From positions 483,266 to 547,265 of the forward strand of contig CAVZNW010000001.1 of NCBI GenBank assembly GCA_963776755.1: a stretch of 64,000 nt of DNA. Reading direction: 5' to 3'. Source of the DNA: an uncultured Acidobacteriota bacterium. GTDB taxonomy: Bacteria > Acidobacteriota > Thermoanaerobaculia > UBA5066 > Gp7-AA6. Below the pieces are notes generated by a model. The model did not search any database. It had not been told where the DNA came from and saw only the letters and a program-made list of their open reading frames with translations. Numbering within the stretch: position 1 is the stretch's first letter; the number at the start of each line of letters is the position of its first letter. This document shows, piece after piece, positions 1 to 64,000 of the stretch. Made by a program: the position numbers and the translations under genes.

Positions 1-327
1 GAGCACTTCGGCGTCGGCACGGATCTGGGCGACGAGCTCGCGGGTCGGAGCGACCACCAGGGCGCGCGGCCCCCGGGGCGGGTGCGCGGGCTTCTTCTGG
101 AGGAGCCGCGTGAAGATCGTGATCAGGAAGGCCGCGGTCTTGCCGGTGCCCGTCTGCGCCTGTCCGGCCACGTCCCGGCCGGCCAGCGTGATCGGGAGCG
201 TCTTCGCCTGGATCGGCGTGGCGAACACGAACCCGGCCTCGGCGATGCCCCAGCGGACCTCGTCCGGCAGGGGGTATCCCGCCAGGAGGGTCTGGGTCAG
301 GTGGTGTTCCGGGCCGCCCGAGGTCAT
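1..327 (-). CDS. DEAD-box RNA helicase (RhlB/RhlE-like), 5' part; runs off the window
   Basis: Manual translation gives the Q motif GFVFATPIQAKTLP, motif I AQTGTGKT and motif Ia APTREL. Confidence 0.9.
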   Translation of the reverse strand, partial: MTSGGPEHHLTQTLLAGYPLPDEVRWGIAEAGFVFATPIQAKTLPITLAGRDVAGQAQTGTGKTAAFLITIFTRLLQKKPAHPPRGPRALVVAPTRELVAQIRADAEVL

Positions 328-341
328 GAAGGGGAGGGATC

Positions 342-917
342 TTAGCGCAGGCGCCTGCCGAAGTCGCCGAGCAGGGGCAGGCCGGTCGCCTGCGCCAGCG
401 CCTCCCCGATGAGGCGCTTCTCCTTCGGTCCGGCGGCGGCGGCGATCGGATGAAGCCGCCCGCCCGCCCGGGCGCCCAGCCGCTTGACGGCCCAGGTCCA
501 CCAGGGAGGCAGCGGCCAGTAGGTCTCCCGCCAGCACTCGAGGTCCGCGCGGCGGATGCGCGTGACCCGCGTTCGCTCGAACGCCGTGGTCTTCACGGTC
601 ACGTGCTCGGCATCGACCTCGATCGACTCCTCGGCGAAAGCCAGCGCCGCCAGGCCCAGCAGCGACAGGGGCGCCGCGACGAGGAGGATCAGCGAGAGGA
701 CGATCAAGAGCGGAAGCGGCAGGTCGCCGAAGTCGAGCCGGCGCAGGCCCGCCTCCCAGGCCTGTCCGAGGCGGTAGCACCCGAGCAGGGCGGCCGCGCC
801 GACGGCGGAGCCGACGAGGGTCATCCGGATGCGCCAGGCCCGGCCGCGCGCAAGCGGCTGAATCGAAACGGAAAGTCCCGCCGCTCGGGGCGTGATCGAG
901 ACGCGGGGCTCGCTCAC
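342..917 (-). CDS. Hypothetical membrane protein (two TM segments plus a possible bacterial PH-like C-terminus)
   Basis: C-terminal part of ORF 342..1253; GTG start at 917 inferred; hydrophobic stretches followed by EESIEVDAEHVTVK. Confidence 0.55.
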   Translation of the reverse strand: MSEPRVSITPRAAGLSVSIQPLARGRAWRIRMTLVGSAVGAAALLGCYRLGQAWEAGLRRLDFGDLPLPLLIVLSLILLVAAPLSLLGLAALAFAEESIEVDAEHVTVKTTAFERTRVTRIRRADLECWRETYWPLPPWWTWAVKRLGARAGGRLHPIAAAAGPKEKRLIGEALAQATGLPLLGDFGRRLR

Positions 918-1005
918 GCGACGCGGCGGATCGGGGGCGTCTCGCCTGGACAACATCCCGAATTGTATGATCCGGCCTCCGGCGGAGCCGGCACAGGAGG
1001 CAGGA

Positions 1006-1443
1006 GTGGCGAAGAAGAAAAAGGGACCAAAGAGCGCGAAGAAAGGCAAGAAAGCCGCGAAGAAGGTCGTCCGCAAGAGCGCGCGGGCAGGCAGGAAACC
1101 TGCGTCCCGGAAGCCCGCGAAGAAGGCCGCCCGCAAGGCGGCGCCGAAGAAAGCCGCCAGGAAGGCCGCGCCGAAGAGCGTGGCGAAGGCTGCCGCCCCG
1201 AAGAAAGCCGCGGCGCCGAAAGCGCCGAAGCCCATTGCGGGTCGCAGCGGCATGTCCGCACTGCCGGCGGCGGCTCCGCTCGCAGCGGCCTCCGCTGGAG
1301 AGGTTTACGGCGAGGAAGGCTGGCGGGAAGAGGAGCTCTCGGCCGTCGAGCTCGACGCGGACGCCCCGGAGCTCGAGGAGCTCGAAGCCGAGCTCGGCGC
1401 CCCCGAACTCGGCGAGGAGCCGGAAGACGACGCGGAGTGGTGA
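1006..1443 (+). CDS. Histone H1-like Lys/Ala-rich protein with an acidic C-terminal tail
   Basis: GTG at 1006 after AGGAGG; KKAARKAAP repeats; Glu/Asp-rich end EELEAELGAPELGEEPEDDAEW. Confidence 0.75.
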   Translation: MAKKKKGPKSAKKGKKAAKKVVRKSARAGRKPASRKPAKKAARKAAPKKAARKAAPKSVAKAAAPKKAAAPKAPKPIAGRSGMSALPAAAPLAAASAGEVYGEEGWREEELSAVELDADAPELEELEAELGAPELGEEPEDDAEW

Positions 1444-1507
1444 ATTAGGAGTAGTATCGAAATCGAACCAGCGAGCATTGCCGGGCTTTTGCTCGGCTCG
1501 CACGGAA

Positions 1508-1540
1508 GAAGGCCCCGAAGTTTTTCGGGGCCTTCGTATT
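1508..1540. terminator. Probable intrinsic terminator between convergent genes
   Basis: 12-bp stem GAAGGCCCCGAA/TTCGGGGCCTTC with a 4-nt loop. Confidence 0.65.
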
Positions 1541-1549
1541 TCCGGCGGG

Positions 1550-1954
1550 TCAGCGCGTGATCGGCACCGGCCGGCGGTTCTTGTCGAGGTTGACGTACGT
1601 CACCTCCGCCTCCGTCACCCTGACCCGGTTCCCCAGGCCCTCGCCCGGCTGCGAGAAGACCTCGACCGAGATGGTGATCGACGTCCGGCCGATCTTGACG
1701 AGGCGCGTGTAGAAGGACACGAGGTCGCCGACGTAGACCGGCTCGTGGAACACGACCTCGCGCATGGCGACCGTGACCAGGAACTCGGCGCCCTGGCGCT
1801 TGGCCTCGACGGCGCCGGCCTGGTCGATGTACGACAGGATGACCCCGCCGAAGATGGTGCCGTGGGCGTTGGTGTCCTTGGGCATCATGATCACGCGGAT
1901 CGACGGCTCGCGGCTCTCCGCCGCGGCCGCGGCCGGCGGCACGGGGCCGGTCAT
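1550..1954 (-). CDS. Acyl-CoA thioesterase (HotDog fold, YciA-like)
   Basis: MMPKDTNAHGTIFGGVILSYIDQAG motif. Confidence 0.9.
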   Translation of the reverse strand: MTGPVPPAAAAAESREPSIRVIMMPKDTNAHGTIFGGVILSYIDQAGAVEAKRQGAEFLVTVAMREVVFHEPVYVGDLVSFYTRLVKIGRTSITISVEVFSQPGEGLGNRVRVTEAEVTYVNLDKNRRPVPITR

Positions 1955-2343
1955 TCGGGGCGGGCCGAGGTCGGGATCTTCGGCGGCCCGAACGTGGCCG
2001 ACACGCGCTGGACCAGGCCGTCGGTGATGTTGACCATGAGCGTGCCGTCCGAGAAATAGTAGGTCCAGATCTCGCGGCGCGAGTCCTTGCCCTCCGTCGC
2101 GACCGAGATCGAGGGCCTGCCGATCCGCTCGACGAGCGTCGAGGCGGCGACACCCGGGTCGACCTTCGGGCGAGCGTCGGCGAGCGTGCCCGGGACCATG
2201 CCCGCGCCGACGCCCGCGATCTTCTCGGCCTCCCGGTACTCGCGGTTCTCCCACCAGCGAGGCAGCCAGAGCGTGGCGGCGAGGAGCAGGGGAACGAAGG
2301 CGCCGGCGATGAGCACGGCGCGCCGGGGTCGGGTTTCGGCCAT
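1951..2343 (-). CDS. Hypothetical membrane-anchored protein (possible BamE/SmpA-like small domain)
   Basis: N-terminal TM segment; IGRP...EIWTYYF pattern; ATGA overlap with the thioesterase gene. Confidence 0.55.
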   Translation of the reverse strand: MAETRPRRAVLIAGAFVPLLLAATLWLPRWWENREYREAEKIAGVGAGMVPGTLADARPKVDPGVAASTLVERIGRPSISVATEGKDSRREIWTYYFSDGTLMVNITDGLVQRVSATFGPPKIPTSARPE

Positions 2344-2392
2344 GGCGAGATGATACGGCAGCCCGTCCGAGTCCTGTAGAATCCCGACCCTC

Positions 2393-3316
2393 ATGAAACA
2401 CAAAGTCACCGTCGTGGGAGCCGGCAACGTCGGGGCCACCGCCGCCCAGCGAATCGTCGAGAAGGCCCTGGCCGACGTCGCGTTGATCGACATCGTCGAA
2501 GGCATCCCGCAGGGCAAGGCGCTCGACATCATGGAGTCGGCCCCGGTCGAGAGGTTCGACGCCCGCATGACCGGATCCAACGCCTACGACGTGACGGCCG
2601 GGTCCGACGTCGTCGTGATCACGGCCGGCCTGCCGCGCAAGCCCGGCATGAGCCGCGACGACCTGGTGGCGACCAACGAGGGCATCGTGGCCGACGTCGT
2701 GCGCAAGGTCCTGCCGGGCTCGCCGAACGCCATCCTGATCGTGGTCTCCAATCCGCTCGACGCGATGTGCGAGGTCGCGCGGCGCGTGTCGAAGCTCCCG
2801 CGCGAGCGCGTGTTCGGCATGGCGGGCGTGCTCGATTCCGCGCGGATGCGCTGGTTCATCGCCGACGCGCTCAAGGTCTCGGTCGAGAACACGCATGCCT
2901 TCGTCCTCGGCGGCCACGGCGACACGATGGTTCCGCTGCCCCGGTTCTCGACGGTCGCGGGCATCCCGCTGCCGCAGCTTCTCTCCCAGGAGAAGATCGA
3001 CGCGATCGTCAAGCGCACGCGCGACGGCGGCGCGGAGATCGTCAACCTGCTGAAGACCTCGGCCTGGTATGCGCCGGCGTCGGCGGTCGTCGAGATGGTC
3101 GACGCCGTGCTCCACGACAAGAAGAAGATCCTCCCCTGCGCCGCGTACCTCCAGGGCGAGTACGGGATGCGGGACATCTATCTCGGCGTGCCGGTCAAGC
3201 TGGGGAGCGCGGGTGTCGAGCAGATCGTCGAGATCGCGCTGACGCCCGAGGAGACGGTGGCGCTCGAGAAATCGGCCGAGGCCGTGCGCGAGCTCTTCCG
3301 GATCCTCAAGGTCTAG
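2393..3316 (+). CDS. mdh: Malate dehydrogenase
   Basis: [22 protein letters not shown] and GGHGD motifs. Confidence 0.97.
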
Positions 3317-3323
3317 GGCCGCG

Positions 3324-3942
3324 ATGGCGGAGGCGCCCGCGACGCTCGCGCGCCGCCTCCATTCGGTCTCGGGCGTCGTACCGGTTGGCGCATTCCTCGC
3401 CTTTCACCTCTACACCAACGCCGCCGCGCGGCGCGGGGCGGACGCCTACAACGCCACGGCCCGGCGGCTCCAGGAGATCCCGCTGCTCCTGGCGGTCGAG
3501 GTCCTCCTCGTCGCGGCGCCGCTCTTCTTCCACGGGATCTACGGGCTCTTTCTCCTCGCCAACGAGGCGCCGGCGGCCGGGCATCGCTCGGCCGGGCGGC
3601 GGGCCCTCGCGACCGTGCAGCGGGTCACGGGCGTCGTGCTCTTCGCCTTCGTGCTCCTCCACCTCTGGACGGCGCGCCTCGTCCAGGTCCGCGACCACCG
3701 GAGCCTCGATCTCTTCCGCCTGATGCAGGCGGTCCTCGCGAGCCCGTGGCTCAACGCGGCCTACGTGGCCGGGGTGCTCGCCGCGACGTTCCACCTTTCG
3801 GCGGGGCTCTGGACCTTCGCGGAGACCTGGGGCATCGCGACGACCCCGAGGGCGCGCCTGCTCGCAGCGGCGGCGTCGGCCGGGGTCTTCGCCGCGCCTT
3901 TCGGCGATGGGCCTCGCGTCCCTGAACGCCTTCCGCTTGTAG
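3324..3942 (+). CDS. sdhC: Succinate dehydrogenase cytochrome b subunit (Bacillus type); indel near the 3' end
   Basis: RRLHSVSGVVPVGAFLAFHL; heme His residues in FHGIYG, HLW and FHLSAG. Confidence 0.8.
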
Positions 3943-3977
3943 GCCGGGGATTCCCATATAATCCGCGCTCTTTCGCC

Positions 3978-5157
3978 ATGAAAGTCCACGAATATCAGGC
4001 CAAGTCGATCCTCGCGCACTACGGCGTCGCCGTGCCGCGCGGCGAAGTGACGGACAGTCCGGCCGAGGCGACGGAGATCGCCCGGCGAGCTCGGCGGCCG
4101 CGTCGTCGTCAAGGCGCAGATCCACGCCGGCGGCCGCGGCAAGGGCGGCGGCGTGAAGCTCGCGAAGGACCCGCGCGAGGCGCACGACCTCGCCAAGCGC
4201 GATCCTCGGCATGACGCTCGTCACGCACGCAGACGGGCCCGGCCGGGCCGCGTGGTGCAGAAGGTCCTCGTCGAGGAGGCCCTGGACATCGATCGCGAGC
4301 TCTACCTCGGCGTCACGCTCGACCGCGCGTCGGCACGTCCCCGTCGTCATGGCGTCGAAGGCGGGCGGCATGGAGATCGAGGAGGTCGCCGCGAAGGACC
4401 CTCGGCGATCGTTCGCGAGGCGGTCGACGCCGACGCTCGGCATGTTCGCCGTTCCAGGCGCGCAAGGTCGCCTTCGCTCTCGGCCTCACGGGCGACAGCT
4501 CAAGAAGGCGGTCGCCTTCCTGCAGGCGCTCTTCCGCGCCTACGTCGAGACCGACGCGATCGCTGGCCGAGATCAACCCGCTGCTCGTCACGAAGCAGGG
4601 CGACGTCCTGGCGCTCGACGCCAAGATGAACTTCGACGACAACGCGCTCTTCCGGCACCCGGACATCAAGGAGATGCGCGACCTGGCCGAGGAGGACCCG
4701 CTCGAGGTCGAGGCCTCGCAGCTTCGGCCTCAACTACATCAAGCTCGACGGCAACGTCGGCTGCATGGTCAACGGCGCCGGGCTCGCGATGGCCACGATG
4801 GACATCATCAAGCTCGCCGGCGGCGAGCCCGCCAACTTCCTCGACGTCGGCGGCGGCGCGAACGAGGAGCAGGTCAAGAACGCCTTCCGCATCATCCTCT
4901 CCGACAAGAACGTGAAGGCCGTCCTCATCAACATCTTCGGCGGCATCATGCGGTGCGACATCATCGCCAAGGGCGTCGTCGCCGCCGTCGCGCGAGATGG
5001 GCCTCACGGTCCCCGTCGTCGTGCGGCTCGAGGGCACGAACGTCGAGCGAGGGCAAGGCGATCCTGCGAGAGTCCGGCCTCGACGATCATCGCCCGCCGA
5101 CGGCCATGAAGGACGCGGCGCGAGAAGGTCGTCGCGGCGCTCGGAAAGGCGGCCTGA
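3978..5157 (+). CDS. sucC: Succinyl-CoA ligase beta subunit (several indels)
   Basis: [36 protein letters not shown] and [10 protein letters not shown] spread across frames. Confidence 0.93.
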
Positions 5158-5158
5158 C

Positions 5159-6055
<897 letters not shown>

Positions 6056-6059
<4 letters not shown>

Positions 6060-6478
6060 ACGGGCCCGCGCTCTTCTCGGAGACGCAGAATTTCTCGCCC
6101 TGGGTCTATGCCCTCGCGGCGTTCGTCCTCGTGCTCCTGTTCTCGGTCCTGGGGGCGCGCCAGACCACGACCGTGACCGCGCAATCCGTCGACGTCCGTT
6201 TCGGGATCTTCTACCGGACATCGGTCCCGCTGTCAGACCTGGCGCAGGCGGATGCCGTGGCCTATCGCCCGATCCGCGAGTACGGCGGCTGGGGCATCCG
6301 CGGCTTCGGAAAGCGGCGAGCCCTGAACATGCGCGGCAACCTCGGCGTCCTCCTGGTCCGAAAGGACGGCTCTACGCTCCTGATCGGCTCGCAGAAGCCG
6401 CGGGACCTCCTCGCCGCGATCGGCCAGGCGGGCGTGCCCACCCAGGATCGCCTTCCGCCGGTGATTCGAGAGTTCTGA
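6056..6478 (+). CDS. Hypothetical membrane protein
   Basis: One TM segment then a YGGWGIR motif; ATGA coupling to sucD. Confidence 0.65.
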
Positions 6479-6540
6479 CCGGAGCCCCGCCCGTCCGACG
6501 GGTGTCGGGCCCGGAACGCCCGGGAACGAAAAAAGGAGAG

Positions 6541-6960
6541 ATGCCCTTGGAACGCACGCTGACCATCCTCAAGCCCGACTCCGTCGCCGGCGGCAAGACC
6601 GGCGCGATCCTGGCCCACCTGGAGAAGGAGGGCTTTCGATTCGTCGCCCTGCGCCGGACGCGGCTGACCCCCGAACAGGCCCGGGCCTTCTATGCCGTCC
6701 ACCGCGAGCGGCCCTTCTACGACGCCCTCGTGCGCTTCATGACGGAGGGGCCGGTCGTCGTGGCCGCGCTCGAGCGCGCCGACGCGGTCGCGCACCTGCG
6801 CAAGACCATGGGCGCGACCGACTCGCGCAAGGCCGAGGCCGGCACCGTTCGGAACCTCTTCGGAACGGACATCGAGCGCAACGCCATCCACGGCAGCGAC
6901 TCGGCCGAGAACGCGGCGATCGAGATCGCGTTCTTCTTCGCCGGCTCCGACCTGATCTAG
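6541..6960 (+). CDS. ndk: Nucleoside diphosphate kinase
   Basis: [10 protein letters not shown] and NAIHGSDS; AAGGAG RBS. Confidence 0.97.
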
Positions 6961-8060
6961 GGGGCGAGCGCCTCGAGGACGGCGGCGAGATCGCTCTCGT
7001 CGTTGTAGGCGTGGAAGCCGAGCCGCAGGGACCCGCCCCGCACGGCTGCGATGATCCGGCGATCTTCGAACCGCGCGCGCAGCGCCTCGGGATCCGGGAC
7101 GCGGATCGAAGCGGTCTGGGACGGAACTTCGGCGGGCGCAAGCGTAAACCCGCGTTCGGCCGCAGCCTCCCGGAACGCTTTCGCGAGACCGAGACACCTC
7201 GCCTCGACCGCCGCCGCATCGAGCGTCGCGAGGAGCTCCAGCGCGGCGCGGGCCCCGACCCAGGAGAACCAGGCGAGCGAGGCGTCGAGCCTCCGCGCGC
7301 CGGCGGCCAGCGCGAGCGGGCCGCCGTAGTAATCCTCGAACGGCGCGGCGACGCTCTTCCAGCTTGGCGCGATCGGCGAAAGCTCCGCGAGCCGTTCCGG
7401 CCGGACCCAGAGCCATGTCGTGCCCCGCGGCGCGAGCAGCCACTTGTAGCCGTGCGCCGCCACGTAGTCGGCGCCGCAGGCCTTCTCGTCGAACCGCAGC
7501 GCACCGAGCGACTGGGTGAGGTTGACGAAGAAGCGCGTGCCCGTCTCCCGGCAGCGCGCCCCGATCTCGTTCAGCCGGACCCGAAAGCCGCTGGAGGACT
7601 GGACCTCCGTGACGGCCGCGAGCACCGTGCCGGGCGTGATGGCCGCGCACAGGTGCTCGGTCGACACGACTCCCGCCTCGGCCTCGACCTCGACGACCTC
7701 GAACCCGCGTCGCGCCAGCGCGAGCCAGGGAAAGAGGTTGCTGCGGAACTCCCTCGAGCCGACGACGATCCGGCCGCGGGGCAGGCTCGCCGCGACGGTG
7801 GCCGCCGCCTCGGCCTCCGAGGCGAGGAGCGCGACGTCCTCGGGACGGCCGCCGACGAGCCGCGCGAAGAGGGGGCGCGTCGCTTCGGCCTGCGCCTCCC
7901 AGCCGAGCCAGTCGAAGCGGCCCGACGCCCACTCGGTCTCCGCCTGCCGCACCGCCTCGAGGACCGGGGCCGCCGCGGCCGCGGCGGTCGGCGTGTTCAG
8001 GTAGGTGACGCGTTCGAGCGCCGGAAAGAGGGAGCGCAGCTTCGGCCCGGGAGTGTCCAC
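6957..8060 (-). CDS. Aminotransferase class V (PLP-dependent, cysteine desulfurase-like)
   Basis: TYLN, EFRSN and [14 protein letters not shown]-lysine motif. Confidence 0.85.
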
Positions 8061-8138
8061 GCGCCGGCAGTCTGACCAATCGCTCCGGAGAAGAAAAGAG
8101 CCACTTGCCGGCGAACTGGCCCTCCGGCGGCGCGGGAG

Positions 8139-8861
8139 TCAGTCGCCCCGTCGCCGCATCGACACGAGGACGCGGTTGGCGACGCCGCGCAGGATCGCGA
8201 CTTCCCGGCCCGTCAGCGGGCGAGCCGCGACGAGCCGCCTCCAGTCGCGCAGCGAGCGGCCCCGGTGCCCGGTGTCGTAGAAGTCGATCGCCTCGAGCGC
8301 GCGGTCCCAGTGCGCGATCGCCGCTTCGATCTCCGAGGCGGGCGCAAGATCGTCTCCCGGCTCGCGCGGCGCGGCGGCGTTCGAAAAGGCCGTCGCGACG
8401 GCGAGGACGACGGCCACGGCGTGCGAGAGGTTCATCGTCGGAAAGTCCGGATCGGTCGGCAGGCGCAGGCAGGCCGACGCTCGGGCGAGCTCGTCCTCGG
8501 TCAGGCCGCTCCGCTCCGGGCCGAAGACCAGCGCGAGGGGGCCGCCTCCCGTCTCCGACAGAAACCCGGGCAGCTCCGAGAGCTCCAGCGTCCGCGTCTT
8601 CGCGCGGCCCCGCAGCGAAGAGGTCGTGACGACCACGGGGTACTCGGCGACCGCGTCTTCGAGGGTCGCGAAGCGGACGATCGAGGCGAGCAAGTCGTCC
8701 GCGCCTGTTGCCAGCCGCCCGGAATCCTCGTCCGGCCAGACGGCCGGCTCGACCACGGAAAGGCGGCGAAGCCCGAAGTTCTTCGCGACCCGGGCGATCG
8801 AGCCGAGGTTCGAGGAGTTGTGCGGTCTCACGAGAACCACGGACCGCGGCGGCGTCGTCAA
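8139..8861 (-). CDS. TrmJ/LasT family RNA methyltransferase (SPOUT)
   Basis: NLGSIARVAKNFGL, LVFGPERSGL and MNLSHAV. Confidence 0.9.
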   Translation of the reverse strand: MTTPPRSVVLVRPHNSSNLGSIARVAKNFGLRRLSVVEPAVWPDEDSGRLATGADDLLASIVRFATLEDAVAEYPVVVTTSSLRGRAKTRTLELSELPGFLSETGGGPLALVFGPERSGLTEDELARASACLRLPTDPDFPTMNLSHAVAVVLAVATAFSNAAAPREPGDDLAPASEIEAAIAHWDRALEAIDFYDTGHRGRSLRDWRRLVAARPLTGREVAILRGVANRVLVSMRRRGD

Positions 8862-8926
8862 GGGAGGACAGTCTATACAGCGCGGCCGGGGAAGGTTCGG
8901 GCCCTGGCCGGCCTTATAATTGCTAG

Positions 8927-9869
8927 GTGAAGCGGCTTTTTCTGGCCGCCCTGCTTCTTGCAGCGGCGGTCCCGGTCCGGTCCCAGGCTCCCGCGCCGGA
9001 GTCCGAGGCTCCTTCCTTCACGGAGAGCGCGGGCGCCGAGTACGTGATGCTGCCGGTCCTCGTGACGGACAAGCAGGGCAAGTTCGTCGAGGGGCTCGCC
9101 AAGGGCGACTTCGTGATCCGGGTGGGGGATGCGACGGTCCCGTTCGACACGTTCGAGCGGGACCAGAGCGCCCCGGTCTCCTTCGCGTTCCTGCTCGACA
9201 CCTCGGGCAGCATGGGCATCTCGAACAAGCTCGAAAACGCCAAGAACGCCATCCGGAGCATTCTCCGCAACCGCCTTCCGGGAGACGACTTCGCGCTGTT
9301 CGCCTTCTCGGAGGGGCAGGTGCGTCTGGTGACCGACTCCTCGGCCGATCCGACGAAGCTCATCCGGGCCCTGTGGGACCTCGAGGCGTCGGGCCAGACC
9401 GCCCTCTTCGACGCCGTCGCGGCGACCCCCGAAATGATGAAGGGGCGCAACAACAAGCGCGCCATCCTTCTCTTCACCGACGGCGTCGACAATGCCAGCC
9501 AGCTCGACCGCCACCAAGATGGCCGAGCTGCTCCAGCGCGTGTCCGTTCCGGTCTATCCGATCGGTATGAAGACCGCGGCATTCGAGCTGACGAGCGACG
9601 AGCAGCGCAAGGACCTCTCCGTCGAGACCCTCCAGCTGCTGGCCGGCTCCAGTGGCGGGAAGATGCACCTGGTGGGGGGGGACGAGGACCTCCGGCCCCT
9701 GGCGGCCAGGATCTCCGAAGAGGTCCGGCAGCAGTATTTGCTGGGGTTTGCACCGTCGGGCCGAGGGGATATAAAATACCGGATTGTCTTTGTGTCCGTG
9801 GCCAAACCCGGTTCCTGGGTCGTCCGGACGCGTCGGGGTTACCGGGGAACGGCCCCCGGCGGATCGTAA
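8927..9869 (+). CDS. Secreted VWA-domain protein (Acidobacteria type); one indel near 9510
   Basis: Signal peptide; DTSGSM MIDAS motif, TALFDAV, FTDGVDN, QYLLGF. Confidence 0.85.
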
Positions 9870-9891
9870 ACGTTTTTTGCAGGAGGTGCAG

Positions 9892-10521
9892 ATGCTCAAG
9901 GGACGGTGGATTTCTTCCATGCTCACGGGGGGAGCGCTTCTTCTGGGGATTTCAGGGCTCACGGCGTGCGCGTCGAAGACGTACGTTGGAGAGGAAGTCG
10001 CCAAAAGCAGCGCCGCGACCGACAAGCGGATCAACGAGGTGGAGTCCCAGGTCGAGGCGACGCAGACCAAGGTCAAGCAGCACGACGTCAAGCTGACCGA
10101 GCTCGACAGCGCGACGCGTCAGGCGCTCGAGCGGGCGCAGCAGGCGGGCAAGCTCGCGGAGGGCAAGTTCGTCTACTCGCTGGTCCTCTCGGATGACGCG
10201 GCGAAGTTCCCGGTCAACCAGCACGAGCTGTCCACGGAGGCGCAGGAGCAGTTGAACGCCTTCGCCGAAAGGCTCAAGGGCGAGAACAAGAACGTGTACC
10301 TGGAGATCCAGGGCCACACCGACGCCACGGGGTCGGATATCTACAACCTCAAGCTCGGCGAGGCGCGGGCCGAGGCGGTGCGCCGGTACCTCAACAAGCA
10401 GGGCGTCGCTCTCAACCGGATGTCCACGATCTCCTACGGCAAGAGCGAGCCGGTCGAGTCGAACAAGACCAAGGAAGGCCGGGCGAAGAACCGGCGGGTG
10501 GTCGTCATCGTTCTCGCGTAG
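9892..10521 (+). CDS. OmpA-family peptidoglycan-binding lipoprotein
   Basis: LTAC lipobox; GHTDATG, RAEAVRRYL and NRRV; AGGAGG RBS. Confidence 0.9.
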   Translation: MLKGRWISSMLTGGALLLGISGLTACASKTYVGEEVAKSSAATDKRINEVESQVEATQTKVKQHDVKLTELDSATRQALERAQQAGKLAEGKFVYSLVLSDDAAKFPVNQHELSTEAQEQLNAFAERLKGENKNVYLEIQGHTDATGSDIYNLKLGEARAEAVRRYLNKQGVALNRMSTISYGKSEPVESNKTKEGRAKNRRVVVIVLA

Positions 10522-11427
10522 CTCTTTTTTTCCCGGATTCTTCTGCGGCCCGGCACTGCCGGGCCGCTTCTTTTCCGCCCGAAGCTCGGCGAGCGTCTCC
10601 TCGAAGTCCGGGGGGAGCGGCGCCTCGGCCATGACGGGCCGGCCCGTGACCGGATGCGGGAACCCGAGCCGCCGCGCGTGGAGCATCTGCCGGGTCGCCG
10701 GGCTGGCGTCGCCCTCGCGCGGGCCGTACACGCGGTCGCCGAGCACCGGGTGGCCCGCCGCCGAGAAGTGCACGCGGATCTGGTGCGTGCGGCCGGTCTC
10801 CAGGCGCACCGAGACGAGGCTCGCGCGCGCCAGCCGCTCGAGGGTGCGGAACCGCGTGACCGCCCGGCGCCCGGGCTCGCCGGGGCGCGCCACGCTCCTC
10901 CGGAGGCCCGCCGTGCGCACGAGGTCGGCCTCGTAGGCTCCGGAGTCCGGCGTCGACCCGGCGACCAGGGCCACGTACTCCCGCTCGATGGAGTGCTCCC
11001 GGAAACGGTCCTGGAGAAAGTGCAGCGCGGCGCGGTTGCGCGCGAAGACGACCGCGCCCGAGGTGTCCTTGTCGATCCGGTGGACGATGCCCGCGTAGGG
11101 CCGTCCGCCGTAGCGGTGCTGCAGATAGAAGAGGGCCCGGCTCCAGAGGGTGTCCTTCTCGCGCGCCTCGGTCGGCACCGTCAGGAGGCCCGCCTCCTTG
11201 TCGACGATCAGCACGTCGCCGTCCTCGTGGAGCACCGACAGCCGCGCGCGAACGCGGCGGCGCGCGGGCCGGCTGGCGTGAAACTCGAGGCGCGCGTCGG
11301 GGCCCACCTCGGCCCCCGGCTCGTCGAGGGTCGCTCCGTCGGCGTCGATCCTCCCGGCGCGCACGGCCTCCCGCGCCGCGCGGCGCGAGAGCCCGAAGGC
11401 GCGGGCCGCGGCGAGGTCGAGCCTCAC
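10505..11427 (-). CDS. RluA/RluD family pseudouridine synthase; 3' end uncertain
   Basis: S4-like start VRLDLAAARAFGLSRR; HRIDKDTSG, TGRTHQIRVH and MLHA. Confidence 0.9.
10545..10574 (+). terminator. Intrinsic terminator after the OmpA-family gene
   Basis: GCGGCCCGGC-ACT-GCCGGGCCGC followed by TTCTTTT. Confidence 0.7.
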
Positions 11428-13151
11428 GGCGAAGGGCTCGGGACCCGGACCTCGACGAAGAAGCCGGGATCTCCGATCCGGGCGCCCTCGCGGGCTCCGG
11501 GGCCGTAGACCGCGGCGGGCCGCGTCCGGGAACGCGCGGCGGCGTCGAGCGTCTGCAGGTAGTCGTGGCCGAGGGACCGCGCTCCCTCGCCGACGGCGAG
11601 CACGTTGGCGTAGAGCAGGACGTCGGGCGGCCGCGCGACGAACTCGGCCGCGAAGCGCGCCTCGGCCGGGGCGTCGAGGTGGCCCGGGAAGTACTGCTCG
11701 CGGGCGAACGGGTTGCGCCGGCCGAGCACGTAGTTGAAGAAGCCGGTCTCCGGGAAACCGGCGACCGTGGCGCCGGGCGCGAGCCGCCCTGCGAGATCCG
11801 AGAGCGCCAGGCGAGTCGTCTCCGCGACCGGCTCGGGCAGGACGACCGCCCCGGCCGGGGTATCCACCCGCGTCCAGCCCGGCCGCCGGTTCCGGTCGGC
11901 CGTGTCGGCCACGCGCGCGAGGACGAAAACCGAGAGCGCGGCCGCGGCGAGCTTCGGCAGGGCGGGGCCGAGCCTCGCCGCGCCGCGGTCGGCGAGCGCG
12001 AAGATCCCGGCGGCCGCGACGACGATCGGCAGGGGCAGGAAGAAGGCGTTGTAGGGGCCGACATAGCCGGCCGCCAGGAGCAGGCGCGCGCCGAAGAGGG
12101 CCGCCACGCCGAGGACCGCGTCGGGGACCTCCGCGAGGGGTCCCCGCGGCGCCCGGCCGGCGAGGCGCTCTGCGAGCCGGACGAGGGCGGCGACGGCGAG
12201 CGCGAGCGGCACGACACGGACGAGCGGCGGGAAGAGCGCCGCGGTTTCGACGAGGTCCGCCGGCGGGCGCAGGGAGAGCGCCGCGGCGATGGCGAGCGCG
12301 GCGACCGCGCCGGCGCCCACGGCGAACCGCGCGGCCGCCGAACGCAGGCGGGACGCGAGAAGGGAAGCGGCGGCGAGAAGCGCCGCCATCAGCAGCAGGA
12401 CCACGGCCGACAGCAGCCACTCGGCGCTTCGCAGGCCGAGCCGGTCGAGGCCGGCGTACGCCCGGTAGACGTTGCGGTATGCCTCGGGGGGATCGAGCAG
12501 GCGCAGCCACCCCTCGCTCTCGAGCGTCGCCACGGGGATCCCGGCCGAAGCGGCGGCATAGCCCGCCGCGGCGGCGCCGAGCGGCCAGGCGAGCAGGCGC
12601 GCGAGACGGCCCGGCGTCCCGCGGGCGTCCAGAGCGACGAGCACGGCCGCCGCGAGCCCCATCTCGAGCCGCGCGAGCAGGGCGACGGCGAGGCAGGCGC
12701 CGACGAGCGCGTCGGCCGTCCGCGTGCGGCGCAGCGAGAGCTCGAGTGCCCAGGTGATCGCCGCCACCGCGAGCGCGGCGTCGAAGCTGAAGGGAAAGAG
12801 CCAGGCGCCCGGCCGCAGGAACACGGCCGCGGCCACCGCGGCCGACGCGGCCAACGCCGCCCGCCAGGGGGGGAGCAGACGGCGGGCGAGGCGCGTCAGC
12901 GCCGCCAGGTGCGCGAGCGCGATCGCGGCGGCGAAGGCCGTCCGGGCGGGCAGCGAGGCCCCGAAGGCGCGATCGACGGCCGCGCCGAGCCAGGGCGCGA
13001 GCGGCCCGTGATGGAACTCGATCTGAGCGTAGAGGCGCTCCCCCTGGGCCACGCGCCAGGGGACCATGAGCTCCCGGCCCGAGTCGACGTAGGGCTCGAG
13101 CCAGCGGTTCCACGAGACGAGCGCCAGCAGCGCGAAAACCGCGTAGGGCAA
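11424..13151 (-). CDS. Polytopic membrane protein, probably a GT-C superfamily glycosyltransferase; start uncertain
   Basis: Many TM helices; first loop DSGRELMVPWRVAQGERLY..HGPL. Confidence 0.6.
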   Translation of the reverse strand: MPYAVFALLALVSWNRWLEPYVDSGRELMVPWRVAQGERLYAQIEFHHGPLAPWLGAAVDRAFGASLPARTAFAAAIALAHLAALTRLARRLLPPWRAALAASAAVAAAVFLRPGAWLFPFSFDAALAVAAITWALELSLRRTRTADALVGACLAVALLARLEMGLAAAVLVALDARGTPGRLARLLAWPLGAAAAGYAAASAGIPVATLESEGWLRLLDPPEAYRNVYRAYAGLDRLGLRSAEWLLSAVVLLLMAALLAAASLLASRLRSAAARFAVGAGAVAALAIAAALSLRPPADLVETAALFPPLVRVVPLALAVAALVRLAERLAGRAPRGPLAEVPDAVLGVAALFGARLLLAAGYVGPYNAFFLPLPIVVAAAGIFALADRGAARLGPALPKLAAAALSVFVLARVADTADRNRRPGWTRVDTPAGAVVLPEPVAETTRLALSDLAGRLAPGATVAGFPETGFFNYVLGRRNPFAREQYFPGHLDAPAEARFAAEFVARPPDVLLYANVLAVGEGARSLGHDYLQTLDAAARSRTRPAAVYGPGAREGARIGDPGFFVEVRVPSPSP

Positions 13152-13220
13152 CGCGGCCGCGATCCGCTCCTGCCTCCGGCCTTCCGCCTCCTGCCTCCCG
13201 ATTCTCTTAGGATACCTCCC

Positions 13221-14159
13221 GTGCAGGAAAAGATGGCGACGCGCAATCCCGTCCTTCGCGCGCTCGCGTCGGCCGCGTCGCGGGTCTGGTTTCCCGGCAC
13301 GCTCTGGACGGCCCGCCACGTCCCGCGGCGGGCGGTGCACGGCGGCGGCCGCGCTCTCGCCGCCGTCTACTACCGCGCGCGGCCGAAATACCTGCGCGCC
13401 GTGCGCGCGAACCTCTCGATCATTCTCGCCCTGCCGGAGTCCTCCCCGGAGGTCCGGGCGAAGGCCTGGTCCATGGTCGACTCCCACTTCGCCGCGTGGG
13501 TCGACTTCCTGCAGTTCGCGACGCACGGGCCCGAGGCCGCGGCCAAACTCGTCGAGGGCGTCGTCGGCTACACCCACATCGTCGAGGCGCGCCTGCGCGG
13601 GAAGGGCGTCCTGCTGCTGACGGCGCACCTCGGCAACTGGGAGGTGGGCGGGCTCATGCTGGCGCGGATGAAGCAGCCGATCCACGTCGTTCTCGTCCCC
13701 GACATCTTTCCGGGCGTCGAGCGCCACCGGCGCCGGCTCCACGAGGCGTCGGGCGTCACCGAGATCCGCGTCGACCGCAGCTTCGTCCCGACGTTGTCGG
13801 TGCTGCGCGCGCTGTCGGGCAACGGCATCGTGGCGATGCAGGGCGACCGCGACTTCGACAACACCGGTGTCGCGTTGCCGTTCTTCGGGCGCGAGGCGTA
13901 TTTCCCGCGCGGCCCGCTGCGCGTCGCGATGGCCTCCGGCGCCACCGTGCTGCCGGCGTTCATCGTGCGCATGCCCGACGGCCGGTACCGCGCGATCGTC
14001 GAAGGGCCGCTGCCGATCGAGAACGGCCCGGATCGCGACGCGGCCCTGCGCGCGAACCTCGGACGCTACGTAGCGATCCTCGAGCGCTACATCCGCGAAT
14101 ACCCGGAGCAGTGGTACTGCTTCTTTCCGTTCTGGGACGATCCGTCGCGCAGGAGGTAG
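13221..14159 (+). CDS. Lysophospholipid/lipid A-type acyltransferase
   Basis: LLLTAHLGNWE, GDRD, FFG and PEQWY motifs. Confidence 0.9.
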   Translation: MQEKMATRNPVLRALASAASRVWFPGTLWTARHVPRRAVHGGGRALAAVYYRARPKYLRAVRANLSIILALPESSPEVRAKAWSMVDSHFAAWVDFLQFATHGPEAAAKLVEGVVGYTHIVEARLRGKGVLLLTAHLGNWEVGGLMLARMKQPIHVVLVPDIFPGVERHRRRLHEASGVTEIRVDRSFVPTLSVLRALSGNGIVAMQGDRDFDNTGVALPFFGREAYFPRGPLRVAMASGATVLPAFIVRMPDGRYRAIVEGPLPIENGPDRDAALRANLGRYVAILERYIREYPEQWYCFFPFWDDPSRRR

Positions 14160-14180
14160 GGGCGGGGCTCGTCCCCGCCC
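14156..14180 (+). repeat. GTAG-family REP element (single copy)
   Basis: GTAG-GGGCGGGG-CTCGT-CCCCGCCC; same architecture as the copies at 30234-30293. Confidence 0.7.
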
Positions 14181-14204
14181 TGCGGGAACGGCCGGGACCA
14201 ACGT

Positions 14205-15389
14205 CTACCGCGGACGGCGGGCGGAGACGGCGGCGACGAAGAAGGCGTCGTACCGCTTCGCGAGCTCCTCGACGTCGGGGAGCACTTCGGGTTTCTCGAA
14301 GCCCGCGGCCTCGAGCGCCGCGCGCCAGTTCGCAGGCGTCAGGAACCCGTGGTTGGGCCGCGTGCGGGCGTCGGTCGCGACACCGGTGAAGTTCTCGAGG
14401 AAGTTGAACACGAACTCGACGTAGATGGGCTGGCCGGGAAACGGCCGCACGCACTCCGAGAACACGGCCGCGCCGCCGGGCTTCAAGGTCTCGCGGACCC
14501 GGGCGAGGGCGGCGCCGAGGTCGCGGGCGATGTGGATCGTGTTCACGGCGTAGACGACGTCCGCGATCCCGGGCTCGACGCCCTGGGCGGCGAAGTCGCG
14601 GTCCATGTCGAGCCGGAGAAAGTCCGCGCGTAGCTCCGGGAAGCGGGCGCGGATCGTCCTCTCGGCGCGGCGGAGGAAGGTCGGAACGATCTCGGTGAAG
14701 ACGTAGCGCTCGATTCTCGGCAGCTGCGCATCCCGGGCCAGGCGCTCGCCGACCGCCAGCGCCGCCGAGCCGGAGCCCCCGCCGATTTCGAGGAGCGTCG
14801 CGTTCCGGGCCGCCGGCAGCGCGCGGACCACGGCCTCGGCTCCCAGCCGGTTGTTGATCTGGTAGAGCAGGTTGTCGTTGGAGAAGTAGTCGAACCAGAG
14901 CGGCAGCCGGGAGGGGGCGAAGAGGATGTCCTCGCCGGTCTTCTCGCCTCGCAGGAACTCGGGCACGTGCTCGACCATCGCCCGCACGACGGCGAAGGCC
15001 GGAAGCGATCCCGGGTCGATCGCGCGCGCCGCGGCCTCGGCGCGGTCCGGGTCTCCCGGCGGAAGCGGTCCCCGGGCGCGGTAGGCGGCCCCGCGGCCGG
15101 CGCCCGACGCGTCGAGGTAGCCCGCCGCGGCGAGCTTGGCGAAGAACCAGGCGAGCGGGACCTCGGCGCGCGCCGCCCAGCCCCGCCGGAGGACGAGCTC
15201 GCCCGCCGACGCTCCGCGCGCGAGGTCCTCCTCGAGCGACAGATCGCGGACGAGCCGCAGGACCGAGTCGATCGTGAACCGGTCGAAGTGCTCGGCGCAG
15301 AGGATGAACTCGCGCGTGAAGAGGGAGCGGACCGCCGGGTCCGGGATGCGCGCGATCAGGCTCTCGGGATCCTCCGTCCGTTCGGTCAC
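14205..15389 (-). CDS. Class I SAM methyltransferase resembling a PKS C-methyltransferase domain
   Basis: LLEIGGGSG, YVFTEI, LDMDRDFAAQG, NTIHIARDL and LKPGGAAVFSE. Confidence 0.8.
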   Translation of the reverse strand: MTERTEDPESLIARIPDPAVRSLFTREFILCAEHFDRFTIDSVLRLVRDLSLEEDLARGASAGELVLRRGWAARAEVPLAWFFAKLAAAGYLDASGAGRGAAYRARGPLPPGDPDRAEAAARAIDPGSLPAFAVVRAMVEHVPEFLRGEKTGEDILFAPSRLPLWFDYFSNDNLLYQINNRLGAEAVVRALPAARNATLLEIGGGSGSAALAVGERLARDAQLPRIERYVFTEIVPTFLRRAERTIRARFPELRADFLRLDMDRDFAAQGVEPGIADVVYAVNTIHIARDLGAALARVRETLKPGGAAVFSECVRPFPGQPIYVEFVFNFLENFTGVATDARTRPNHGFLTPANWRAALEAAGFEKPEVLPDVEELAKRYDAFFVAAVSARRPR

Positions 15390-15465
15390 GCCGGCGATTC
15401 TAGTGCCGGCGGCGGAACTCCCGCTTTGCCGGGGCGCGGCGATTCCGTACACTGTCGGAGTTCCC

Positions 15466-17589
15466 ATGAAGCGCATCCTCGCGGCCCTCGGCGGCCTTCT
15501 GCTCGGCCTCGCGCCGCTGTCCGCGGCCGATCCGGCCGGGCGGGTCGTCATCCTCGGCTTCGACGGCGTGGATTCGACGGTGGTCGAGGGAGATGCTGGC
15601 CGACGGGCGGCTTCCCAACCTCGCGGCCCTGAAGGCGCGGGGCGGCTACTCGCCGCTGACGCCGACCGTGCCGGCGCAGACCCCCGTCTCGTGGGCCACC
15701 TTTTCGACGGGCCTCGACCCGGGCGGGCACGAGATCTTCGACTTCCTGAAGCGCGATCCCGCCAACCGCATACCGACATTCGCGGTCGCGGAAGAAAAGT
15801 CGGTGCCGTTTCTCCTCGGGAAGAGCAACCCGGCGGCGTTCGCGGCCGGGGCCCTGGCGCTCTTTCTCGTTCCGGCGCTCCTGCTGCTCGCCCGCCGCCG
15901 GCGGGCGGCCGGCGCGGTGCTCGCGGTGCTCGGCGTTGCCGCGGCCGCCGGGGCGTTCCTCGCGGTCCGCGCGTGGCTCCCGGCGACGCGGCCCTGGGTG
16001 GCGAACAACCGCCGCGGCCCGGTGTTCTGGGCCGAGGCCGGGGCGCGTCCGGCGACGGTCGATCCGCATGCCCGTCACGTTCCCGCCCGAGGCGTTTCCG
16101 GACGGACACATGCTCTCGGGCCTCGGCGTGCCCGACATCTCCGGGCGGATCGGCCGGCCCGCATACTTCACGTCGGACCCGTTCTTCACGATGCGGGAAG
16201 GCAACGACTTCTCGGTCGAACTGGTCCGACTCGAGTCCAACGTCGGCCGGCAGCAGGTCCGCGGTCCTCGGCCCGCCGGGACGCGCCTTCGGCCGCGAGG
16301 GGACGATCGACGCGTGCCGCTGACCCTGTCCGTCCCGGACGCGCGCGACCGGATCGTGGTCGAGGCCGAGGGGGGCCGCACCGAGCTGAAGGCGGGGCAG
16401 TGGAGCGACTGGGTCCCTCTCGTCTTCCGCGTCAACCCGCTCGTCGCGATCCACGGCTACGCGCGGATGCGCCTCTCGAGCGTCGCAGCCGGAGATCGGC
16501 CTCTACCTTTCGCCGATCCAGTTCGATCCGGCGCACCTGCCGCCCGGCTTCGCGATCTCGGCGCCGCGCGGCTTCGCGGAGGACCTCGTCCGCGAGTACG
16601 GCCGCTTCAAGACGATGGGCTGGGCGATCGACACGTGGTCGATCCAGTCGGGCACGCTGCCGGAGGACGCCTTCCTCGAGGACGTGAAGATGACGGCCGA
16701 CCAGGAGCGCAAGATGCTGCGGGGCCTTCTCGCCGGGAAGGACCGCCTCCTCTTCCACTACTTCGAGTTCCCGGACCGGGTCGGCCACGTCTTCTGGCGG
16801 TTTCGCGATCCGGAGCATCCGGCCTACGACGCGAAGCTCGCCGCGAAGTACGGCGACGTGGTCGAGAAGTCGTACGCGGACGATGGACGAGATCGTCGGC
16901 GAGACGGCGAAGGCGCTCGGGCCGCGAGGACGTGCTGCTCGTGCTCTCGGACCATGGCTTCGCGACCTGGCGGCGGTCGGTCAACTACAACTCGTGGCTC
17001 GTCGAGAACGGCTACCTGGTCTTGAAGGGCAGCGCGAAGCGGCAGAACCTCGAGGCGCTCTTCTCCCGCGGCCAGTTCTGGGAGGCCGTCGACTGGACGA
17101 AGTCGAAGGCCTACGCGATGGGCCTCGGCGACATCTACGTCAACCTCACGGGGCGGGAGGCGGGCGGGATCGTCGCGCCGGGCGCCGAGTACGAGGCGCT
17201 GCGCGCCGAGCTCACCGCCCGGCTGACCGCCCTGACCGACCCGAAGAACGGCGCGCCGGGCCGTCTCGCGCGTCTTCAAGCGCGAGGAGGTCTACCGCCG
17301 CTTCGACCCGCGCCTCATCCCCGACCTGATCGTGGCGAACCTGCCCGGCTACCGCGTGTCGTGGCAGTCCTCGCTCGGCGTCCCCACGGGCTCAGTCTTC
17401 GAGGACAACCGCGACGTCTGGAGCGGCGACCACTGCTCGCTCGATCCGGACCTGGTGCGCGGCGTGTTCTTCTCGTCGAAGCCGTTCCGCGGGGAGCCGG
17501 TCCCGGGCATCGCCGACGTGACGGCCTCGGTGCGGGCGCTCACCGGAGGCGGCCCGGTCGAGAACGCGGCGGGCAAGGCGCTCTGGTGA
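15466..17589 (+). CDS. Alkaline phosphatase superfamily / nucleotide pyrophosphatase-like protein (several indels)
   Basis: Signal peptide; ILGFDG, QTPVSWATFSTG, DRVGH, SDHGF and SGDH. Confidence 0.85.
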
Positions 17590-18740
17590 GGAGGCGCTGG
17601 CTCGTCGCCGCGCTCCTCCTGACGACCGCTCCCCTCGTCTCCCAGGAAACCGTCACCCCCGCCGACTCCGAGCGCCGCGCGGACCTGGAGAGGCTGCAGG
17701 GTCGCATCGGCGCGCTCAAGTCGAGGCTCGCCGACAGCGAGAAGAAGGAGGCGACCCTCGCCGAGGAGCTGCAGCGGCTCGAGCTGCGACTCGAGATCGC
17801 GACCCGCGAGGGCGAGCTGCTCGCGGCCACGCGCGATGAATTTGCGCGCCGGCTCGCGGCCGTCTCGCAGGAGGGGTCGGCGGCCGCGCTCTCGGCGGCG
17901 CGGTCGCGCGAGGCGCTCGTGGCACGGGCGCGCCTGCTCCAGCGCTTCGGGCGATACGGCTACTTCCGCGTGCTGCTCGAGGCCGGCGACGTGCCGGCGC
18001 TGCTCGACTCGATCGAGCGGCTCGACGGCCTCGCGCGGCGCGACGGGAAGCTGCTGCAGCGCTACCGGCAGGCGCAGGCGCGGCTCCAGGACGACCTGGC
18101 CCGCGAGCAGGCGCTGAAGGCCGAGATCGACCGGCTCTACGCGAGGAGCCGCCAGGAGGAGACTCGCGTGGCGTCGCTCAAGACCGAGCGCGAGCGGCTC
18201 CTCGCCCGGGAACGCAGCCAGGCCGCGAACCAGCGCCGGGAAGTCTCGGCGCTCACCGACAAGGCCTCACGGCTCGAGCGGCTGCTCGAGACCCTCGCCC
18301 GCCAGAGCGAGAGCGAGGAGCCCATCGGGCCCTCGGGCGGCATCCGTCCGTTCAAGGGCGTGCTCGACTGGCCGGCCAAGGGCACGATCATCGAGACCTT
18401 CGGCCGGCATCGCCATCCCAAGTTCGACACGTGGACGGTCTCCAACGGGGTCGCGGTCGCGCTCCCGCTCGGCACGCCCGTGCGCGCCGTCTACGCCGGA
18501 AAGACCATCTACGCGCAGTGGCTGGCCGAGTACGGCAACCTCGTCATCCTCGACCACGGCGACGGGATGCTCACGCTCTACGCCTGGCTTCAGGCCGTGT
18601 CGGTCCTGCCCGGAGTCCCCGTGCCCGCGGGAGGCGAGATCGGCCTGGCGGGGTACGGCCCCGGCCGCGACGAGCCGGGGCTCTACTTCGAGGTGCGGGA
18701 CCGGCAGAAGGCGTCGGATCCGGTGGCCTGGCTGCGATAG
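17586..18740 (+). CDS. envC: Murein hydrolase activator EnvC-like (coiled coil plus degenerate M23 domain)
   Basis: Signal peptide, long coiled coil, WPAKG, YGNLVILDHG and LYFEVR. Confidence 0.75.
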   Translation: MRRRWLVAALLLTTAPLVSQETVTPADSERRADLERLQGRIGALKSRLADSEKKEATLAEELQRLELRLEIATREGELLAATRDEFARRLAAVSQEGSAAALSAARSREALVARARLLQRFGRYGYFRVLLEAGDVPALLDSIERLDGLARRDGKLLQRYRQAQARLQDDLAREQALKAEIDRLYARSRQEETRVASLKTERERLLARERSQAANQRREVSALTDKASRLERLLETLARQSESEEPIGPSGGIRPFKGVLDWPAKGTIIETFGRHRHPKFDTWTVSNGVAVALPLGTPVRAVYAGKTIYAQWLAEYGNLVILDHGDGMLTLYAWLQAVSVLPGVPVPAGGEIGLAGYGPGRDEPGLYFEVRDRQKASDPVAWLR

Positions 18741-18863
18741 GGCCGGGATCCCCGGAAGCTCCAGGCGGTCCCCCGATATCTCCCGTCGGGCCCGCGGCTT
18801 GCCGCCCTGCGGGCCGAGTTTCCGGAAATGTCGTCCCTCGGGCCGGGTGTTACCATCCCCACG

Positions 18864-20026
18864 ATGAAGTCCAACCGTTCCCGCCTGGCGTTCGTGGTCG
18901 TGTCGATCTGCGCTCTCGCCTCCCTGCGGGCGGTGACCGGGCCGGAAGGCGCGGGACGCGACCCGGCGACGCGGGCGCTCTCGATCTTTTCCGAGGTGTT
19001 CTCGTTGACCCGGTCCAACTACGTCGAACCGACGGATTCCCGCCTCCTGCTCGACGGGGCCTACGACGGGATGTCCGACGCTCTCGATCCGTTCTCGTAC
19101 TACGTTCCGGCCTCGGCCCAGGCCGCCTACAAGGCCCAGCAGGCTTCGGGGGCGGCGAGCCCCGGCATCGTGTTCGCGCGGCGGGGCGGGTATCCGTACG
19201 TCGTCGGGCCGCTGTCCGGGCTCCCCGGCCGAGAAGGCCGGGATCAAGGCGGGCGACCTGATCGACTCGATCGACGGCAAGCCCCTGCGCAACGCGCCCT
19301 ACTGGCAGATCAAAGCCGCTCTCGAGGGGCCCGAGGGGTCCTCGTGCGAGATCGGGCTCTTCCGGGGCGGCGACGAGAAGCGCCTGACGATAGCGGTCAC
19401 CCGCGGAAAGTTCGACCCGCCCGCGCCCTCCACCACCTGGGAGCGGGACGTCGCCGTCATCAAGATCCCCGCGTTCACGCCCGCGACGGCCGCCGCGGTG
19501 AAGAAGGAGCTCGACGAGGCGGCGCGCCGCTCGATCGGAACGGTCATCCTCGACGTGCGCGGCTCGATCGGCGGCGACTCGGCCGACGCGGCGCCCGTGG
19601 CGTCGCTCTTCGTCGGCAAGGGCACGATCGCCACGGTGCTCTCGCGCAAGGTCGTCGGCAAGGCCCTCGAAGGCACGGGCGAGCCGGCCTGGAAGGGCCG
19701 CGTCGTGATCCTGATCGACGACTCGACGGCCGGGCGCCGCCGAGGTGCTCGCCGCGGCGCTGCACGACCGCGTGAAGGCCACCACCGTCGGCGAGGGCAC
19801 GGTCGGCATGGCGATCGTGCAGCGGAGCATTCCGACCGGCGAGGGCGGGTCGCTCTACATGACCGTCGGGCGCTACGTGGCGCCGTCCGGCCAGGTCCTC
19901 GGCGGGAAGGGCCTGACTCCCGACGAGCGCGTGCTGGTGTTCCCCGGCGAGTCCGGCGACCGCGATCTGATCCTCGAGCGCGGCCTCGACATCGCGCGCA
20001 ACGGCGCCGCCCGCAAGGCGGCGTAA
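18864..20026 (+). CDS. S41/CtpA-family protein with PDZ domain and degenerate catalytic residues (indels)
   Basis: LDPFSYY, AGIKAGDLI, ILDVRGSIGG, TAGAAE, TVGMAIVQ and GLTPD. Confidence 0.85.
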
Positions 20027-20046
20027 GGTCGCGACGCAGTTCGCCC

Positions 20047-20951
20047 TTGAAGCGCCGCGGGCGCCGCGTCTCGGGCGCGACGGTCTTCTTCGCGCTCCTC
20101 TCGATCGCGCTCGCGGTCATTCTCTACGTCCAGACCCGATCCGCGCCCCCGACTCCTCCCGCGCCCGCGCCGCCGAAGACCGCCCGTCCCGCTCCGACGG
20201 CGCGGCGCCGTTCGGCCACTCCCGCTCCTTCGCCGCGCCCCTCGCGCGCCCCGGCGACCCCCGTCGCCGGGGCGCCGCCCGGACGCCGCGCTCGCGGCGA
20301 TCGTGATCGACGATCTCGGCAACGAGCTCGCTCCGGCCGAGCGCATCGCGGGCTGGAAGGAGCCGGTGGCCGGGGCCGTCCTGCCCGGGGTGGCCTTCAG
20401 CGCCGCGGCGGCGCGGGCCCTCTCGCGCGGCGGCAAGGAGGTCCTCCTGCACCTGCCGATGGAGCCGGGGGCTATCCGAAGGTCCGGCCCGGGCCGGGCG
20501 TGATCCTGCGCTCGCAGTCCGACGAGGAGATCGTGCGCATCCTCGAGGGCGACCTGGCGAGCGTGCCCGGCGCCGTCGGCGTGAACAACCACATGGGCTC
20601 GGTGGCGACGGCCGACCCGCGGGTCATGCGGATCGTCGCCCGGCGTGCTCGCCGAGCGCGGGCTCTTCTTCGTCGACAGCCGCACGACGGATGCGACCGT
20701 CGCCGAGCGAGCCGCGGAGGAGGCGTCGGTGCCCGCCGTGTCGCGGCGGGTCTTCCTCGACGACGTGCGAAACGGCGCCGGCGATCCGCAAGCAGCTCGC
20801 CGAGCTCGTCCGCCGCGCGCCGGGAGGAAGGCGACGCGCGTCGCCATCGGCCATCCCTATCCCGCGACCCTCGCCGTTCTCGAGCGAGGAGATGCCGGGG
20901 CTCGCGCAGAAGGGGGTCCGGCTGGTGAGGGTCGGGGAGCTGGTGAGGTAG
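20047..20951 (+). CDS. Divergent polysaccharide deacetylase (YibQ family; indels)
   Basis: IVIDDLG, HLPMEP, GVNNHMGS, FVDSRT and AIGHP. Confidence 0.88.
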
Positions 20952-20974
20952 GCCGCCGCGCTCTCGTCGCCGAC

Positions 20975-21755
20975 TCAGCGGTCGACCGGCGACTTCCGCT
21001 TCGCTTCCTCCCAGTACCGGTCGAGCTCCGCCATCCCGGTTTCGGAGACGTCCTTCCCGGCTTCCCGCGCCAGGCGCGCGACTTCGGCGAAGCGCTCGCG
21101 GAACCGGCGGTTGGCCAGGCGCAGCGCGCTTTCGGGGTCGATCCGGCGGCGGCGGGCGAGGTTGACGACGGACAGCAGCATGTCGCCGATCTCGTGCGAG
21201 CTCGCCGGCAGCGTCGCCGCGCGCCTGCGGCCTCGCGCCACTCGCCGAGCTCCTCCTCGATCTTCGCGGCCACGTCCGCGTCGCGCTCCCAGTCGAAGCC
21301 CAGGTCCGCCGCGCGCGAGCGTCTGGCGGTAGGCCGTCGCGAGCGCGGGCAGCGCCGCGGGCAGGCTCCCGAGCGGGTCCGCCGGCGCGTCGGGCCCCCG
21401 GCGCTTGCGCGTTTCCCACGCGGTCTTCACCTCGGCGGCGCTCCCGGCCGGGTGGCCGCCGAAGACGTGCGGATGGCGCTCGATCATCTTGCGCGTGATC
21501 CGGTCCGCGACGTCGTCGATGTCGAACCAGCCGCGCTCCTGCGGCCAGCCGCGCGAGCAGGAAGACCTGGAACAGCAGGTCCCCGAGCTCGCCCTCGAGC
21601 GGCTCCGGAGCGCCCTCGTCCACCGCGGCGAGGGTCTCGTAGGTCTCCTCGAGCAGGTAGGTCTTGAGCGTCTCGAAGGTCTGCTCGCGGTCCCAGGGGC
21701 ACTCGCGCCGCAGCCGATCGACGAGCGCGACGAGGCGATCGAGGCTCTCGGACAC
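20975..21755 (-). CDS. mazG: Nucleoside triphosphate pyrophosphohydrolase MazG (indels)
   Basis: CPWDREQT, EETYE, ELGDLLFQV, RHPHVFG and EIGDML. Confidence 0.92.
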
Positions 21756-21832
21756 GCGCGGATCATACCCGCCGCCCTTCCCTGCTAAAATTCGACATTC
21801 CCGGCCGCAGGGCGAAAGCAGAAGGCGCAGGC

Positions 21833-22297
21833 GTGAGCGAAGAAGACAAGCCAATCCGCGTCGTCGACCGTCGCATGTTCACTGCCGACGGAGAGCTGCG
21901 CCCCGGCTTCCAGCCGGAGGAACGGCCGGAGCCGCCGAAGCCGGCCGCGGCGACTCCCGCGCCCGCGGCTCCGGCCCCGGGAGCGCCCGCCCCGCCGCCG
22001 CCCGAGGGCGAACCCGGCGCCGAGGCCGCGACCTCGCAGGCCTTCGTCGCCCTGGTCAGCTTCCTCGCCTCCAACGTCTACGCGGCCCTCGGCGTCGATC
22101 CCATGACGGGGGAGAAGCTGCCGCGCCGCGAGCCCGCGGCGGCCCGGCAGATGATCGACTGGCTGGGCGCGCTCGAGCCGAAGACGCGCGGCCGCCTCTC
22201 GTTCGAAGAGGCGGACCTGCTCTCCCGGGTCCTCTACGAGCTCCGGATGGCCTACGTGGAGGTCGTTCGACCGCCCGGCCGGGAGCCGCCGCGATAA
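21833..22297 (+). CDS. DUF1844-like protein
   Basis: IRVVDRRMFTADG, ARQMIDWL, KTRG.L and LYELRMAYV. Confidence 0.75.
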   Translation: MSEEDKPIRVVDRRMFTADGELRPGFQPEERPEPPKPAAATPAPAAPAPGAPAPPPPEGEPGAEAATSQAFVALVSFLASNVYAALGVDPMTGEKLPRREPAAARQMIDWLGALEPKTRGRLSFEEADLLSRVLYELRMAYVEVVRPPGREPPR

Positions 22298-22307
22298 GCG
22301 ACGCCCC

Positions 22308-24203
22308 GTGACCATCGCCCAGCGCCCGCCGACCCGCGTCCTTCGACTGGCCGCGGCCGCCGTCCTTCTCGCCGCCGCGGCGGCGGGGACGGCCCAGGAG
22401 GCCCTCTCGCCTCTGCCGCCGCCCGTCACGCGGAGCCAGTACCGCTCGCAGTGGTTCGAGTTCCTCTCGGCTTTCTCGGAGAACGACACCGCGGCGGAGA
22501 AGCGCGCCCTCGACGGCATGCTGCGCGCGGGGCGCAAGGTCGGGATCTCGCGCCTCTCGGACTTCTCCCGCACGTCCGTCTTTCTCGGACGCCGCGCCGA
22601 GAAGCTCGGCGAGGCCGATCGGGCGGCGCGGGCCTACGACGCGGCCCTGAAGCTCGACGAGTCGAATCCGGACGCCATCTTCGCGCGCCTGTCCTTCATG
22701 GTGCGCCACGGCCGTGCCGTCGACGCGCTCAAAGCCGTCCCGGGGGCCGCGGCCGCGCTTCTGTCGACGCGCGAGGCGCGGGTCGCGATCGCCTCTTCGC
22801 TGGGACTGTGGCTGGCGCTCGCCCTCGCGGGGACGCTCTTCGCGACGATCCTCGCCCTCGGCGTGCGGCACTTCCCGCGGATGGTCCACGACGTGTCGGA
22901 GGCCGCGCGCCGCCGATTCGGCCGAAGCGGCGTCCTCCCGCTCGCGCTCGTGATCCTCGGGCTGCCGCTCTGCGTGGGCCTCGGGCCGCTGTGGCTGCTG
23001 CTGTACTGGGGCGCGCTGCTCTACGCCTACACGGAGAAGAGCGAGCGCGTCGTTCTCGTCGCCGGGCTGATCGGGCTCGCGCTCGTCCCGCCGCTGCTGG
23101 CCCGGATCACGGCCGCCAACATCGAACAGCGCTCGCCCCTCTTCGTCGCGGCCATCGACCTCGCGGAGCGCCGCGAGGACGCCAGCGCCGAGGACGGGCT
23201 GCGCCAGGCGGCCGCGGTTTTCCCCGACGATTCGGACGTCTGGTTCCTGCTCGGGATCTACGCCGAGCGCTCCGGCGACCTCGAGCGCGCGCAGACCGAC
23301 TACGGCCGCGCCATGCAGGCGGATCCGGCGGACTATCGGCCGATCCTGAACCGCGGCAACGTCCGGTTCACGGAGGGCGATTACGGGGAGGCGATCCGGG
23401 ATTACGTCGAGGCCGGCAAGCGGGCGCCGCGCGCCGCCGACGTGTTCTACAACCTCTCGCTCGCGCGCGGCGAGGCCTACGACTTCGACGGACAGGCCGC
23501 GGCGATGGCCCAGGCGCGCCAGATCTCCGCCTCCCAGGTCAATGCGTGGGCGGGCACCCCGACGCTCTCGCGCGTGGTCCCCGCCGGATACGCGCTCGAC
23601 CGGGCGCGGGCGCGCATGGCCGCCTGGGACGCCCAGCCCCGGAGCCGGCGGCTGCCGGGCCACGGCAGCGCGCGCGGCTGGCGGCAGTACCTGTCGTGGT
23701 GGTCCCTCGCGCCGCTCGCCGCCCTCGCCCTCGGCGCCCTCCTCGCGCGCTTCCGGCGCCGGCGGGGCCTCGCCGAGGAGTGCGCCCGGTGCGGGCGCGC
23801 GTTCTGCAACGGCTGCCGGCGCTGGGGCGACGCCTCGCTCTACTGCGCGGCCTGCTCGCGGCTCCACGCGAAGAAGGACGACGTCGACATCGAGGAGCAG
23901 GTCGCGGAGACGCGGGCCATGCAGCGGCGCGCGCTCTGGAAGCACCGCGCCAGCCGCATCGCATCGCTCCTGCTGCCGGGCTCGCACGCGTTCGCCTCGG
24001 GCCGGCCGTTTCGAGGGGCGGCCGTGCTCTTCGTCTTCTTCTTCGGGCTCGCGGCGGCGATCGTCGACGACCGGTTCTTCGACCCGTTCACGCTGCCTCC
24101 CGAGGGAGGCCTGCGGCTGACGGTCGTCGCCGGCGCTGCGGTGGCCGCCCTGGTCTGGCTGCGCGCCCAGTGGGGCGCGAGGAGAGTTCCCAGTGGGTCT
24201 TGA
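22308..24203 (+). CDS. Membrane TPR protein with a Cys-rich zinc-finger-like motif
   Basis: TPR repeats, several TM segments and CARCGRAFCNGC...CAAC. Confidence 0.8.
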   Translation: MTIAQRPPTRVLRLAAAAVLLAAAAAGTAQEALSPLPPPVTRSQYRSQWFEFLSAFSENDTAAEKRALDGMLRAGRKVGISRLSDFSRTSVFLGRRAEKLGEADRAARAYDAALKLDESNPDAIFARLSFMVRHGRAVDALKAVPGAAAALLSTREARVAIASSLGLWLALALAGTLFATILALGVRHFPRMVHDVSEAARRRFGRSGVLPLALVILGLPLCVGLGPLWLLLYWGALLYAYTEKSERVVLVAGLIGLALVPPLLARITAANIEQRSPLFVAAIDLAERREDASAEDGLRQAAAVFPDDSDVWFLLGIYAERSGDLERAQTDYGRAMQADPADYRPILNRGNVRFTEGDYGEAIRDYVEAGKRAPRAADVFYNLSLARGEAYDFDGQAAAMAQARQISASQVNAWAGTPTLSRVVPAGYALDRARARMAAWDAQPRSRRLPGHGSARGWRQYLSWWSLAPLAALALGALLARFRRRRGLAEECARCGRAFCNGCRRWGDASLYCAACSRLHAKKDDVDIEEQVAETRAMQRRALWKHRASRIASLLLPGSHAFASGRPFRGAAVLFVFFFGLAAAIVDDRFFDPFTLPPEGGLRLTVVAGAAVAALVWLRAQWGARRVPSGS

Positions 24204-25455
24204 AGGCACGCTCAAGGTCTTTTCGCTGACCGACATCTTCCAGATGCTCGGCCTGCAGCGAAAGACCGGCGTCCTGAACGTCGAGGGCGAGGACGACTCG
24301 ATCACGATCTCGTTCCTGGCCGGACAGGTCGTCGCCGCGGAGTCGACGGTGAAGCGGCTCGACAACCGGCTCGGCAACCTCCTGATCCGCGCCGAGTACG
24401 TGACGCAGGAGCAGCTCGACCGCGTCCTTTCGGTCCAGAGGGAAACGAAGCAGCGCATGGGCGCCCTCCTCGTCAAAGAAGGCCTGATCGACCCCCAGGA
24501 GCTCCGCGAGGCGCTGCGTCTCCAGATCGCGCGGATCGTCTACTCCGCGTTTCGCTGGCCGGACGGCCGCTTCCGCTTCAGCCAGGAAGGCGTGGTCGAC
24601 TACGACGCCGAGCACATGGCGCCCGTGTCGATCGACTCGATCCTCATGGAGGCGGCGCAGATGGTGGACGAGTGGCCGCTCTTCGAGAAGAAGATCGGCT
24701 CGCTCACGGCCGTCTACCGCCGCGCGCCCGGCGTCGAGAACGTCAAGCTCGTCCACGGCGAGAAGGACCCGCCCGAGGGCACGCTCTCGGTGTCGAAGTC
24801 CGAAGCCGGGACCTGGCGCTGGATCGACGGCAGGCGCTCGGTTGCCGACATCATGGAACGCGCTTTTCTATCCGACTTCGAGGTCCTCAGGGGCTCGGCC
24901 GATCTGCTGGGGCGGCACCTGATCGAGCTCGGCCGCGTCGAGGAAGAGCCCGAGCCCGCCCCGTTGCCCGAGCCCGAAGCCCCGTCGCGCGGGGCAGGGC
25001 GCTCGGTCTCTCTCTGGGCGGCGCTCGCCGCTCTCGCCGCGTTCGCGGTCTACCTCATCCCGCGCAATCCCGCCAACCTCTTCCTGCGGTCGCCCGGCGA
25101 GATCGCCGAGGGCGTCGAGCTGCGCCGGGCGATCTCGTTGAACCGCGTCGTCGCGGTCGAGCGCGCGGTGCGGATCTACTACGACTCCAGCGGACGTTAC
25201 CCGCGCAGCCTCGAAGATCTCGTGGTCGCCGGCATCCTCGGCGAGGACGCTCTGCGCGATCCCTACGGCCGGTTCTACCGGTACATCCTTCGGGCCGAAG
25301 ACGGCAAGTTCGGCCTCTACGGCCGAAACGCCCTGGGCCAGATCGACCTCGACCTCTCCCTCGAGCGCAGCCTGGCCCCGGTCTCGGAGCTCCGCCCGGC
25401 GCCTTCCAGGGCCCCGCAGCAGACCGAACGGCCGAGCGTCCAGGTCGTGGAGTGA
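24193..25455 (+). CDS. DUF4388 (PATAN-like) protein with a TM segment and a pseudopilin-like C-terminus
   Basis: MGLEGTLKVFSLTDIFQML..KTGVL, RLGNLL, W.DGRFRF; C-terminus GRYPRSLEDLV..DPYGRFYRY. Confidence 0.8.
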   Translation: MGLEGTLKVFSLTDIFQMLGLQRKTGVLNVEGEDDSITISFLAGQVVAAESTVKRLDNRLGNLLIRAEYVTQEQLDRVLSVQRETKQRMGALLVKEGLIDPQELREALRLQIARIVYSAFRWPDGRFRFSQEGVVDYDAEHMAPVSIDSILMEAAQMVDEWPLFEKKIGSLTAVYRRAPGVENVKLVHGEKDPPEGTLSVSKSEAGTWRWIDGRRSVADIMERAFLSDFEVLRGSADLLGRHLIELGRVEEEPEPAPLPEPEAPSRGAGRSVSLWAALAALAAFAVYLIPRNPANLFLRSPGEIAEGVELRRAISLNRVVAVERAVRIYYDSSGRYPRSLEDLVVAGILGEDALRDPYGRFYRYILRAEDGKFGLYGRNALGQIDLDLSLERSLAPVSELRPAPSRAPQQTERPSVQVVE

Positions 25456-25463
25456 GGCAAGAA

Positions 25464-27480
<2,017 letters not shown>

Positions 27481-27564
27481 CCGGGCCGAAGGCGGACGGC
27501 GGGCGGCAGGCCGCGAATCTCCTGCCGTCCGCCGCCTGCCGACTGTAAACTTGGGTCAGAATCC

Positions 27565-28014
27565 ATGACGGTCTTTCGCTGGAACTCGCTGCAGGATCTT
27601 TTCGCCATCCAGGAAAAGGTCAACCGCCTCTTCGAGGAGACCATCCACCGGACGGAGTTTCCCGACGACGGCCTCGACGCGGCTCTGTGGTCCCCGGCCG
27701 CGGACGTCTACGAGACGCCGGAGGAGATCATCCTGCACATCGAGCTTCCCGGGGTCCGCCTCGAGGACGTCCGGCTCGAGGCCCTGGACGGGCGGCTGCG
27801 CGTCTCGGGCCAGCGCAAGACCAACGGCGCCGAGCCCCGCCAGTTCGTGCGCATGGAGCGCATCTACGGCAACTTCTCCCGCGATTTTCCGGTTCCGGCC
27901 TCGCTCGACCCCGGGGGGATCAAGGCGACGCTTCGCGCCGGAGTCCTGCGGGTCGTGGCGCACGAAACGGAGAAGGGCCAGTCGATCCCGGTCGAGCCGC
28001 GGAGGGCGCGGTGA
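27565..28014 (+). CDS. Hsp20/alpha-crystallin small heat-shock protein
   Basis: [24 protein letters not shown] and GVLRV. Confidence 0.92.
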
Positions 28015-28403
28015 AATCCGGGGGTCGGACCGGCGTATTCCGGATCGGCGTGATCGCGGAAAAGTACGGGATCCACCCGCAGACGCTGCGCATGTACGAG
28101 CGCGAGGGGCTCCTGCGCCCGGCGCGCACCGAGGGAAATACCCGCCTGTACGACTCCGACACGATCGAACGGCTCGAGATCATCCTGACGCTGACCCGGC
28201 ACCTGGGGGTCAACCTGGCCGGCGTGGAGGTCATCCTCCACATGAAACAGCGCATGGAGCGCATGCACGGGGACGTCCACCGGATGCTCGAGATGCTCCG
28301 GGAGGAGCTCGAGGGCCGCCGGGCCCCCGGGGGGGAGTCGACCCTCGCCCTGGCCAAGATCCCCGGCCGCCGGTACGCCGCGGGCCGGTCGGAACGGGGC
28401 TAG
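28011..28403 (+). CDS. hspR: Heat-shock repressor HspR (MerR family)
   Basis: IHPQTLRMYEREGLLRPARTEGNTRLY and LGVNLAGV. Confidence 0.88.
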   Translation: MKSGGRTGVFRIGVIAEKYGIHPQTLRMYEREGLLRPARTEGNTRLYDSDTIERLEIILTLTRHLGVNLAGVEVILHMKQRMERMHGDVHRMLEMLREELEGRRAPGGESTLALAKIPGRRYAAGRSERG

Positions 28404-28502
28404 CGACCAGCCGCCGCCACGGCCCCTTCGTCCCGCCTCTGGTGCCTCCGGCCTCCCGTCTCATATAGAATCCCGCGTTCTTATGACCGTTTGGGAGGCG
28501 TT

Positions 28503-30223
28503 GTGAAAAGAGTCGTCTTCTTTGTCGTCGGCCTGGCTTTCGCGGCATCCGTCCTGGCCGATCTCTCGAAGTACAAGGACTGGGACCGATCGCCGGAGGC
28601 CTACTTCCTGACGCCCGCGGAGCGCACGGAATGGAAGGCGGTCACGACCGACGAGGCCGCCGAGAAGTTCATCGCGCTCTACTGGGCCAGGCGCGGCGGC
28701 GAGCCCTTCAAGCAGGAGATCTCGCGCCGGATCGCGGCGGCGGACCAGCAGTTCAAGCTCGCGCGGTACAAGCGGGGCGCGGACTCGGTCCGCGGCCGCC
28801 TGCTCGTCACGCTGGGGCCCCCGTCGCGCGTCGGGCAGACGCGCGCCCAGGAGGGGGGAGCGCTCGACGGCTCCGAGGGCGCCACGATCCCGAGGACGGA
28901 CACGGGATTCTCGGGGGATGCGAGCTCCGCGGCGGTCCTCTACACGTGGACCTGGGACAAGGACAAGCTGCCGCCCGTGCTCGGCCTTTCGGAGCTCCGC
29001 GCCCAGATCTCGGTCGACCCGCGCGTGGGCACCGACGAGCTCCGAAACGGAGCACAGGTCGAGAAGGCCATCGCGACGCTGGCGGAAAAGACGATCGTCA
29101 ACCCCAACGCGACCCTGGTCGCTGCGGCTCCGGCGCGCCCCGGCTCCTGCCGCACCGGCGCGGGCGCTGCCGGCACCTGCTGCCGCCGCCGGAGCGGCCT
29201 GCGCGCGGCTCCGGCCGCGCCGCGGTGCTCCCGCTTCCGGCCGCGGTCAAGACGGCGCTCGAGTCGGCTCCGGCCGCGGTGGCGGGGGAAGCCGGCTTCT
29301 GGTCCGGGACCTTCCGCTCCGTGACGGGCGACGACTTCCTCGCCATCCAGTTCTATCTCCCGGCGAACAAGGCCGCCTTCGCGGGGGCGACGCCCCTGAA
29401 GCTCGCGGGCATGGTCACCGACGGAGCGGGGCAGGAGGTTCAGTCCTTCTGGGAGGACGCGGTCTTCTCGGAAGTCGCCGAGGGCACGCGCAAGGATCGC
29501 GTGGTCGACCGGTCGGTGGGGCTTCCCCCCGGGACCTACAAGGGGACCTTCGGCGTTTTCGCCGCCGAGGGACAGCCGCCGCTGGCTTCCGCGTCCATGC
29601 CGTTCACGCTCAACGCGAAGTCGACGGAGTTCGAGGTGTCGCCCCTCATCCTGTCGAGCGGACTCGTGCCGCTGACGAAGCGGCCCGGCCCGATCGATCC
29701 GTTCGTCTTCGGCACCGACAAGCCCATCAAGGTCGAGCCCAAGGGCGACCGCGCGTTCTCCAAGCAGGACAGCCTCTGGTACTTCTACGCCGTCACCAAC
29801 GCGTCGATCCCGGCGCCGGCCCCCACGCCGGCCCCGGCGGCCGATGCCGCGGCGGCTCCTCCGGCAGCGGGCGCGGCCCCGGCCGCTCCGGCGCCTGCGG
29901 CCGCGGAGCCCAAGCCCCGCGTCATGACGCGGATCAACGTGCAGCGGGACGGCCAGGACGCCTTTGCCCCGTTCACGGGGCCGGCGGACCTGATGGCCAT
30001 CTCGGGCGGGCGGTACGGTACGGGCAGCGAGATTCCGCTGGCATCCTTCGAGCCCGGGTACTACACCTTCGCGATCCTGGTTCGCGACCTGAACGCGCCG
30101 CGCGGCTCGGCGGCGAACAAGGGCATCGAGCGCAAGGACGACTTCATCGTGCTGATGCCGGACGGCAGCCTGCCGCCGAAGAAGGCCGCGGCGGCGCCGG
30201 CTCCTCCCAAGAAGAAGTCGTAA
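28503..30223 (+). CDS. Secreted GWxTD-like domain protein (indel in an Ala/Pro linker)
   Basis: Signal peptide; YFLTPAER..KFIALYWARR..RIAAAD..RGRLLVTLGPP; the core motif is diverged to GADSVRGR. Confidence 0.7.
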
Positions 30224-30233
30224 CCAAGTCCGA

Positions 30234-30293
30234 GTAGGGGCGGCCCTCGCGGCCGCCCGGACGAGAGGGGGCGGGGATAAACCCCGCCCCTAC
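30234..30293. repeat. Inverted pair of GTAG-family REP elements (REPIN/BIME-like)
   Basis: GTAG-GGGCGGCC-CTCGC-GGCCGCCC ... GGGCGGGG-ATAAA-CCCCGCCC-CTAC. Confidence 0.75.
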
Positions 30294-30315
30294 GTTTGTC
30301 CGGCGGTGTTCGCGG

Positions 30316-31955
30316 CTACTCGATCCGGACGTTCGCCCGCGCGGTCCCCATCTTTCCGGTCGCGACGTCGCGGACGTTGACGACGATCCGGTAGTTGCCC
30401 TTCCTGGTCTGAAGGTTGGTGGAGTAGCCGACGAGCTCGCTCGAGCCGACCTTGTCGGCGGGGATCTCGAAGGTCGATTCCTGCCGGCCGATGTCGCTCA
30501 TGTGGCCCTTGTCGTCGATGGCACCGATGTAGAACGAGGCCCGGGCCGAGGCCTTGTCGCCGTTGGGCATGAAGGTCAGGGCCGAAATGGGCATCGTCAC
30601 GGTGATCGGAAGCTGGAAGAGCTTCTTCTCGCCGGGGGTCGCCGGTGCGGTCTTCAGCTGCGCCGGGATGCCGGTGTAGGAGAGGTCGGTCTGGAGGGTC
30701 GCCAGCGCCTTCTGCGACACGACGGCCTCCTCGGGCCGCTCCTCGAACCCGCGCCGCGAGCGGACGGTCACACCGGGCCGGTTGACCGAGACCGCGACCT
30801 TTTCGTACTTGCCGACCGTCATCCCCGAGAGGTTGACGCCGATCGAGTAGTAGGTCGAAACGGCCTCGTAGACGGTCCCGAGGCCCTGCTGGAAGTCGTT
30901 GCTGTTCAAGAGCGCCCGTCCTCCCGTCTCGTAGGCGAGCTGCTGGAGTCCGTTCTGGCGGTCCTGGCGCGCCTGGAAGCCGACACCCGGCCGGCTCGAG
31001 AGCGGATCGTCCTGAGCGGCGCCGATGCCCTCGGTCGTCAGGCCCGTGGCGTCGACCGTGAAGAACGTGATGTCGTCGGCATTGGCGCTCCGGGCCATCC
31101 CGGCGACCCGCTCGGGGATCTGCCGGATGTTGGTGAAGTTGAGCGAGGGGGCCGCGACCGAACCCGACGCGTACTGCGCCATCACGTAGCCCGGCTGGTA
31201 CTCGAATCCGCCCGAGACGAAGAGAAAGGACTTCTTGCCCGAGAGCGGCGTGAGCGTGACGAGCTCGTTCTGCATGCTCGTCAGCATCGTCTCGATCTCC
31301 TGGGCGGTCTCCGCGGCGTACTGCTGGACGTACCCGGCGCGGCGGCGCCGCGGCGTCGAGTCGATCATGGCAATCGTCTGCCGCTGGGTCTGGAGGCGCG
31401 ACATGCCCGGGTGCTCGCGCTCGATCTTCGAGATCGCGGCCATCGCCGTCTCCTTGCTGGTGGTCCAGTCCGTCAGGACGATGGGAGAGCGGTCGAAGAG
31501 CACCACGCGGGTCGCGTCGTACGGTCCGAGGCGCGAGACGAAGTCCGAGAGGGCGTTCAGGCTGCGGTTGCGGATCCCGGCGAGATGAACCCGAGGTCGA
31601 TATAGATCAGGAAGTTGCGCGGGACGATCGTCTCGTCGCCCTGGCGATAGGCCTTCAGGACCTGGTCGGGCGAAGCCGCCGCCAGGTCCGGGGTGTGGAT
31701 CGTCCCGGCGTCGACCCGGGTGAAGTAATCGATCCGCGCCGGCTTCCCGGCGATCTCGACCGAGAAGTCCTCGCGCGTCAGGCCCGTCACCGGCGTTCCC
31801 TTCGAATCCGTGACGTCGACGTCGAGGTCGAGGACGCGAACCTCGACCTTCTCCGAGAAAACCTGGGGCGGGGGCGGGGGTGCCGGCGCCGGCTCCTGGC
31901 CGAGGGACACGGCGGCGGCGAGCAGGAGGGCGATGGCGGGGGTTCTCGATCGCAT
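30316..31955 (-). CDS. Secreted VWA-related protein (Acidobacteria type; indel near 31580)
   Basis: Signal peptide, VDVTDSKGTPVTGLTREDF, GKKSFLFVSGGF, LAYETGG and YYSIG. Confidence 0.8.
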
Positions 31956-32106
31956 CGTTCGATCCTTTCTTGTGGGGCCCGGGGCAGGTCGTTGCCGGCC
32001 GCGAAGTCCGCTCGATACGGCACCGTCAACGTCGCGGAGCCGGCGGGGATTTCCGGAATGTCCTCTTTTGAGGAAAGATTCAGCCGGGGCCCAGGGCCGG
32101 AGGGGT

Positions 32107-33525
32107 CTATTCCTTGCCGACGCCGACCGGATCGAGGCCGAGGTACTCGAAGAGCATGTTGAGCTCGGCGGCGATCTCGTCGGCCTCGAGCTCGTCGCCC
32201 ACCTCGACGGGCAGGCTCCCGATGGCGCAGCCGGGGACCGCCGAGCGGGCGGTCCGGACCAGGGCGGCCGAGGCGCTCGGGTCGGTCCCGTCGTCCGAGA
32301 GCGCCGCCTCGAAGTCGCGGGGCAGGCCCCAGATCTCGGCGCGGGCCCGGCCCACGGCCGGCCGGTAGGTCTCCAGGATGGCCCCCCGGAAGGGGCCCGC
32401 CGGGAGGTTCATCTCGCGGACGATCTCGAAGAGGTCCGCGTAGCCGATGCAGTGGAGGAGGCCGAGCGTGTACCCGCGCTCCCGCGAGATCCCGTATCGC
32501 TCGGCGAAGCGTCCGGCCGCGAGCGCCGCGGCGAGGCTGGCGCGGCGCACGGCCCGGGCCGCCGGGTCGTTCTTCGGAAGCGCCGGGAAATCGCTGGAGG
32601 AGAGCCGGTCGATCAGGACGGTCAGCGCGCGCGCTCCGATGCGCTCGATCGCGTCGGGGACCGTGCCGACCGAGTTCTCGCGGTCGACCGAGAGCGAGTT
32701 GGCGAGGATCAGAAGGTCGAGCGTCAGGTACTGGTCGAGGGCGGCGATCGGCACGACGGCCTGGGCGTCGAGCGGCGACTTCTTGAGCAGCTCCAGCAGC
32801 AGCGTCGCCGTGTCCTCGTGGACCGGGCGCATGAGGTAGTTCTTGATGAGGCGTTCCCGCAGCCGGCGGGCGAACTCCTGGAACCGGGCCGCGTGGCCGC
32901 GGGCCTCCATCGGCTCGAGCTGCGTGTCGATGCGCTCGAGGGCCTCCCAGAAGTGCTCCTCGATGGCGTCCGGCAGAAACGGGATCACCCAGGCATCGGC
33001 CGCCTCCCAGGTCTCGCGGCGCTCCTTGCGGGAGAGCCGGTGGGTGTCGTCGAGCTGCTTGACCCCCTGGAAGGCGAGGGCCTGGCCGCGCAGCGTCAGG
33101 CCGATCCGGAGGATCGGCGTCACGCGGTAGGTGGGGTCGTAGTCGAAGTTGGCCTCGCGCCACTCGAAGATCTCGAAGAGGAGCTTGCGGGCCAGGTCCT
33201 CGACGCGCAGCGACAACCCGTCGAGCGTGTCGTGGCCCATCTCGAGGATCAGCCGCGTCAGGTTTTCCTGGGTCGTCATGTTCCGGGCCAGGAGCTCGTA
33301 GAGGGTGGCGGCGGGCAGCGCCCCGCTCCGGAGCAGGTGAACGCCGAGCCGGTGGCGGGGGAGGGACCCGGAGACGTAGACGATCTCCCCGTCCTTCCAG
33401 TCGAGGGTCCGGCGGTCATGCCCGCGCGTGACGAGGAGCCGGCCCGATCGCCGGTTCAGTTCCATCCACTGAAGAAGGTCCGCGAGGCCGAAGACCTCGA
33501 GGCGCCCTCGGAAATGCTCGGTCAT
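32107..33525 (-). CDS. DUF4388 plus HDOD-like domain signalling protein
   Basis: FRGRLEVFGLADLLQW..SGRL; LTLDLLILANS and YTLGLLHCIG. Confidence 0.75.
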   Translation of the reverse strand: MTEHFRGRLEVFGLADLLQWMELNRRSGRLLVTRGHDRRTLDWKDGEIVYVSGSLPRHRLGVHLLRSGALPAATLYELLARNMTTQENLTRLILEMGHDTLDGLSLRVEDLARKLLFEIFEWREANFDYDPTYRVTPILRIGLTLRGQALAFQGVKQLDDTHRLSRKERRETWEAADAWVIPFLPDAIEEHFWEALERIDTQLEPMEARGHAARFQEFARRLRERLIKNYLMRPVHEDTATLLLELLKKSPLDAQAVVPIAALDQYLTLDLLILANSLSVDRENSVGTVPDAIERIGARALTVLIDRLSSSDFPALPKNDPAARAVRRASLAAALAAGRFAERYGISRERGYTLGLLHCIGYADLFEIVREMNLPAGPFRGAILETYRPAVGRARAEIWGLPRDFEAALSDDGTDPSASAALVRTARSAVPGCAIGSLPVEVGDELEADEIAAELNMLFEYLGLDPVGVGKE

Positions 33526-33605
33526 TGGCGCTGTGACGAGGATTTTAGCACCCGCCCGGCGGCCCCGAGGCGCGCCCGGGGCCCGCCCGTGCCAGAATCC
33601 GGCGT

Positions 33606-35183
<1,578 letters not shown>

Positions 35184-35225
35184 CTGAAGAGGCCGTTAAG
35201 TTTCACTCTCTGAGTCGCTTGCACG

Positions 35226-35428
35226 TGTGGAAAAAGGGTCGGCCGGCCGTTTCCGCATTCGAGCCTTCTGCACAGCGGCTTGGGCATCCGGGTTAAATGC
35301 TGATGACGCAGGACTTGTCCGACCGCACAGGTCTCGGTGCAAATCGCTGCCGGAGCCCCCGATTTCGCGATTTTCGGGCCATTTCCGCAGGGTTATGGAC
35401 AGGGTTTTCCGCCGAATCTCCGGAAAAC
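35226..35428. promoter_or_regulatory. Cluster of DnaA-box-like 9-mers
   Basis: TGTGGAAAA (35226), TTCTGCACA (35266), TTATGGACA (35393) and weaker copies in a lower-GC intergenic gap. Confidence 0.35.
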
Positions 35429-35464
35429 TGATTTCGTTCAAGCAGGCGCGCCTTTTCACGCCGC

Positions 35465-36125
35465 CTACACGCCGACTTTGGGGCACAGCGGCTCGACCGG
35501 GCAGTCGCCGCAGAGGGGCTTTCGGGCGGCGCAAACCCGTCGTCCGTGGAAGATCAGGAGATGCGCGGCGAGCGTCCGACGGCCTTTCGGAACGATTTCG
35601 TTCAGGTCCTGCTCGACCTTGACGGGATCGCGTCTGGCGCGTGAGGCCCATCCGGCGCGCGAGGCGGCCGACGTGCGTGTCGACGACGAATCCCTCGTCC
35701 TTGCCGAACGCGTTTCCGAGGACGACGTTGGCGGTCTTGCGCCCGACACCCGGGAGCACCACCAGCTCCTTCATCGTGTCCGGGACGACCCCGCCGTGGC
35801 CGGCCGCGATCGCCGCGCCCATCGCGCGCAGGCTCTTCGCCTTCGCGTTGAAGAACCCGGTCGAGTGGATCTCGCGCTCGAGGACGCCGCGCGGCGAGCG
35901 GGCGTAGTCGGCCGCCGTCCGGTACTTCGCGAAGAGCGCGGGCGTCACGATGTTGACGCGCTTGTCGGTCGACTGCGCCGAGAGGATCGTCGCGACGAGG
36001 AGCTCGAGCGGGCTCGAATGGTCGAGCGCGCACTTCGCGTCGGGGTAGGCCTTCTTCAGGCGCCGGAGGATCGCCGCGGCGCGGCGCCTCTTGTCCGGAA
36101 GGGTTTCTTTCGGGCGGCGGGCCAT
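35465..36125 (-). CDS. nth: Endonuclease III (indel near 35635)
   Basis: [30 protein letters not shown] and C-x6-C-x2-C-x5-C. Confidence 0.95.
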
Positions 36126-36155
36126 GGACGGGATTCTATGTGTAGGATCGGCGCC

Positions 36156-37759
36156 GTGCGCCGGATCGCCGCCGCTCTCGCCCTGGCTCTCGCGCTCGTT
36201 CCCGGGATTTCAGCCGGGATCGAGATCACGATCCTCCACACCTCGGATCTCCACGGGCGCGTCGACCCGGTCGACGCCCTCGCCGACAAGGACCTCGGCG
36301 GCGGGCTCGCGCGCGTCGCGACCGTCGTCCGGCAGGTCCGCGCCGAGGGCCATCCCGTGCTCCTGCTCGACTCGGGCGACACGATCCAGGGCTCGCCCGA
36401 GCAGGCGCTCCTCTTTACGGCCAACCCGGGAGCGACGGACCCGATCGTCGAAGCGATGAACCTCGCCGGGTACGACGCCATGGCCGTCGGCAACCACGAC
36501 TTCGATTTCGGGCGCGTGCGGCTGGCCGCCTCGCAGCGGCAGGCCCGCTTCTCGATGCTCTCGGCCAACTCCCTGGGGACGAGCGGCAAGCCGGCCTTCG
36601 CGCCCTTCCTGGTGAAGAACCTCGACGGCGTGCGGGTCGGGATCCTGGGGCTCGTGACGAGCCAGACGGCGAACTGGGTCTCGCCGGACCTGCTCCTCGG
36701 CCTCCGGTTCACCGACCCGGTGGCCGTGGCCCGCCGCTGGGTCCGCGAGCTGCGCGAGACGCAGAAGTGCGATCTCGTCGTCGTCATCGCCCACGTCGCC
36801 TTCGAGAAGGACCCGAAGACGGGGGAGGGTCGCGCGGGCGGCCGCGGCGACCGGGCGTATGCGCTCGCGACCGAGGTGCCCGGCGTCGACTTCGTGCTCG
36901 CCGGCCATGCTCACGCCGTCGTCGAGCCGCGGAAGATCGGCGGCGTCTGGGTGTCGGAGCCGGGCCGCTGGGGCGAGGTCCTGACCCGGTTCGACCTCAC
37001 GGTCGAGAAGACGAGCTCCGGCGCGTGGCGGGTCGAGAAGGTCGAAGGCCGCAACCTGGAGATGAAGAAGGTCGATCCGGATCCCGAGACCGTGAAGGCG
37101 GTGGCCGAGAGCCACGGCGAAGCGATGAAGGCCCTCGGCGCGAAGCTCACCGAGCTTTCGGCGTCGGTCACGACCCGGGGCGCTCGCGACGAGGACTCGG
37201 GCATCGTCGACTGGGTGCATCGCGTCCAGTTGAAGAAGGGCGGGGCGGAGCTCTCCTTCGCCTCCGTCCTCGCGCTCGAGCCGCTGACCTGGCCCGCCGG
37301 GCCGCTCACCCTGCGGCAGGTCTGGCAGTTCTACCCGTACGAAAACAGCCTCGTCACGGTGAAAGCGACGGGGAAGCTCGTCCGCGAGGCGCTCGAGCGG
37401 GCAGCCTCCTGCATGGCCGACGCCGGCGAGCGCGGCCGGGACTGCGACTCGCTCGAGGGCGCCGAGTACGAGATCGACCTCTCGAGGCCGGCGGGAAAGC
37501 GCGTGGTGTCTCTGCGGCGCGAGGGCAAGGACGTCGCCGACGAGGATGTGTTCACCGTGGCTCTCAACTCCTACCGCGCCTCGGGCGGCGGGGGCTACCC
37601 GATGTGGAAACGGGCGGAGCGGGTGCGGGAGAAGGGGAGCCTTCGGGACATGCTCGCCGCCGACGCGCGGGCCGCCCGACGGCTGGACCTGTCGCCGACG
37701 AAGAACTGGAAGGTCGTTCGGGGCGACGCGATCGGAGGCCCGCTGAGCGACACGCGTGA
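36156..37759 (+). CDS. Secreted 5'-nucleotidase / bifunctional metallophosphoesterase; 3' end uncertain
   Basis: [30 protein letters not shown] and [11 protein letters not shown]. Confidence 0.9.
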
Positions 37760-38593
37760 ACGGGCCGACCCGGCTCGACTGGCGCGCCGTCGAAGACGCC
37801 TTTCGCCAGGCCGTCGCCGCCGACTTTCCCGGCTGGATCGCTCCGGACCAGTCGCACCATGCCATGCAGCTCGCCTTCGCGCACAGCCGGCTCGCGGAAG
37901 GGCGGGAGCTCGTGGAGCACCCGTACGTCAACGCGGCCCGGGCGGAGGGGCCGATCCGCTGTCTCGACCTGGGTGCGGGCAACGGCGGCGTGGCCGTGGC
38001 GTTCGCCAACGTGCCGCGGTTTCGCGTCGACACGCTCGATCTCGGCCGCAACTCGACGCTGGAGCGCGTGCGGAGGCAGACCGGGCTGCCGATCGGACGT
38101 ACGTTCGGCGACGTCAGTGCGCTGCCCTACGCCGACGAGACCTTCGACGTGGTGTTGTTGATCGACGTGGTCGAGCACGTGCGCGACCGGCGCCGGATGG
38201 GCGCGGAGGCCATGCGCGTGCTCAAGCCGGGGGGAGTGTGCTTCATCACGACGCCAGCTCGGCTGCGGTACTTCTGGCGGCCGGACCCGCACTACGGCGT
38301 CCGCGGCCTCGTCATTCTCCCCAACGCCCTGCAACGCTTCATCGTCGATCGCGTCCTGAGGCGGCGCGTCTCGAGCCAGAGCGGGTTTCCGCGCGCCCGC
38401 CTACGACGTCGAGCACACGTTCTGGCACGTTGGCGAGCTCGCGCGGCTGTTTCCGGGCCGCAAGTCCGTCGAAGCGCTGTACCACTTTCCCCTGGCCGGG
38501 GGGCCGCCCCTGAGCTGGGAGTGGTGGCGGCGGCGGTTGAGCGGGTTCGTCTTCCATCATGTCGTAATCTGGAAGGGTGCGAGGCCGGGTTGA
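37756..38593 (+). CDS. Class I SAM-dependent methyltransferase (indel near 38390)
   Basis: LDLGAGNG, LPYADETFDVV, EHV and RVLKPGG. Confidence 0.85.
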
Positions 38594-38689
38594 ATCGGCC
38601 GAGGCGCATGCAGTGTGGTCTTTCGGGGCGTCCTCCAGCTGCCCCCGCGTCGCTCTACCGCAACAATGGGATCGAGTAATGCGAGGCTT

Positions 38690-38775
38690 TCGCGGCGATA
38701 CAGGAATCCTCAACCAATTCGAGAAGGCCGGAGACGTGTCAGATTGACCGGACCAGTTTCTTGGGGGGCAGGTCA
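38690..38775 (+). mobile_element. Probable IS3-family right-end remnant
   Basis: Ends in ...ACCAGTTTCTTGGGGGGCAGGTCA (reverse TGACCTGCCCCCCAAGAAACTGGTCC, resembling an IS3-family IR); preceded by a degenerate YRNP/NQFE transposase-like tail. Confidence 0.45.
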
Positions 38776-38820
38776 GTCTCGTTGGCAAATCCCGCATCGC
38801 GGGCGCGGCCCTCGTTACGA

Positions 38821-39774
38821 TCATTTCTCAGGAGTCGGCATATCGGCAAGGTCCTTCATCGAGTGGCCGACCATTCGACTCTGAGGATGCTTCAGAAAAA
38901 TACCGCTGTCGTCATCTAGGACAATCTCGGCGCTGTCTGGGGAGATCCGGAACAACGACGGCTCAATGGCTACGTTAATCTGCAAGTCGGTGATCTTCCA
39001 AGACCCCCGACTGTCAACTCTGCCGTCGTCGTCGACCGATTGCGTCTCGATAGCCATGGGTATCATCCCCACGGGGCTACCGAAATCCCGAAAATCCTTA
39101 GCCGTTACTTGGACAAGAACTTTCCCGCTCTGATCCTTGCGCTGGACCATTATTGGCACAACCGAGGTTCCCATTCGATCGAGCGACACTTGATATGACC
39201 AGGGGTCGTCCGCCGCCTGCGGTCTCAGAAACACCTGACTTGGGCTTCCAGTCGATACACGAGCCGCGTCCCACTGGCTAGACTGAACTAGGTCTGGTAG
39301 TCGAATATCGCACAGCGGGCATTCAACGCTATTCGGTGTGAGGAACAGAAGAGGCAAGAACAGTGGGTTCGGTCCGGCAACGAGGGTTTGTCTTATAGGC
39401 CGCGTTGTGAACACTAGGAGTGCGCTCGCCTCGTCCAGTCTCTGAACAGCGTCGCCATCGAATGCAGCCTGTCTGTTTCCCAGAAGGCCCTGCACACCGT
39501 TCGACCGATAGTTCAAGCGAAACTTCGAACCATCGGCCCAATACGACATTGCGAACGTGGCCGTTGAGGGCGAGTCGGCTCCTTGAAGAGCTACAAGGGC
39601 GCGCCCTTCCGCCTTCATGTACACAGAGCGGATGTTCGAATACCGATCATGGACTGGCTTCAGTGCCGAGGCACCGTCTTGGGCCTTTGCGGGTACTGGT
39701 TCGACTATAGGGCAGAAGAACGCTAATACCCCACCAAGGACAATGAAGGCACCTCGGAGGCGGAATGCAAGCAT
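38821..39774 (-). CDS. Secreted hypothetical protein, possibly LolA-like fold
   Basis: Signal peptide, GAGGT RBS, beta-rich YWADGSKFRL..AAFDG and C-terminal LQINVAIEPSLF; lower GC. Confidence 0.6.
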   Translation of the reverse strand: MLAFRLRGAFIVLGGVLAFFCPIVEPVPAKAQDGASALKPVHDRYSNIRSVYMKAEGRALVALQGADSPSTATFAMSYWADGSKFRLNYRSNGVQGLLGNRQAAFDGDAVQRLDEASALLVFTTRPIRQTLVAGPNPLFLPLLFLTPNSVECPLCDIRLPDLVQSSQWDAARVSTGSPSQVFLRPQAADDPWSYQVSLDRMGTSVVPIMVQRKDQSGKVLVQVTAKDFRDFGSPVGMIPMAIETQSVDDDGRVDSRGSWKITDLQINVAIEPSLFRISPDSAEIVLDDDSGIFLKHPQSRMVGHSMKDLADMPTPEK

Positions 39775-39805
39775 TTCTTTACCTCACTTTCATCAACTTA
39801 GCTCA

Positions 39806-40174
39806 CTAGCAACCGTCACCGAAGTTGTCGCACTCAAATCCGGACGCTTGGGAAAACCCGGACGCGCAAGGATAAAGGCCTCCGCACAACTTGACGCCGC
39901 ATTTAGTGATGCTTGGGCAGTCACCGCACTGAGCATTCCCGTATGTCACGGGAAATAAAGCCAGGTAGGGGTCTCGAACACATTTTGGGTCCGTCGAGCA
40001 AATGAGAGTATGGATGGGGCATCCTTGAGTCCCGATGTTTGGCGAGCTAGGCACTGAGACAAACGCAACAGTCGCAGGTGATCCGGAGGCGGAGTCAGTC
40101 GCCGACGAGGCGGCTGGGAAGAGAGCGAAGGCAGCGGCGAGACTTGTATACAGGATGATTGGCGCTTTGTTCAC
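39806..40174 (-). CDS. Secreted cysteine-rich miniprotein (10 Cys)
   Basis: AAGGAG RBS before GTG 40174; signal peptide, Ser/Pro spacer, and 10 Cys in the last ~71 aa. Confidence 0.7.
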   Translation of the reverse strand: MNKAPIILYTSLAAAFALFPAASSATDSASGSPATVAFVSVPSSPNIGTQGCPIHTLICSTDPKCVRDPYLALFPVTYGNAQCGDCPSITKCGVKLCGGLYPCASGFSQASGFECDNFGDGC

Positions 40175-40271
40175 GTGAAACTCCTTTTCGTAAGCCAACT
40201 GTTCGGTGGGTACTGCGCTCCTCAACAAGTTCTCGAAGACGTTGGCCGCCGGTTAGTCACTGCATTAACGG

Positions 40272-40832
40272 TTATGGAAGGCGGGAGTCGACCGAGCTCC
40301 TCTTCTGTAACTCGGCGAGCGCCGCGAGCACTTCCTCGCTGTGTCCCACTACTCTTACACGTGCAAAGCTTCTGGCGAATCGCCCAGCGGGATCGATTAT
40401 GAATGTCGTACGAAGTGTGATCTGCATGCCGTCGTGCTCTCCGACGGCCCCATATTGCGTCGTCACCTTTCTATCCGGATCGGAAAGCAACGTAAAGGTA
40501 AGGCATTCTCTCTCACGGAAGGCTTTGTGTCCGTGAGGCTCGTCAACGCTGACACCAATTACAACAGCGTCGGCCTGATCGTATTTGGCAATGTCTCGCT
40601 GAAAGGACACCGCCTCGAGCCTGCAGAGGCTTGTACAGCCGTCGCGAGGGTAGAAGAATAGTACGACCCAACCACCCCGCAAATCCGTGAGACGAATTTG
40701 CAGGTCTTCGCTGTCCATAAGCGAAAAGTCTGGCGCTACTGCACCGATGAGCGGGGTACTCAGCGGCGGCGAGGCTAAGGTGACGACCGCCGTAAGCAGT
40801 GGCAGTAGGAAGAGCACCAACGACTTGTACAA
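40272..40832 (-). CDS. Exported peroxiredoxin (Bcp/PrxQ-like), atypical active site
   Basis: APDFSL, LFFYPRDGCTSLCRLEA, VIGVSVD, LLSDPD and RTTFIID; hydrophobic N-terminus. Confidence 0.8.
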   Translation of the reverse strand: MYKSLVLFLLPLLTAVVTLASPPLSTPLIGAVAPDFSLMDSEDLQIRLTDLRGGWVVLFFYPRDGCTSLCRLEAVSFQRDIAKYDQADAVVIGVSVDEPHGHKAFRERECLTFTLLSDPDRKVTTQYGAVGEHDGMQITLRTTFIIDPAGRFARSFARVRVVGHSEEVLAALAELQKRSSVDSRLP

Positions 40833-40948
40833 GAAGCCACGCGATCCAAACGGGAATGGGCAATCGAGTGGGGATGGACGGTAAGGGGGAGGGAAGCCCT
40901 TGGCCTTTGGGCCAACTGGTCGGCTGACGAGCAGTCTGGGTATGACAC

Positions 40949-41158
40949 CTACCTACTCAAGCGCAGATCATACGTCGGGGACAAGGAGTTCGCAAGAAGC
41001 CGCGCCAACAGCCCGTTGAGCGGTTCCTTCTTCGCGGGAAAGCTCGCGCTCAACAGCGTCTCGCCTCCCGAACGGGCCGTCACGTGCCAGGACGTCTTCG
41101 AGATATCCAACCCGAGAAACACTTCCGACCCTCCCGCCAATCTCACTCCTTCTCGCAT
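40949..41158 (-). pseudogene. Truncated IS110-family transposase
   Basis: FLGLDISKTSWHV N-terminal DEDD motif; GAGGAGGCGAGCCATG start context; similarity ends after about 55 codons. Confidence 0.7.
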
Positions 41159-41365
41159 GGCTCGCCTCCTCACCCTCAGAGTGCCACGCGAGCCCTCCAC
41201 CTCCTGCTTCGGCTCACCCACGCCCCGAAACTAGCGGTTGTATTCCTGTATCCGGCTGCGAAGTACAGGATTACACGATTGACCCCGGCGTGGGCCCGGA
41301 CGCGCGCGCCACGCCGAAGCTCACGCTCGCGCCGACGAAGAACTGGTCGGTAAAGCCCTGACGAG

Positions 41366-42963
41366 CTAGGAGCGCCCGCGCAGGTCCTTGGCGACCTCGC
41401 GGCTGGCGTTCAAGCCCGGGGCGCCGCTGACGCCGCCGCCGGGGTGCGTGCCCGAGCCGCAGAGGTAGAGGCCCTTGACCGGCGTCCGGTACTGCGCCCA
41501 GTCGAGCAGCGGGCGCATCGTGAAGAGCTGGTCGATGGCGGCGTCGCCGTGGAAGACGTGACCGCCGGTCAGGCCGAACGTGGCCTCGAGGTCCGGCGGG
41601 CGTGAGGACCTGCCGCGAGGTCACGAGCCCCTTGAGGTTCGGGGCGTAGGCGGCGACGGCGTCGACGACGGAGTCGCCGAGGGCGTCGCGCTTCGCCTTC
41701 CAGTCGCCCGACTTCAGCTTGTATGGCGCGAACTGGGCGACGATCGACATGACGTGCTTGCCGGCCGGGGCGAGCGAGGGGTCGGTCAGCGTCGGGATGG
41801 TGACGTCGCAATAGGGGTGCGGCGAGAAGTCGCCGTACTTGGCGGCGTCGTAGGCGCGCTCGAGGTAGTCGATCTCCGGGCCGATGTGGATGCGTCCGGC
41901 GAGCGCGTTCTGGCCGCCCGAGGCCTCGGCGGAGGGGAACTCCGGCAGGCCCGACAGCGCCAGGTTCACCTTCGCGATCGCGCCTTTCGACCGGTAGTTC
42001 TGCATCTTCCAGATGAAGTCGGGGTCGAGCTCGACCGGGTCGACCAGCGTCAGCAGCGTGCGCTTGGGGTCGGCGTTCGAGACGACGGCGCGCGCCAGGA
42101 CTTCCTCGCCGGTCGAGAGGACGACGCCGCTCGCGCGGCCGTCCTTCGTCGCGACGCGGGCGACGGTCGCTCCGGTGCGGACCTCCGCGCCGAATCCGCG
42201 GGCCGCGGCGGCGAGGGCCTGCGTGAGCGCGCCCATGCCGCCCCTCACGAAGGTCGCAGGGCCTGCCGCGTTGGAGTCGCTCGCGGCCTGGAGGACGACG
42301 CCGAGGGCCGTGCCGGCCGACCACGGGCCGGCGAAGGCGCCGTAGATGCCGCGGGCGGCGACGACGGCGCGCAGGAGCTCGGTCTCGAAGAACTCGGAGA
42401 CGAGGTCCGCGACGGCCATCGGGCCCCACCGCAGCAGACGGAAGGCGTCGCGGCGGGGCAGGGCCCGGAACTTGCGGCCGACGCCCAGGAGCTCCCACAT
42501 CTCGCCCATCGACGGGTCGTCGATCGAGGGCGGCGTCATCGTCAGGAGGGGCTCGAGGACCTTGCCGATCCGGCCGAGGCTCTCGTGGAACGCGAGGTAG
42601 CCCTTCGCGTCGTGCGGCGAGATCTTCTCGATCGAGCGGGCGGCGGCCTGGGGATCGGCGGCGAGCGCGATCGATCGCCCGTCGAGGCCGGGCGCGAAGA
42701 CGCGCGTCTCGGTCTGGATGAAGGAAAGCCCGTGACGGGCCAGATCCAGGTCCCGCGCGATCGACGGCAGGAACGGGCCCGGCGGCGTGGAGCAGCGTCG
42801 AGACCTTGAACCCCGGAGCGAACTCCTCGGTCACGGCGACGCCGCCGAGGACGGGCCGCTGCTCGAGGACCACGACCTTCAGCCCCGCCTTCGCGAGGCA
42901 CGCGGCGGCGGTCAGGCCGTTCGGCCCGCCGCCGATGACGACGACGTCCTTCGTTTCCGCCAT
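41366..42963 (-). CDS. FAD-dependent oxidoreductase, phytoene dehydrogenase-like (COG1233-type); indels
   Basis: IGGGPNGLTAA, GGMGALTQAL and LYLCGSGTHPGGGV. Confidence 0.88.
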
Positions 42964-42967
42964 CGCC

Positions 42968-44558
42968 CTAGACCTTCCCCCGCTTCCAGTCCTCGAGGAG
43001 CTTGCCCGCGGCGTTCTTCCCGTTGGCGCCCATGATGCCGCCGCCCGGGTGCGTCGCCGAGCCGCACATGTAGAGGTTCCGGATCGGCGTGCGGTACTGG
43101 GCCCAGCCCGGCGCCGGCCGCAGGAAGAAGAGCTGCTCGAGCGTGAGCTCGCCCTGGAAGATGTTGCCCTCGGAGAGGCCCCACTCCCGCTCGAGGTCGA
43201 GCGGCGTGACGACCTGCCGGTGCTTGATGATGTTGCGGATGTTCGGCGCGTGCTCGGCGATCGTGTCGACGACCGTGTCGCCGAAGGCCTCGCGCTCCTT
43301 GTCCCAGTCGCCCTTCAGGTTGTACGGGGCGTACTGCACGAAGCAGGACAGCACGTGCTTGCCCGGCGGGGCGAGGGAGGGATCGGTCAGCGTCGGGATG
43401 ACCATGTCGATGTACGGGCGCCTCGAGAAGCGGCCGTACTTGGCGTCGTCGTAGGCCCGCTCCATGTACTCGACCGAAGGCGAGATCGAGATGGCGCCGC
43501 GCAGGTGCGCGCCCGGCGCCCGGCAGGGCCTTGAAGTCCGGCAGCCCGTCGAGGGCGAAGTTGACCTTGCCCGAGGATCCGCGGAACTTGTAGCGCTTGA
43601 TGTCCTCGACGAAGTCGCCCGGGAGCTCCTTCTCGCCGATCATCTTCATGAAGGTCAGCCGCGGGTCGACACTCGAGGACACGACGCGCGCGTCGATCTC
43701 CTCGCCGGACTCGAGCACGACGCCCGTGGCCTTTCCGCCGGAGACCTTGATCTTCGCGATCGGGGCCTGGAGGCGGATCTCCACACCCGCCTCGCGCGCC
43801 GCGTCGCCGCAGGCGTTGGAGATCGCGCCGGTCCCGCCGCGGGCGAAGCCCCAGGCCCGGAAGGCGCCGTCGATGTCGCCCATGTAGTGGTGGAGGAGGA
43901 CGTAGGCCGTGCCCGGCGAACGCACGCCGAGGAACGTGCCGATGATCCCGGAGGCCGACATCGTGGCCTTGAGCACGTCGGTCTCGAACCACTGGTCGAG
44001 GAAGTCGACGGCCGACATCGTCATCAGCTGGACCTGGTTGTACTTGTCCTGGCCCGAGAGGCTGCGGAAGCGCTTGCCGAGGAACATCAGGTCCTGCAGG
44101 CCCTTCAGCGTCAGCTTCGTGGGATCGGGCGGCGTCATCGCCAGGATCGGCTTGACGAACCGGCCCATGTCGGCCATCGCCTTGCCGTACTCGTCGTAGG
44201 CCTCGGCGTCGAGCTTGGAGTGGCGGGCGATCTCGCGGCGGGTCTTGGCGTGGTCGTTGACGCGCCAGAGATGGTCGCCGTTCAGCATCGGCGTGAACGT
44301 CCCGTCGAGCGGGAGGATCTCGAGCCCGTGGCGCGGCAGATCGAGGTCCCGGATGATCTCCGGGCGCAGGAGCGACACGACGTACGAGCAGACCGAGAAC
44401 TTGAAGCCGGGGAAGACCTCCTCGGTCACCGCGGCGCCGCCGAGCAGGTGGCGGCGCTCGAGCACGAGCACCTTCTTGCCCGCCTTCGCCAGGTAGGCCG
44501 CGTGGATCAGGCCGTTGTGCCCGCCCCCGATGACGACGACGTCGTACTTCGAGCTCAT
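42968..44558 (-). CDS. Second phytoene dehydrogenase-like oxidoreductase (paralog; one indel)
   Basis: IGGGHNGL, GGTGAIS, GNIFQGEL and LYMCGSATHPGGGI. Confidence 0.9.
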
Positions 44559-44708
44559 CGTGCTGTGCGCGCCTCGATTGTGACCCCGGGTTTCGCTGCC
44601 GCGGCTTGCCGCGAGCGCGCGAGCATACTTATAATCTCGCGCTCCGACAAGCTCCCTTGTGACCGCGCGTTCAAGGCGGGAGCCCGGGGGCGGATTCGAG
44701 GTAACGAA

Positions 44709-45910
44709 GTGCCGATCGGGACCGCCGTACACGAGAGAACGTTTCCGCTCTGCGAGAGCCTGAACTACCGCGAGTGGTCGGGCTACTACGCGGTCTCGGC
44801 CTACGAGGCGCACCACGAGCACGAGTACAACGCGATCCGCAACGCCGCGGCGCTGATCGACATCTCGCCGCTCTTCAAGTACCGCCTGTCCGGCAAGGAC
44901 GCCACGCGCCTGGTCGACCGGATCGTTACGCGCGATCTGCGCAAGGTCGCCGCCGGGCTCGGTGATCTACACGCCCTGGTGCGACGAGCACGGCAAGGTC
45001 ATCGACGACGGCACGGTGTCGCGGCTCTCGGAGAACGTGTACCGCTGGACGGCGGCCGACCCGAGCCTGCGCTGGTTCAAGCAGAACGCGATGGGCCTCC
45101 AGGTCGAGATCGAGGACATCTCCGATCACGTCGCGGCGCTCGCGCTGCAGGGGCCGACCTCCGGCGCGGATGCTGAAGGCGATCGCCGAGGCCGACATCG
45201 AGAACCTCAAGTACTTCAAGGTCACCTCCGGCAAGATCGCGGGCGTGCCCGTCGACATCTCGCGGACCGGCTACACGGGCGACCTCGGCTACGAGATCTG
45301 GATTCCGTGGAAGGACGCCGTGAAGGTCTGGGACGCGCTGATGTCGAAGGGCAAGGCGTTCGACGTCCACGCGGCGGGCATGCTCGCCCTGGACGTCTCG
45401 CGCGTCGAGGCGGGGCTGCTGCTGATCGACGTCGACTTCTCGGGCTCGAAGAAGGCCTACATCGACATCCAGCGCTACACGCCGCTCGAGATGGGCCTCG
45501 GCCGCCTCGTCGCGCTCGAGAAGGGCCGCTTCGTCGGCCAGGAGGCCCTGCGCGAGGAGGCGAAGAAGGGGCCGGCGCGCGAGATCGTGGGCCTCGAGAT
45601 CGACTGGAACACCATCGAGGCGATCTACGACCGGCTCTCGCTCGCGCCGCAGATCCCGGCGGCGGCCTCGCGCGTCGCCGTGCCCGTGTATCGCGACGGC
45701 GAGTGGGTCGGCAAGGCCACGTCGACGACCTGGTCGCCGACGTTGAAGAAGATGATCGCGCTCGCGACCGTCGCGCGCGGCTCGACCGCGGTCGGCACGC
45801 GCCTCGAGATGGAGTACACGGTCGAGGCCGTGCGCGGCCGGGTCGCGGCGACCGTCGTCAAGACGCCGTTCTTCAACCCTCCCCGAAAGACCGCCACGCC
45901 GGTCCGCTGA
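44709..45910 (+). CDS. GcvT-like aminomethyltransferase family protein (indels)
   Basis: DISPLFKY, IDDGTV, LALQGP, SRTGYTGDLGYEIW and RVEAGL. Confidence 0.9.
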
Positions 45911-45944
45911 CGCCGGGGGCCGGCCGGGGCGAACGGAGGAACGC

Positions 45945-47070
45945 ATGGAAAGCTCGGTCCGCGAAATCCTCGACTCCTACGACGCGCAGGCCCCGCTCGA
46001 CGAGGCCTGGACCATCCCGGCGCCGTGGTACGTCGACGACCGCGTCGCGGAGCTCGAGCGGCGCACCGTCTTCTCGAAGCACCTGGCAGATGGTCGGCCG
46101 GCTCGACCAGCTCCGGGAGCCGGGCCAGTACGTCACCGCGATGCTCGCGGGCGAGCCGATCGTCGTGGTTCGGGGCGAGCGACGGGCGGCTGCGCGGATT
46201 CTTCAACGTCTGCCGCCACCACGCCGCCGCGGTCATGACCGAGGACGCGGGCAAGGCGCCGATCCTCCGGTGCCCGTACCACGGCTGGACCTACTCGCTC
46301 TCGGGCGAGCTCAAGGGGACGCCGGACTTCGCCGGCGTCTGCAACTTCGACAAGGGCGTCAACGGCCTCGCGCCGGTCGAGACGGCGGTCTGGGAGAAGT
46401 TCGTCTTCGTGCGCCTCGAGCCCGGCGGACCCTCGCTCGAGGCGTCGCTCGGGCCGCTCGTCGGCCAGTTCGCGAAGCTCGACCTGCCGCGCTTCCAGTT
46501 CGTCGAGCGGCGGCGCTGGACCTTCGAGTGCAACTGGAAGGTCTTCGTCGACAACTACCTCGACGGCGGCTACCACGTGCCGCACCTCCACAAGGGCCTG
46601 TCGTCGCGTCCTCGACTACAGCCAGTACATGATCGAGACCGGCGACCGCTGGTGCCTCCAGTGGAGCCCCATCGACCACTCGAATGCCGAGGGCGACGTG
46701 GCCGCGGTGCGCGGGCGGCGAGAAGGCCCTCTACTACTGGATCTACCCGAACTTCATGGTCAACTGGTACGAGGGCGTCATGGACACCAACCTCGTGCGC
46801 CCGCTCGGGGCCAATCGCTCCGAGGTCATCTTCGACTTCTACTTCACCGACGTCGCCACTCCCGAGGCGCTCGCGCGGTGCAAGGCCTCGATCGACGTCG
46901 GCAACCGCGTGCAGGACGAGGACCTCGCGATCTGCGACTCCGTCCAGAGGGGCCTGACCTCCCGCGCCTACCGGGCGGGGCGCCTCTCGGTGCGGCGCGA
47001 GGGGGGCGAGCACGTCTTCCACCGCACCCTGGCGTCGGACCTCAAGGCCGGACTGAACGGGAGCCGGTAG
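45945..47070 (+). CDS. Rieske non-heme iron oxygenase alpha subunit (choline monooxygenase-like; indels)
   Basis: NVCRHH...CPYHGW and NWKVFVDNYLDGGYHVPHLH. Confidence 0.9.
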
Positions 47071-48238
47071 GCCGGCTTCGACGGGTTAGGCGCCCGGTGG
47101 CCGCGGCCGCCGTCACGATCACGGTGCCCCGCATGACGTCGCTATGCGGGCCGCAGAAGTAGGGAAACGTCCCGACCTGCGAGAACGTGAACCGAAAGGT
47201 TCCGTCGGAGAGCTCCGGCGAGCCGAAGATCCCGTCCGGAGTGCACACCTGGTCGCAGGAGCCCGAGGTCACCGTGTGGCCGCCGCCGGCCCACACCCAT
47301 TCGATGGTCGTGCCCTGCTCGACGGTCGACACGTTGCCGGAGCTGATCTCGTCGGTAAAGTTCAGTCCGCGCTGGCCGACGAAGACGGTGCGCATCGGCC
47401 CGGGCGGCGTGGCGGTGCGGGTCGGCGTGGGAGCCTGTTGCGTCGGCGTCATGGTCGGACCGCTCGGCGTGATCGGCTGCTGCGGAAGGTCCTCCGCGCC
47501 CACGACGAAGATCGGATCCGTCGTGTTGTTGTCGATGACGGCGGCGTAGGAAAACACCTCGTGCGACGCCGAGACGACGACGAAAGCGTTCTCCGTGGCG
47601 TGGCCCGCCTGGCCCGCGGCGTTGAAGATCCCGGAGACCTGGGCCCCCGAGTGCGCGGCGATCGAGCGCGTGACGGGGTTGCCGACCTGGGCGCCGCCGT
47701 CGAAGATCGTGAAGGTCACGCTGACGGACGAATCCTCCCGGTTGAAGACGCCGACGTTGGTCCGAAAGCCCGCGTTCGGGCCGCCGTTGCGGATCGAGGT
47801 CAGCACCGTCGTCGGGTGGGCCTCGGAAGCTTTCAGGGCCGGGATGAACATCCCGACCGTCGGCTCGGGCTCGGTCGAATAGAGCCGGCTCCTCACGACG
47901 AGCTGGTCGCTGTCGCCCGTGAACTCGAACTCGATCCCGCCGGCGGTGTTCGGCGCGTTGAAGAGCGACACCACGATGTTGTTGAAGGCCCGCGACTCCC
48001 TCGGCGTCAGCGTGAACTGCACCGACTGCGTCGTGGGATTGCACGGGCTGGGGATGAAGCACCGGTAACGCGCCTGGACCGTCAGATCGTTCGTGTAGGA
48101 CGTGTTGAACGCCCGCACGTCCGAAAAGAACGGCGCGCCCCCGACGATCGACGCCGCCGCCGGCAGCGTCACGGTTTCGGCACGGAGGGGCGCCGCCCAG
48201 GCGAGCGCGGCGGACAGGCCGATGCATCTGCGGATCAC
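47042..48238 (-). CDS. Secreted protein with a Pro/Thr linker and a C-terminal cupredoxin domain
   Basis: Signal peptide; FRTNVGVFN; HTVT and YFCGPHSDVMRG type-1 copper ligands. Confidence 0.8.
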   Translation of the reverse strand: MIRRCIGLSAALAWAAPLRAETVTLPAAASIVGGAPFFSDVRAFNTSYTNDLTVQARYRCFIPSPCNPTTQSVQFTLTPRESRAFNNIVVSLFNAPNTAGGIEFEFTGDSDQLVVRSRLYSTEPEPTVGMFIPALKASEAHPTTVLTSIRNGGPNAGFRTNVGVFNREDSSVSVTFTIFDGGAQVGNPVTRSIAAHSGAQVSGIFNAAGQAGHATENAFVVVSASHEVFSYAAVIDNNTTDPIFVVGAEDLPQQPITPSGPTMTPTQQAPTPTRTATPPGPMRTVFVGQRGLNFTDEISSGNVSTVEQGTTIEWVWAGGGHTVTSGSCDQVCTPDGIFGSPELSDGTFRFTFSQVGTFPYFCGPHSDVMRGTVIVTAAAATGRLTRRSRPTGSRSVRP

Positions 48239-48329
48239 GATGCCGCGGATTCTCGAGGCCGGCGACCGAGCTGGAGTGAAGACGGCGAAAAAAAGGCGCC
48301 AACCCGCGGGATCGCCTCCGCCGGTAGGG

Positions 48330-48373
48330 CCTCGCCGCAACTTCACACCCTCTTCGCGCCCCGCGGAGAGCCT
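48330..48373 (+). promoter_or_regulatory. PHO-box-like repeats upstream of glgP
   Basis: CCTCGC/CTTCAC/CTTCGC at 48330/48341/48352 (11-bp period). Confidence 0.5.
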
Positions 48374-48395
48374 AGGACGATCTGAGGAGGGACCG

Positions 48396-50902
48396 ATGCC
48401 CACGATGCCTGAGGCCGGGACCGCGAATCCGGCTCGTCTCGAGCCGGCCCTGGAGAAACTGAGCCTCGAGGAGGCCGGAGGCGAGTGGTCGAACCGATAT
48501 CTCCTGGGCAATTTTCTCGTCGATCCGGCGCTGGCCTCGGACCGCAAACGGTTCGAAGGCCTGGCGCGGTACGTGCGTGACCTCCTCGCGGATCGCTGGG
48601 TCAAGACGCGGCAGGCTCGCGAACGGGCGAATCCGAAGCGCGTCTACTACCTGTCGATGGAGTTCCTGATCGGCCGCACGCTCCGCAACAACATCATGAA
48701 CCTCGCCGCCGAACCGATGGTCCGCAGGATCATGGCGCGCGAGGGCTGGTACCTGGACGAGCTGATCGAGGAGGAGCCGGACGCCGGGCTCGGCAACGGC
48801 GGGCTCGGACGGCTGGCGGCCTGCTTCATCGACTCGCTCGCGACGCTGCAGTACCCGGCGATCGGCTACGGCCTGCGCTACGAGTACGGGATCTTCCGCC
48901 AGTCGATCCGCGACGGCTATCAGGTGGAGCATCCGGACAACTGGCTGCGCCAGGCCGATCCCTGGGAGATCCTGCGCGCCGGGAAGCGTCTATGCGGTCC
49001 CGCTGAACGCCATCCGTCGAGCTGCGTGGGTTCAACGGTCCGCATCCTTCCCAACCGGCCGTCGACCCTGCTCGGCATCGCCTACGACCGGCCGGTGGTC
49101 GGCTACGGGGCCCGCTTCGTCAACACGCTGCGGCTCTGGGCGGCGGCGGCACCGGAGTCGTTCGACTTCGCCGAGTTCTCGCACGGCGACTTCGTCGGCG
49201 CGGTCATCCAGAACGTCGCGGCGGAGTCGCTGACCCGCGTGCTCTACCCGGACGACTCCACCGAGGCGGGCCGGACGCTGCGGTTCCTGCAGCAGTACTT
49301 CATGGTGAGCTGCTCGCTGCAGGACATCGTGATGCGCTTCCGGCAAGCCGGCGAGCCCGGCTGGTCGCGATCTGCCGGACCACGTCGCGATCCAGATGAA
49401 CGACACGCATCCGGCGCTCTCGGTGGCCGAGCTGATGCGGATCCTGCTCGACCAGGCGCACCTCGGCTGGGAAGAGGCCTGGGACCTGACGCGTGCGCAC
49501 GCTGGCCTACACCAATCACACGCTGCTGCCCGAGGCCCTGGAGAAGTGGCCGGTCGAGCTGTTCGAGGATCTCCTGCCCCGGCACCTGGAGATCGTCTAC
49601 GAGATCAATCGCCGCTTCCTCGACGACGTGCGGCGCCGCTACCCGGCGACCGAGCCGGATGCGCCGCATGAGCCTGATCGAGGAAGGAGCCGGACGCGAA
49701 GAGTGCGCATGGCTCATCTCGCGGTCGTCGGCACGCACAGCACCAACGGCGTGGCCGCAATCCATTCGGACCTGCTCCGCGACGCACGTGCTGCAGCGAC
49801 TTCGCCGAGATGTATCCCGGAGCGCTTCAACAACAAGACCAACGGCGTGACGCCCGCGCCGCTGGCTGCAGCAGGCCAATCCGGCCCTGTCGGCCCTGAT
49901 CACGGACAGCATCGGCGACGGCTGGGTCACCGACCTCGAGCAGGCTGCGCGAGCTGCTGCCGCTGGCGCGAGGACGCGAGCGTTCCGCGAGCAGTTCCGC
50001 GAGGCCAAGCGCGAGGCGAAGCTGCGCTTCGCCGACTGGCTCCAGTGCGAACATCGGGCCAGGTCGTCGATCCCGACTCGATCTTCGACAGCCAGGTCAA
50101 GCGCATCCACGAATACAAGCGCCAGCTGCTGAACGTCCTGCACGTCGTGATGCTGTACAACCGGCTCGCGGCGAAGACCCGGACGCTCGAGCTCGCGCCG
50201 CGCACCTTCTTCTTCGCCGGCAAGGCGGCGCCGGCCTACCGCCTGGCCAAGCTCATCATCAAGCTGATCAACAGCGTCGCGGCCGTGGTCGATGCGGACC
50301 CGGCGACCCGCGGGCGGCTGCAGGTGCTGTTCCTGCCCGAATACAACGTCAGCCTGGCCGAGCGGCTGATTCCGGCCAGCGACGTCTCGGAGCAGATCTC
50401 GACCGCCGGCTTCGAGGCCAGCGGCACCGGCAACATGAAGTTCATGATGAACGGCGCGCTGACCATCGGCACGCGCGACGGCGCGACCATCGAGATGGCC
50501 GAGGAGGCCGGCGAGGAGAACTTCTTCCTGTTCGGGCTGACTGCGGAGCAGGTGGCCGACAGCGGCGGCTGGTACGATCCGCGCTGGCACTACGAGAACG
50601 AGCCCGAGACGCGCGCGGCGCTCGACCTGATCTTCTCCGATCACTTCAGTCGCCGACGAACCGGGGGTGTTCGAGCCCATCCGCGAACACGCTGCTGGAC
50701 GAACGGCGACACCTACATGCACCTGGCCGATCTGACGGCGTACGCCCCCGCCCAGCGCGCGTCGGCCGGACGTTCCGACCCGGACGCCTGGACGCGAAAG
50801 GCGATCATCAACGTCGCTTGCTCGGGCCGTTTCTCCAGCGATCGGACCATCCGCAATACGCCGACCGAGATCTGGAACACGCGGCCATGTCCGGTGCCAT
50901 AG
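48396..50902 (+). CDS. glgP: Glycogen/starch phosphorylase (many indels)
   Basis: [33 protein letters not shown] and [10 protein letters not shown]. Confidence 0.95.
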
Positions 50903-52032
50903 CGCCGGGAGTGGCGCAGGGGCGGGCAGCCGGCCCCGACGGGCTGGAGCTGCCGACGCGGTTCGGCAAGCGGGAGCCCGGGGCCGCGCCGGGAGTCGGC
51001 CTGGACGAGCTCGCGCAGATGCACGGCGGGGCCGCCGTGCGGGTCACCTGCATCGACTACGGCCCCGGCGGGCACGAGCTGAGCTCGATCGACGACCTCG
51101 AGGACTTCCTGCGGCGGCACCGTCCGGGATGGGCGACCGTCCGCTGGATCAACGTCGACGGCCTCTCGGATCCGGCGGCCGTACGGGCTCTGGCCGCAAA
51201 GTACGAGCTCCATCCGCTGGCGGTCGAAGACCTTCTCGACACGAACCAGCGGCCCAAGATCGACGCGTTCGAGCAGGACGGCGACCGCCGCGCCCGCATC
51301 TTCGTGATCGTGCGGATGGTCCAGCGGATCCGGGGCGCCCTGTCGAGCGAGCAGATCTCCATCTTCGCCGGCCACAGCACGATCCTCACCTTTCAGCAGA
51401 CGCGGGGCGACGTCTGGGACCCGATCCGGCAGCGCATCGCCAAGCCCGGCTCGCGCATGCGGGAGCTCGACGCGAGCTATCTGCTCTACGCACTGCTCGA
51501 CGCCATCGTGGACCACTGCTTTCCCGTGCTCGAGTACTACGGCGACCGCCTCGAGGAGCTCGAGGACCTGGTGCTCGAACGTGCCGACCGCGAGACGATT
51601 CAACAGATCCACGCCCTGAAGCGCGAGCTGCTGCTCCTGCGCCGGGCCGTCTGGCCGATGCGCGAGGTGATCCATGGGTTGCTGCGCGAGCCCCACGAGT
51701 GTGTCAGCGAGGCGGCGCGTGTCTACCTGCGCGACGTCTACGACCACTCGATCCAGATCATGGACATCATCGAGACCTATCGCGAGGTGGCCTCGAGCCT
51801 GACCGAGACCTACATGACGTCGATGTCGAACCGGATGTCGGAAGTCATGAAGGTGCTGACGATCATCGGAACGATCTTCATCCCGCTGACGTTTCTCGCC
51901 GGAGTCTACGGAATGAACTTCGCGCAGTTTCCCGAGCTCAAGTGGCGCTACGGCTATCCGGCGTTCTGGGTGGTCTGCATCGTTCTCGGCGCCGCCATGC
52001 TCCGGGGGTTTCGCCGGCGCGGCTGGCTGTAG
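50887..52032 (+). CDS. corA: Magnesium/cobalt transporter CorA
   Basis: HPLAVED, QRPK and IPLTFLAGVYGMNF. Confidence 0.95.
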   Translation: MSGAIAPGVAQGRAAGPDGLELPTRFGKREPGAAPGVGLDELAQMHGGAAVRVTCIDYGPGGHELSSIDDLEDFLRRHRPGWATVRWINVDGLSDPAAVRALAAKYELHPLAVEDLLDTNQRPKIDAFEQDGDRRARIFVIVRMVQRIRGALSSEQISIFAGHSTILTFQQTRGDVWDPIRQRIAKPGSRMRELDASYLLYALLDAIVDHCFPVLEYYGDRLEELEDLVLERADRETIQQIHALKRELLLLRRAVWPMREVIHGLLREPHECVSEAARVYLRDVYDHSIQIMDIIETYREVASSLTETYMTSMSNRMSEVMKVLTIIGTIFIPLTFLAGVYGMNFAQFPELKWRYGYPAFWVVCIVLGAAMLRGFRRRGWL

Positions 52033-52042
52033 GGAAAGCCGA

Positions 52043-52071
52043 AGGGGGCATGCCGGCGCGGCATGCCCCCT
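52043..52071. terminator. Hairpin between convergent genes
   Basis: AGGGGGCATGCC/GGCATGCCCCCT stem. Confidence 0.5.
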
Positions 52072-52099
52072 CAATCCCCGATTCGCCGGGCAGGAAAAC

Positions 52100-53485
52100 C
52101 TAGAGCGGATGGTCCAGGCGAATCACGATGAGCTGGCTCTCGCGGCCGCTGTCCTCGAGGAGGCAGCTCCCGCCGTCGACCTGGAAGGCTCCGACGCCGA
52201 AGTCGTTGTCGTTGGCGATCGCGATCGTCTTGCGATCGAGAATCGCCAGACCTTCAATCTTCTGCGGGATCGCCAGGCCGTGCAGCGGAACGGTGGAATC
52301 GAGCGTCAGGATGAGCTCCTTGGGCAGGGGATGGATCCCGTTGGATTCGAGAGCGCCATCGGCATTGAGCGACTCGAGGCTGGGCGACGTGGCGACGTCG
52401 TCCCAGGCGCTTCCGTAGATGTTGGTCGCGTCCCGCAGGTCGACCTCGAAGACCTTGGCCTTGAGGTCGGTCCGCTCGAGGACCAGCATTCGGTGGGAAT
52501 CGACCATCGCCAGCGCGGAGACTTTCATGTCCTGGGGCCGCGCATTGTTGACTCCCGGGATGTCGAACTCGTCAGTGGCCGCGGCGTCGGCCGTGACGAA
52601 CTGGAAGCGGTAGACGTACTCTCCGACGACCTGCTCGGTGCGCGTGTCGAAAACCAGGATTCGCGTGTTCCGGGAGCTGTCGCCGGTGGAGTTGTTCGGG
52701 TTGCGAAGCGGGCTCTGGAGGGCGACGTAGAGCTTCCTTTCGTTGGGTGAGAGGGCGAGCCCCTCGAAGCCCCGGTTCAGCTTTCGCTTGGCGCCGAAAA
52801 CAGCCGGGATTCCAGCGGCGTCGGTCGCGTCGTAGCCCGTGATCGGGGCCAGATAGGGCAGCAGGTCCTGCGGCAGGAATCGCCGCTCGACCCGGCCGTG
52901 CCGATTGATCTTCAGAATCGAGGGGCTGTACTCCTCGACGACCCAGAAGTCCCCGTCGCGGGTGCGCACCAGGCCTTCGGTGTCGAGCCCGTTGCGGTTG
53001 GGGGAGAGCGGAGTCGTCCCGTCGCAAGCGAAGAAGGCCTCGTTCGGGGCCGGCGGCGCCGCGGTGTTGTCGAGGTTGGGCAGGCCGGTCACGCCGGTGA
53101 CCGCGTCGTTCACTCCCGTGATCGGGATCGCCTTCCGGATTTCGAGCTTCCCGTCTTTCGCCTTGACCTTCAGGATGAACGGTGTGAACTCCGGAACGGG
53201 AAAGGTCCGAGGATCCTCTCCGTTCGGGCCGCGATCCGTGATCATCCAGAACGCGCCGTCGTCCCCGTCGCCGGACCAGAGGTCGCTGCCGATGCCGCCC
53301 AGATTGATGCCGTGGTCGTCGACTCCCACCAGCCCCAGCTCGTCGGCCAGAAACTCGGAGAGGCCGATTTCGGGCAGAGTGTAGGTCGCTTCCTTGCGGG
53401 GCTTTTCCGCGAGGGCCGCCGTGGAGGTCAGAAGAGTCAGTGTGCCGCCGAGAACGAGACTCCCGATTCGACTCGCAAGATGCAT
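52100..53485 (-). CDS. Secreted esterase-like/phytase-like family protein
   Basis: Signal peptide; TDRGPN, DTEGL, EEYSP, NRGFEGL, LQSP and NDNDFG. Confidence 0.85.
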   Translation of the reverse strand: MHLASRIGSLVLGGTLTLLTSTAALAEKPRKEATYTLPEIGLSEFLADELGLVGVDDHGINLGGIGSDLWSGDGDDGAFWMITDRGPNGEDPRTFPVPEFTPFILKVKAKDGKLEIRKAIPITGVNDAVTGVTGLPNLDNTAAPPAPNEAFFACDGTTPLSPNRNGLDTEGLVRTRDGDFWVVEEYSPSILKINRHGRVERRFLPQDLLPYLAPITGYDATDAAGIPAVFGAKRKLNRGFEGLALSPNERKLYVALQSPLRNPNNSTGDSSRNTRILVFDTRTEQVVGEYVYRFQFVTADAAATDEFDIPGVNNARPQDMKVSALAMVDSHRMLVLERTDLKAKVFEVDLRDATNIYGSAWDDVATSPSLESLNADGALESNGIHPLPKELILTLDSTVPLHGLAIPQKIEGLAILDRKTIAIANDNDFGVGAFQVDGGSCLLEDSGRESQLIVIRLDHPL

Positions 53486-53620
53486 GGAACCTCCCTCATT
53501 CAGAGTTTGTGGTTTCGGACCGCGTGGAGGTTGACAGCGCGGCTGACCGGGCCGAATGAACGCGAGGTCAAATTTCGACGAAGGCCTCGGGACGGCGCCC
53601 TGCGCCGGGCTGTGACCCTC

Positions 53621-53830
53621 TCAGATCCAGACGACGCCGACCGTCATCGGCGCCCCGGCCTGCGTGAGGGCGAAAAAGATCGAGGCTTCATGTTGGGTCC
53701 CGCAGGACCGGCAGTGGACGTCGACGGTGGCTCCGGCCTCGGCTTCGGGGGCGACGAGCGACTCGTTTCGCGTCTGGCAATCGGGACAGGTCCAGCTCAT
53801 CTCCGGCCTCTGGTTCATTTCAGTCTCCAT
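53621..53830 (-). CDS. Small zinc-ribbon-like protein
   Basis: WTCPDC...HCRSCG; start uncertain. Confidence 0.55.
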   Translation of the reverse strand: METEMNQRPEMSWTCPDCQTRNESLVAPEAEAGATVDVHCRSCGTQHEASIFFALTQAGAPMTVGVVWI

Positions 53831-53986
53831 GGGCGGACGAGACCAGCCCGCGGCGAAGCCCCGGTGGGCTTCGCGTAAACTTCGAGCGATCCAGCGGGCA
53901 ACCCCATGGGTCCGCGCCGAGCGGTGTGGAGACGTGGTTGGAGCGGGAATCGGCGCCGCCGATGGCACCGAACCGGTCGGCCCGGT

Positions 53987-54019
53987 CTTCACGCCGGCTT
54001 CATGGTCCCTGAGGAGGAT
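53987..54019 (+). promoter_or_regulatory. PHO-box-like repeats upstream of the cNMP-binding protein gene
   Basis: CTTCAC (53987) and CTTCAT (53998), then GAGGAT 10 nt later. Confidence 0.55.
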
Positions 54020-54036
54020 CTCGCCCAGGAGGAGAC

Positions 54037-54411
54037 ATGCCCGTCACACGCCTTTTCGACCACGCGAGCGACGCGCGACCGATCGCCGCGGGGACAACGA
54101 TTTTCAGTGCCGGCGACCGCCGGGATCACATGTACGCCGTTCTCGACGGCCAGGTGGACATCTTCGTCGGCGGCCAGCTCCTGGAGACCGTCGAGAAGGG
54201 GGGCATTTTCGGCGAGATGGCGCTGATCGAGAAGGAAAACCGCGTGGCGACCGCCGTTGCCAGGACCGATGCGCAACTGGTCGCGGTCGATGAGGGCCGT
54301 TTCCTCTTCCTGATCCAGCAGACGCCGAACTTCGCCCTCCACGTCATGCGCGTACTCTCCGACCGGATTCGCCGGATGGATCAGCGACTCGCCCGGACGG
54401 AAAGGGTCTAG
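54037..54411 (+). CDS. Stand-alone cyclic nucleotide-binding domain protein
   Basis: IFSAGD, FGEMALI..RVATAVA; AGGAGG RBS; no HTH domain. Confidence 0.88.
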   Translation: MPVTRLFDHASDARPIAAGTTIFSAGDRRDHMYAVLDGQVDIFVGGQLLETVEKGGIFGEMALIEKENRVATAVARTDAQLVAVDEGRFLFLIQQTPNFALHVMRVLSDRIRRMDQRLARTERV

Positions 54412-54460
54412 CGCGATCTGACAGGGGCGACGCGACGGCGCTGGCGGACGGGACCGCGCC

Positions 54461-55276
54461 CTACCGCCGTGCCGCGGTTTTTCGAGAAATTGGCACGACG
54501 TCCGGCGCCCGGGACGCCTCCACCGCGGCCCGGCGGATCGAGGTGATCGTCGGTTCGAGTCCGGTGAGCAGGCGCTCGAGCTCGGCGGCGAGCATGATGG
54601 CGCCGCGCTCCTCGGCCTCGTTCCGGCTCTCGGACAGCCGGCGGCAGAACATCCGCAGGTCGTTCCAGCGGCCGAGCGCCTCCTGCAGCGCCTTCTCCCG
54701 TTCGATTTGAGTCGTGAACCGTCGCACTCCAAGGGCGGCGAGGTCTTCGGCGAGGTAGCGCGCCCGCTTCACGGCGACGCGGTAGCGGTGCAGCTCGGCA
54801 TCGTCCCGGCCCTCGAGGGACTGGGCCAGAGTCGCCTCCGCCTTGCCGCGCGCGCGTTCGAGACGCTCCACGAGGTCGTCCCTCTGCCGGCGTCCCAGGC
54901 GTTCGAGTTCCCGGAGCAGTGCCCGCACGGACTTCCCGCCAGCCGCGCGGGCGATCCGGCGGCTTCCGCGCTCGGCGATCTTCTCCCACCGGGCGGCCAG
55001 CGCGGTTGTCGCGTCGGGAGAGAGGTACCCGAGCTTCCCGATGCGCGCGAGCAGCTGCCGGTCCACCTGGATCTGCCGGTCGCCCGAGAGCGACTGCACG
55101 ATCGCGCGTGCCCCGCGCGAGACGCCTTTGGCACCGAGCGCGCTCGCCGTCGCGCTGACGCGGCGAAGGGCGACCCGCAGATCGTGCAGACCTTCGGGGT
55201 CGCCGCGGCGCGCCGCCTTGCGAGCGCGCTCCACCGAGCGCGCGCGGAGTTTCCAGAGCTCGCCAGGATTTCGCAT
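54461..55276 (-). CDS. CHAD-domain (polyphosphate-binding) protein
   Basis: LHDLRVALRR, LHRYRVAVKRARY and LQEALGRWND. Confidence 0.88.
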   Translation of the reverse strand: MRNPGELWKLRARSVERARKAARRGDPEGLHDLRVALRRVSATASALGAKGVSRGARAIVQSLSGDRQIQVDRQLLARIGKLGYLSPDATTALAARWEKIAERGSRRIARAAGGKSVRALLRELERLGRRQRDDLVERLERARGKAEATLAQSLEGRDDAELHRYRVAVKRARYLAEDLAALGVRRFTTQIEREKALQEALGRWNDLRMFCRRLSESRNEAEERGAIMLAAELERLLTGLEPTITSIRRAAVEASRAPDVVPISRKTAARR

Positions 55277-55312
55277 GGGGCGGTATTATAGGGACACGAG
55301 AAGGAGAATTGA

Positions 55313-55367
55313 CTTCACGCGTCCTTCACATGGTCTTCACCGTGTTCCTCCGGCGGGAGGCGACAAT
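55313..55367 (+). promoter_or_regulatory. PHO-box-like triple repeat upstream of ppx
   Basis: CTTCAC at 55313, 55324 and 55335 (exact 11-bp period); GACAAT at 55362. Confidence 0.7.
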
Positions 55368-55376
55368 GCGCCCGCC

Positions 55377-56973
55377 ATGCGTACGCTCGGTGCGATCGAC
55401 ATCGGGACCAACAGCATCAAGCTGCTGGTCGCCAACCTCGAGGACGACGGGACGCTGGAAGTCCTCCTCCGCGAGAAGGCCATGGTGCGCCTCGGGAGCG
55501 AGACCCTGCGAACCGGCAAGCTCTCGCCGGAGGCGATCGAGGCGGGCGCCTCGACGGTCGAGCACTTCGTCAAGCTGGCCGGGGGCTCCGGCGCCGAGAT
55601 CGTCCGCGCCGTCGCGACGTGCGCGGTGCGCGAGGCGACCAACTCCGACGAGTTCGTCGAGGCCGTGCGGAAGCGGACCGGCGTCAAGGTCGAGGTGATC
55701 TCGGGCGAGGAAGAGGCCCGGCTGATTAACCTCGCCCTCCGCAGCGAGTTCCCGGCGCGTCAGGACCCCCTGTTCCTGATCGACATCGGCGGGGGCTCGA
55801 CCGAGTTCGTCATCTCCGATGGGGCGCGCGTTCTTCTGACCGAGAGCCTGCCTCTCGGCGTCGTTCGCCTGGCCGATCGGCACGCCCGCAACGATCCGCC
55901 GTCGGACAAGGACCTGCGGGCCATGAAGAAGGACATCCGCGTCGCGGCCAAGCGCGCGGCCGAGGCCGTCCGCAAGAAGGGTTTCAAGACCTGCGTCGGG
56001 TCCTCGGGGACGATCCAGTCGCTGTCGCTCGTCCACGAGGCCGCGGTCCTGGGCCGCGAGCCGAGCCCGACCGGGCACCGGACGCTGACCCGGGAGGGCC
56101 TCAAGAAGGTCAACCGGCTGCCTGCGCCGCACGACGGAGAAGGAGAAGCTGCGGGTCCCGGGCCTCGACCCGCGCCGCCGCGACATCGCGGTGCCCGGCG
56201 GACTGATGCTGGCCTGGATCCTCAAGCGCACCGGGGCGGAGGCCATCGTCGTCGGCGAGCGGGGCCTGCGCGAGGGCCTGCTCCTCGACTACGTCGCCCG
56301 CCACGGGGAGACCCGCATCGCCACGAACCGCGACATGCGCGCGCGCAGCGTCGACCGCCTCCTCCGGCGCGGAAACGCCGAGGTCGTCCATGCGGCCCAC
56401 GTCGCCCGCCTGGCGCTCGAGCTCTTCGACCAGACCCATTCCATCCACCAGCTCACCGCGACCGAGCGGGAGTGGCTCCAGTACGGGGCCCTCCTCCACG
56501 ACATCGGGTGCTACATCGGGTACGCCAAGCACCAGCGCCACTCCTATTACCTGATCACCCACGGCGATCTGACGGGCTTTTCGGCCGACGAGATCGAAGT
56601 CCTGGCATGCCTGGCGCGCTACCACAAGGGGGGAGGTCCGAAGGCCTCGCACGAGAACTGGCGGCGGCTCAACCCCTACCTGCAGGCGGTGGTCGAGAAG
56701 CTCGCCGCGATTCTGCGCATCGCCGACGGCCTCGACCGGAGCCACCGGCAGATCGTTACGGGCATATCCTGCCGGGTGCGGGCCCGCAAGATCGAGATCG
56801 AAGCCGCCGCGCGGGCGGACTGCGAGCCCGAGATCGACGCCGCGCGAAAGAAAGCCGACCTGTTCGAGCGTGTCTACGACCGGGGCCTGGCGCTGCGCGC
56901 CGTTCCGGCCGGGCGCGACGAGGTCCTGCAGAAGGACCTGGAGATCCTGTCTGCCGAGGCGCTTTGGAACTGA
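55377..56973 (+). CDS. ppx: Exopolyphosphatase Ppx/GppA with HD domain (indel near 56120)
   Basis: AIDIGTNS, ISGEEEARL, DIGGGSTE, GLREGL and LLHDIG. Confidence 0.93.
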
Positions 56974-56995
56974 GACCGGAAACGGGGAGGAAAGC

Positions 56996-57661
56996 GTGAA
57001 GGAGCATTTTTCGGAGCAGCTTGAGAATCTTCGGCGCCAGCTCATTCTCATGGGCGGCGAAGTCGAGCGTCAGATCCACAATTCCATCGAGGCCCTGACC
57101 GAGATGGACGCCGAGAAGGCGCGAGCGGTGATCGCCGCCGACGAGGAGGTCGACCGCCTGGAGTTGCAGGCCGAGGACGCGGCGATCGCTCTTCTCGCGC
57201 TCCAGCAGCCGGTTGCGGTCGACCTGCGCTTCCTGGTGGCCGCGCTCAAGATCAACAACGACCTCGAGCGCATCGGCGACCACGCCGTCAACATCGCGGA
57301 GGGCGCCGAGCGGCTGGCCGGCCAGAAGCCGTTCAAGCCGTTCATCGACATACCGTACATGGCGGAAGTGGCCATCTCGATGCTGAAGCAGTCGCTGGAC
57401 GCGTTCGTCAACCGCGACGCCGACCTGGCGCGGCGCGTGATCAAGAAGGACGACATCCTCGACGAGAAGAACGTCTCGATCATCCGCGAGCTGCTGACCT
57501 ACATCGCCGAGTACCCCGCGCTGACGACGTACTGCATCGAGCTGATTTCGATCGCCAAGAACCTGGAGCGTGTCGGGGACCTCGCCACCAACATCTGCGA
57601 GGACACCATCTTCATCGCCGAGGCGAAGTGGGTGAAGCATCACGCGACGGAGCTGCCGTGA
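56996..57661 (+). CDS. phoU: Phosphate signalling protein PhoU
   Basis: QQPVAVDLR, DLERIGDHAVNIA and LERVGDLATNICE. Confidence 0.96.
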   Translation: MKEHFSEQLENLRRQLILMGGEVERQIHNSIEALTEMDAEKARAVIAADEEVDRLELQAEDAAIALLALQQPVAVDLRFLVAALKINNDLERIGDHAVNIAEGAERLAGQKPFKPFIDIPYMAEVAISMLKQSLDAFVNRDADLARRVIKKDDILDEKNVSIIRELLTYIAEYPALTTYCIELISIAKNLERVGDLATNICEDTIFIAEAKWVKHHATELP

Positions 57662-57730
57662 AGCCGGGGCCCGAACGGCTCCAGCCGGGGGCGCGGCCCG
57701 CCGCCTGACGTCGGCTGCCTTCCTCGGACC

Positions 57731-59028
57731 ATGATCCTCCCGCCGTTCCTCTGGGGTGTCGCTACGTCCGCGTACCAGGTCGAGGGAGCGGCGACAACGA
57801 CTGGACCGAGTGGGAGCGCCTCGACCGGCTCAAGTCACCGGGCATCCGGTGCGGCCGGGCCTCCGGCCACGCCGAGCGGTGGCGCTCGGACTTCGCGCCT
57901 CCTGCCCACCGTCTCCGCCAACGCGTACCGGTACTCCCTCGAGCGCAGCCGCATCGAGCCGGAGCCGGGCTGGTTCTCCGAAGAGGCGCTCGCCCTCGAG
58001 CGTGAACGGGTGGCGGCCCTGTCTCGACTCGGGATCGAGCCCTGCGTGACTCTCCACCACTACACGCACCCACGCTGGTTCTGGGCCGAGGGAGGCTGGG
58101 AGGACTCGAGGAGCATCGCGGGCTTCCGGCGCTACACCGAGGTCGTGGCCGAGGCGCTGGGTCCCCGGGTGCGCGTCTGGGTGACCCTGAACGAGCCGAT
58201 CGTGTTCATCCTCGGCGGATACCTCGGCGGCCTGATCCCGCCCGGCCGGAAGGACTTTCGCCTCGCCGCGCGCGCGCTCGAGCACATGCTGCGCGCCCAC
58301 GGCGAGGCCGCGGCCGCCATCCGCGAGCGGATCCCGGACAGCCGCGTCGGGATTGCCCACAACATGCTGGAGTTCGCTCCGGACCGGCGCGAGAGCGGGC
58401 TCGACCGGCGCCTGGCGCGGGAGGGCGAGCGACTCTACAACCTCGCCCTGCTCGACGCGATCACGACCGGGGACCTCGACTGGTCGTTTCCCGGGCCAGG
58501 GGCGCACCCGGGTCCGGCTCGCGGAGCTGCCCGCGTCCAACGATTACATCGGCGTCAACTACTACAGCCGCGTTCACATCCGTTTCCGCGGCGTGCCGGG
58601 CGCCGTGGGCGAGTTCTTCTATCGAGACCCCGCCGCGCGGGGCCTGACCGACACGGGCTGGGAAGTCCACCCTCACGGCTTCGACTCGGTGCTCCGCCAG
58701 GCGGGGCAGACGCGCCTGCCCGTCCTCGTCACCGAGAACGGCATCGCGACCACCGACGACCGGCGGCGCACGGACTTCCTGCGCGAGCACGCCCTGGTGC
58801 TCGCCCACCGCCAGGCCGCGGGGACCCCGATTGCGGGCTACTTCTACTGGTCCCTGATCGACAACTTCGAGTGGCTCGAGGGGTTCCGGCCGCGGTTCGG
58901 CCTCTTCGAGGTCGACTACGCGACCTTCGCCCGGCGCCGGCGGCCCTCGGCGGACGTGTTTGCGGCGCTGGGCCGGCGGTTCACCGGCGGCAGCGGATGC
59001 CGGAATCGCCGCCTCTTCTCGAACGTGA
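57731..59028 (+). CDS. Glycoside hydrolase family 1 (indels; end inferred)
   Basis: WGVATSAYQVEG, TLNEP, VTENG and DNFEW. Confidence 0.9.
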
Positions 59029-59803
59029 CGAACTCGGCCGCGCCGGCCGCCCGGGCGAGCGACAGAGTCTTCTCGTATCCCCAGCCCACCTCGGCGGGAG
59101 CGTGCGCGTCCGAGGAGAACGTCACGGGAACTCCGGCCGCGACGAGCGCCGAGAGCAAGCGGGGCTCGGGGTAGGCCTCCCCGACGGGCTTGCGCAGCCC
59201 GGCCGAGGAGATCTCGACCGTGACCCCGGCCTCCCTGGCCGCGGCGATGGCGTCTCGCTCGGCCTTCTCGCGCGGCGCTGCCGGCCGATGCCCGTGCTTC
59301 TTCGGAAGGTCGAAGTGCGTGAGGACGTCGAAGAGGCCGGTCCGCGCCGCCTTCGCGAGCAACTCGTAGTAGCGGTCGTACAGCGACTCGGCGCCCTCCC
59401 GTTCGAAGCGCCGGGGCGAGGTCGCCGGATCGTCGATCCAGCCCCCGTCGACCCAGTGGACGGACCCGAGAACCAGGTCCCAGTCCGCGCGGGCGAGCCA
59501 GCGGGCGAGGTCGTCCTCGCGGCCCTCGGCATAATCGGCCTCGAGGCCGAGGCGCACGGCGATCGCCCCCCGGAACTCTTCCCGCAGGGCCTCGACCTCG
59601 GCCACGTATTCGTCGAACTGGTCCTCCCGCATGGCCAGTTTCGGGTCCCGGCCGCTTTCCGGCAGGAAATAGAGCGGAATGTGGTCGGTGAAGGCGATTT
59701 CCGAGAGGCCGCCCTCGATCGCCCGCAGGACGTAGTCCCGGGAGGCGCCGCCGGCGTGGCCGCACCGGAACGTGTGGACGTGGTAGTCGGGAAGCCCCTG
59801 CAC
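58981..59803 (-). CDS. PHP-family histidinol-phosphatase (HisJ/HisK-like); end inferred, ORF track reads to 58916
   Basis: DYHVHT..CGHA, FTDH, LGLEAD, GSVH and SDAH. Confidence 0.88.
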
Positions 59804-59827
59804 GCCCGGATTATCGCCCCCGGGGTC

Positions 59828-59860
59828 CTTCACACCGTCTTCATGTGCCGCTCCTACAGT
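59828..59860 (+). promoter_or_regulatory. PHO-box-like repeats plus a -10-like hexamer
   Basis: CTTCAC (59828), CTTCAT (59839) and TACAGT 10 nt later; GTCCTTCACAnnGTCTTCA is shared with the ppx site. Confidence 0.65.
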
Positions 59861-59868
59861 TCGGCGCC

Positions 59869-60216
59869 ATGACGCACAACGCCGAGGACATGTATCTCGT
59901 GCCGGAACGCTCGGTTCCGGTGTCTGGATTCTCACGCGATCTGCGCCTCGCGGATGACGTCCAGCGATTTCGATTCCTCTTCGCGCTTCGCGGCGAGGCC
60001 GCTATGCCGGTGCACATCGTCTTCTCGCCAACCCTCCGTGTGGCGGAGGTCAAGACGGGTGACATGAAGGTCCTGCGCCTGGCCGATGTCGCTTCGCCGG
60101 AGGACGCGCGCGAGCGCTGGGTCGCCTGGTGGAAGGCCGGTGGCGGCGGCAAGCCGAGATTCGTCGCTCCGCGCCGCGCGGGCCGGTACCCCGCTCCCCA
60201 GCTCGCACGGGCGTAG
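59869..60216 (+). CDS. Hypothetical protein
   Basis: ORF filling the intergenic space directly behind the PHO-like promoter. Confidence 0.5.
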   Translation: MTHNAEDMYLVPERSVPVSGFSRDLRLADDVQRFRFLFALRGEAAMPVHIVFSPTLRVAEVKTGDMKVLRLADVASPEDARERWVAWWKAGGGGKPRFVAPRRAGRYPAPQLARA

Positions 60217-60320
60217 GCGCGGGGGAACGGTCTTCGCGCCGTTCTTACCTCCGGTAAGGCTGACTTTTTCCCGGTTCTCGCGCGGTTCTCGCGTCGGGCG
60301 TCCAGACTGCGGACGTTCGC

Positions 60321-61033
60321 ATGCTGCTCTGTGACTTTCACATCCACACGACCTACTCGGACGGCATCCTGCCGCTGACGAAGGTGGTCGACCTCTTCGG
60401 CCGTTCGGGACACGACGTCATCGCCATCACCGATCACATCGTCAACCATGACAGCGGCCTCGGGAAGATCGCGCACCGCATCCGCCACAGCCTGGACACG
60501 GAGAGCTGGAAGCGCTACGCCGAGGAGATCGCCCGCGAGGCCGAGCGAGCCTGGCACACGTATGGCATGTTGGTGATTCCGGGTGCCGAGATGACGCGCA
60601 ACACCATCAACCGGGACACGTCGGTCCACGCCCTCGCCCTGGGCCTCGACGAGTTCCTGCCGGCCGACGGCGATCCCCTGGAGATGCTCGCGCGAGATCC
60701 GCGCGCGGGGTGCGGTCTCGGTCGCCTGCCACCCCCACGAGATGAGCGAGTGGTTCGCCAACACGTGGTACCTCTGGAATCGCCGCAAGCAAGTCGGCCA
60801 CCTGGTGGATCTCTGGGAAGTCGGCTGCCGGTGGGAGCTCTTTCCGGTGATCTCGCGCGAGAGCCTGCCGCATCTGGCCAACAGCGACTTCCACCGGCCG
60901 GAGCACCTCTACGCCTGGAAGACCCTCCTCAACGCCGAGAAGGACCGCGGCTCGGTTCTGGCGGCGCTTCGACGCGGGAACGGGCATCGGCGTGCTGCGG
61001 CTGACTCCGGCGGAAGCGGCGGCCTCGGCGTGA
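60321..61033 (+). CDS. PHP-domain phosphoesterase (indels)
   Basis: CDFHIHTTYSDG, IAITDH, PGAE, CHPH and ANSDFH. Confidence 0.85.
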
Positions 61034-62178
61034 GCCTGGCGATCGGGCTCGCCGGCCTGGGGGCGCTCATGCTCTGCGCCGGCGCCTACGCGGTCTCCGC
61101 CGCCGCCTACCTGCGCCTTCGCCGGCGCGGGCGCGGGGAGCCTCTCGAAGGGTTCGTGCCTCCCGTCTCGATCGTCAAGCCCCTCGCGGGCCTGGACGAG
61201 GCCCTCGAGGAGAATCTCGAAAGCCTGTACCGCATCGACTACTCGGCGCAGCGGTTCGAGGTCGTCTTCTCCTTCGCGGCGGCGGACGACCCGGCCGGCC
61301 GGATCGCGCGGAGCGTTGCCGACCGGCATCCCGAGATCCGTTCGATCTTCGTCTTCGACCCGCGGGAGCCGGGCGGCAACGCCAAGGTCAACCGGCTCTC
61401 GGCGGCGCTGCGCTTTGCGCGGCACCGGCTCGTGCTCTTCCAGGACGGCAACGTTCGCGTCCGGCCGGATTTCCTGAAGCGCGCGGTGTCCTGGTTCGCG
61501 GATCCACGCGTGGGTCTGGTCTCGCACCTGTTCCGCGCGTCCGGGGCCGCGAGTTTCGGCTCGCGCATCGAATCGCTGTACCTGAACGGATGCCTCCTGC
61601 CGGGGACAGCGCTCATCGCGGCCGTACTCGGGCGGCCGTGCGTCGTCGGAAAGTCCATCCTGGTCTCGCGCCGGGCGCTCGATTCCATCGAGGGCATCGG
61701 AGCCCTGCGGGACTATCTCGCCGAGGATTTCGTCCTCGGCCGCGAGGTCCAAAGGGCGGGCTACCGGGTCGTGCTCTCGACCGACGTACTCGAGACGACC
61801 GAGGTCCGCAAGTCCGTGCGCGCGGTATGGGCGAGGCACCGGCGCTGGTCGATGATGCGCCGGCGCCTCGCGACCCGTCTCTACGCCGGCGAGGTGCTGG
61901 CGAGCCCGCTGCCGTGGTTCGCGCTGGCCCTGGTGGCGCCGTCCACTCCCGTGCGCCTGGCGGCGCTGGGGCTGCTGGCGCTTCGTTGGGGGGTGGAGAT
62001 GGCCGTCTGGCGCTGGTCGGGCGGTGCGATGGCCTGGCGCGACGCGGCCCTCTTGCCGCTTCGGGACCTGGGCGCCGCCGCCGTCTTCTGGGCGGGGGTC
62101 TTCGGCCGTTCCGTCGCGTGGCGCGGGCGGCCGCTCGTCATCGGCCGCGACACGCGGATCCTGCGCCGCGCGGCGTAG
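61030..62178 (+). CDS. GT21 / ceramide glucosyltransferase-like (HpnI-like) glycosyltransferase
   Basis: N-terminal TM segment; SIVKPLAG, NAKVNRL, LAEDF and RHRRW. Confidence 0.85.
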   Translation: MSLAIGLAGLGALMLCAGAYAVSAAAYLRLRRRGRGEPLEGFVPPVSIVKPLAGLDEALEENLESLYRIDYSAQRFEVVFSFAAADDPAGRIARSVADRHPEIRSIFVFDPREPGGNAKVNRLSAALRFARHRLVLFQDGNVRVRPDFLKRAVSWFADPRVGLVSHLFRASGAASFGSRIESLYLNGCLLPGTALIAAVLGRPCVVGKSILVSRRALDSIEGIGALRDYLAEDFVLGREVQRAGYRVVLSTDVLETTEVRKSVRAVWARHRRWSMMRRRLATRLYAGEVLASPLPWFALALVAPSTPVRLAALGLLALRWGVEMAVWRWSGGAMAWRDAALLPLRDLGAAAVFWAGVFGRSVAWRGRPLVIGRDTRILRRAA

Positions 62179-62181
62179 GAC

Positions 62182-64000
62182 CTAGAGCGTCGGGACGGCC
62201 TTGAGCCCGCGGCGAGTGAGGCGGTCGAGAAGCATCCCCTGCGTGTCCACGGGGGCCTCGCCGGCCGCAGGGTGGCGTCGGACGTAGGTTCCGTCGCTCT
62301 GGAGGTCCCTGGCGCGGCAGTTGTCCGAGCGGATCGGCGCCAGGATCTCCTGCCGGATTTTCTCCTTCGCCTTCTCGTCGAGGACCGGCGTCATGAGCTC
62401 GACGCGGCGGTAGAAGTTGCGCGGCATCCAGTCGGCGCTCGAGATGAAGATCTCTTCCTCGGTGCCGACGCCGAACGAGAAGGCCCGGGAATGCTCGAGA
62501 AAGCGGCCGACGACGCTCGTGACCCGGATGCCTTCGGAGACGCCCGGCACGCCGGGTCGAAGGCAGCAGATGCCCCGCACCGAGAGATCGATGGGAACTC
62601 CGGCCTGGGAGGCCCGGTAGAGCGCCCGGATCACCTTCGGCGTCCACGAGGGAGTTGAGCTTGGCCACGATCGAGGAGGGCTTGCCCGACCTGGCCTTTT
62701 CGGCCTCGCGCTCGATCAGCGCCAGGACGCGATCGTGCAGAGCAAACGGCGCAACGGAGAGGCGCTTGTACCGGGTCTTCTTCGAGAAGCCCGGTCAGGA
62801 AGTTGAAGAGCTCCGAGGCGTCGTGCCCGAAGTCGGCTCGGGAGGTGAAGAGCCCCACGTCGGTGTAGATGCGCGCCGTCAGGCGGTTGTAGTTGCCGGT
62901 GCCCACGTGGACGTAGCGGCGCATCGTGGTCCCCTCGCGGCGGACGACCAGGGCGATCTTCGCGTGCGTCTTCAGGCCCTCGACTCCGTAAGCCACGTGC
63001 ACCCCGGCGCGCTCGAGCGACCGCGCCCACTGGATGTTGTTCTCCTCGTCGAACCGCGCCTTGAGCTCGACCAGGACCGCGACCTGCTTGCCGTTCTCGG
63101 CCGCCCGCGCCAGCGCGGCCACGACGGGGGAGTCCGCCCCGACCCGGTAGAGCGTCATCTTGATGGCGAGCACGTCCCGGTCGTCGGCCGCGGCGTCGAG
63201 GAACCGCAGGACCGGGTCGAAGGCGTCGTAGGGATGGTGGAGGAGGATGTCGCCCTTCCGGATCGCGTCGAAGACGTTGGCGGGCGGATCGAATAGGGTC
63301 CGCGACGCCGCCAGGAACGGCGCGTCCTTGAGGTTCGGCAGGTCGAGCTTCATCACCGACATGAGGTCCGCGGCGCCGAGGGGCCCGGCGACCTCGTAGA
63401 CGTCGCCGGGATCGAGCTCGAGCTGGGTGCGCAGCAGCTCGCGGACGTTCTCGGAGCAGCGATCGTCGACCTCGAGGCGGATGGCCGCGCCGAAGCGGCG
63501 CCGGCGGAGGTTGTCCGTCATGCTGCGGAGCAGGTCGCCCGCCTCGTCCTCCCGGATCTCGATGTCGGCGTCGCGCGTCACGCGAAAGGCGGAGGCGCCG
63601 AGGATTTCCATGCCCGGGAAGAGACGGTCGAGGTTGGCCTCGATGAGCTTCTCGAGGAGCACGAACTCGAGCGTCTTGCCGGGGGCGCCGGGCACCGGAA
63701 CGAACCGGGAGAGCGACGCCGGCACCTTGACGCGCGCGAACGCGGGCGTCTTCTCCTTCTTGTCCTTGAGCTCGACGGCGAGCGAAAGCGACAGGTTGGA
63801 GACGAACGGAAACGGGTGCGCGGGATCGAAGGCGAGCGGCGTCAGGACCGGGAAGACCACGCTCTCGAAGTAGGCCGACAGCTCCTTGCGGCGCTCGGGC
63901 TCGATCTCCTCCCAGGACAGGATCCGCACTCCCGCCTCGGCGAGCTTCGGCTGGAGGTCTTCCTTGAGCAGCCGCATCGCGGCGCCGGCGTCCCGTTCGA
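62182..64000 (-). CDS. ppk1: Polyphosphate kinase 1, 3' part (indels; start lies outside the window)
   Basis: HPFPFVSNLS, LLHHPY, ELKARFDEENN, KTHAK and SSADWMPRN. Confidence 0.96.

Follow-up and report, generated by a model that had tools for sequence, protein, structure and literature searches.

Introduction

The pho box of Escherichia coli is placed at a 10-bp distance from the −10 element. PHO boxes are composed of at least two 11-nt direct-repeat units, with CTGTCAT as the E. coli core and GTTCACC as that of Streptomyces coelicolor, as described in PMC4415409, and PhoB sites are described to overlap the −35 region (PMC3348028). Further, GT21 enzymes (Pgt) are reported to make glycolipids during phosphate deprivation (PMC8231724), and poly-P and glycogen were detected by FISH-Raman in Thermoanaerobaculaceae cells of wastewater lineages (PMC8100337). 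In this study, a 64,000-nt stretch (the window) of a 4.4-Mb Thermoanaerobaculia (Acidobacteriota) MAG, labelled G000, was analysed, in which an earlier note had proposed a lineage-specific PHO box built from CTTCAC hexamers.

Results

Tandem CTTCAC units are enriched in one island

The strong CTTCAC sites with exact 11-nt spacing described in the earlier note were found in place, the strongest being three perfect units before ppx (Table 1). Within the window, CTTCAC-N5-CTTCAC with up to 2 mismatches occurred 11 times against 2.63 expected (sd 1.66), and the largest count in 100 shuffles was 7. Genome-wide, 14 matches with up to 1 mismatch were found, six of them inside C1:531606-551834; six of 14 within 32 kb of 4.4 Mb corresponds to a binomial P of 4e-10. 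In contrast, the 8 pairs at spacing 11 outside the island did not exceed those at other non-multiple-of-3 spacings (7–19), which is background level. When dimers were scored genome-wide with a PWM, the top five were the training sites themselves (24–28 bits) and the next best reached 18.9 bits; the remaining genome matches of the relaxed scan lay at unrelated genes. The strict CTTCAC form is limited to this island, which measures about 24 kb rather than the 16 kb assumed earlier and continues past the window end.

Table 1. Positions of the genes and putative promoter elements in the window
Feature	Position	Strand	Remarks
Box array CCTCGC 48330 / CTTCAC 48341 / CTTCGC 48352	48330..48357	+	before glgP; CCTCGC weaker
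−10-like GAGCCT, then GGAGG Shine-Dalgarno	48368..48373	+	10 nt after last unit
glgP, glycogen/maltodextrin phosphorylase	48396..50902	+	Pfam Phosphorylase on ORFs 48102-49850 and 49493-50902
corA, second copy	50911..52032	+	Pfam CorA 1.1e-68
Phytase-like esterase gene	52100..53485	-	Pfam Phytase-like 2.2e-50
Weak array CTTCGT 53583 / TTTGAC 53572 / GTTCAT 53561	53556..53583	-	before phytase-like gene
Box CTTCAC 53987 / CTTCAT 53998	53987..54003	+	before cNMP-binding gene
−10-like GAGGAT, then AGGAGG Shine-Dalgarno	54014..54019	+	before cNMP-binding gene
Stand-alone cyclic-nucleotide-binding (cNMP) protein, 124 aa	54037..54411	+	Pfam cNMP_binding 2.2e-19
CHAD-domain gene	54461..55276	-	divergent from ppx; Pfam CHAD
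Perfect TATAAT	55285..55290	-	8 nt before CHAD start
Box CTTCAC x3, perfect, units 55313/55324/55335	55313..55340	+	before ppx; 11-nt spacing
−10-like GACAAT (family consensus gAnAaT)	55362..55367	+	9 nt before ATG; without Shine-Dalgarno
ppx, exopolyphosphatase, Ppx/GppA family	55377..56999	+	Pfam Ppx-GppA 1.4e-51
phoU	56996..57661	+	Pfam PhoU 1.5e-49
GH1 beta-glucosidase-like gene	57731..59000, end approximate	+	Pfam Glyco_hydro_1, residues 6-248
PHP-domain phosphatase, HisJ histidinol-phosphatase family	58916..59833	-	divergent from ORF 59869
Box CTTCAC 59828 / CTTCAT 59839	59828..59844	+	before ORF 59869
−10-like TACAGT	59855..59860	+	8 nt before ATG; without Shine-Dalgarno (leaderless)
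Conserved ORF 59869, 115 aa (146 aa in relative L040)	59869..60216	+	without Pfam or NCBIfam match
Degenerate in-phase array CTTCGC, TCTTAC, ..., TCTCGC, TCTCGC	60232..60292	+	before PHP-GT21
−10-like CAGACT	60303..60308	+	before PHP-GT21
Second PHP-domain metallohydrolase (PHP2)	60321..61004	+	Pfam PHP; NCBIfam CehA/McbA 49 bits, below cut-off
GT21-type glycosyltransferase	60742..62178	+	Pfam Glyco_transf_21 3.3e-42
ppk1, frameshifted	62182..64000, on to window-equivalent 64304	-	Pfam PP_kinase domains

The genes of the island

The ppx and phoU genes form one predicted operon, in which phoU overlaps the ppx stop codon. The GH1 gene that follows is out of frame in its 3′ part here and intact (431 aa) in relative L040; likewise, glgP is split over two frames in this assembly and intact (819 aa) in L040. 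Since corA starts 9 nt after glgP, the two are probably cotranscribed. The cNMP-binding protein is without a DNA-binding domain. ORF 59869 gave no Pfam or NCBIfam match, and an Atlas search returned unnamed clusters only, while the orthologue of the divergent HisJ-family phosphatase (L040:13561-14451) scored 305 bits to NF005596 (cut-off 202) in addition to Pfam PHP. The true start of the GT21 gene lies probably near 61000, and the best NCBIfam of its product is HpnI, which falls short of the cut-off (266 against 310 bits). The role of PHP-GT21 in lipid metabolism proposed before is hypothetical.

Hexamers are kept in relatives while spacers drift

The ppx box had three perfect units at 32 of 38 loci and at most 3 mismatches of 18 at all 38, and its distance to the ATG was fixed in 37 of the 38 relatives, which in these and the following counts are not independent samples. 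Its hexamers were invariant, whereas the spacers and flanks have diverged across loci whose Ppx proteins are 74–98% identical, which excludes a recent duplication. The divergent CHAD gene was kept at 38 of 39 loci, and a tattata stretch upstream of the ppx boxes was read by eye in all listed relatives except L047.

The footprints of ppx and ORF 59869 (see below) indicate selection on the hexamers and not on the spacers. Conserved hexamers were also seen at glgP, the cNMP-binding gene, PHP-GT21 and the second corA copy. In five of the eight genomes that carry glgP beside ppx, G000 included, CTTCAC-N5-sTTCGy was followed after 10 nt by GAGCCT or CAGTCT. The island corA shared 82% identity with a copy in G006, a genome of another genus, that has its own CTTCAC-N5-CTTCAT, while housekeeping-type corA genes (59–68% identity) carried a box at none of 13 loci; the other corA of G000, on C4 (66% identity), is of this type and has no box. 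The tandem box was present in all three orthologues of the cNMP gene with at least 67% identity. The glgP-corA, phytase-like and cNMP genes were not beside ppx in most relatives.

Two weaker sites had also been suggested. Before PHP-GT21, the last unit of the degenerate in-phase array and the −10-like hexamer are kept in relatives, which by eye read CTTCGC / CTTTAC ... CCTCGC or CTTCGC, then after 10 nt CAGACT, GACAAT or GAGAAT. Before the phytase-like gene an array does exist, but the hexamer at +10, CAGCCG, is not −10-like, and no orthologues for comparison were obtained at E<=1e-30 among 60 family genomes.

At ORF 59869, the pair at spacing 11 was found in 30 of 30 relatives, compared with 0–5 at other spacings on the same strand and 0–10 on the opposite strand, and nAnnnT followed at +10 in 24 of the 30. 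This exclusive spacing, together with the failure of all 100 shuffles to reach the count in the window, makes it hardly credible that the repeats are not regulator sites at all, i.e., that they arose by chance, are left from a promoter or repeat element that was duplicated, or belong to an alternative-sigma promoter, even if the background level of spacing-11 CTTCAC pairs elsewhere in the genome speaks for it. A sigma-factor signature made of tandem 11-nt direct repeats is not known. Taken together, the sites are tandem 11-nt direct repeats with a conserved core, whose spacing is exclusively 11 and whose hexamer is invariant while the spacers vary.

The arrays probably take the place of a −35 element

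At glgP, the cNMP gene, ORF 59869, PHP2 and pstS, 10 nt separate the end of the last unit from a weak hexamer of the form nAnnnT (e.g., GAGCCT or GAGGAT), so the array appears to occupy the −35 position at a fixed distance to the −10. As had been claimed, all five such hexamers in Table 1 begin exactly 10 nt on, with ppx as the exception in that 10+11=21 nt separate its last strong unit from the hexamer. A Shine-Dalgarno sequence was present where −10 and ATG are 17–30 nt apart (glgP, cNMP, pstS and a secreted ORF beyond the window) and absent where they are 8–12 nt apart (ppx, ORF 59869 and PHP2), in agreement with the predicted start sites and thus consistent with the promoter assignments. 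The ppx mRNA is predicted to be leaderless, because its −10-like hexamer lies 9 nt before the ATG without a Shine-Dalgarno, and the position of TATAAT implies a leaderless CHAD promoter as well.

This geometry also bears on whether PhoB, though bound, would mainly repress or roadblock at some promoters, for example those of the divergent CHAD and PHP genes, with the downstream genes not induced by Pi starvation. Two boxes do lie in divergent intergenic regions, where the opposite gene has a strong and conserved −10 element close by, and S. coelicolor PhoP is reported to repress glycogen catabolism (PMC4415409). Such repression is nevertheless quite improbable here, as at every promoter the units point to the downstream gene and keep a fixed 10 nt to its −10, which is activator geometry, and no recognisable −35 of their own was seen at the box-bearing promoters.

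Related arrays precede pstS and other Pho genes beyond the window

The pstSCAB-phoB-phoR genes lie about 8 kb past the window and encode a cognate PhoB-PhoR pair: pstB and the best PhoB match are neighbours at C1:558407-559901, and phoR, for a PhoR/PnpS-like kinase, is next. The PhoB-like protein (251 aa) scored 205 bits to TIGR02154, below the cut-off of 296. Hallmark Pho genes, pstS and alkaline phosphatase, are preceded by boxes with units degenerate relative to CTTCAC. Before pstS, GTTAAC/ATTCAT/GTTAAC was found at 11-nt spacing with CATGTT 10 nt later, and the secreted ORF has TACAAC 10 nt on, where relatives have TAYAA; in both, each unit departs from CTTCAC at 2 of its 6 positions. The earlier note had staked its reading on the motif being present at pstS/phoBR and expected a genome scan to find it at pstS. 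An in-phase three-unit array of related units is indeed there and was detected as an nTTnAy triple, but the strict CTTCAC-trained PWM misses it at spacing 11.

The 4.4-Mb genome contains just two runs of at least three nTTnAy units at spacing 11, those before ppx and pstS; the nTTnAy pattern itself was chosen once the pstS site was known. The three-unit run preceded pstS in 19 of 29 relatives, and no such run was found there at spacings 7–16 other than 11, nor on the other strand. In 20 of 29 relatives, the gene preceding pstS carries an array of four units, with TAYAA 10 nt after it. The PP2C-phoA operon carries CCTCAG/CTTCAC, with 2–3 units in five of five PP2C orthologues (by eye).

Because the units of the two site classes differ and the strict PWM fails at pstS, the perfect CTTCAC boxes (ppx, ORF 59869, cNMP and glgP) might be bound by another OmpR/PhoB-family regulator devoted to storage-polymer genes, in which case PhoB would be restricted to the degenerate arrays of the TTAAC/TTTAC type before pstS; G000 encodes three more full-length OmpR-family regulators (C1:194540, C4:326045 and C1:665689). 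This is unlikely, since the conserved ppx cluster of the annotated relatives contains no gene for such a regulator, and the ppx operon itself contains phoU, a Pho-system gene. Moreover, most relatives have nTTCAy as the middle unit at pstS, some even CTTCAC, and perfect CTTCAC units occur in the promoters of the PP2C and lipoprotein genes that neighbour pstS. The shared nTTnAy core and the identical phase, strand and 10-nt distance to the −10 rather suggest that one regulator serves both CTTCAC sites and pstS.

Discussion

With the observed position, periodicity, enrichment, conservation and promoter geometry, the CTTCAC repeats are quite probably lineage-specific PHO boxes that are bound by PhoB and replace the −35 element; we infer PhoB as the binder, activation as the effect and Pi limitation as the signal. 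The lineage-specific box proposed earlier thereby gains support from the pstS arrays, the footprints, the glgP promoters and the G006 corA box, as far as sequence comparison goes. Each unit would comprise the conserved core CTTCAC, as a rule with a purine after it, and some 4 unconstrained bases. The units would be bound head-to-tail at the −35 position by an OmpR/PhoB-family regulator in its phosphorylated form, whose gene lies together with phoR directly behind pstB, about 12 kb past the window end; under phosphate scarcity, it would recruit RNA polymerase. Predicted targets are ppx-phoU-GH1 for polyphosphate breakdown, glgP-corA for glycogen phosphorolysis with an extra Mg2+ channel, and the cNMP-binding protein, ORF 59869 and PHP-GT21 in the window, and the PP2C-phoA operon, the lipoprotein, the secreted protein and pstSCAB-phoBR beyond it. 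Joint control of polyphosphate turnover, as once envisaged, applies in prediction to ppx-phoU but not to ppk1, whose upstream region had no tandem box.

More tentatively, soil Thermoanaerobaculia may hold nearly the whole Pho regulon in a "phosphate island" of about 24 kb, in which ppx-phoU, not pstS, has the strongest PhoB operator, and which accessory genes (glycogen phosphorylase, extra CorA, phytase-like esterase and cNMP-binding protein) join by arriving with or acquiring CTTCAC pairs; PhoB would then trigger a coupled use of the polyphosphate and glycogen reserves, together with Mg2+ handling, in a strategy like that of polyphosphate-accumulating organisms. From the predicted targets, the breakdown of polyphosphate, the phosphorolysis of glycogen and a second Mg2+ channel would be switched on jointly at phosphate exhaustion, which bears on phosphorus storage and release by soil and wastewater Acidobacteriota.

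The box provides a testable candidate operator for the phosphate-starvation regulator of a phylum that is dominant in soil and largely uncultured, and would be the first for this phylum; a full-text literature search for Acidobacteria and "Pho box" returned nothing related by title and abstract. It allows Pho regulons to be read straight from MAGs of this class and flags three Pi-starvation candidates, ORF 59869, the stand-alone cNMP-binding protein and PHP-GT21.

The clustering of ppk1, ppx, phoU, pst, glgP and a gene for a Mg2+ channel recalls polyphosphate-accumulating organisms in gene content; ppk1 itself, however, is without a box. In the lipid-remodelling PlcP-Agt/Pgt operons of Pi-starved Alphaproteobacteria and SAR11, the gene of a phosphoesterase precedes that of a glycosyltransferase, as in PHP-GT21, for which Pho control is predicted. 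Such operons combine a PlcP-type metallophosphoesterase with a DAG glycosyltransferase (GT4 Agt or GT21 Pgt); here, the esterase is a PHP-domain protein, and the transferase, although of type GT21, is closest to the hopanoid glycosyltransferase HpnI, below cut-off. Thus PHP-GT21 does not belong to the PlcP-Agt lipid-remodelling systems, and the gene order alone is analogous.

With the E. coli pho box, the sites share two tandem 11-nt units overlapping the −35, where sigma is contacted in E. coli (PMC4415409, PMC3348028), and predicted targets that include pstS and phoA. They differ in core sequence, in that the best-conserved and most perfect operator is at ppx-phoU and not at pstS, and in the location of phoU outside the pst operon. 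The PhoP boxes of S. coelicolor resemble them in the 11-nt direct-repeat units in a high-GC genome, the common core TTCAC (CTTCAC here, GTTCAC there), the variable unit number giving simple and complex operators, and the link to glycogen catabolism, the last as described in PMC4415409 and PMC2275107. In contrast to S. coelicolor, the present sites are predictions read from sequence in another phylum and start with C instead of G, glgP appears set for activation where repression is reported, and most of the regulon appears to lie close together in a single island.

Tandem CTTCAC Boxes and Their Enrichment

The source MAG (4.4 Mb, 70% G+C, four contigs) is given as 55.7% complete, and its glgP, GH1 gene, ppk1 and pstS/C/A/B, all intact in relatives, are broken into several frames. 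Based on this completeness and the intact relatives, the broken frames look like assembly indel errors rather than pseudogenes.

Genes, box sites and other elements in and beyond the window. Positions are those of the window, which spans C1:483266-547265; L011 is the adjoining locus C1:547000-566000, beyond its end.
Feature	Position	Strand	Remarks
glgP array	48330 CCTCGC / 48341 CTTCAC / 48352 CTTCGC		
glgP	48396-50902		glgP-corA, by Pfam/NCBIfam domain search
corA, island copy	50911-52032		
Phytase-like esterase	window	minus	behind a small zinc-ribbon ORF
cNMP-gene box	53987 CTTCAC / 53998 CTTCAT		
Stand-alone cNMP-binding protein	window		
CHAD gene	window	minus	divergent from ppx-phoU-GH1
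Perfect TATAAT	55285-55290	minus	8 nt before the CHAD start codon
ppx array	55313 / 55324 / 55335		three perfect CTTCAC
GTTCCGCCG	55341-55361		conserved; between third CTTCAC and ppx -10; out of box phase
GH1 gene	57731-59000		
HisJ-family PHP phosphatase	window	minus	divergent from 59869 ORF
59869 ORF box	59828 CTTCAC / 59839 CTTCAT		
59869 ORF	59869-60216		
Second PHP protein (PHP2) and GT21 glycosyltransferase (PHP-GT21)	window		GT21 best NCBIfam HpnI, 266 bits (cut-off 310)
ppk1	62182-64000	minus	
TTGTCTATATAT...GGACAA inverted repeat	L011:754-777 (window-equivalent 64488-64511)		between ppk1 and the divergent CarH-like gene
CarH-like regulator; SMR pump	L011		
Alkaline phosphatase	L011	minus	behind a PP2C/SpoIIE phosphatase
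Lipoprotein gene	L011		
366-aa secreted protein (secreted ORF)	L011:7224-8324		no known family; ends ...LFNF; directly before pstS
pstS, pstC, pstA, pstB	L011:8373-12152		
PhoB-like regulator, then PhoR/PnpS-like kinase	L011		regulator at C1:559167-559922 (L011:12168-12923): TIGR02154, 205 bits (below cut-off 296)

An earlier note had proposed a candidate phosphate regulon from CTTCAC-type hexamers (units) arranged as direct repeats at 11-nt spacing. Every strong site it named was found in its place, and its -10-like hexamers GAGCCT, GAGGAT, TACAGT and CAGACT start exactly 10 nt past the last unit, with the GACAAT of ppx 21 nt past the last strong unit. The pair CTTCAC-N5-CTTCAC with at most two mismatches occurred 11 times in the window vs. 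2.63 times expected, and none of 100 dinucleotide-preserving shuffles gave 11 matches; the two-mismatch matches at 35184 and 35454 have convergent genes on either side. When at most one mismatch was allowed, the whole genome held 14 matches, six of them within C1:531606-551834 (binomial P = 4e-10 for 6 of 14 matches in 32 kb of 4.4 Mb). Six pairs at spacing 11 were counted in C1:530-562 kb, compared with 0–3 at any other spacing, while outside this region the eight pairs at spacing 11 fell within the 7–19 found at other spacings not divisible by three. The strict CTTCAC motif is therefore real but local, being enriched in the island and at background frequency elsewhere in the genome.

An 11-mer PWM of the nine in-window units returned no further strong site, the next best scoring 18.9 bits vs. 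24–28 bits for the training sites. A relaxed scan of the genome for two units with nAnnnT at +10, which relied on crude gene calls because of no better annotation than that of an assembly with frameshifts, gave 22 matches, headed by the 59869 ORF, the cNMP gene, C2:2404551, glgP and pstS. Candidates from the two scans that lie outside the island adjoin a 3-hydroxyanthranilate dioxygenase, a pyridine-nucleotide disulphide oxidoreductase, a DUF2277 protein, a kinase fragment and ORFs without a family match; the sites were treated as chance. Against the picture in the earlier note, the strict box did not mark genes beyond the island. Since the relaxed-scan candidates examined elsewhere stand at unrelated genes, the box-defined regulon is essentially one island, C1:531.6-555.4 kb.

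In-Phase Units at pstS and Neighboring Promoters

The proposal had been made to depend on the motif not being absent at pstS/phoBR, and in-phase units are present before pstS: GTTAAC / ATTCAT / GTTAAC at 11-nt spacing, then CATGTT after 10 nt. Before the secreted ORF stand CTTCGA / ATTTAC / CTTCGT / GTTGAC with TACAAC 10 nt later, and before the PP2C-phoA operon CCTCAG / CTTCAC; in the lipoprotein promoter CTTCAC, ATTTAC, CTTCAC and CTTCAG share one 11-nt phase.

A hexamer PWM built only from CTTCAC-type units of relatives peaked at spacing 11 on the secreted-ORF promoter and at spacing 12 on the pstS array, which it did not recover at 11, and a phase count of nTTnAy took its place. With this pattern, which was chosen after the pstS site had been seen, the genome, with both strands counted, has just two runs of three or more units at spacing 11, one at ppx and one at pstS. 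At spacings 9, 12 and 15 the count was 1, 3 and 1, and elsewhere from 7 to 16 it was zero. Among the family relatives, the run precedes pstS in 19 of 29, and no such run was found there at any other spacing of 7–16 or on the other strand; the four-unit array of the secreted ORF, followed after 10 nt by TAYAA, is present in 20 of 29. The 29 loci include L067 from an unpublished genome (G012), without which the counts are 18/28 and 19/28, respectively. The phoB-phoR pair directly follows pstB with a gap too small for a promoter, from which we infer that phoB-phoR would be autoregulated from the pstS promoter.

The 366-aa secreted protein, which has its own four-unit box and may form a phosphate channel in the outer membrane, is present in 37 of the 60 other family genomes that were searched.

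Conservation of the Boxes in the Core of the Island

A Ppx search yielded 45 loci, of which 39 came from MAGs titled Acidobacteriota or Thermoanaerobaculia (best segment 74–98% identical); six Acidimicrobiia loci (34–37% identity) were left out. About 30 of the 39 retain the order CHAD / ppx-phoU-GH1 / PHP / ORF / PHP-GT21 / ppk1. Upstream of ppx (n = 38, L029 being dropped as it has no upstream DNA), three perfect CTTCAC units occur in 32/38 loci, at most three mismatches over the 18 core positions in 38/38, and an unchanged 36-nt interval before the ATG in 37/38. The 5-nt spacers vary among relatives and the gAnAaT hexamer is conserved.

In all 30 loci the 59869 ORF, too, is preceded on its coding strand by two CTTCAC units at spacing 11 (no more than 2 mismatches of 12), compared with 0–5 loci at other spacings of 7–16 and 0–10 on the other strand, and nAnnnT lies exactly 10 nt downstream of the pair in 24/30. 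This ORF, which would be a conserved member of the predicted regulon, matched no family in Pfam or NCBIfam and only unnamed clusters in an Atlas search. Its N-terminus is longer in many relatives and Cys-rich (CxC...CxC). Before PHP-GT21, inspection by eye of 32 loci showed a degenerate array that is in phase among relatives too, the last unit being CCTCGC or CTTCGC, 10 nt ahead of CAGACT, GACAAT or GAGAAT.

On the opposite strand, the TATAAT of CHAD was seen by eye in every listed relative except L047, and its distance from the start codon predicts that the CHAD mRNA is leaderless. Ahead of the divergent PHP gene at 59833 there is a similar element, ATAAT.

Boxes at Variable Accessory Genes

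The left part of the island is variable even among loci with 97–98% identical Ppx, as the gene content between glgP and CHAD differs: relatives carry a PAS-GGDEF-EAL gene there (L040:6804-9011), and the source MAG has corA, the phytase-like gene and the cNMP-binding gene. glgP sits upstream of ppx in seven relatives, and the conclusions on it rest mainly on these seven loci; a stricter family search gave few. CTTCAC-N5-sTTCGy followed 10 nt on by GAGCCT or CAGTCT was found in five of eight genomes, the source MAG included; of the other three, a weaker pair stands in one and a single unit in each of two.

The cNMP gene is near ppx in no relative. The three orthologues at or above 67% identity, located elsewhere, all have tandem boxes before them, and one at 53% identity carries CTTCGC-N5-TTTTAC. 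None of the remaining loci (32–50% identity) has a tandem box. L092 and L097 (49%, without the pair) may be further orthologues; the rest look like paralogues.

Two corA copies are present in the source MAG, one in the island and one at C4:486041-487132. The closest relative of the island copy, at 82% identity, is a gene of another genus (genome G006) that has its own CTTCAC-N5-CTTCAT; no box was found at the 13 other loci examined (59–68% identity, including the C4 copy). The affinity of the island copy to a gene that stands behind a box in a different genus suggests that it is a paralogue acquired by transfer and dedicated to Pho. The C4 copy matches the box-less type of the other genomes in the genus. 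For the phytase-like gene, no orthologue was found at E ≤ 1e-30 among 60 family genomes, and its array has no -10-like hexamer at +10.

A Different Element at ppk1

ppk1 had been part of the earlier picture, but the tandem box is absent upstream of it in the source MAG and in relatives. The ppk1/CarH-like intergenic region holds a conserved AT-rich inverted repeat instead, which is probably the operator of the CarH-like regulator. If so, ppk1 would be under light/B12 control, not Pho control. The CarH-like regulator is of the MerR/B12-binding type, and similar tgtc...gaca elements occur at the matching place in most relatives.

Promoter Geometry

The geometry matches a class II activator of the PhoB type: tandem 11-nt units run head-to-tail, all facing the downstream gene, and the arrays end 10 nt before the weak -10 of promoters with no -35 of their own. 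The E. coli PHO box stands 10 bp before the -10. Where the putative -10 lies 17–30 nt from the ATG (glgP, cNMP gene, pstS, secreted ORF), a GGAGG-type Shine-Dalgarno is present; where it lies 8–12 nt away (ppx, 59869 ORF, PHP2), the Shine-Dalgarno is absent, and the mRNAs of these three are accordingly predicted to be leaderless or nearly so. The Shine-Dalgarno thus tracks the -10-to-ATG distance, which supports the -10 assignments.

Discussion

As far as sequence comparison reaches, the interpretation of the island as a PHO-box regulon is supported, and we consider it probable. Three features are less ordinary: the strongest and best-conserved predicted operator is at ppx-phoU, not pstS; the predicted regulon is physically consolidated; and the accessory operons (glgP-corA, cNMP, perhaps phytase-like) vary among close relatives yet carry the box. 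Poly-P and glycogen were found in Thermoanaerobaculaceae cells by FISH-Raman, according to a passage of PMC8100337. A lipid role of PHP-GT21 would be an analogy only, with the PlcP-Agt/Pgt operons as outlined in part of PMC8231724. A full-text literature search for Acidobacteria with Pho box, supplements lying outside it, matched only work on leaderless genes.

In sections of a review (PMC4415409), the PHO box is defined as at least two direct-repeat units of 11 nt, with the core CTGTCAT in E. coli and GTTCACC in S. coelicolor, and an excerpt of PMC3348028 has PhoB sites overlapping the -35 region and PhoB touching sigma. The predicted regulon is thus of a known kind with a lineage-specific core, CTTCAC, to which the GTTCAC core of the actinobacterial PHO box is the closest.
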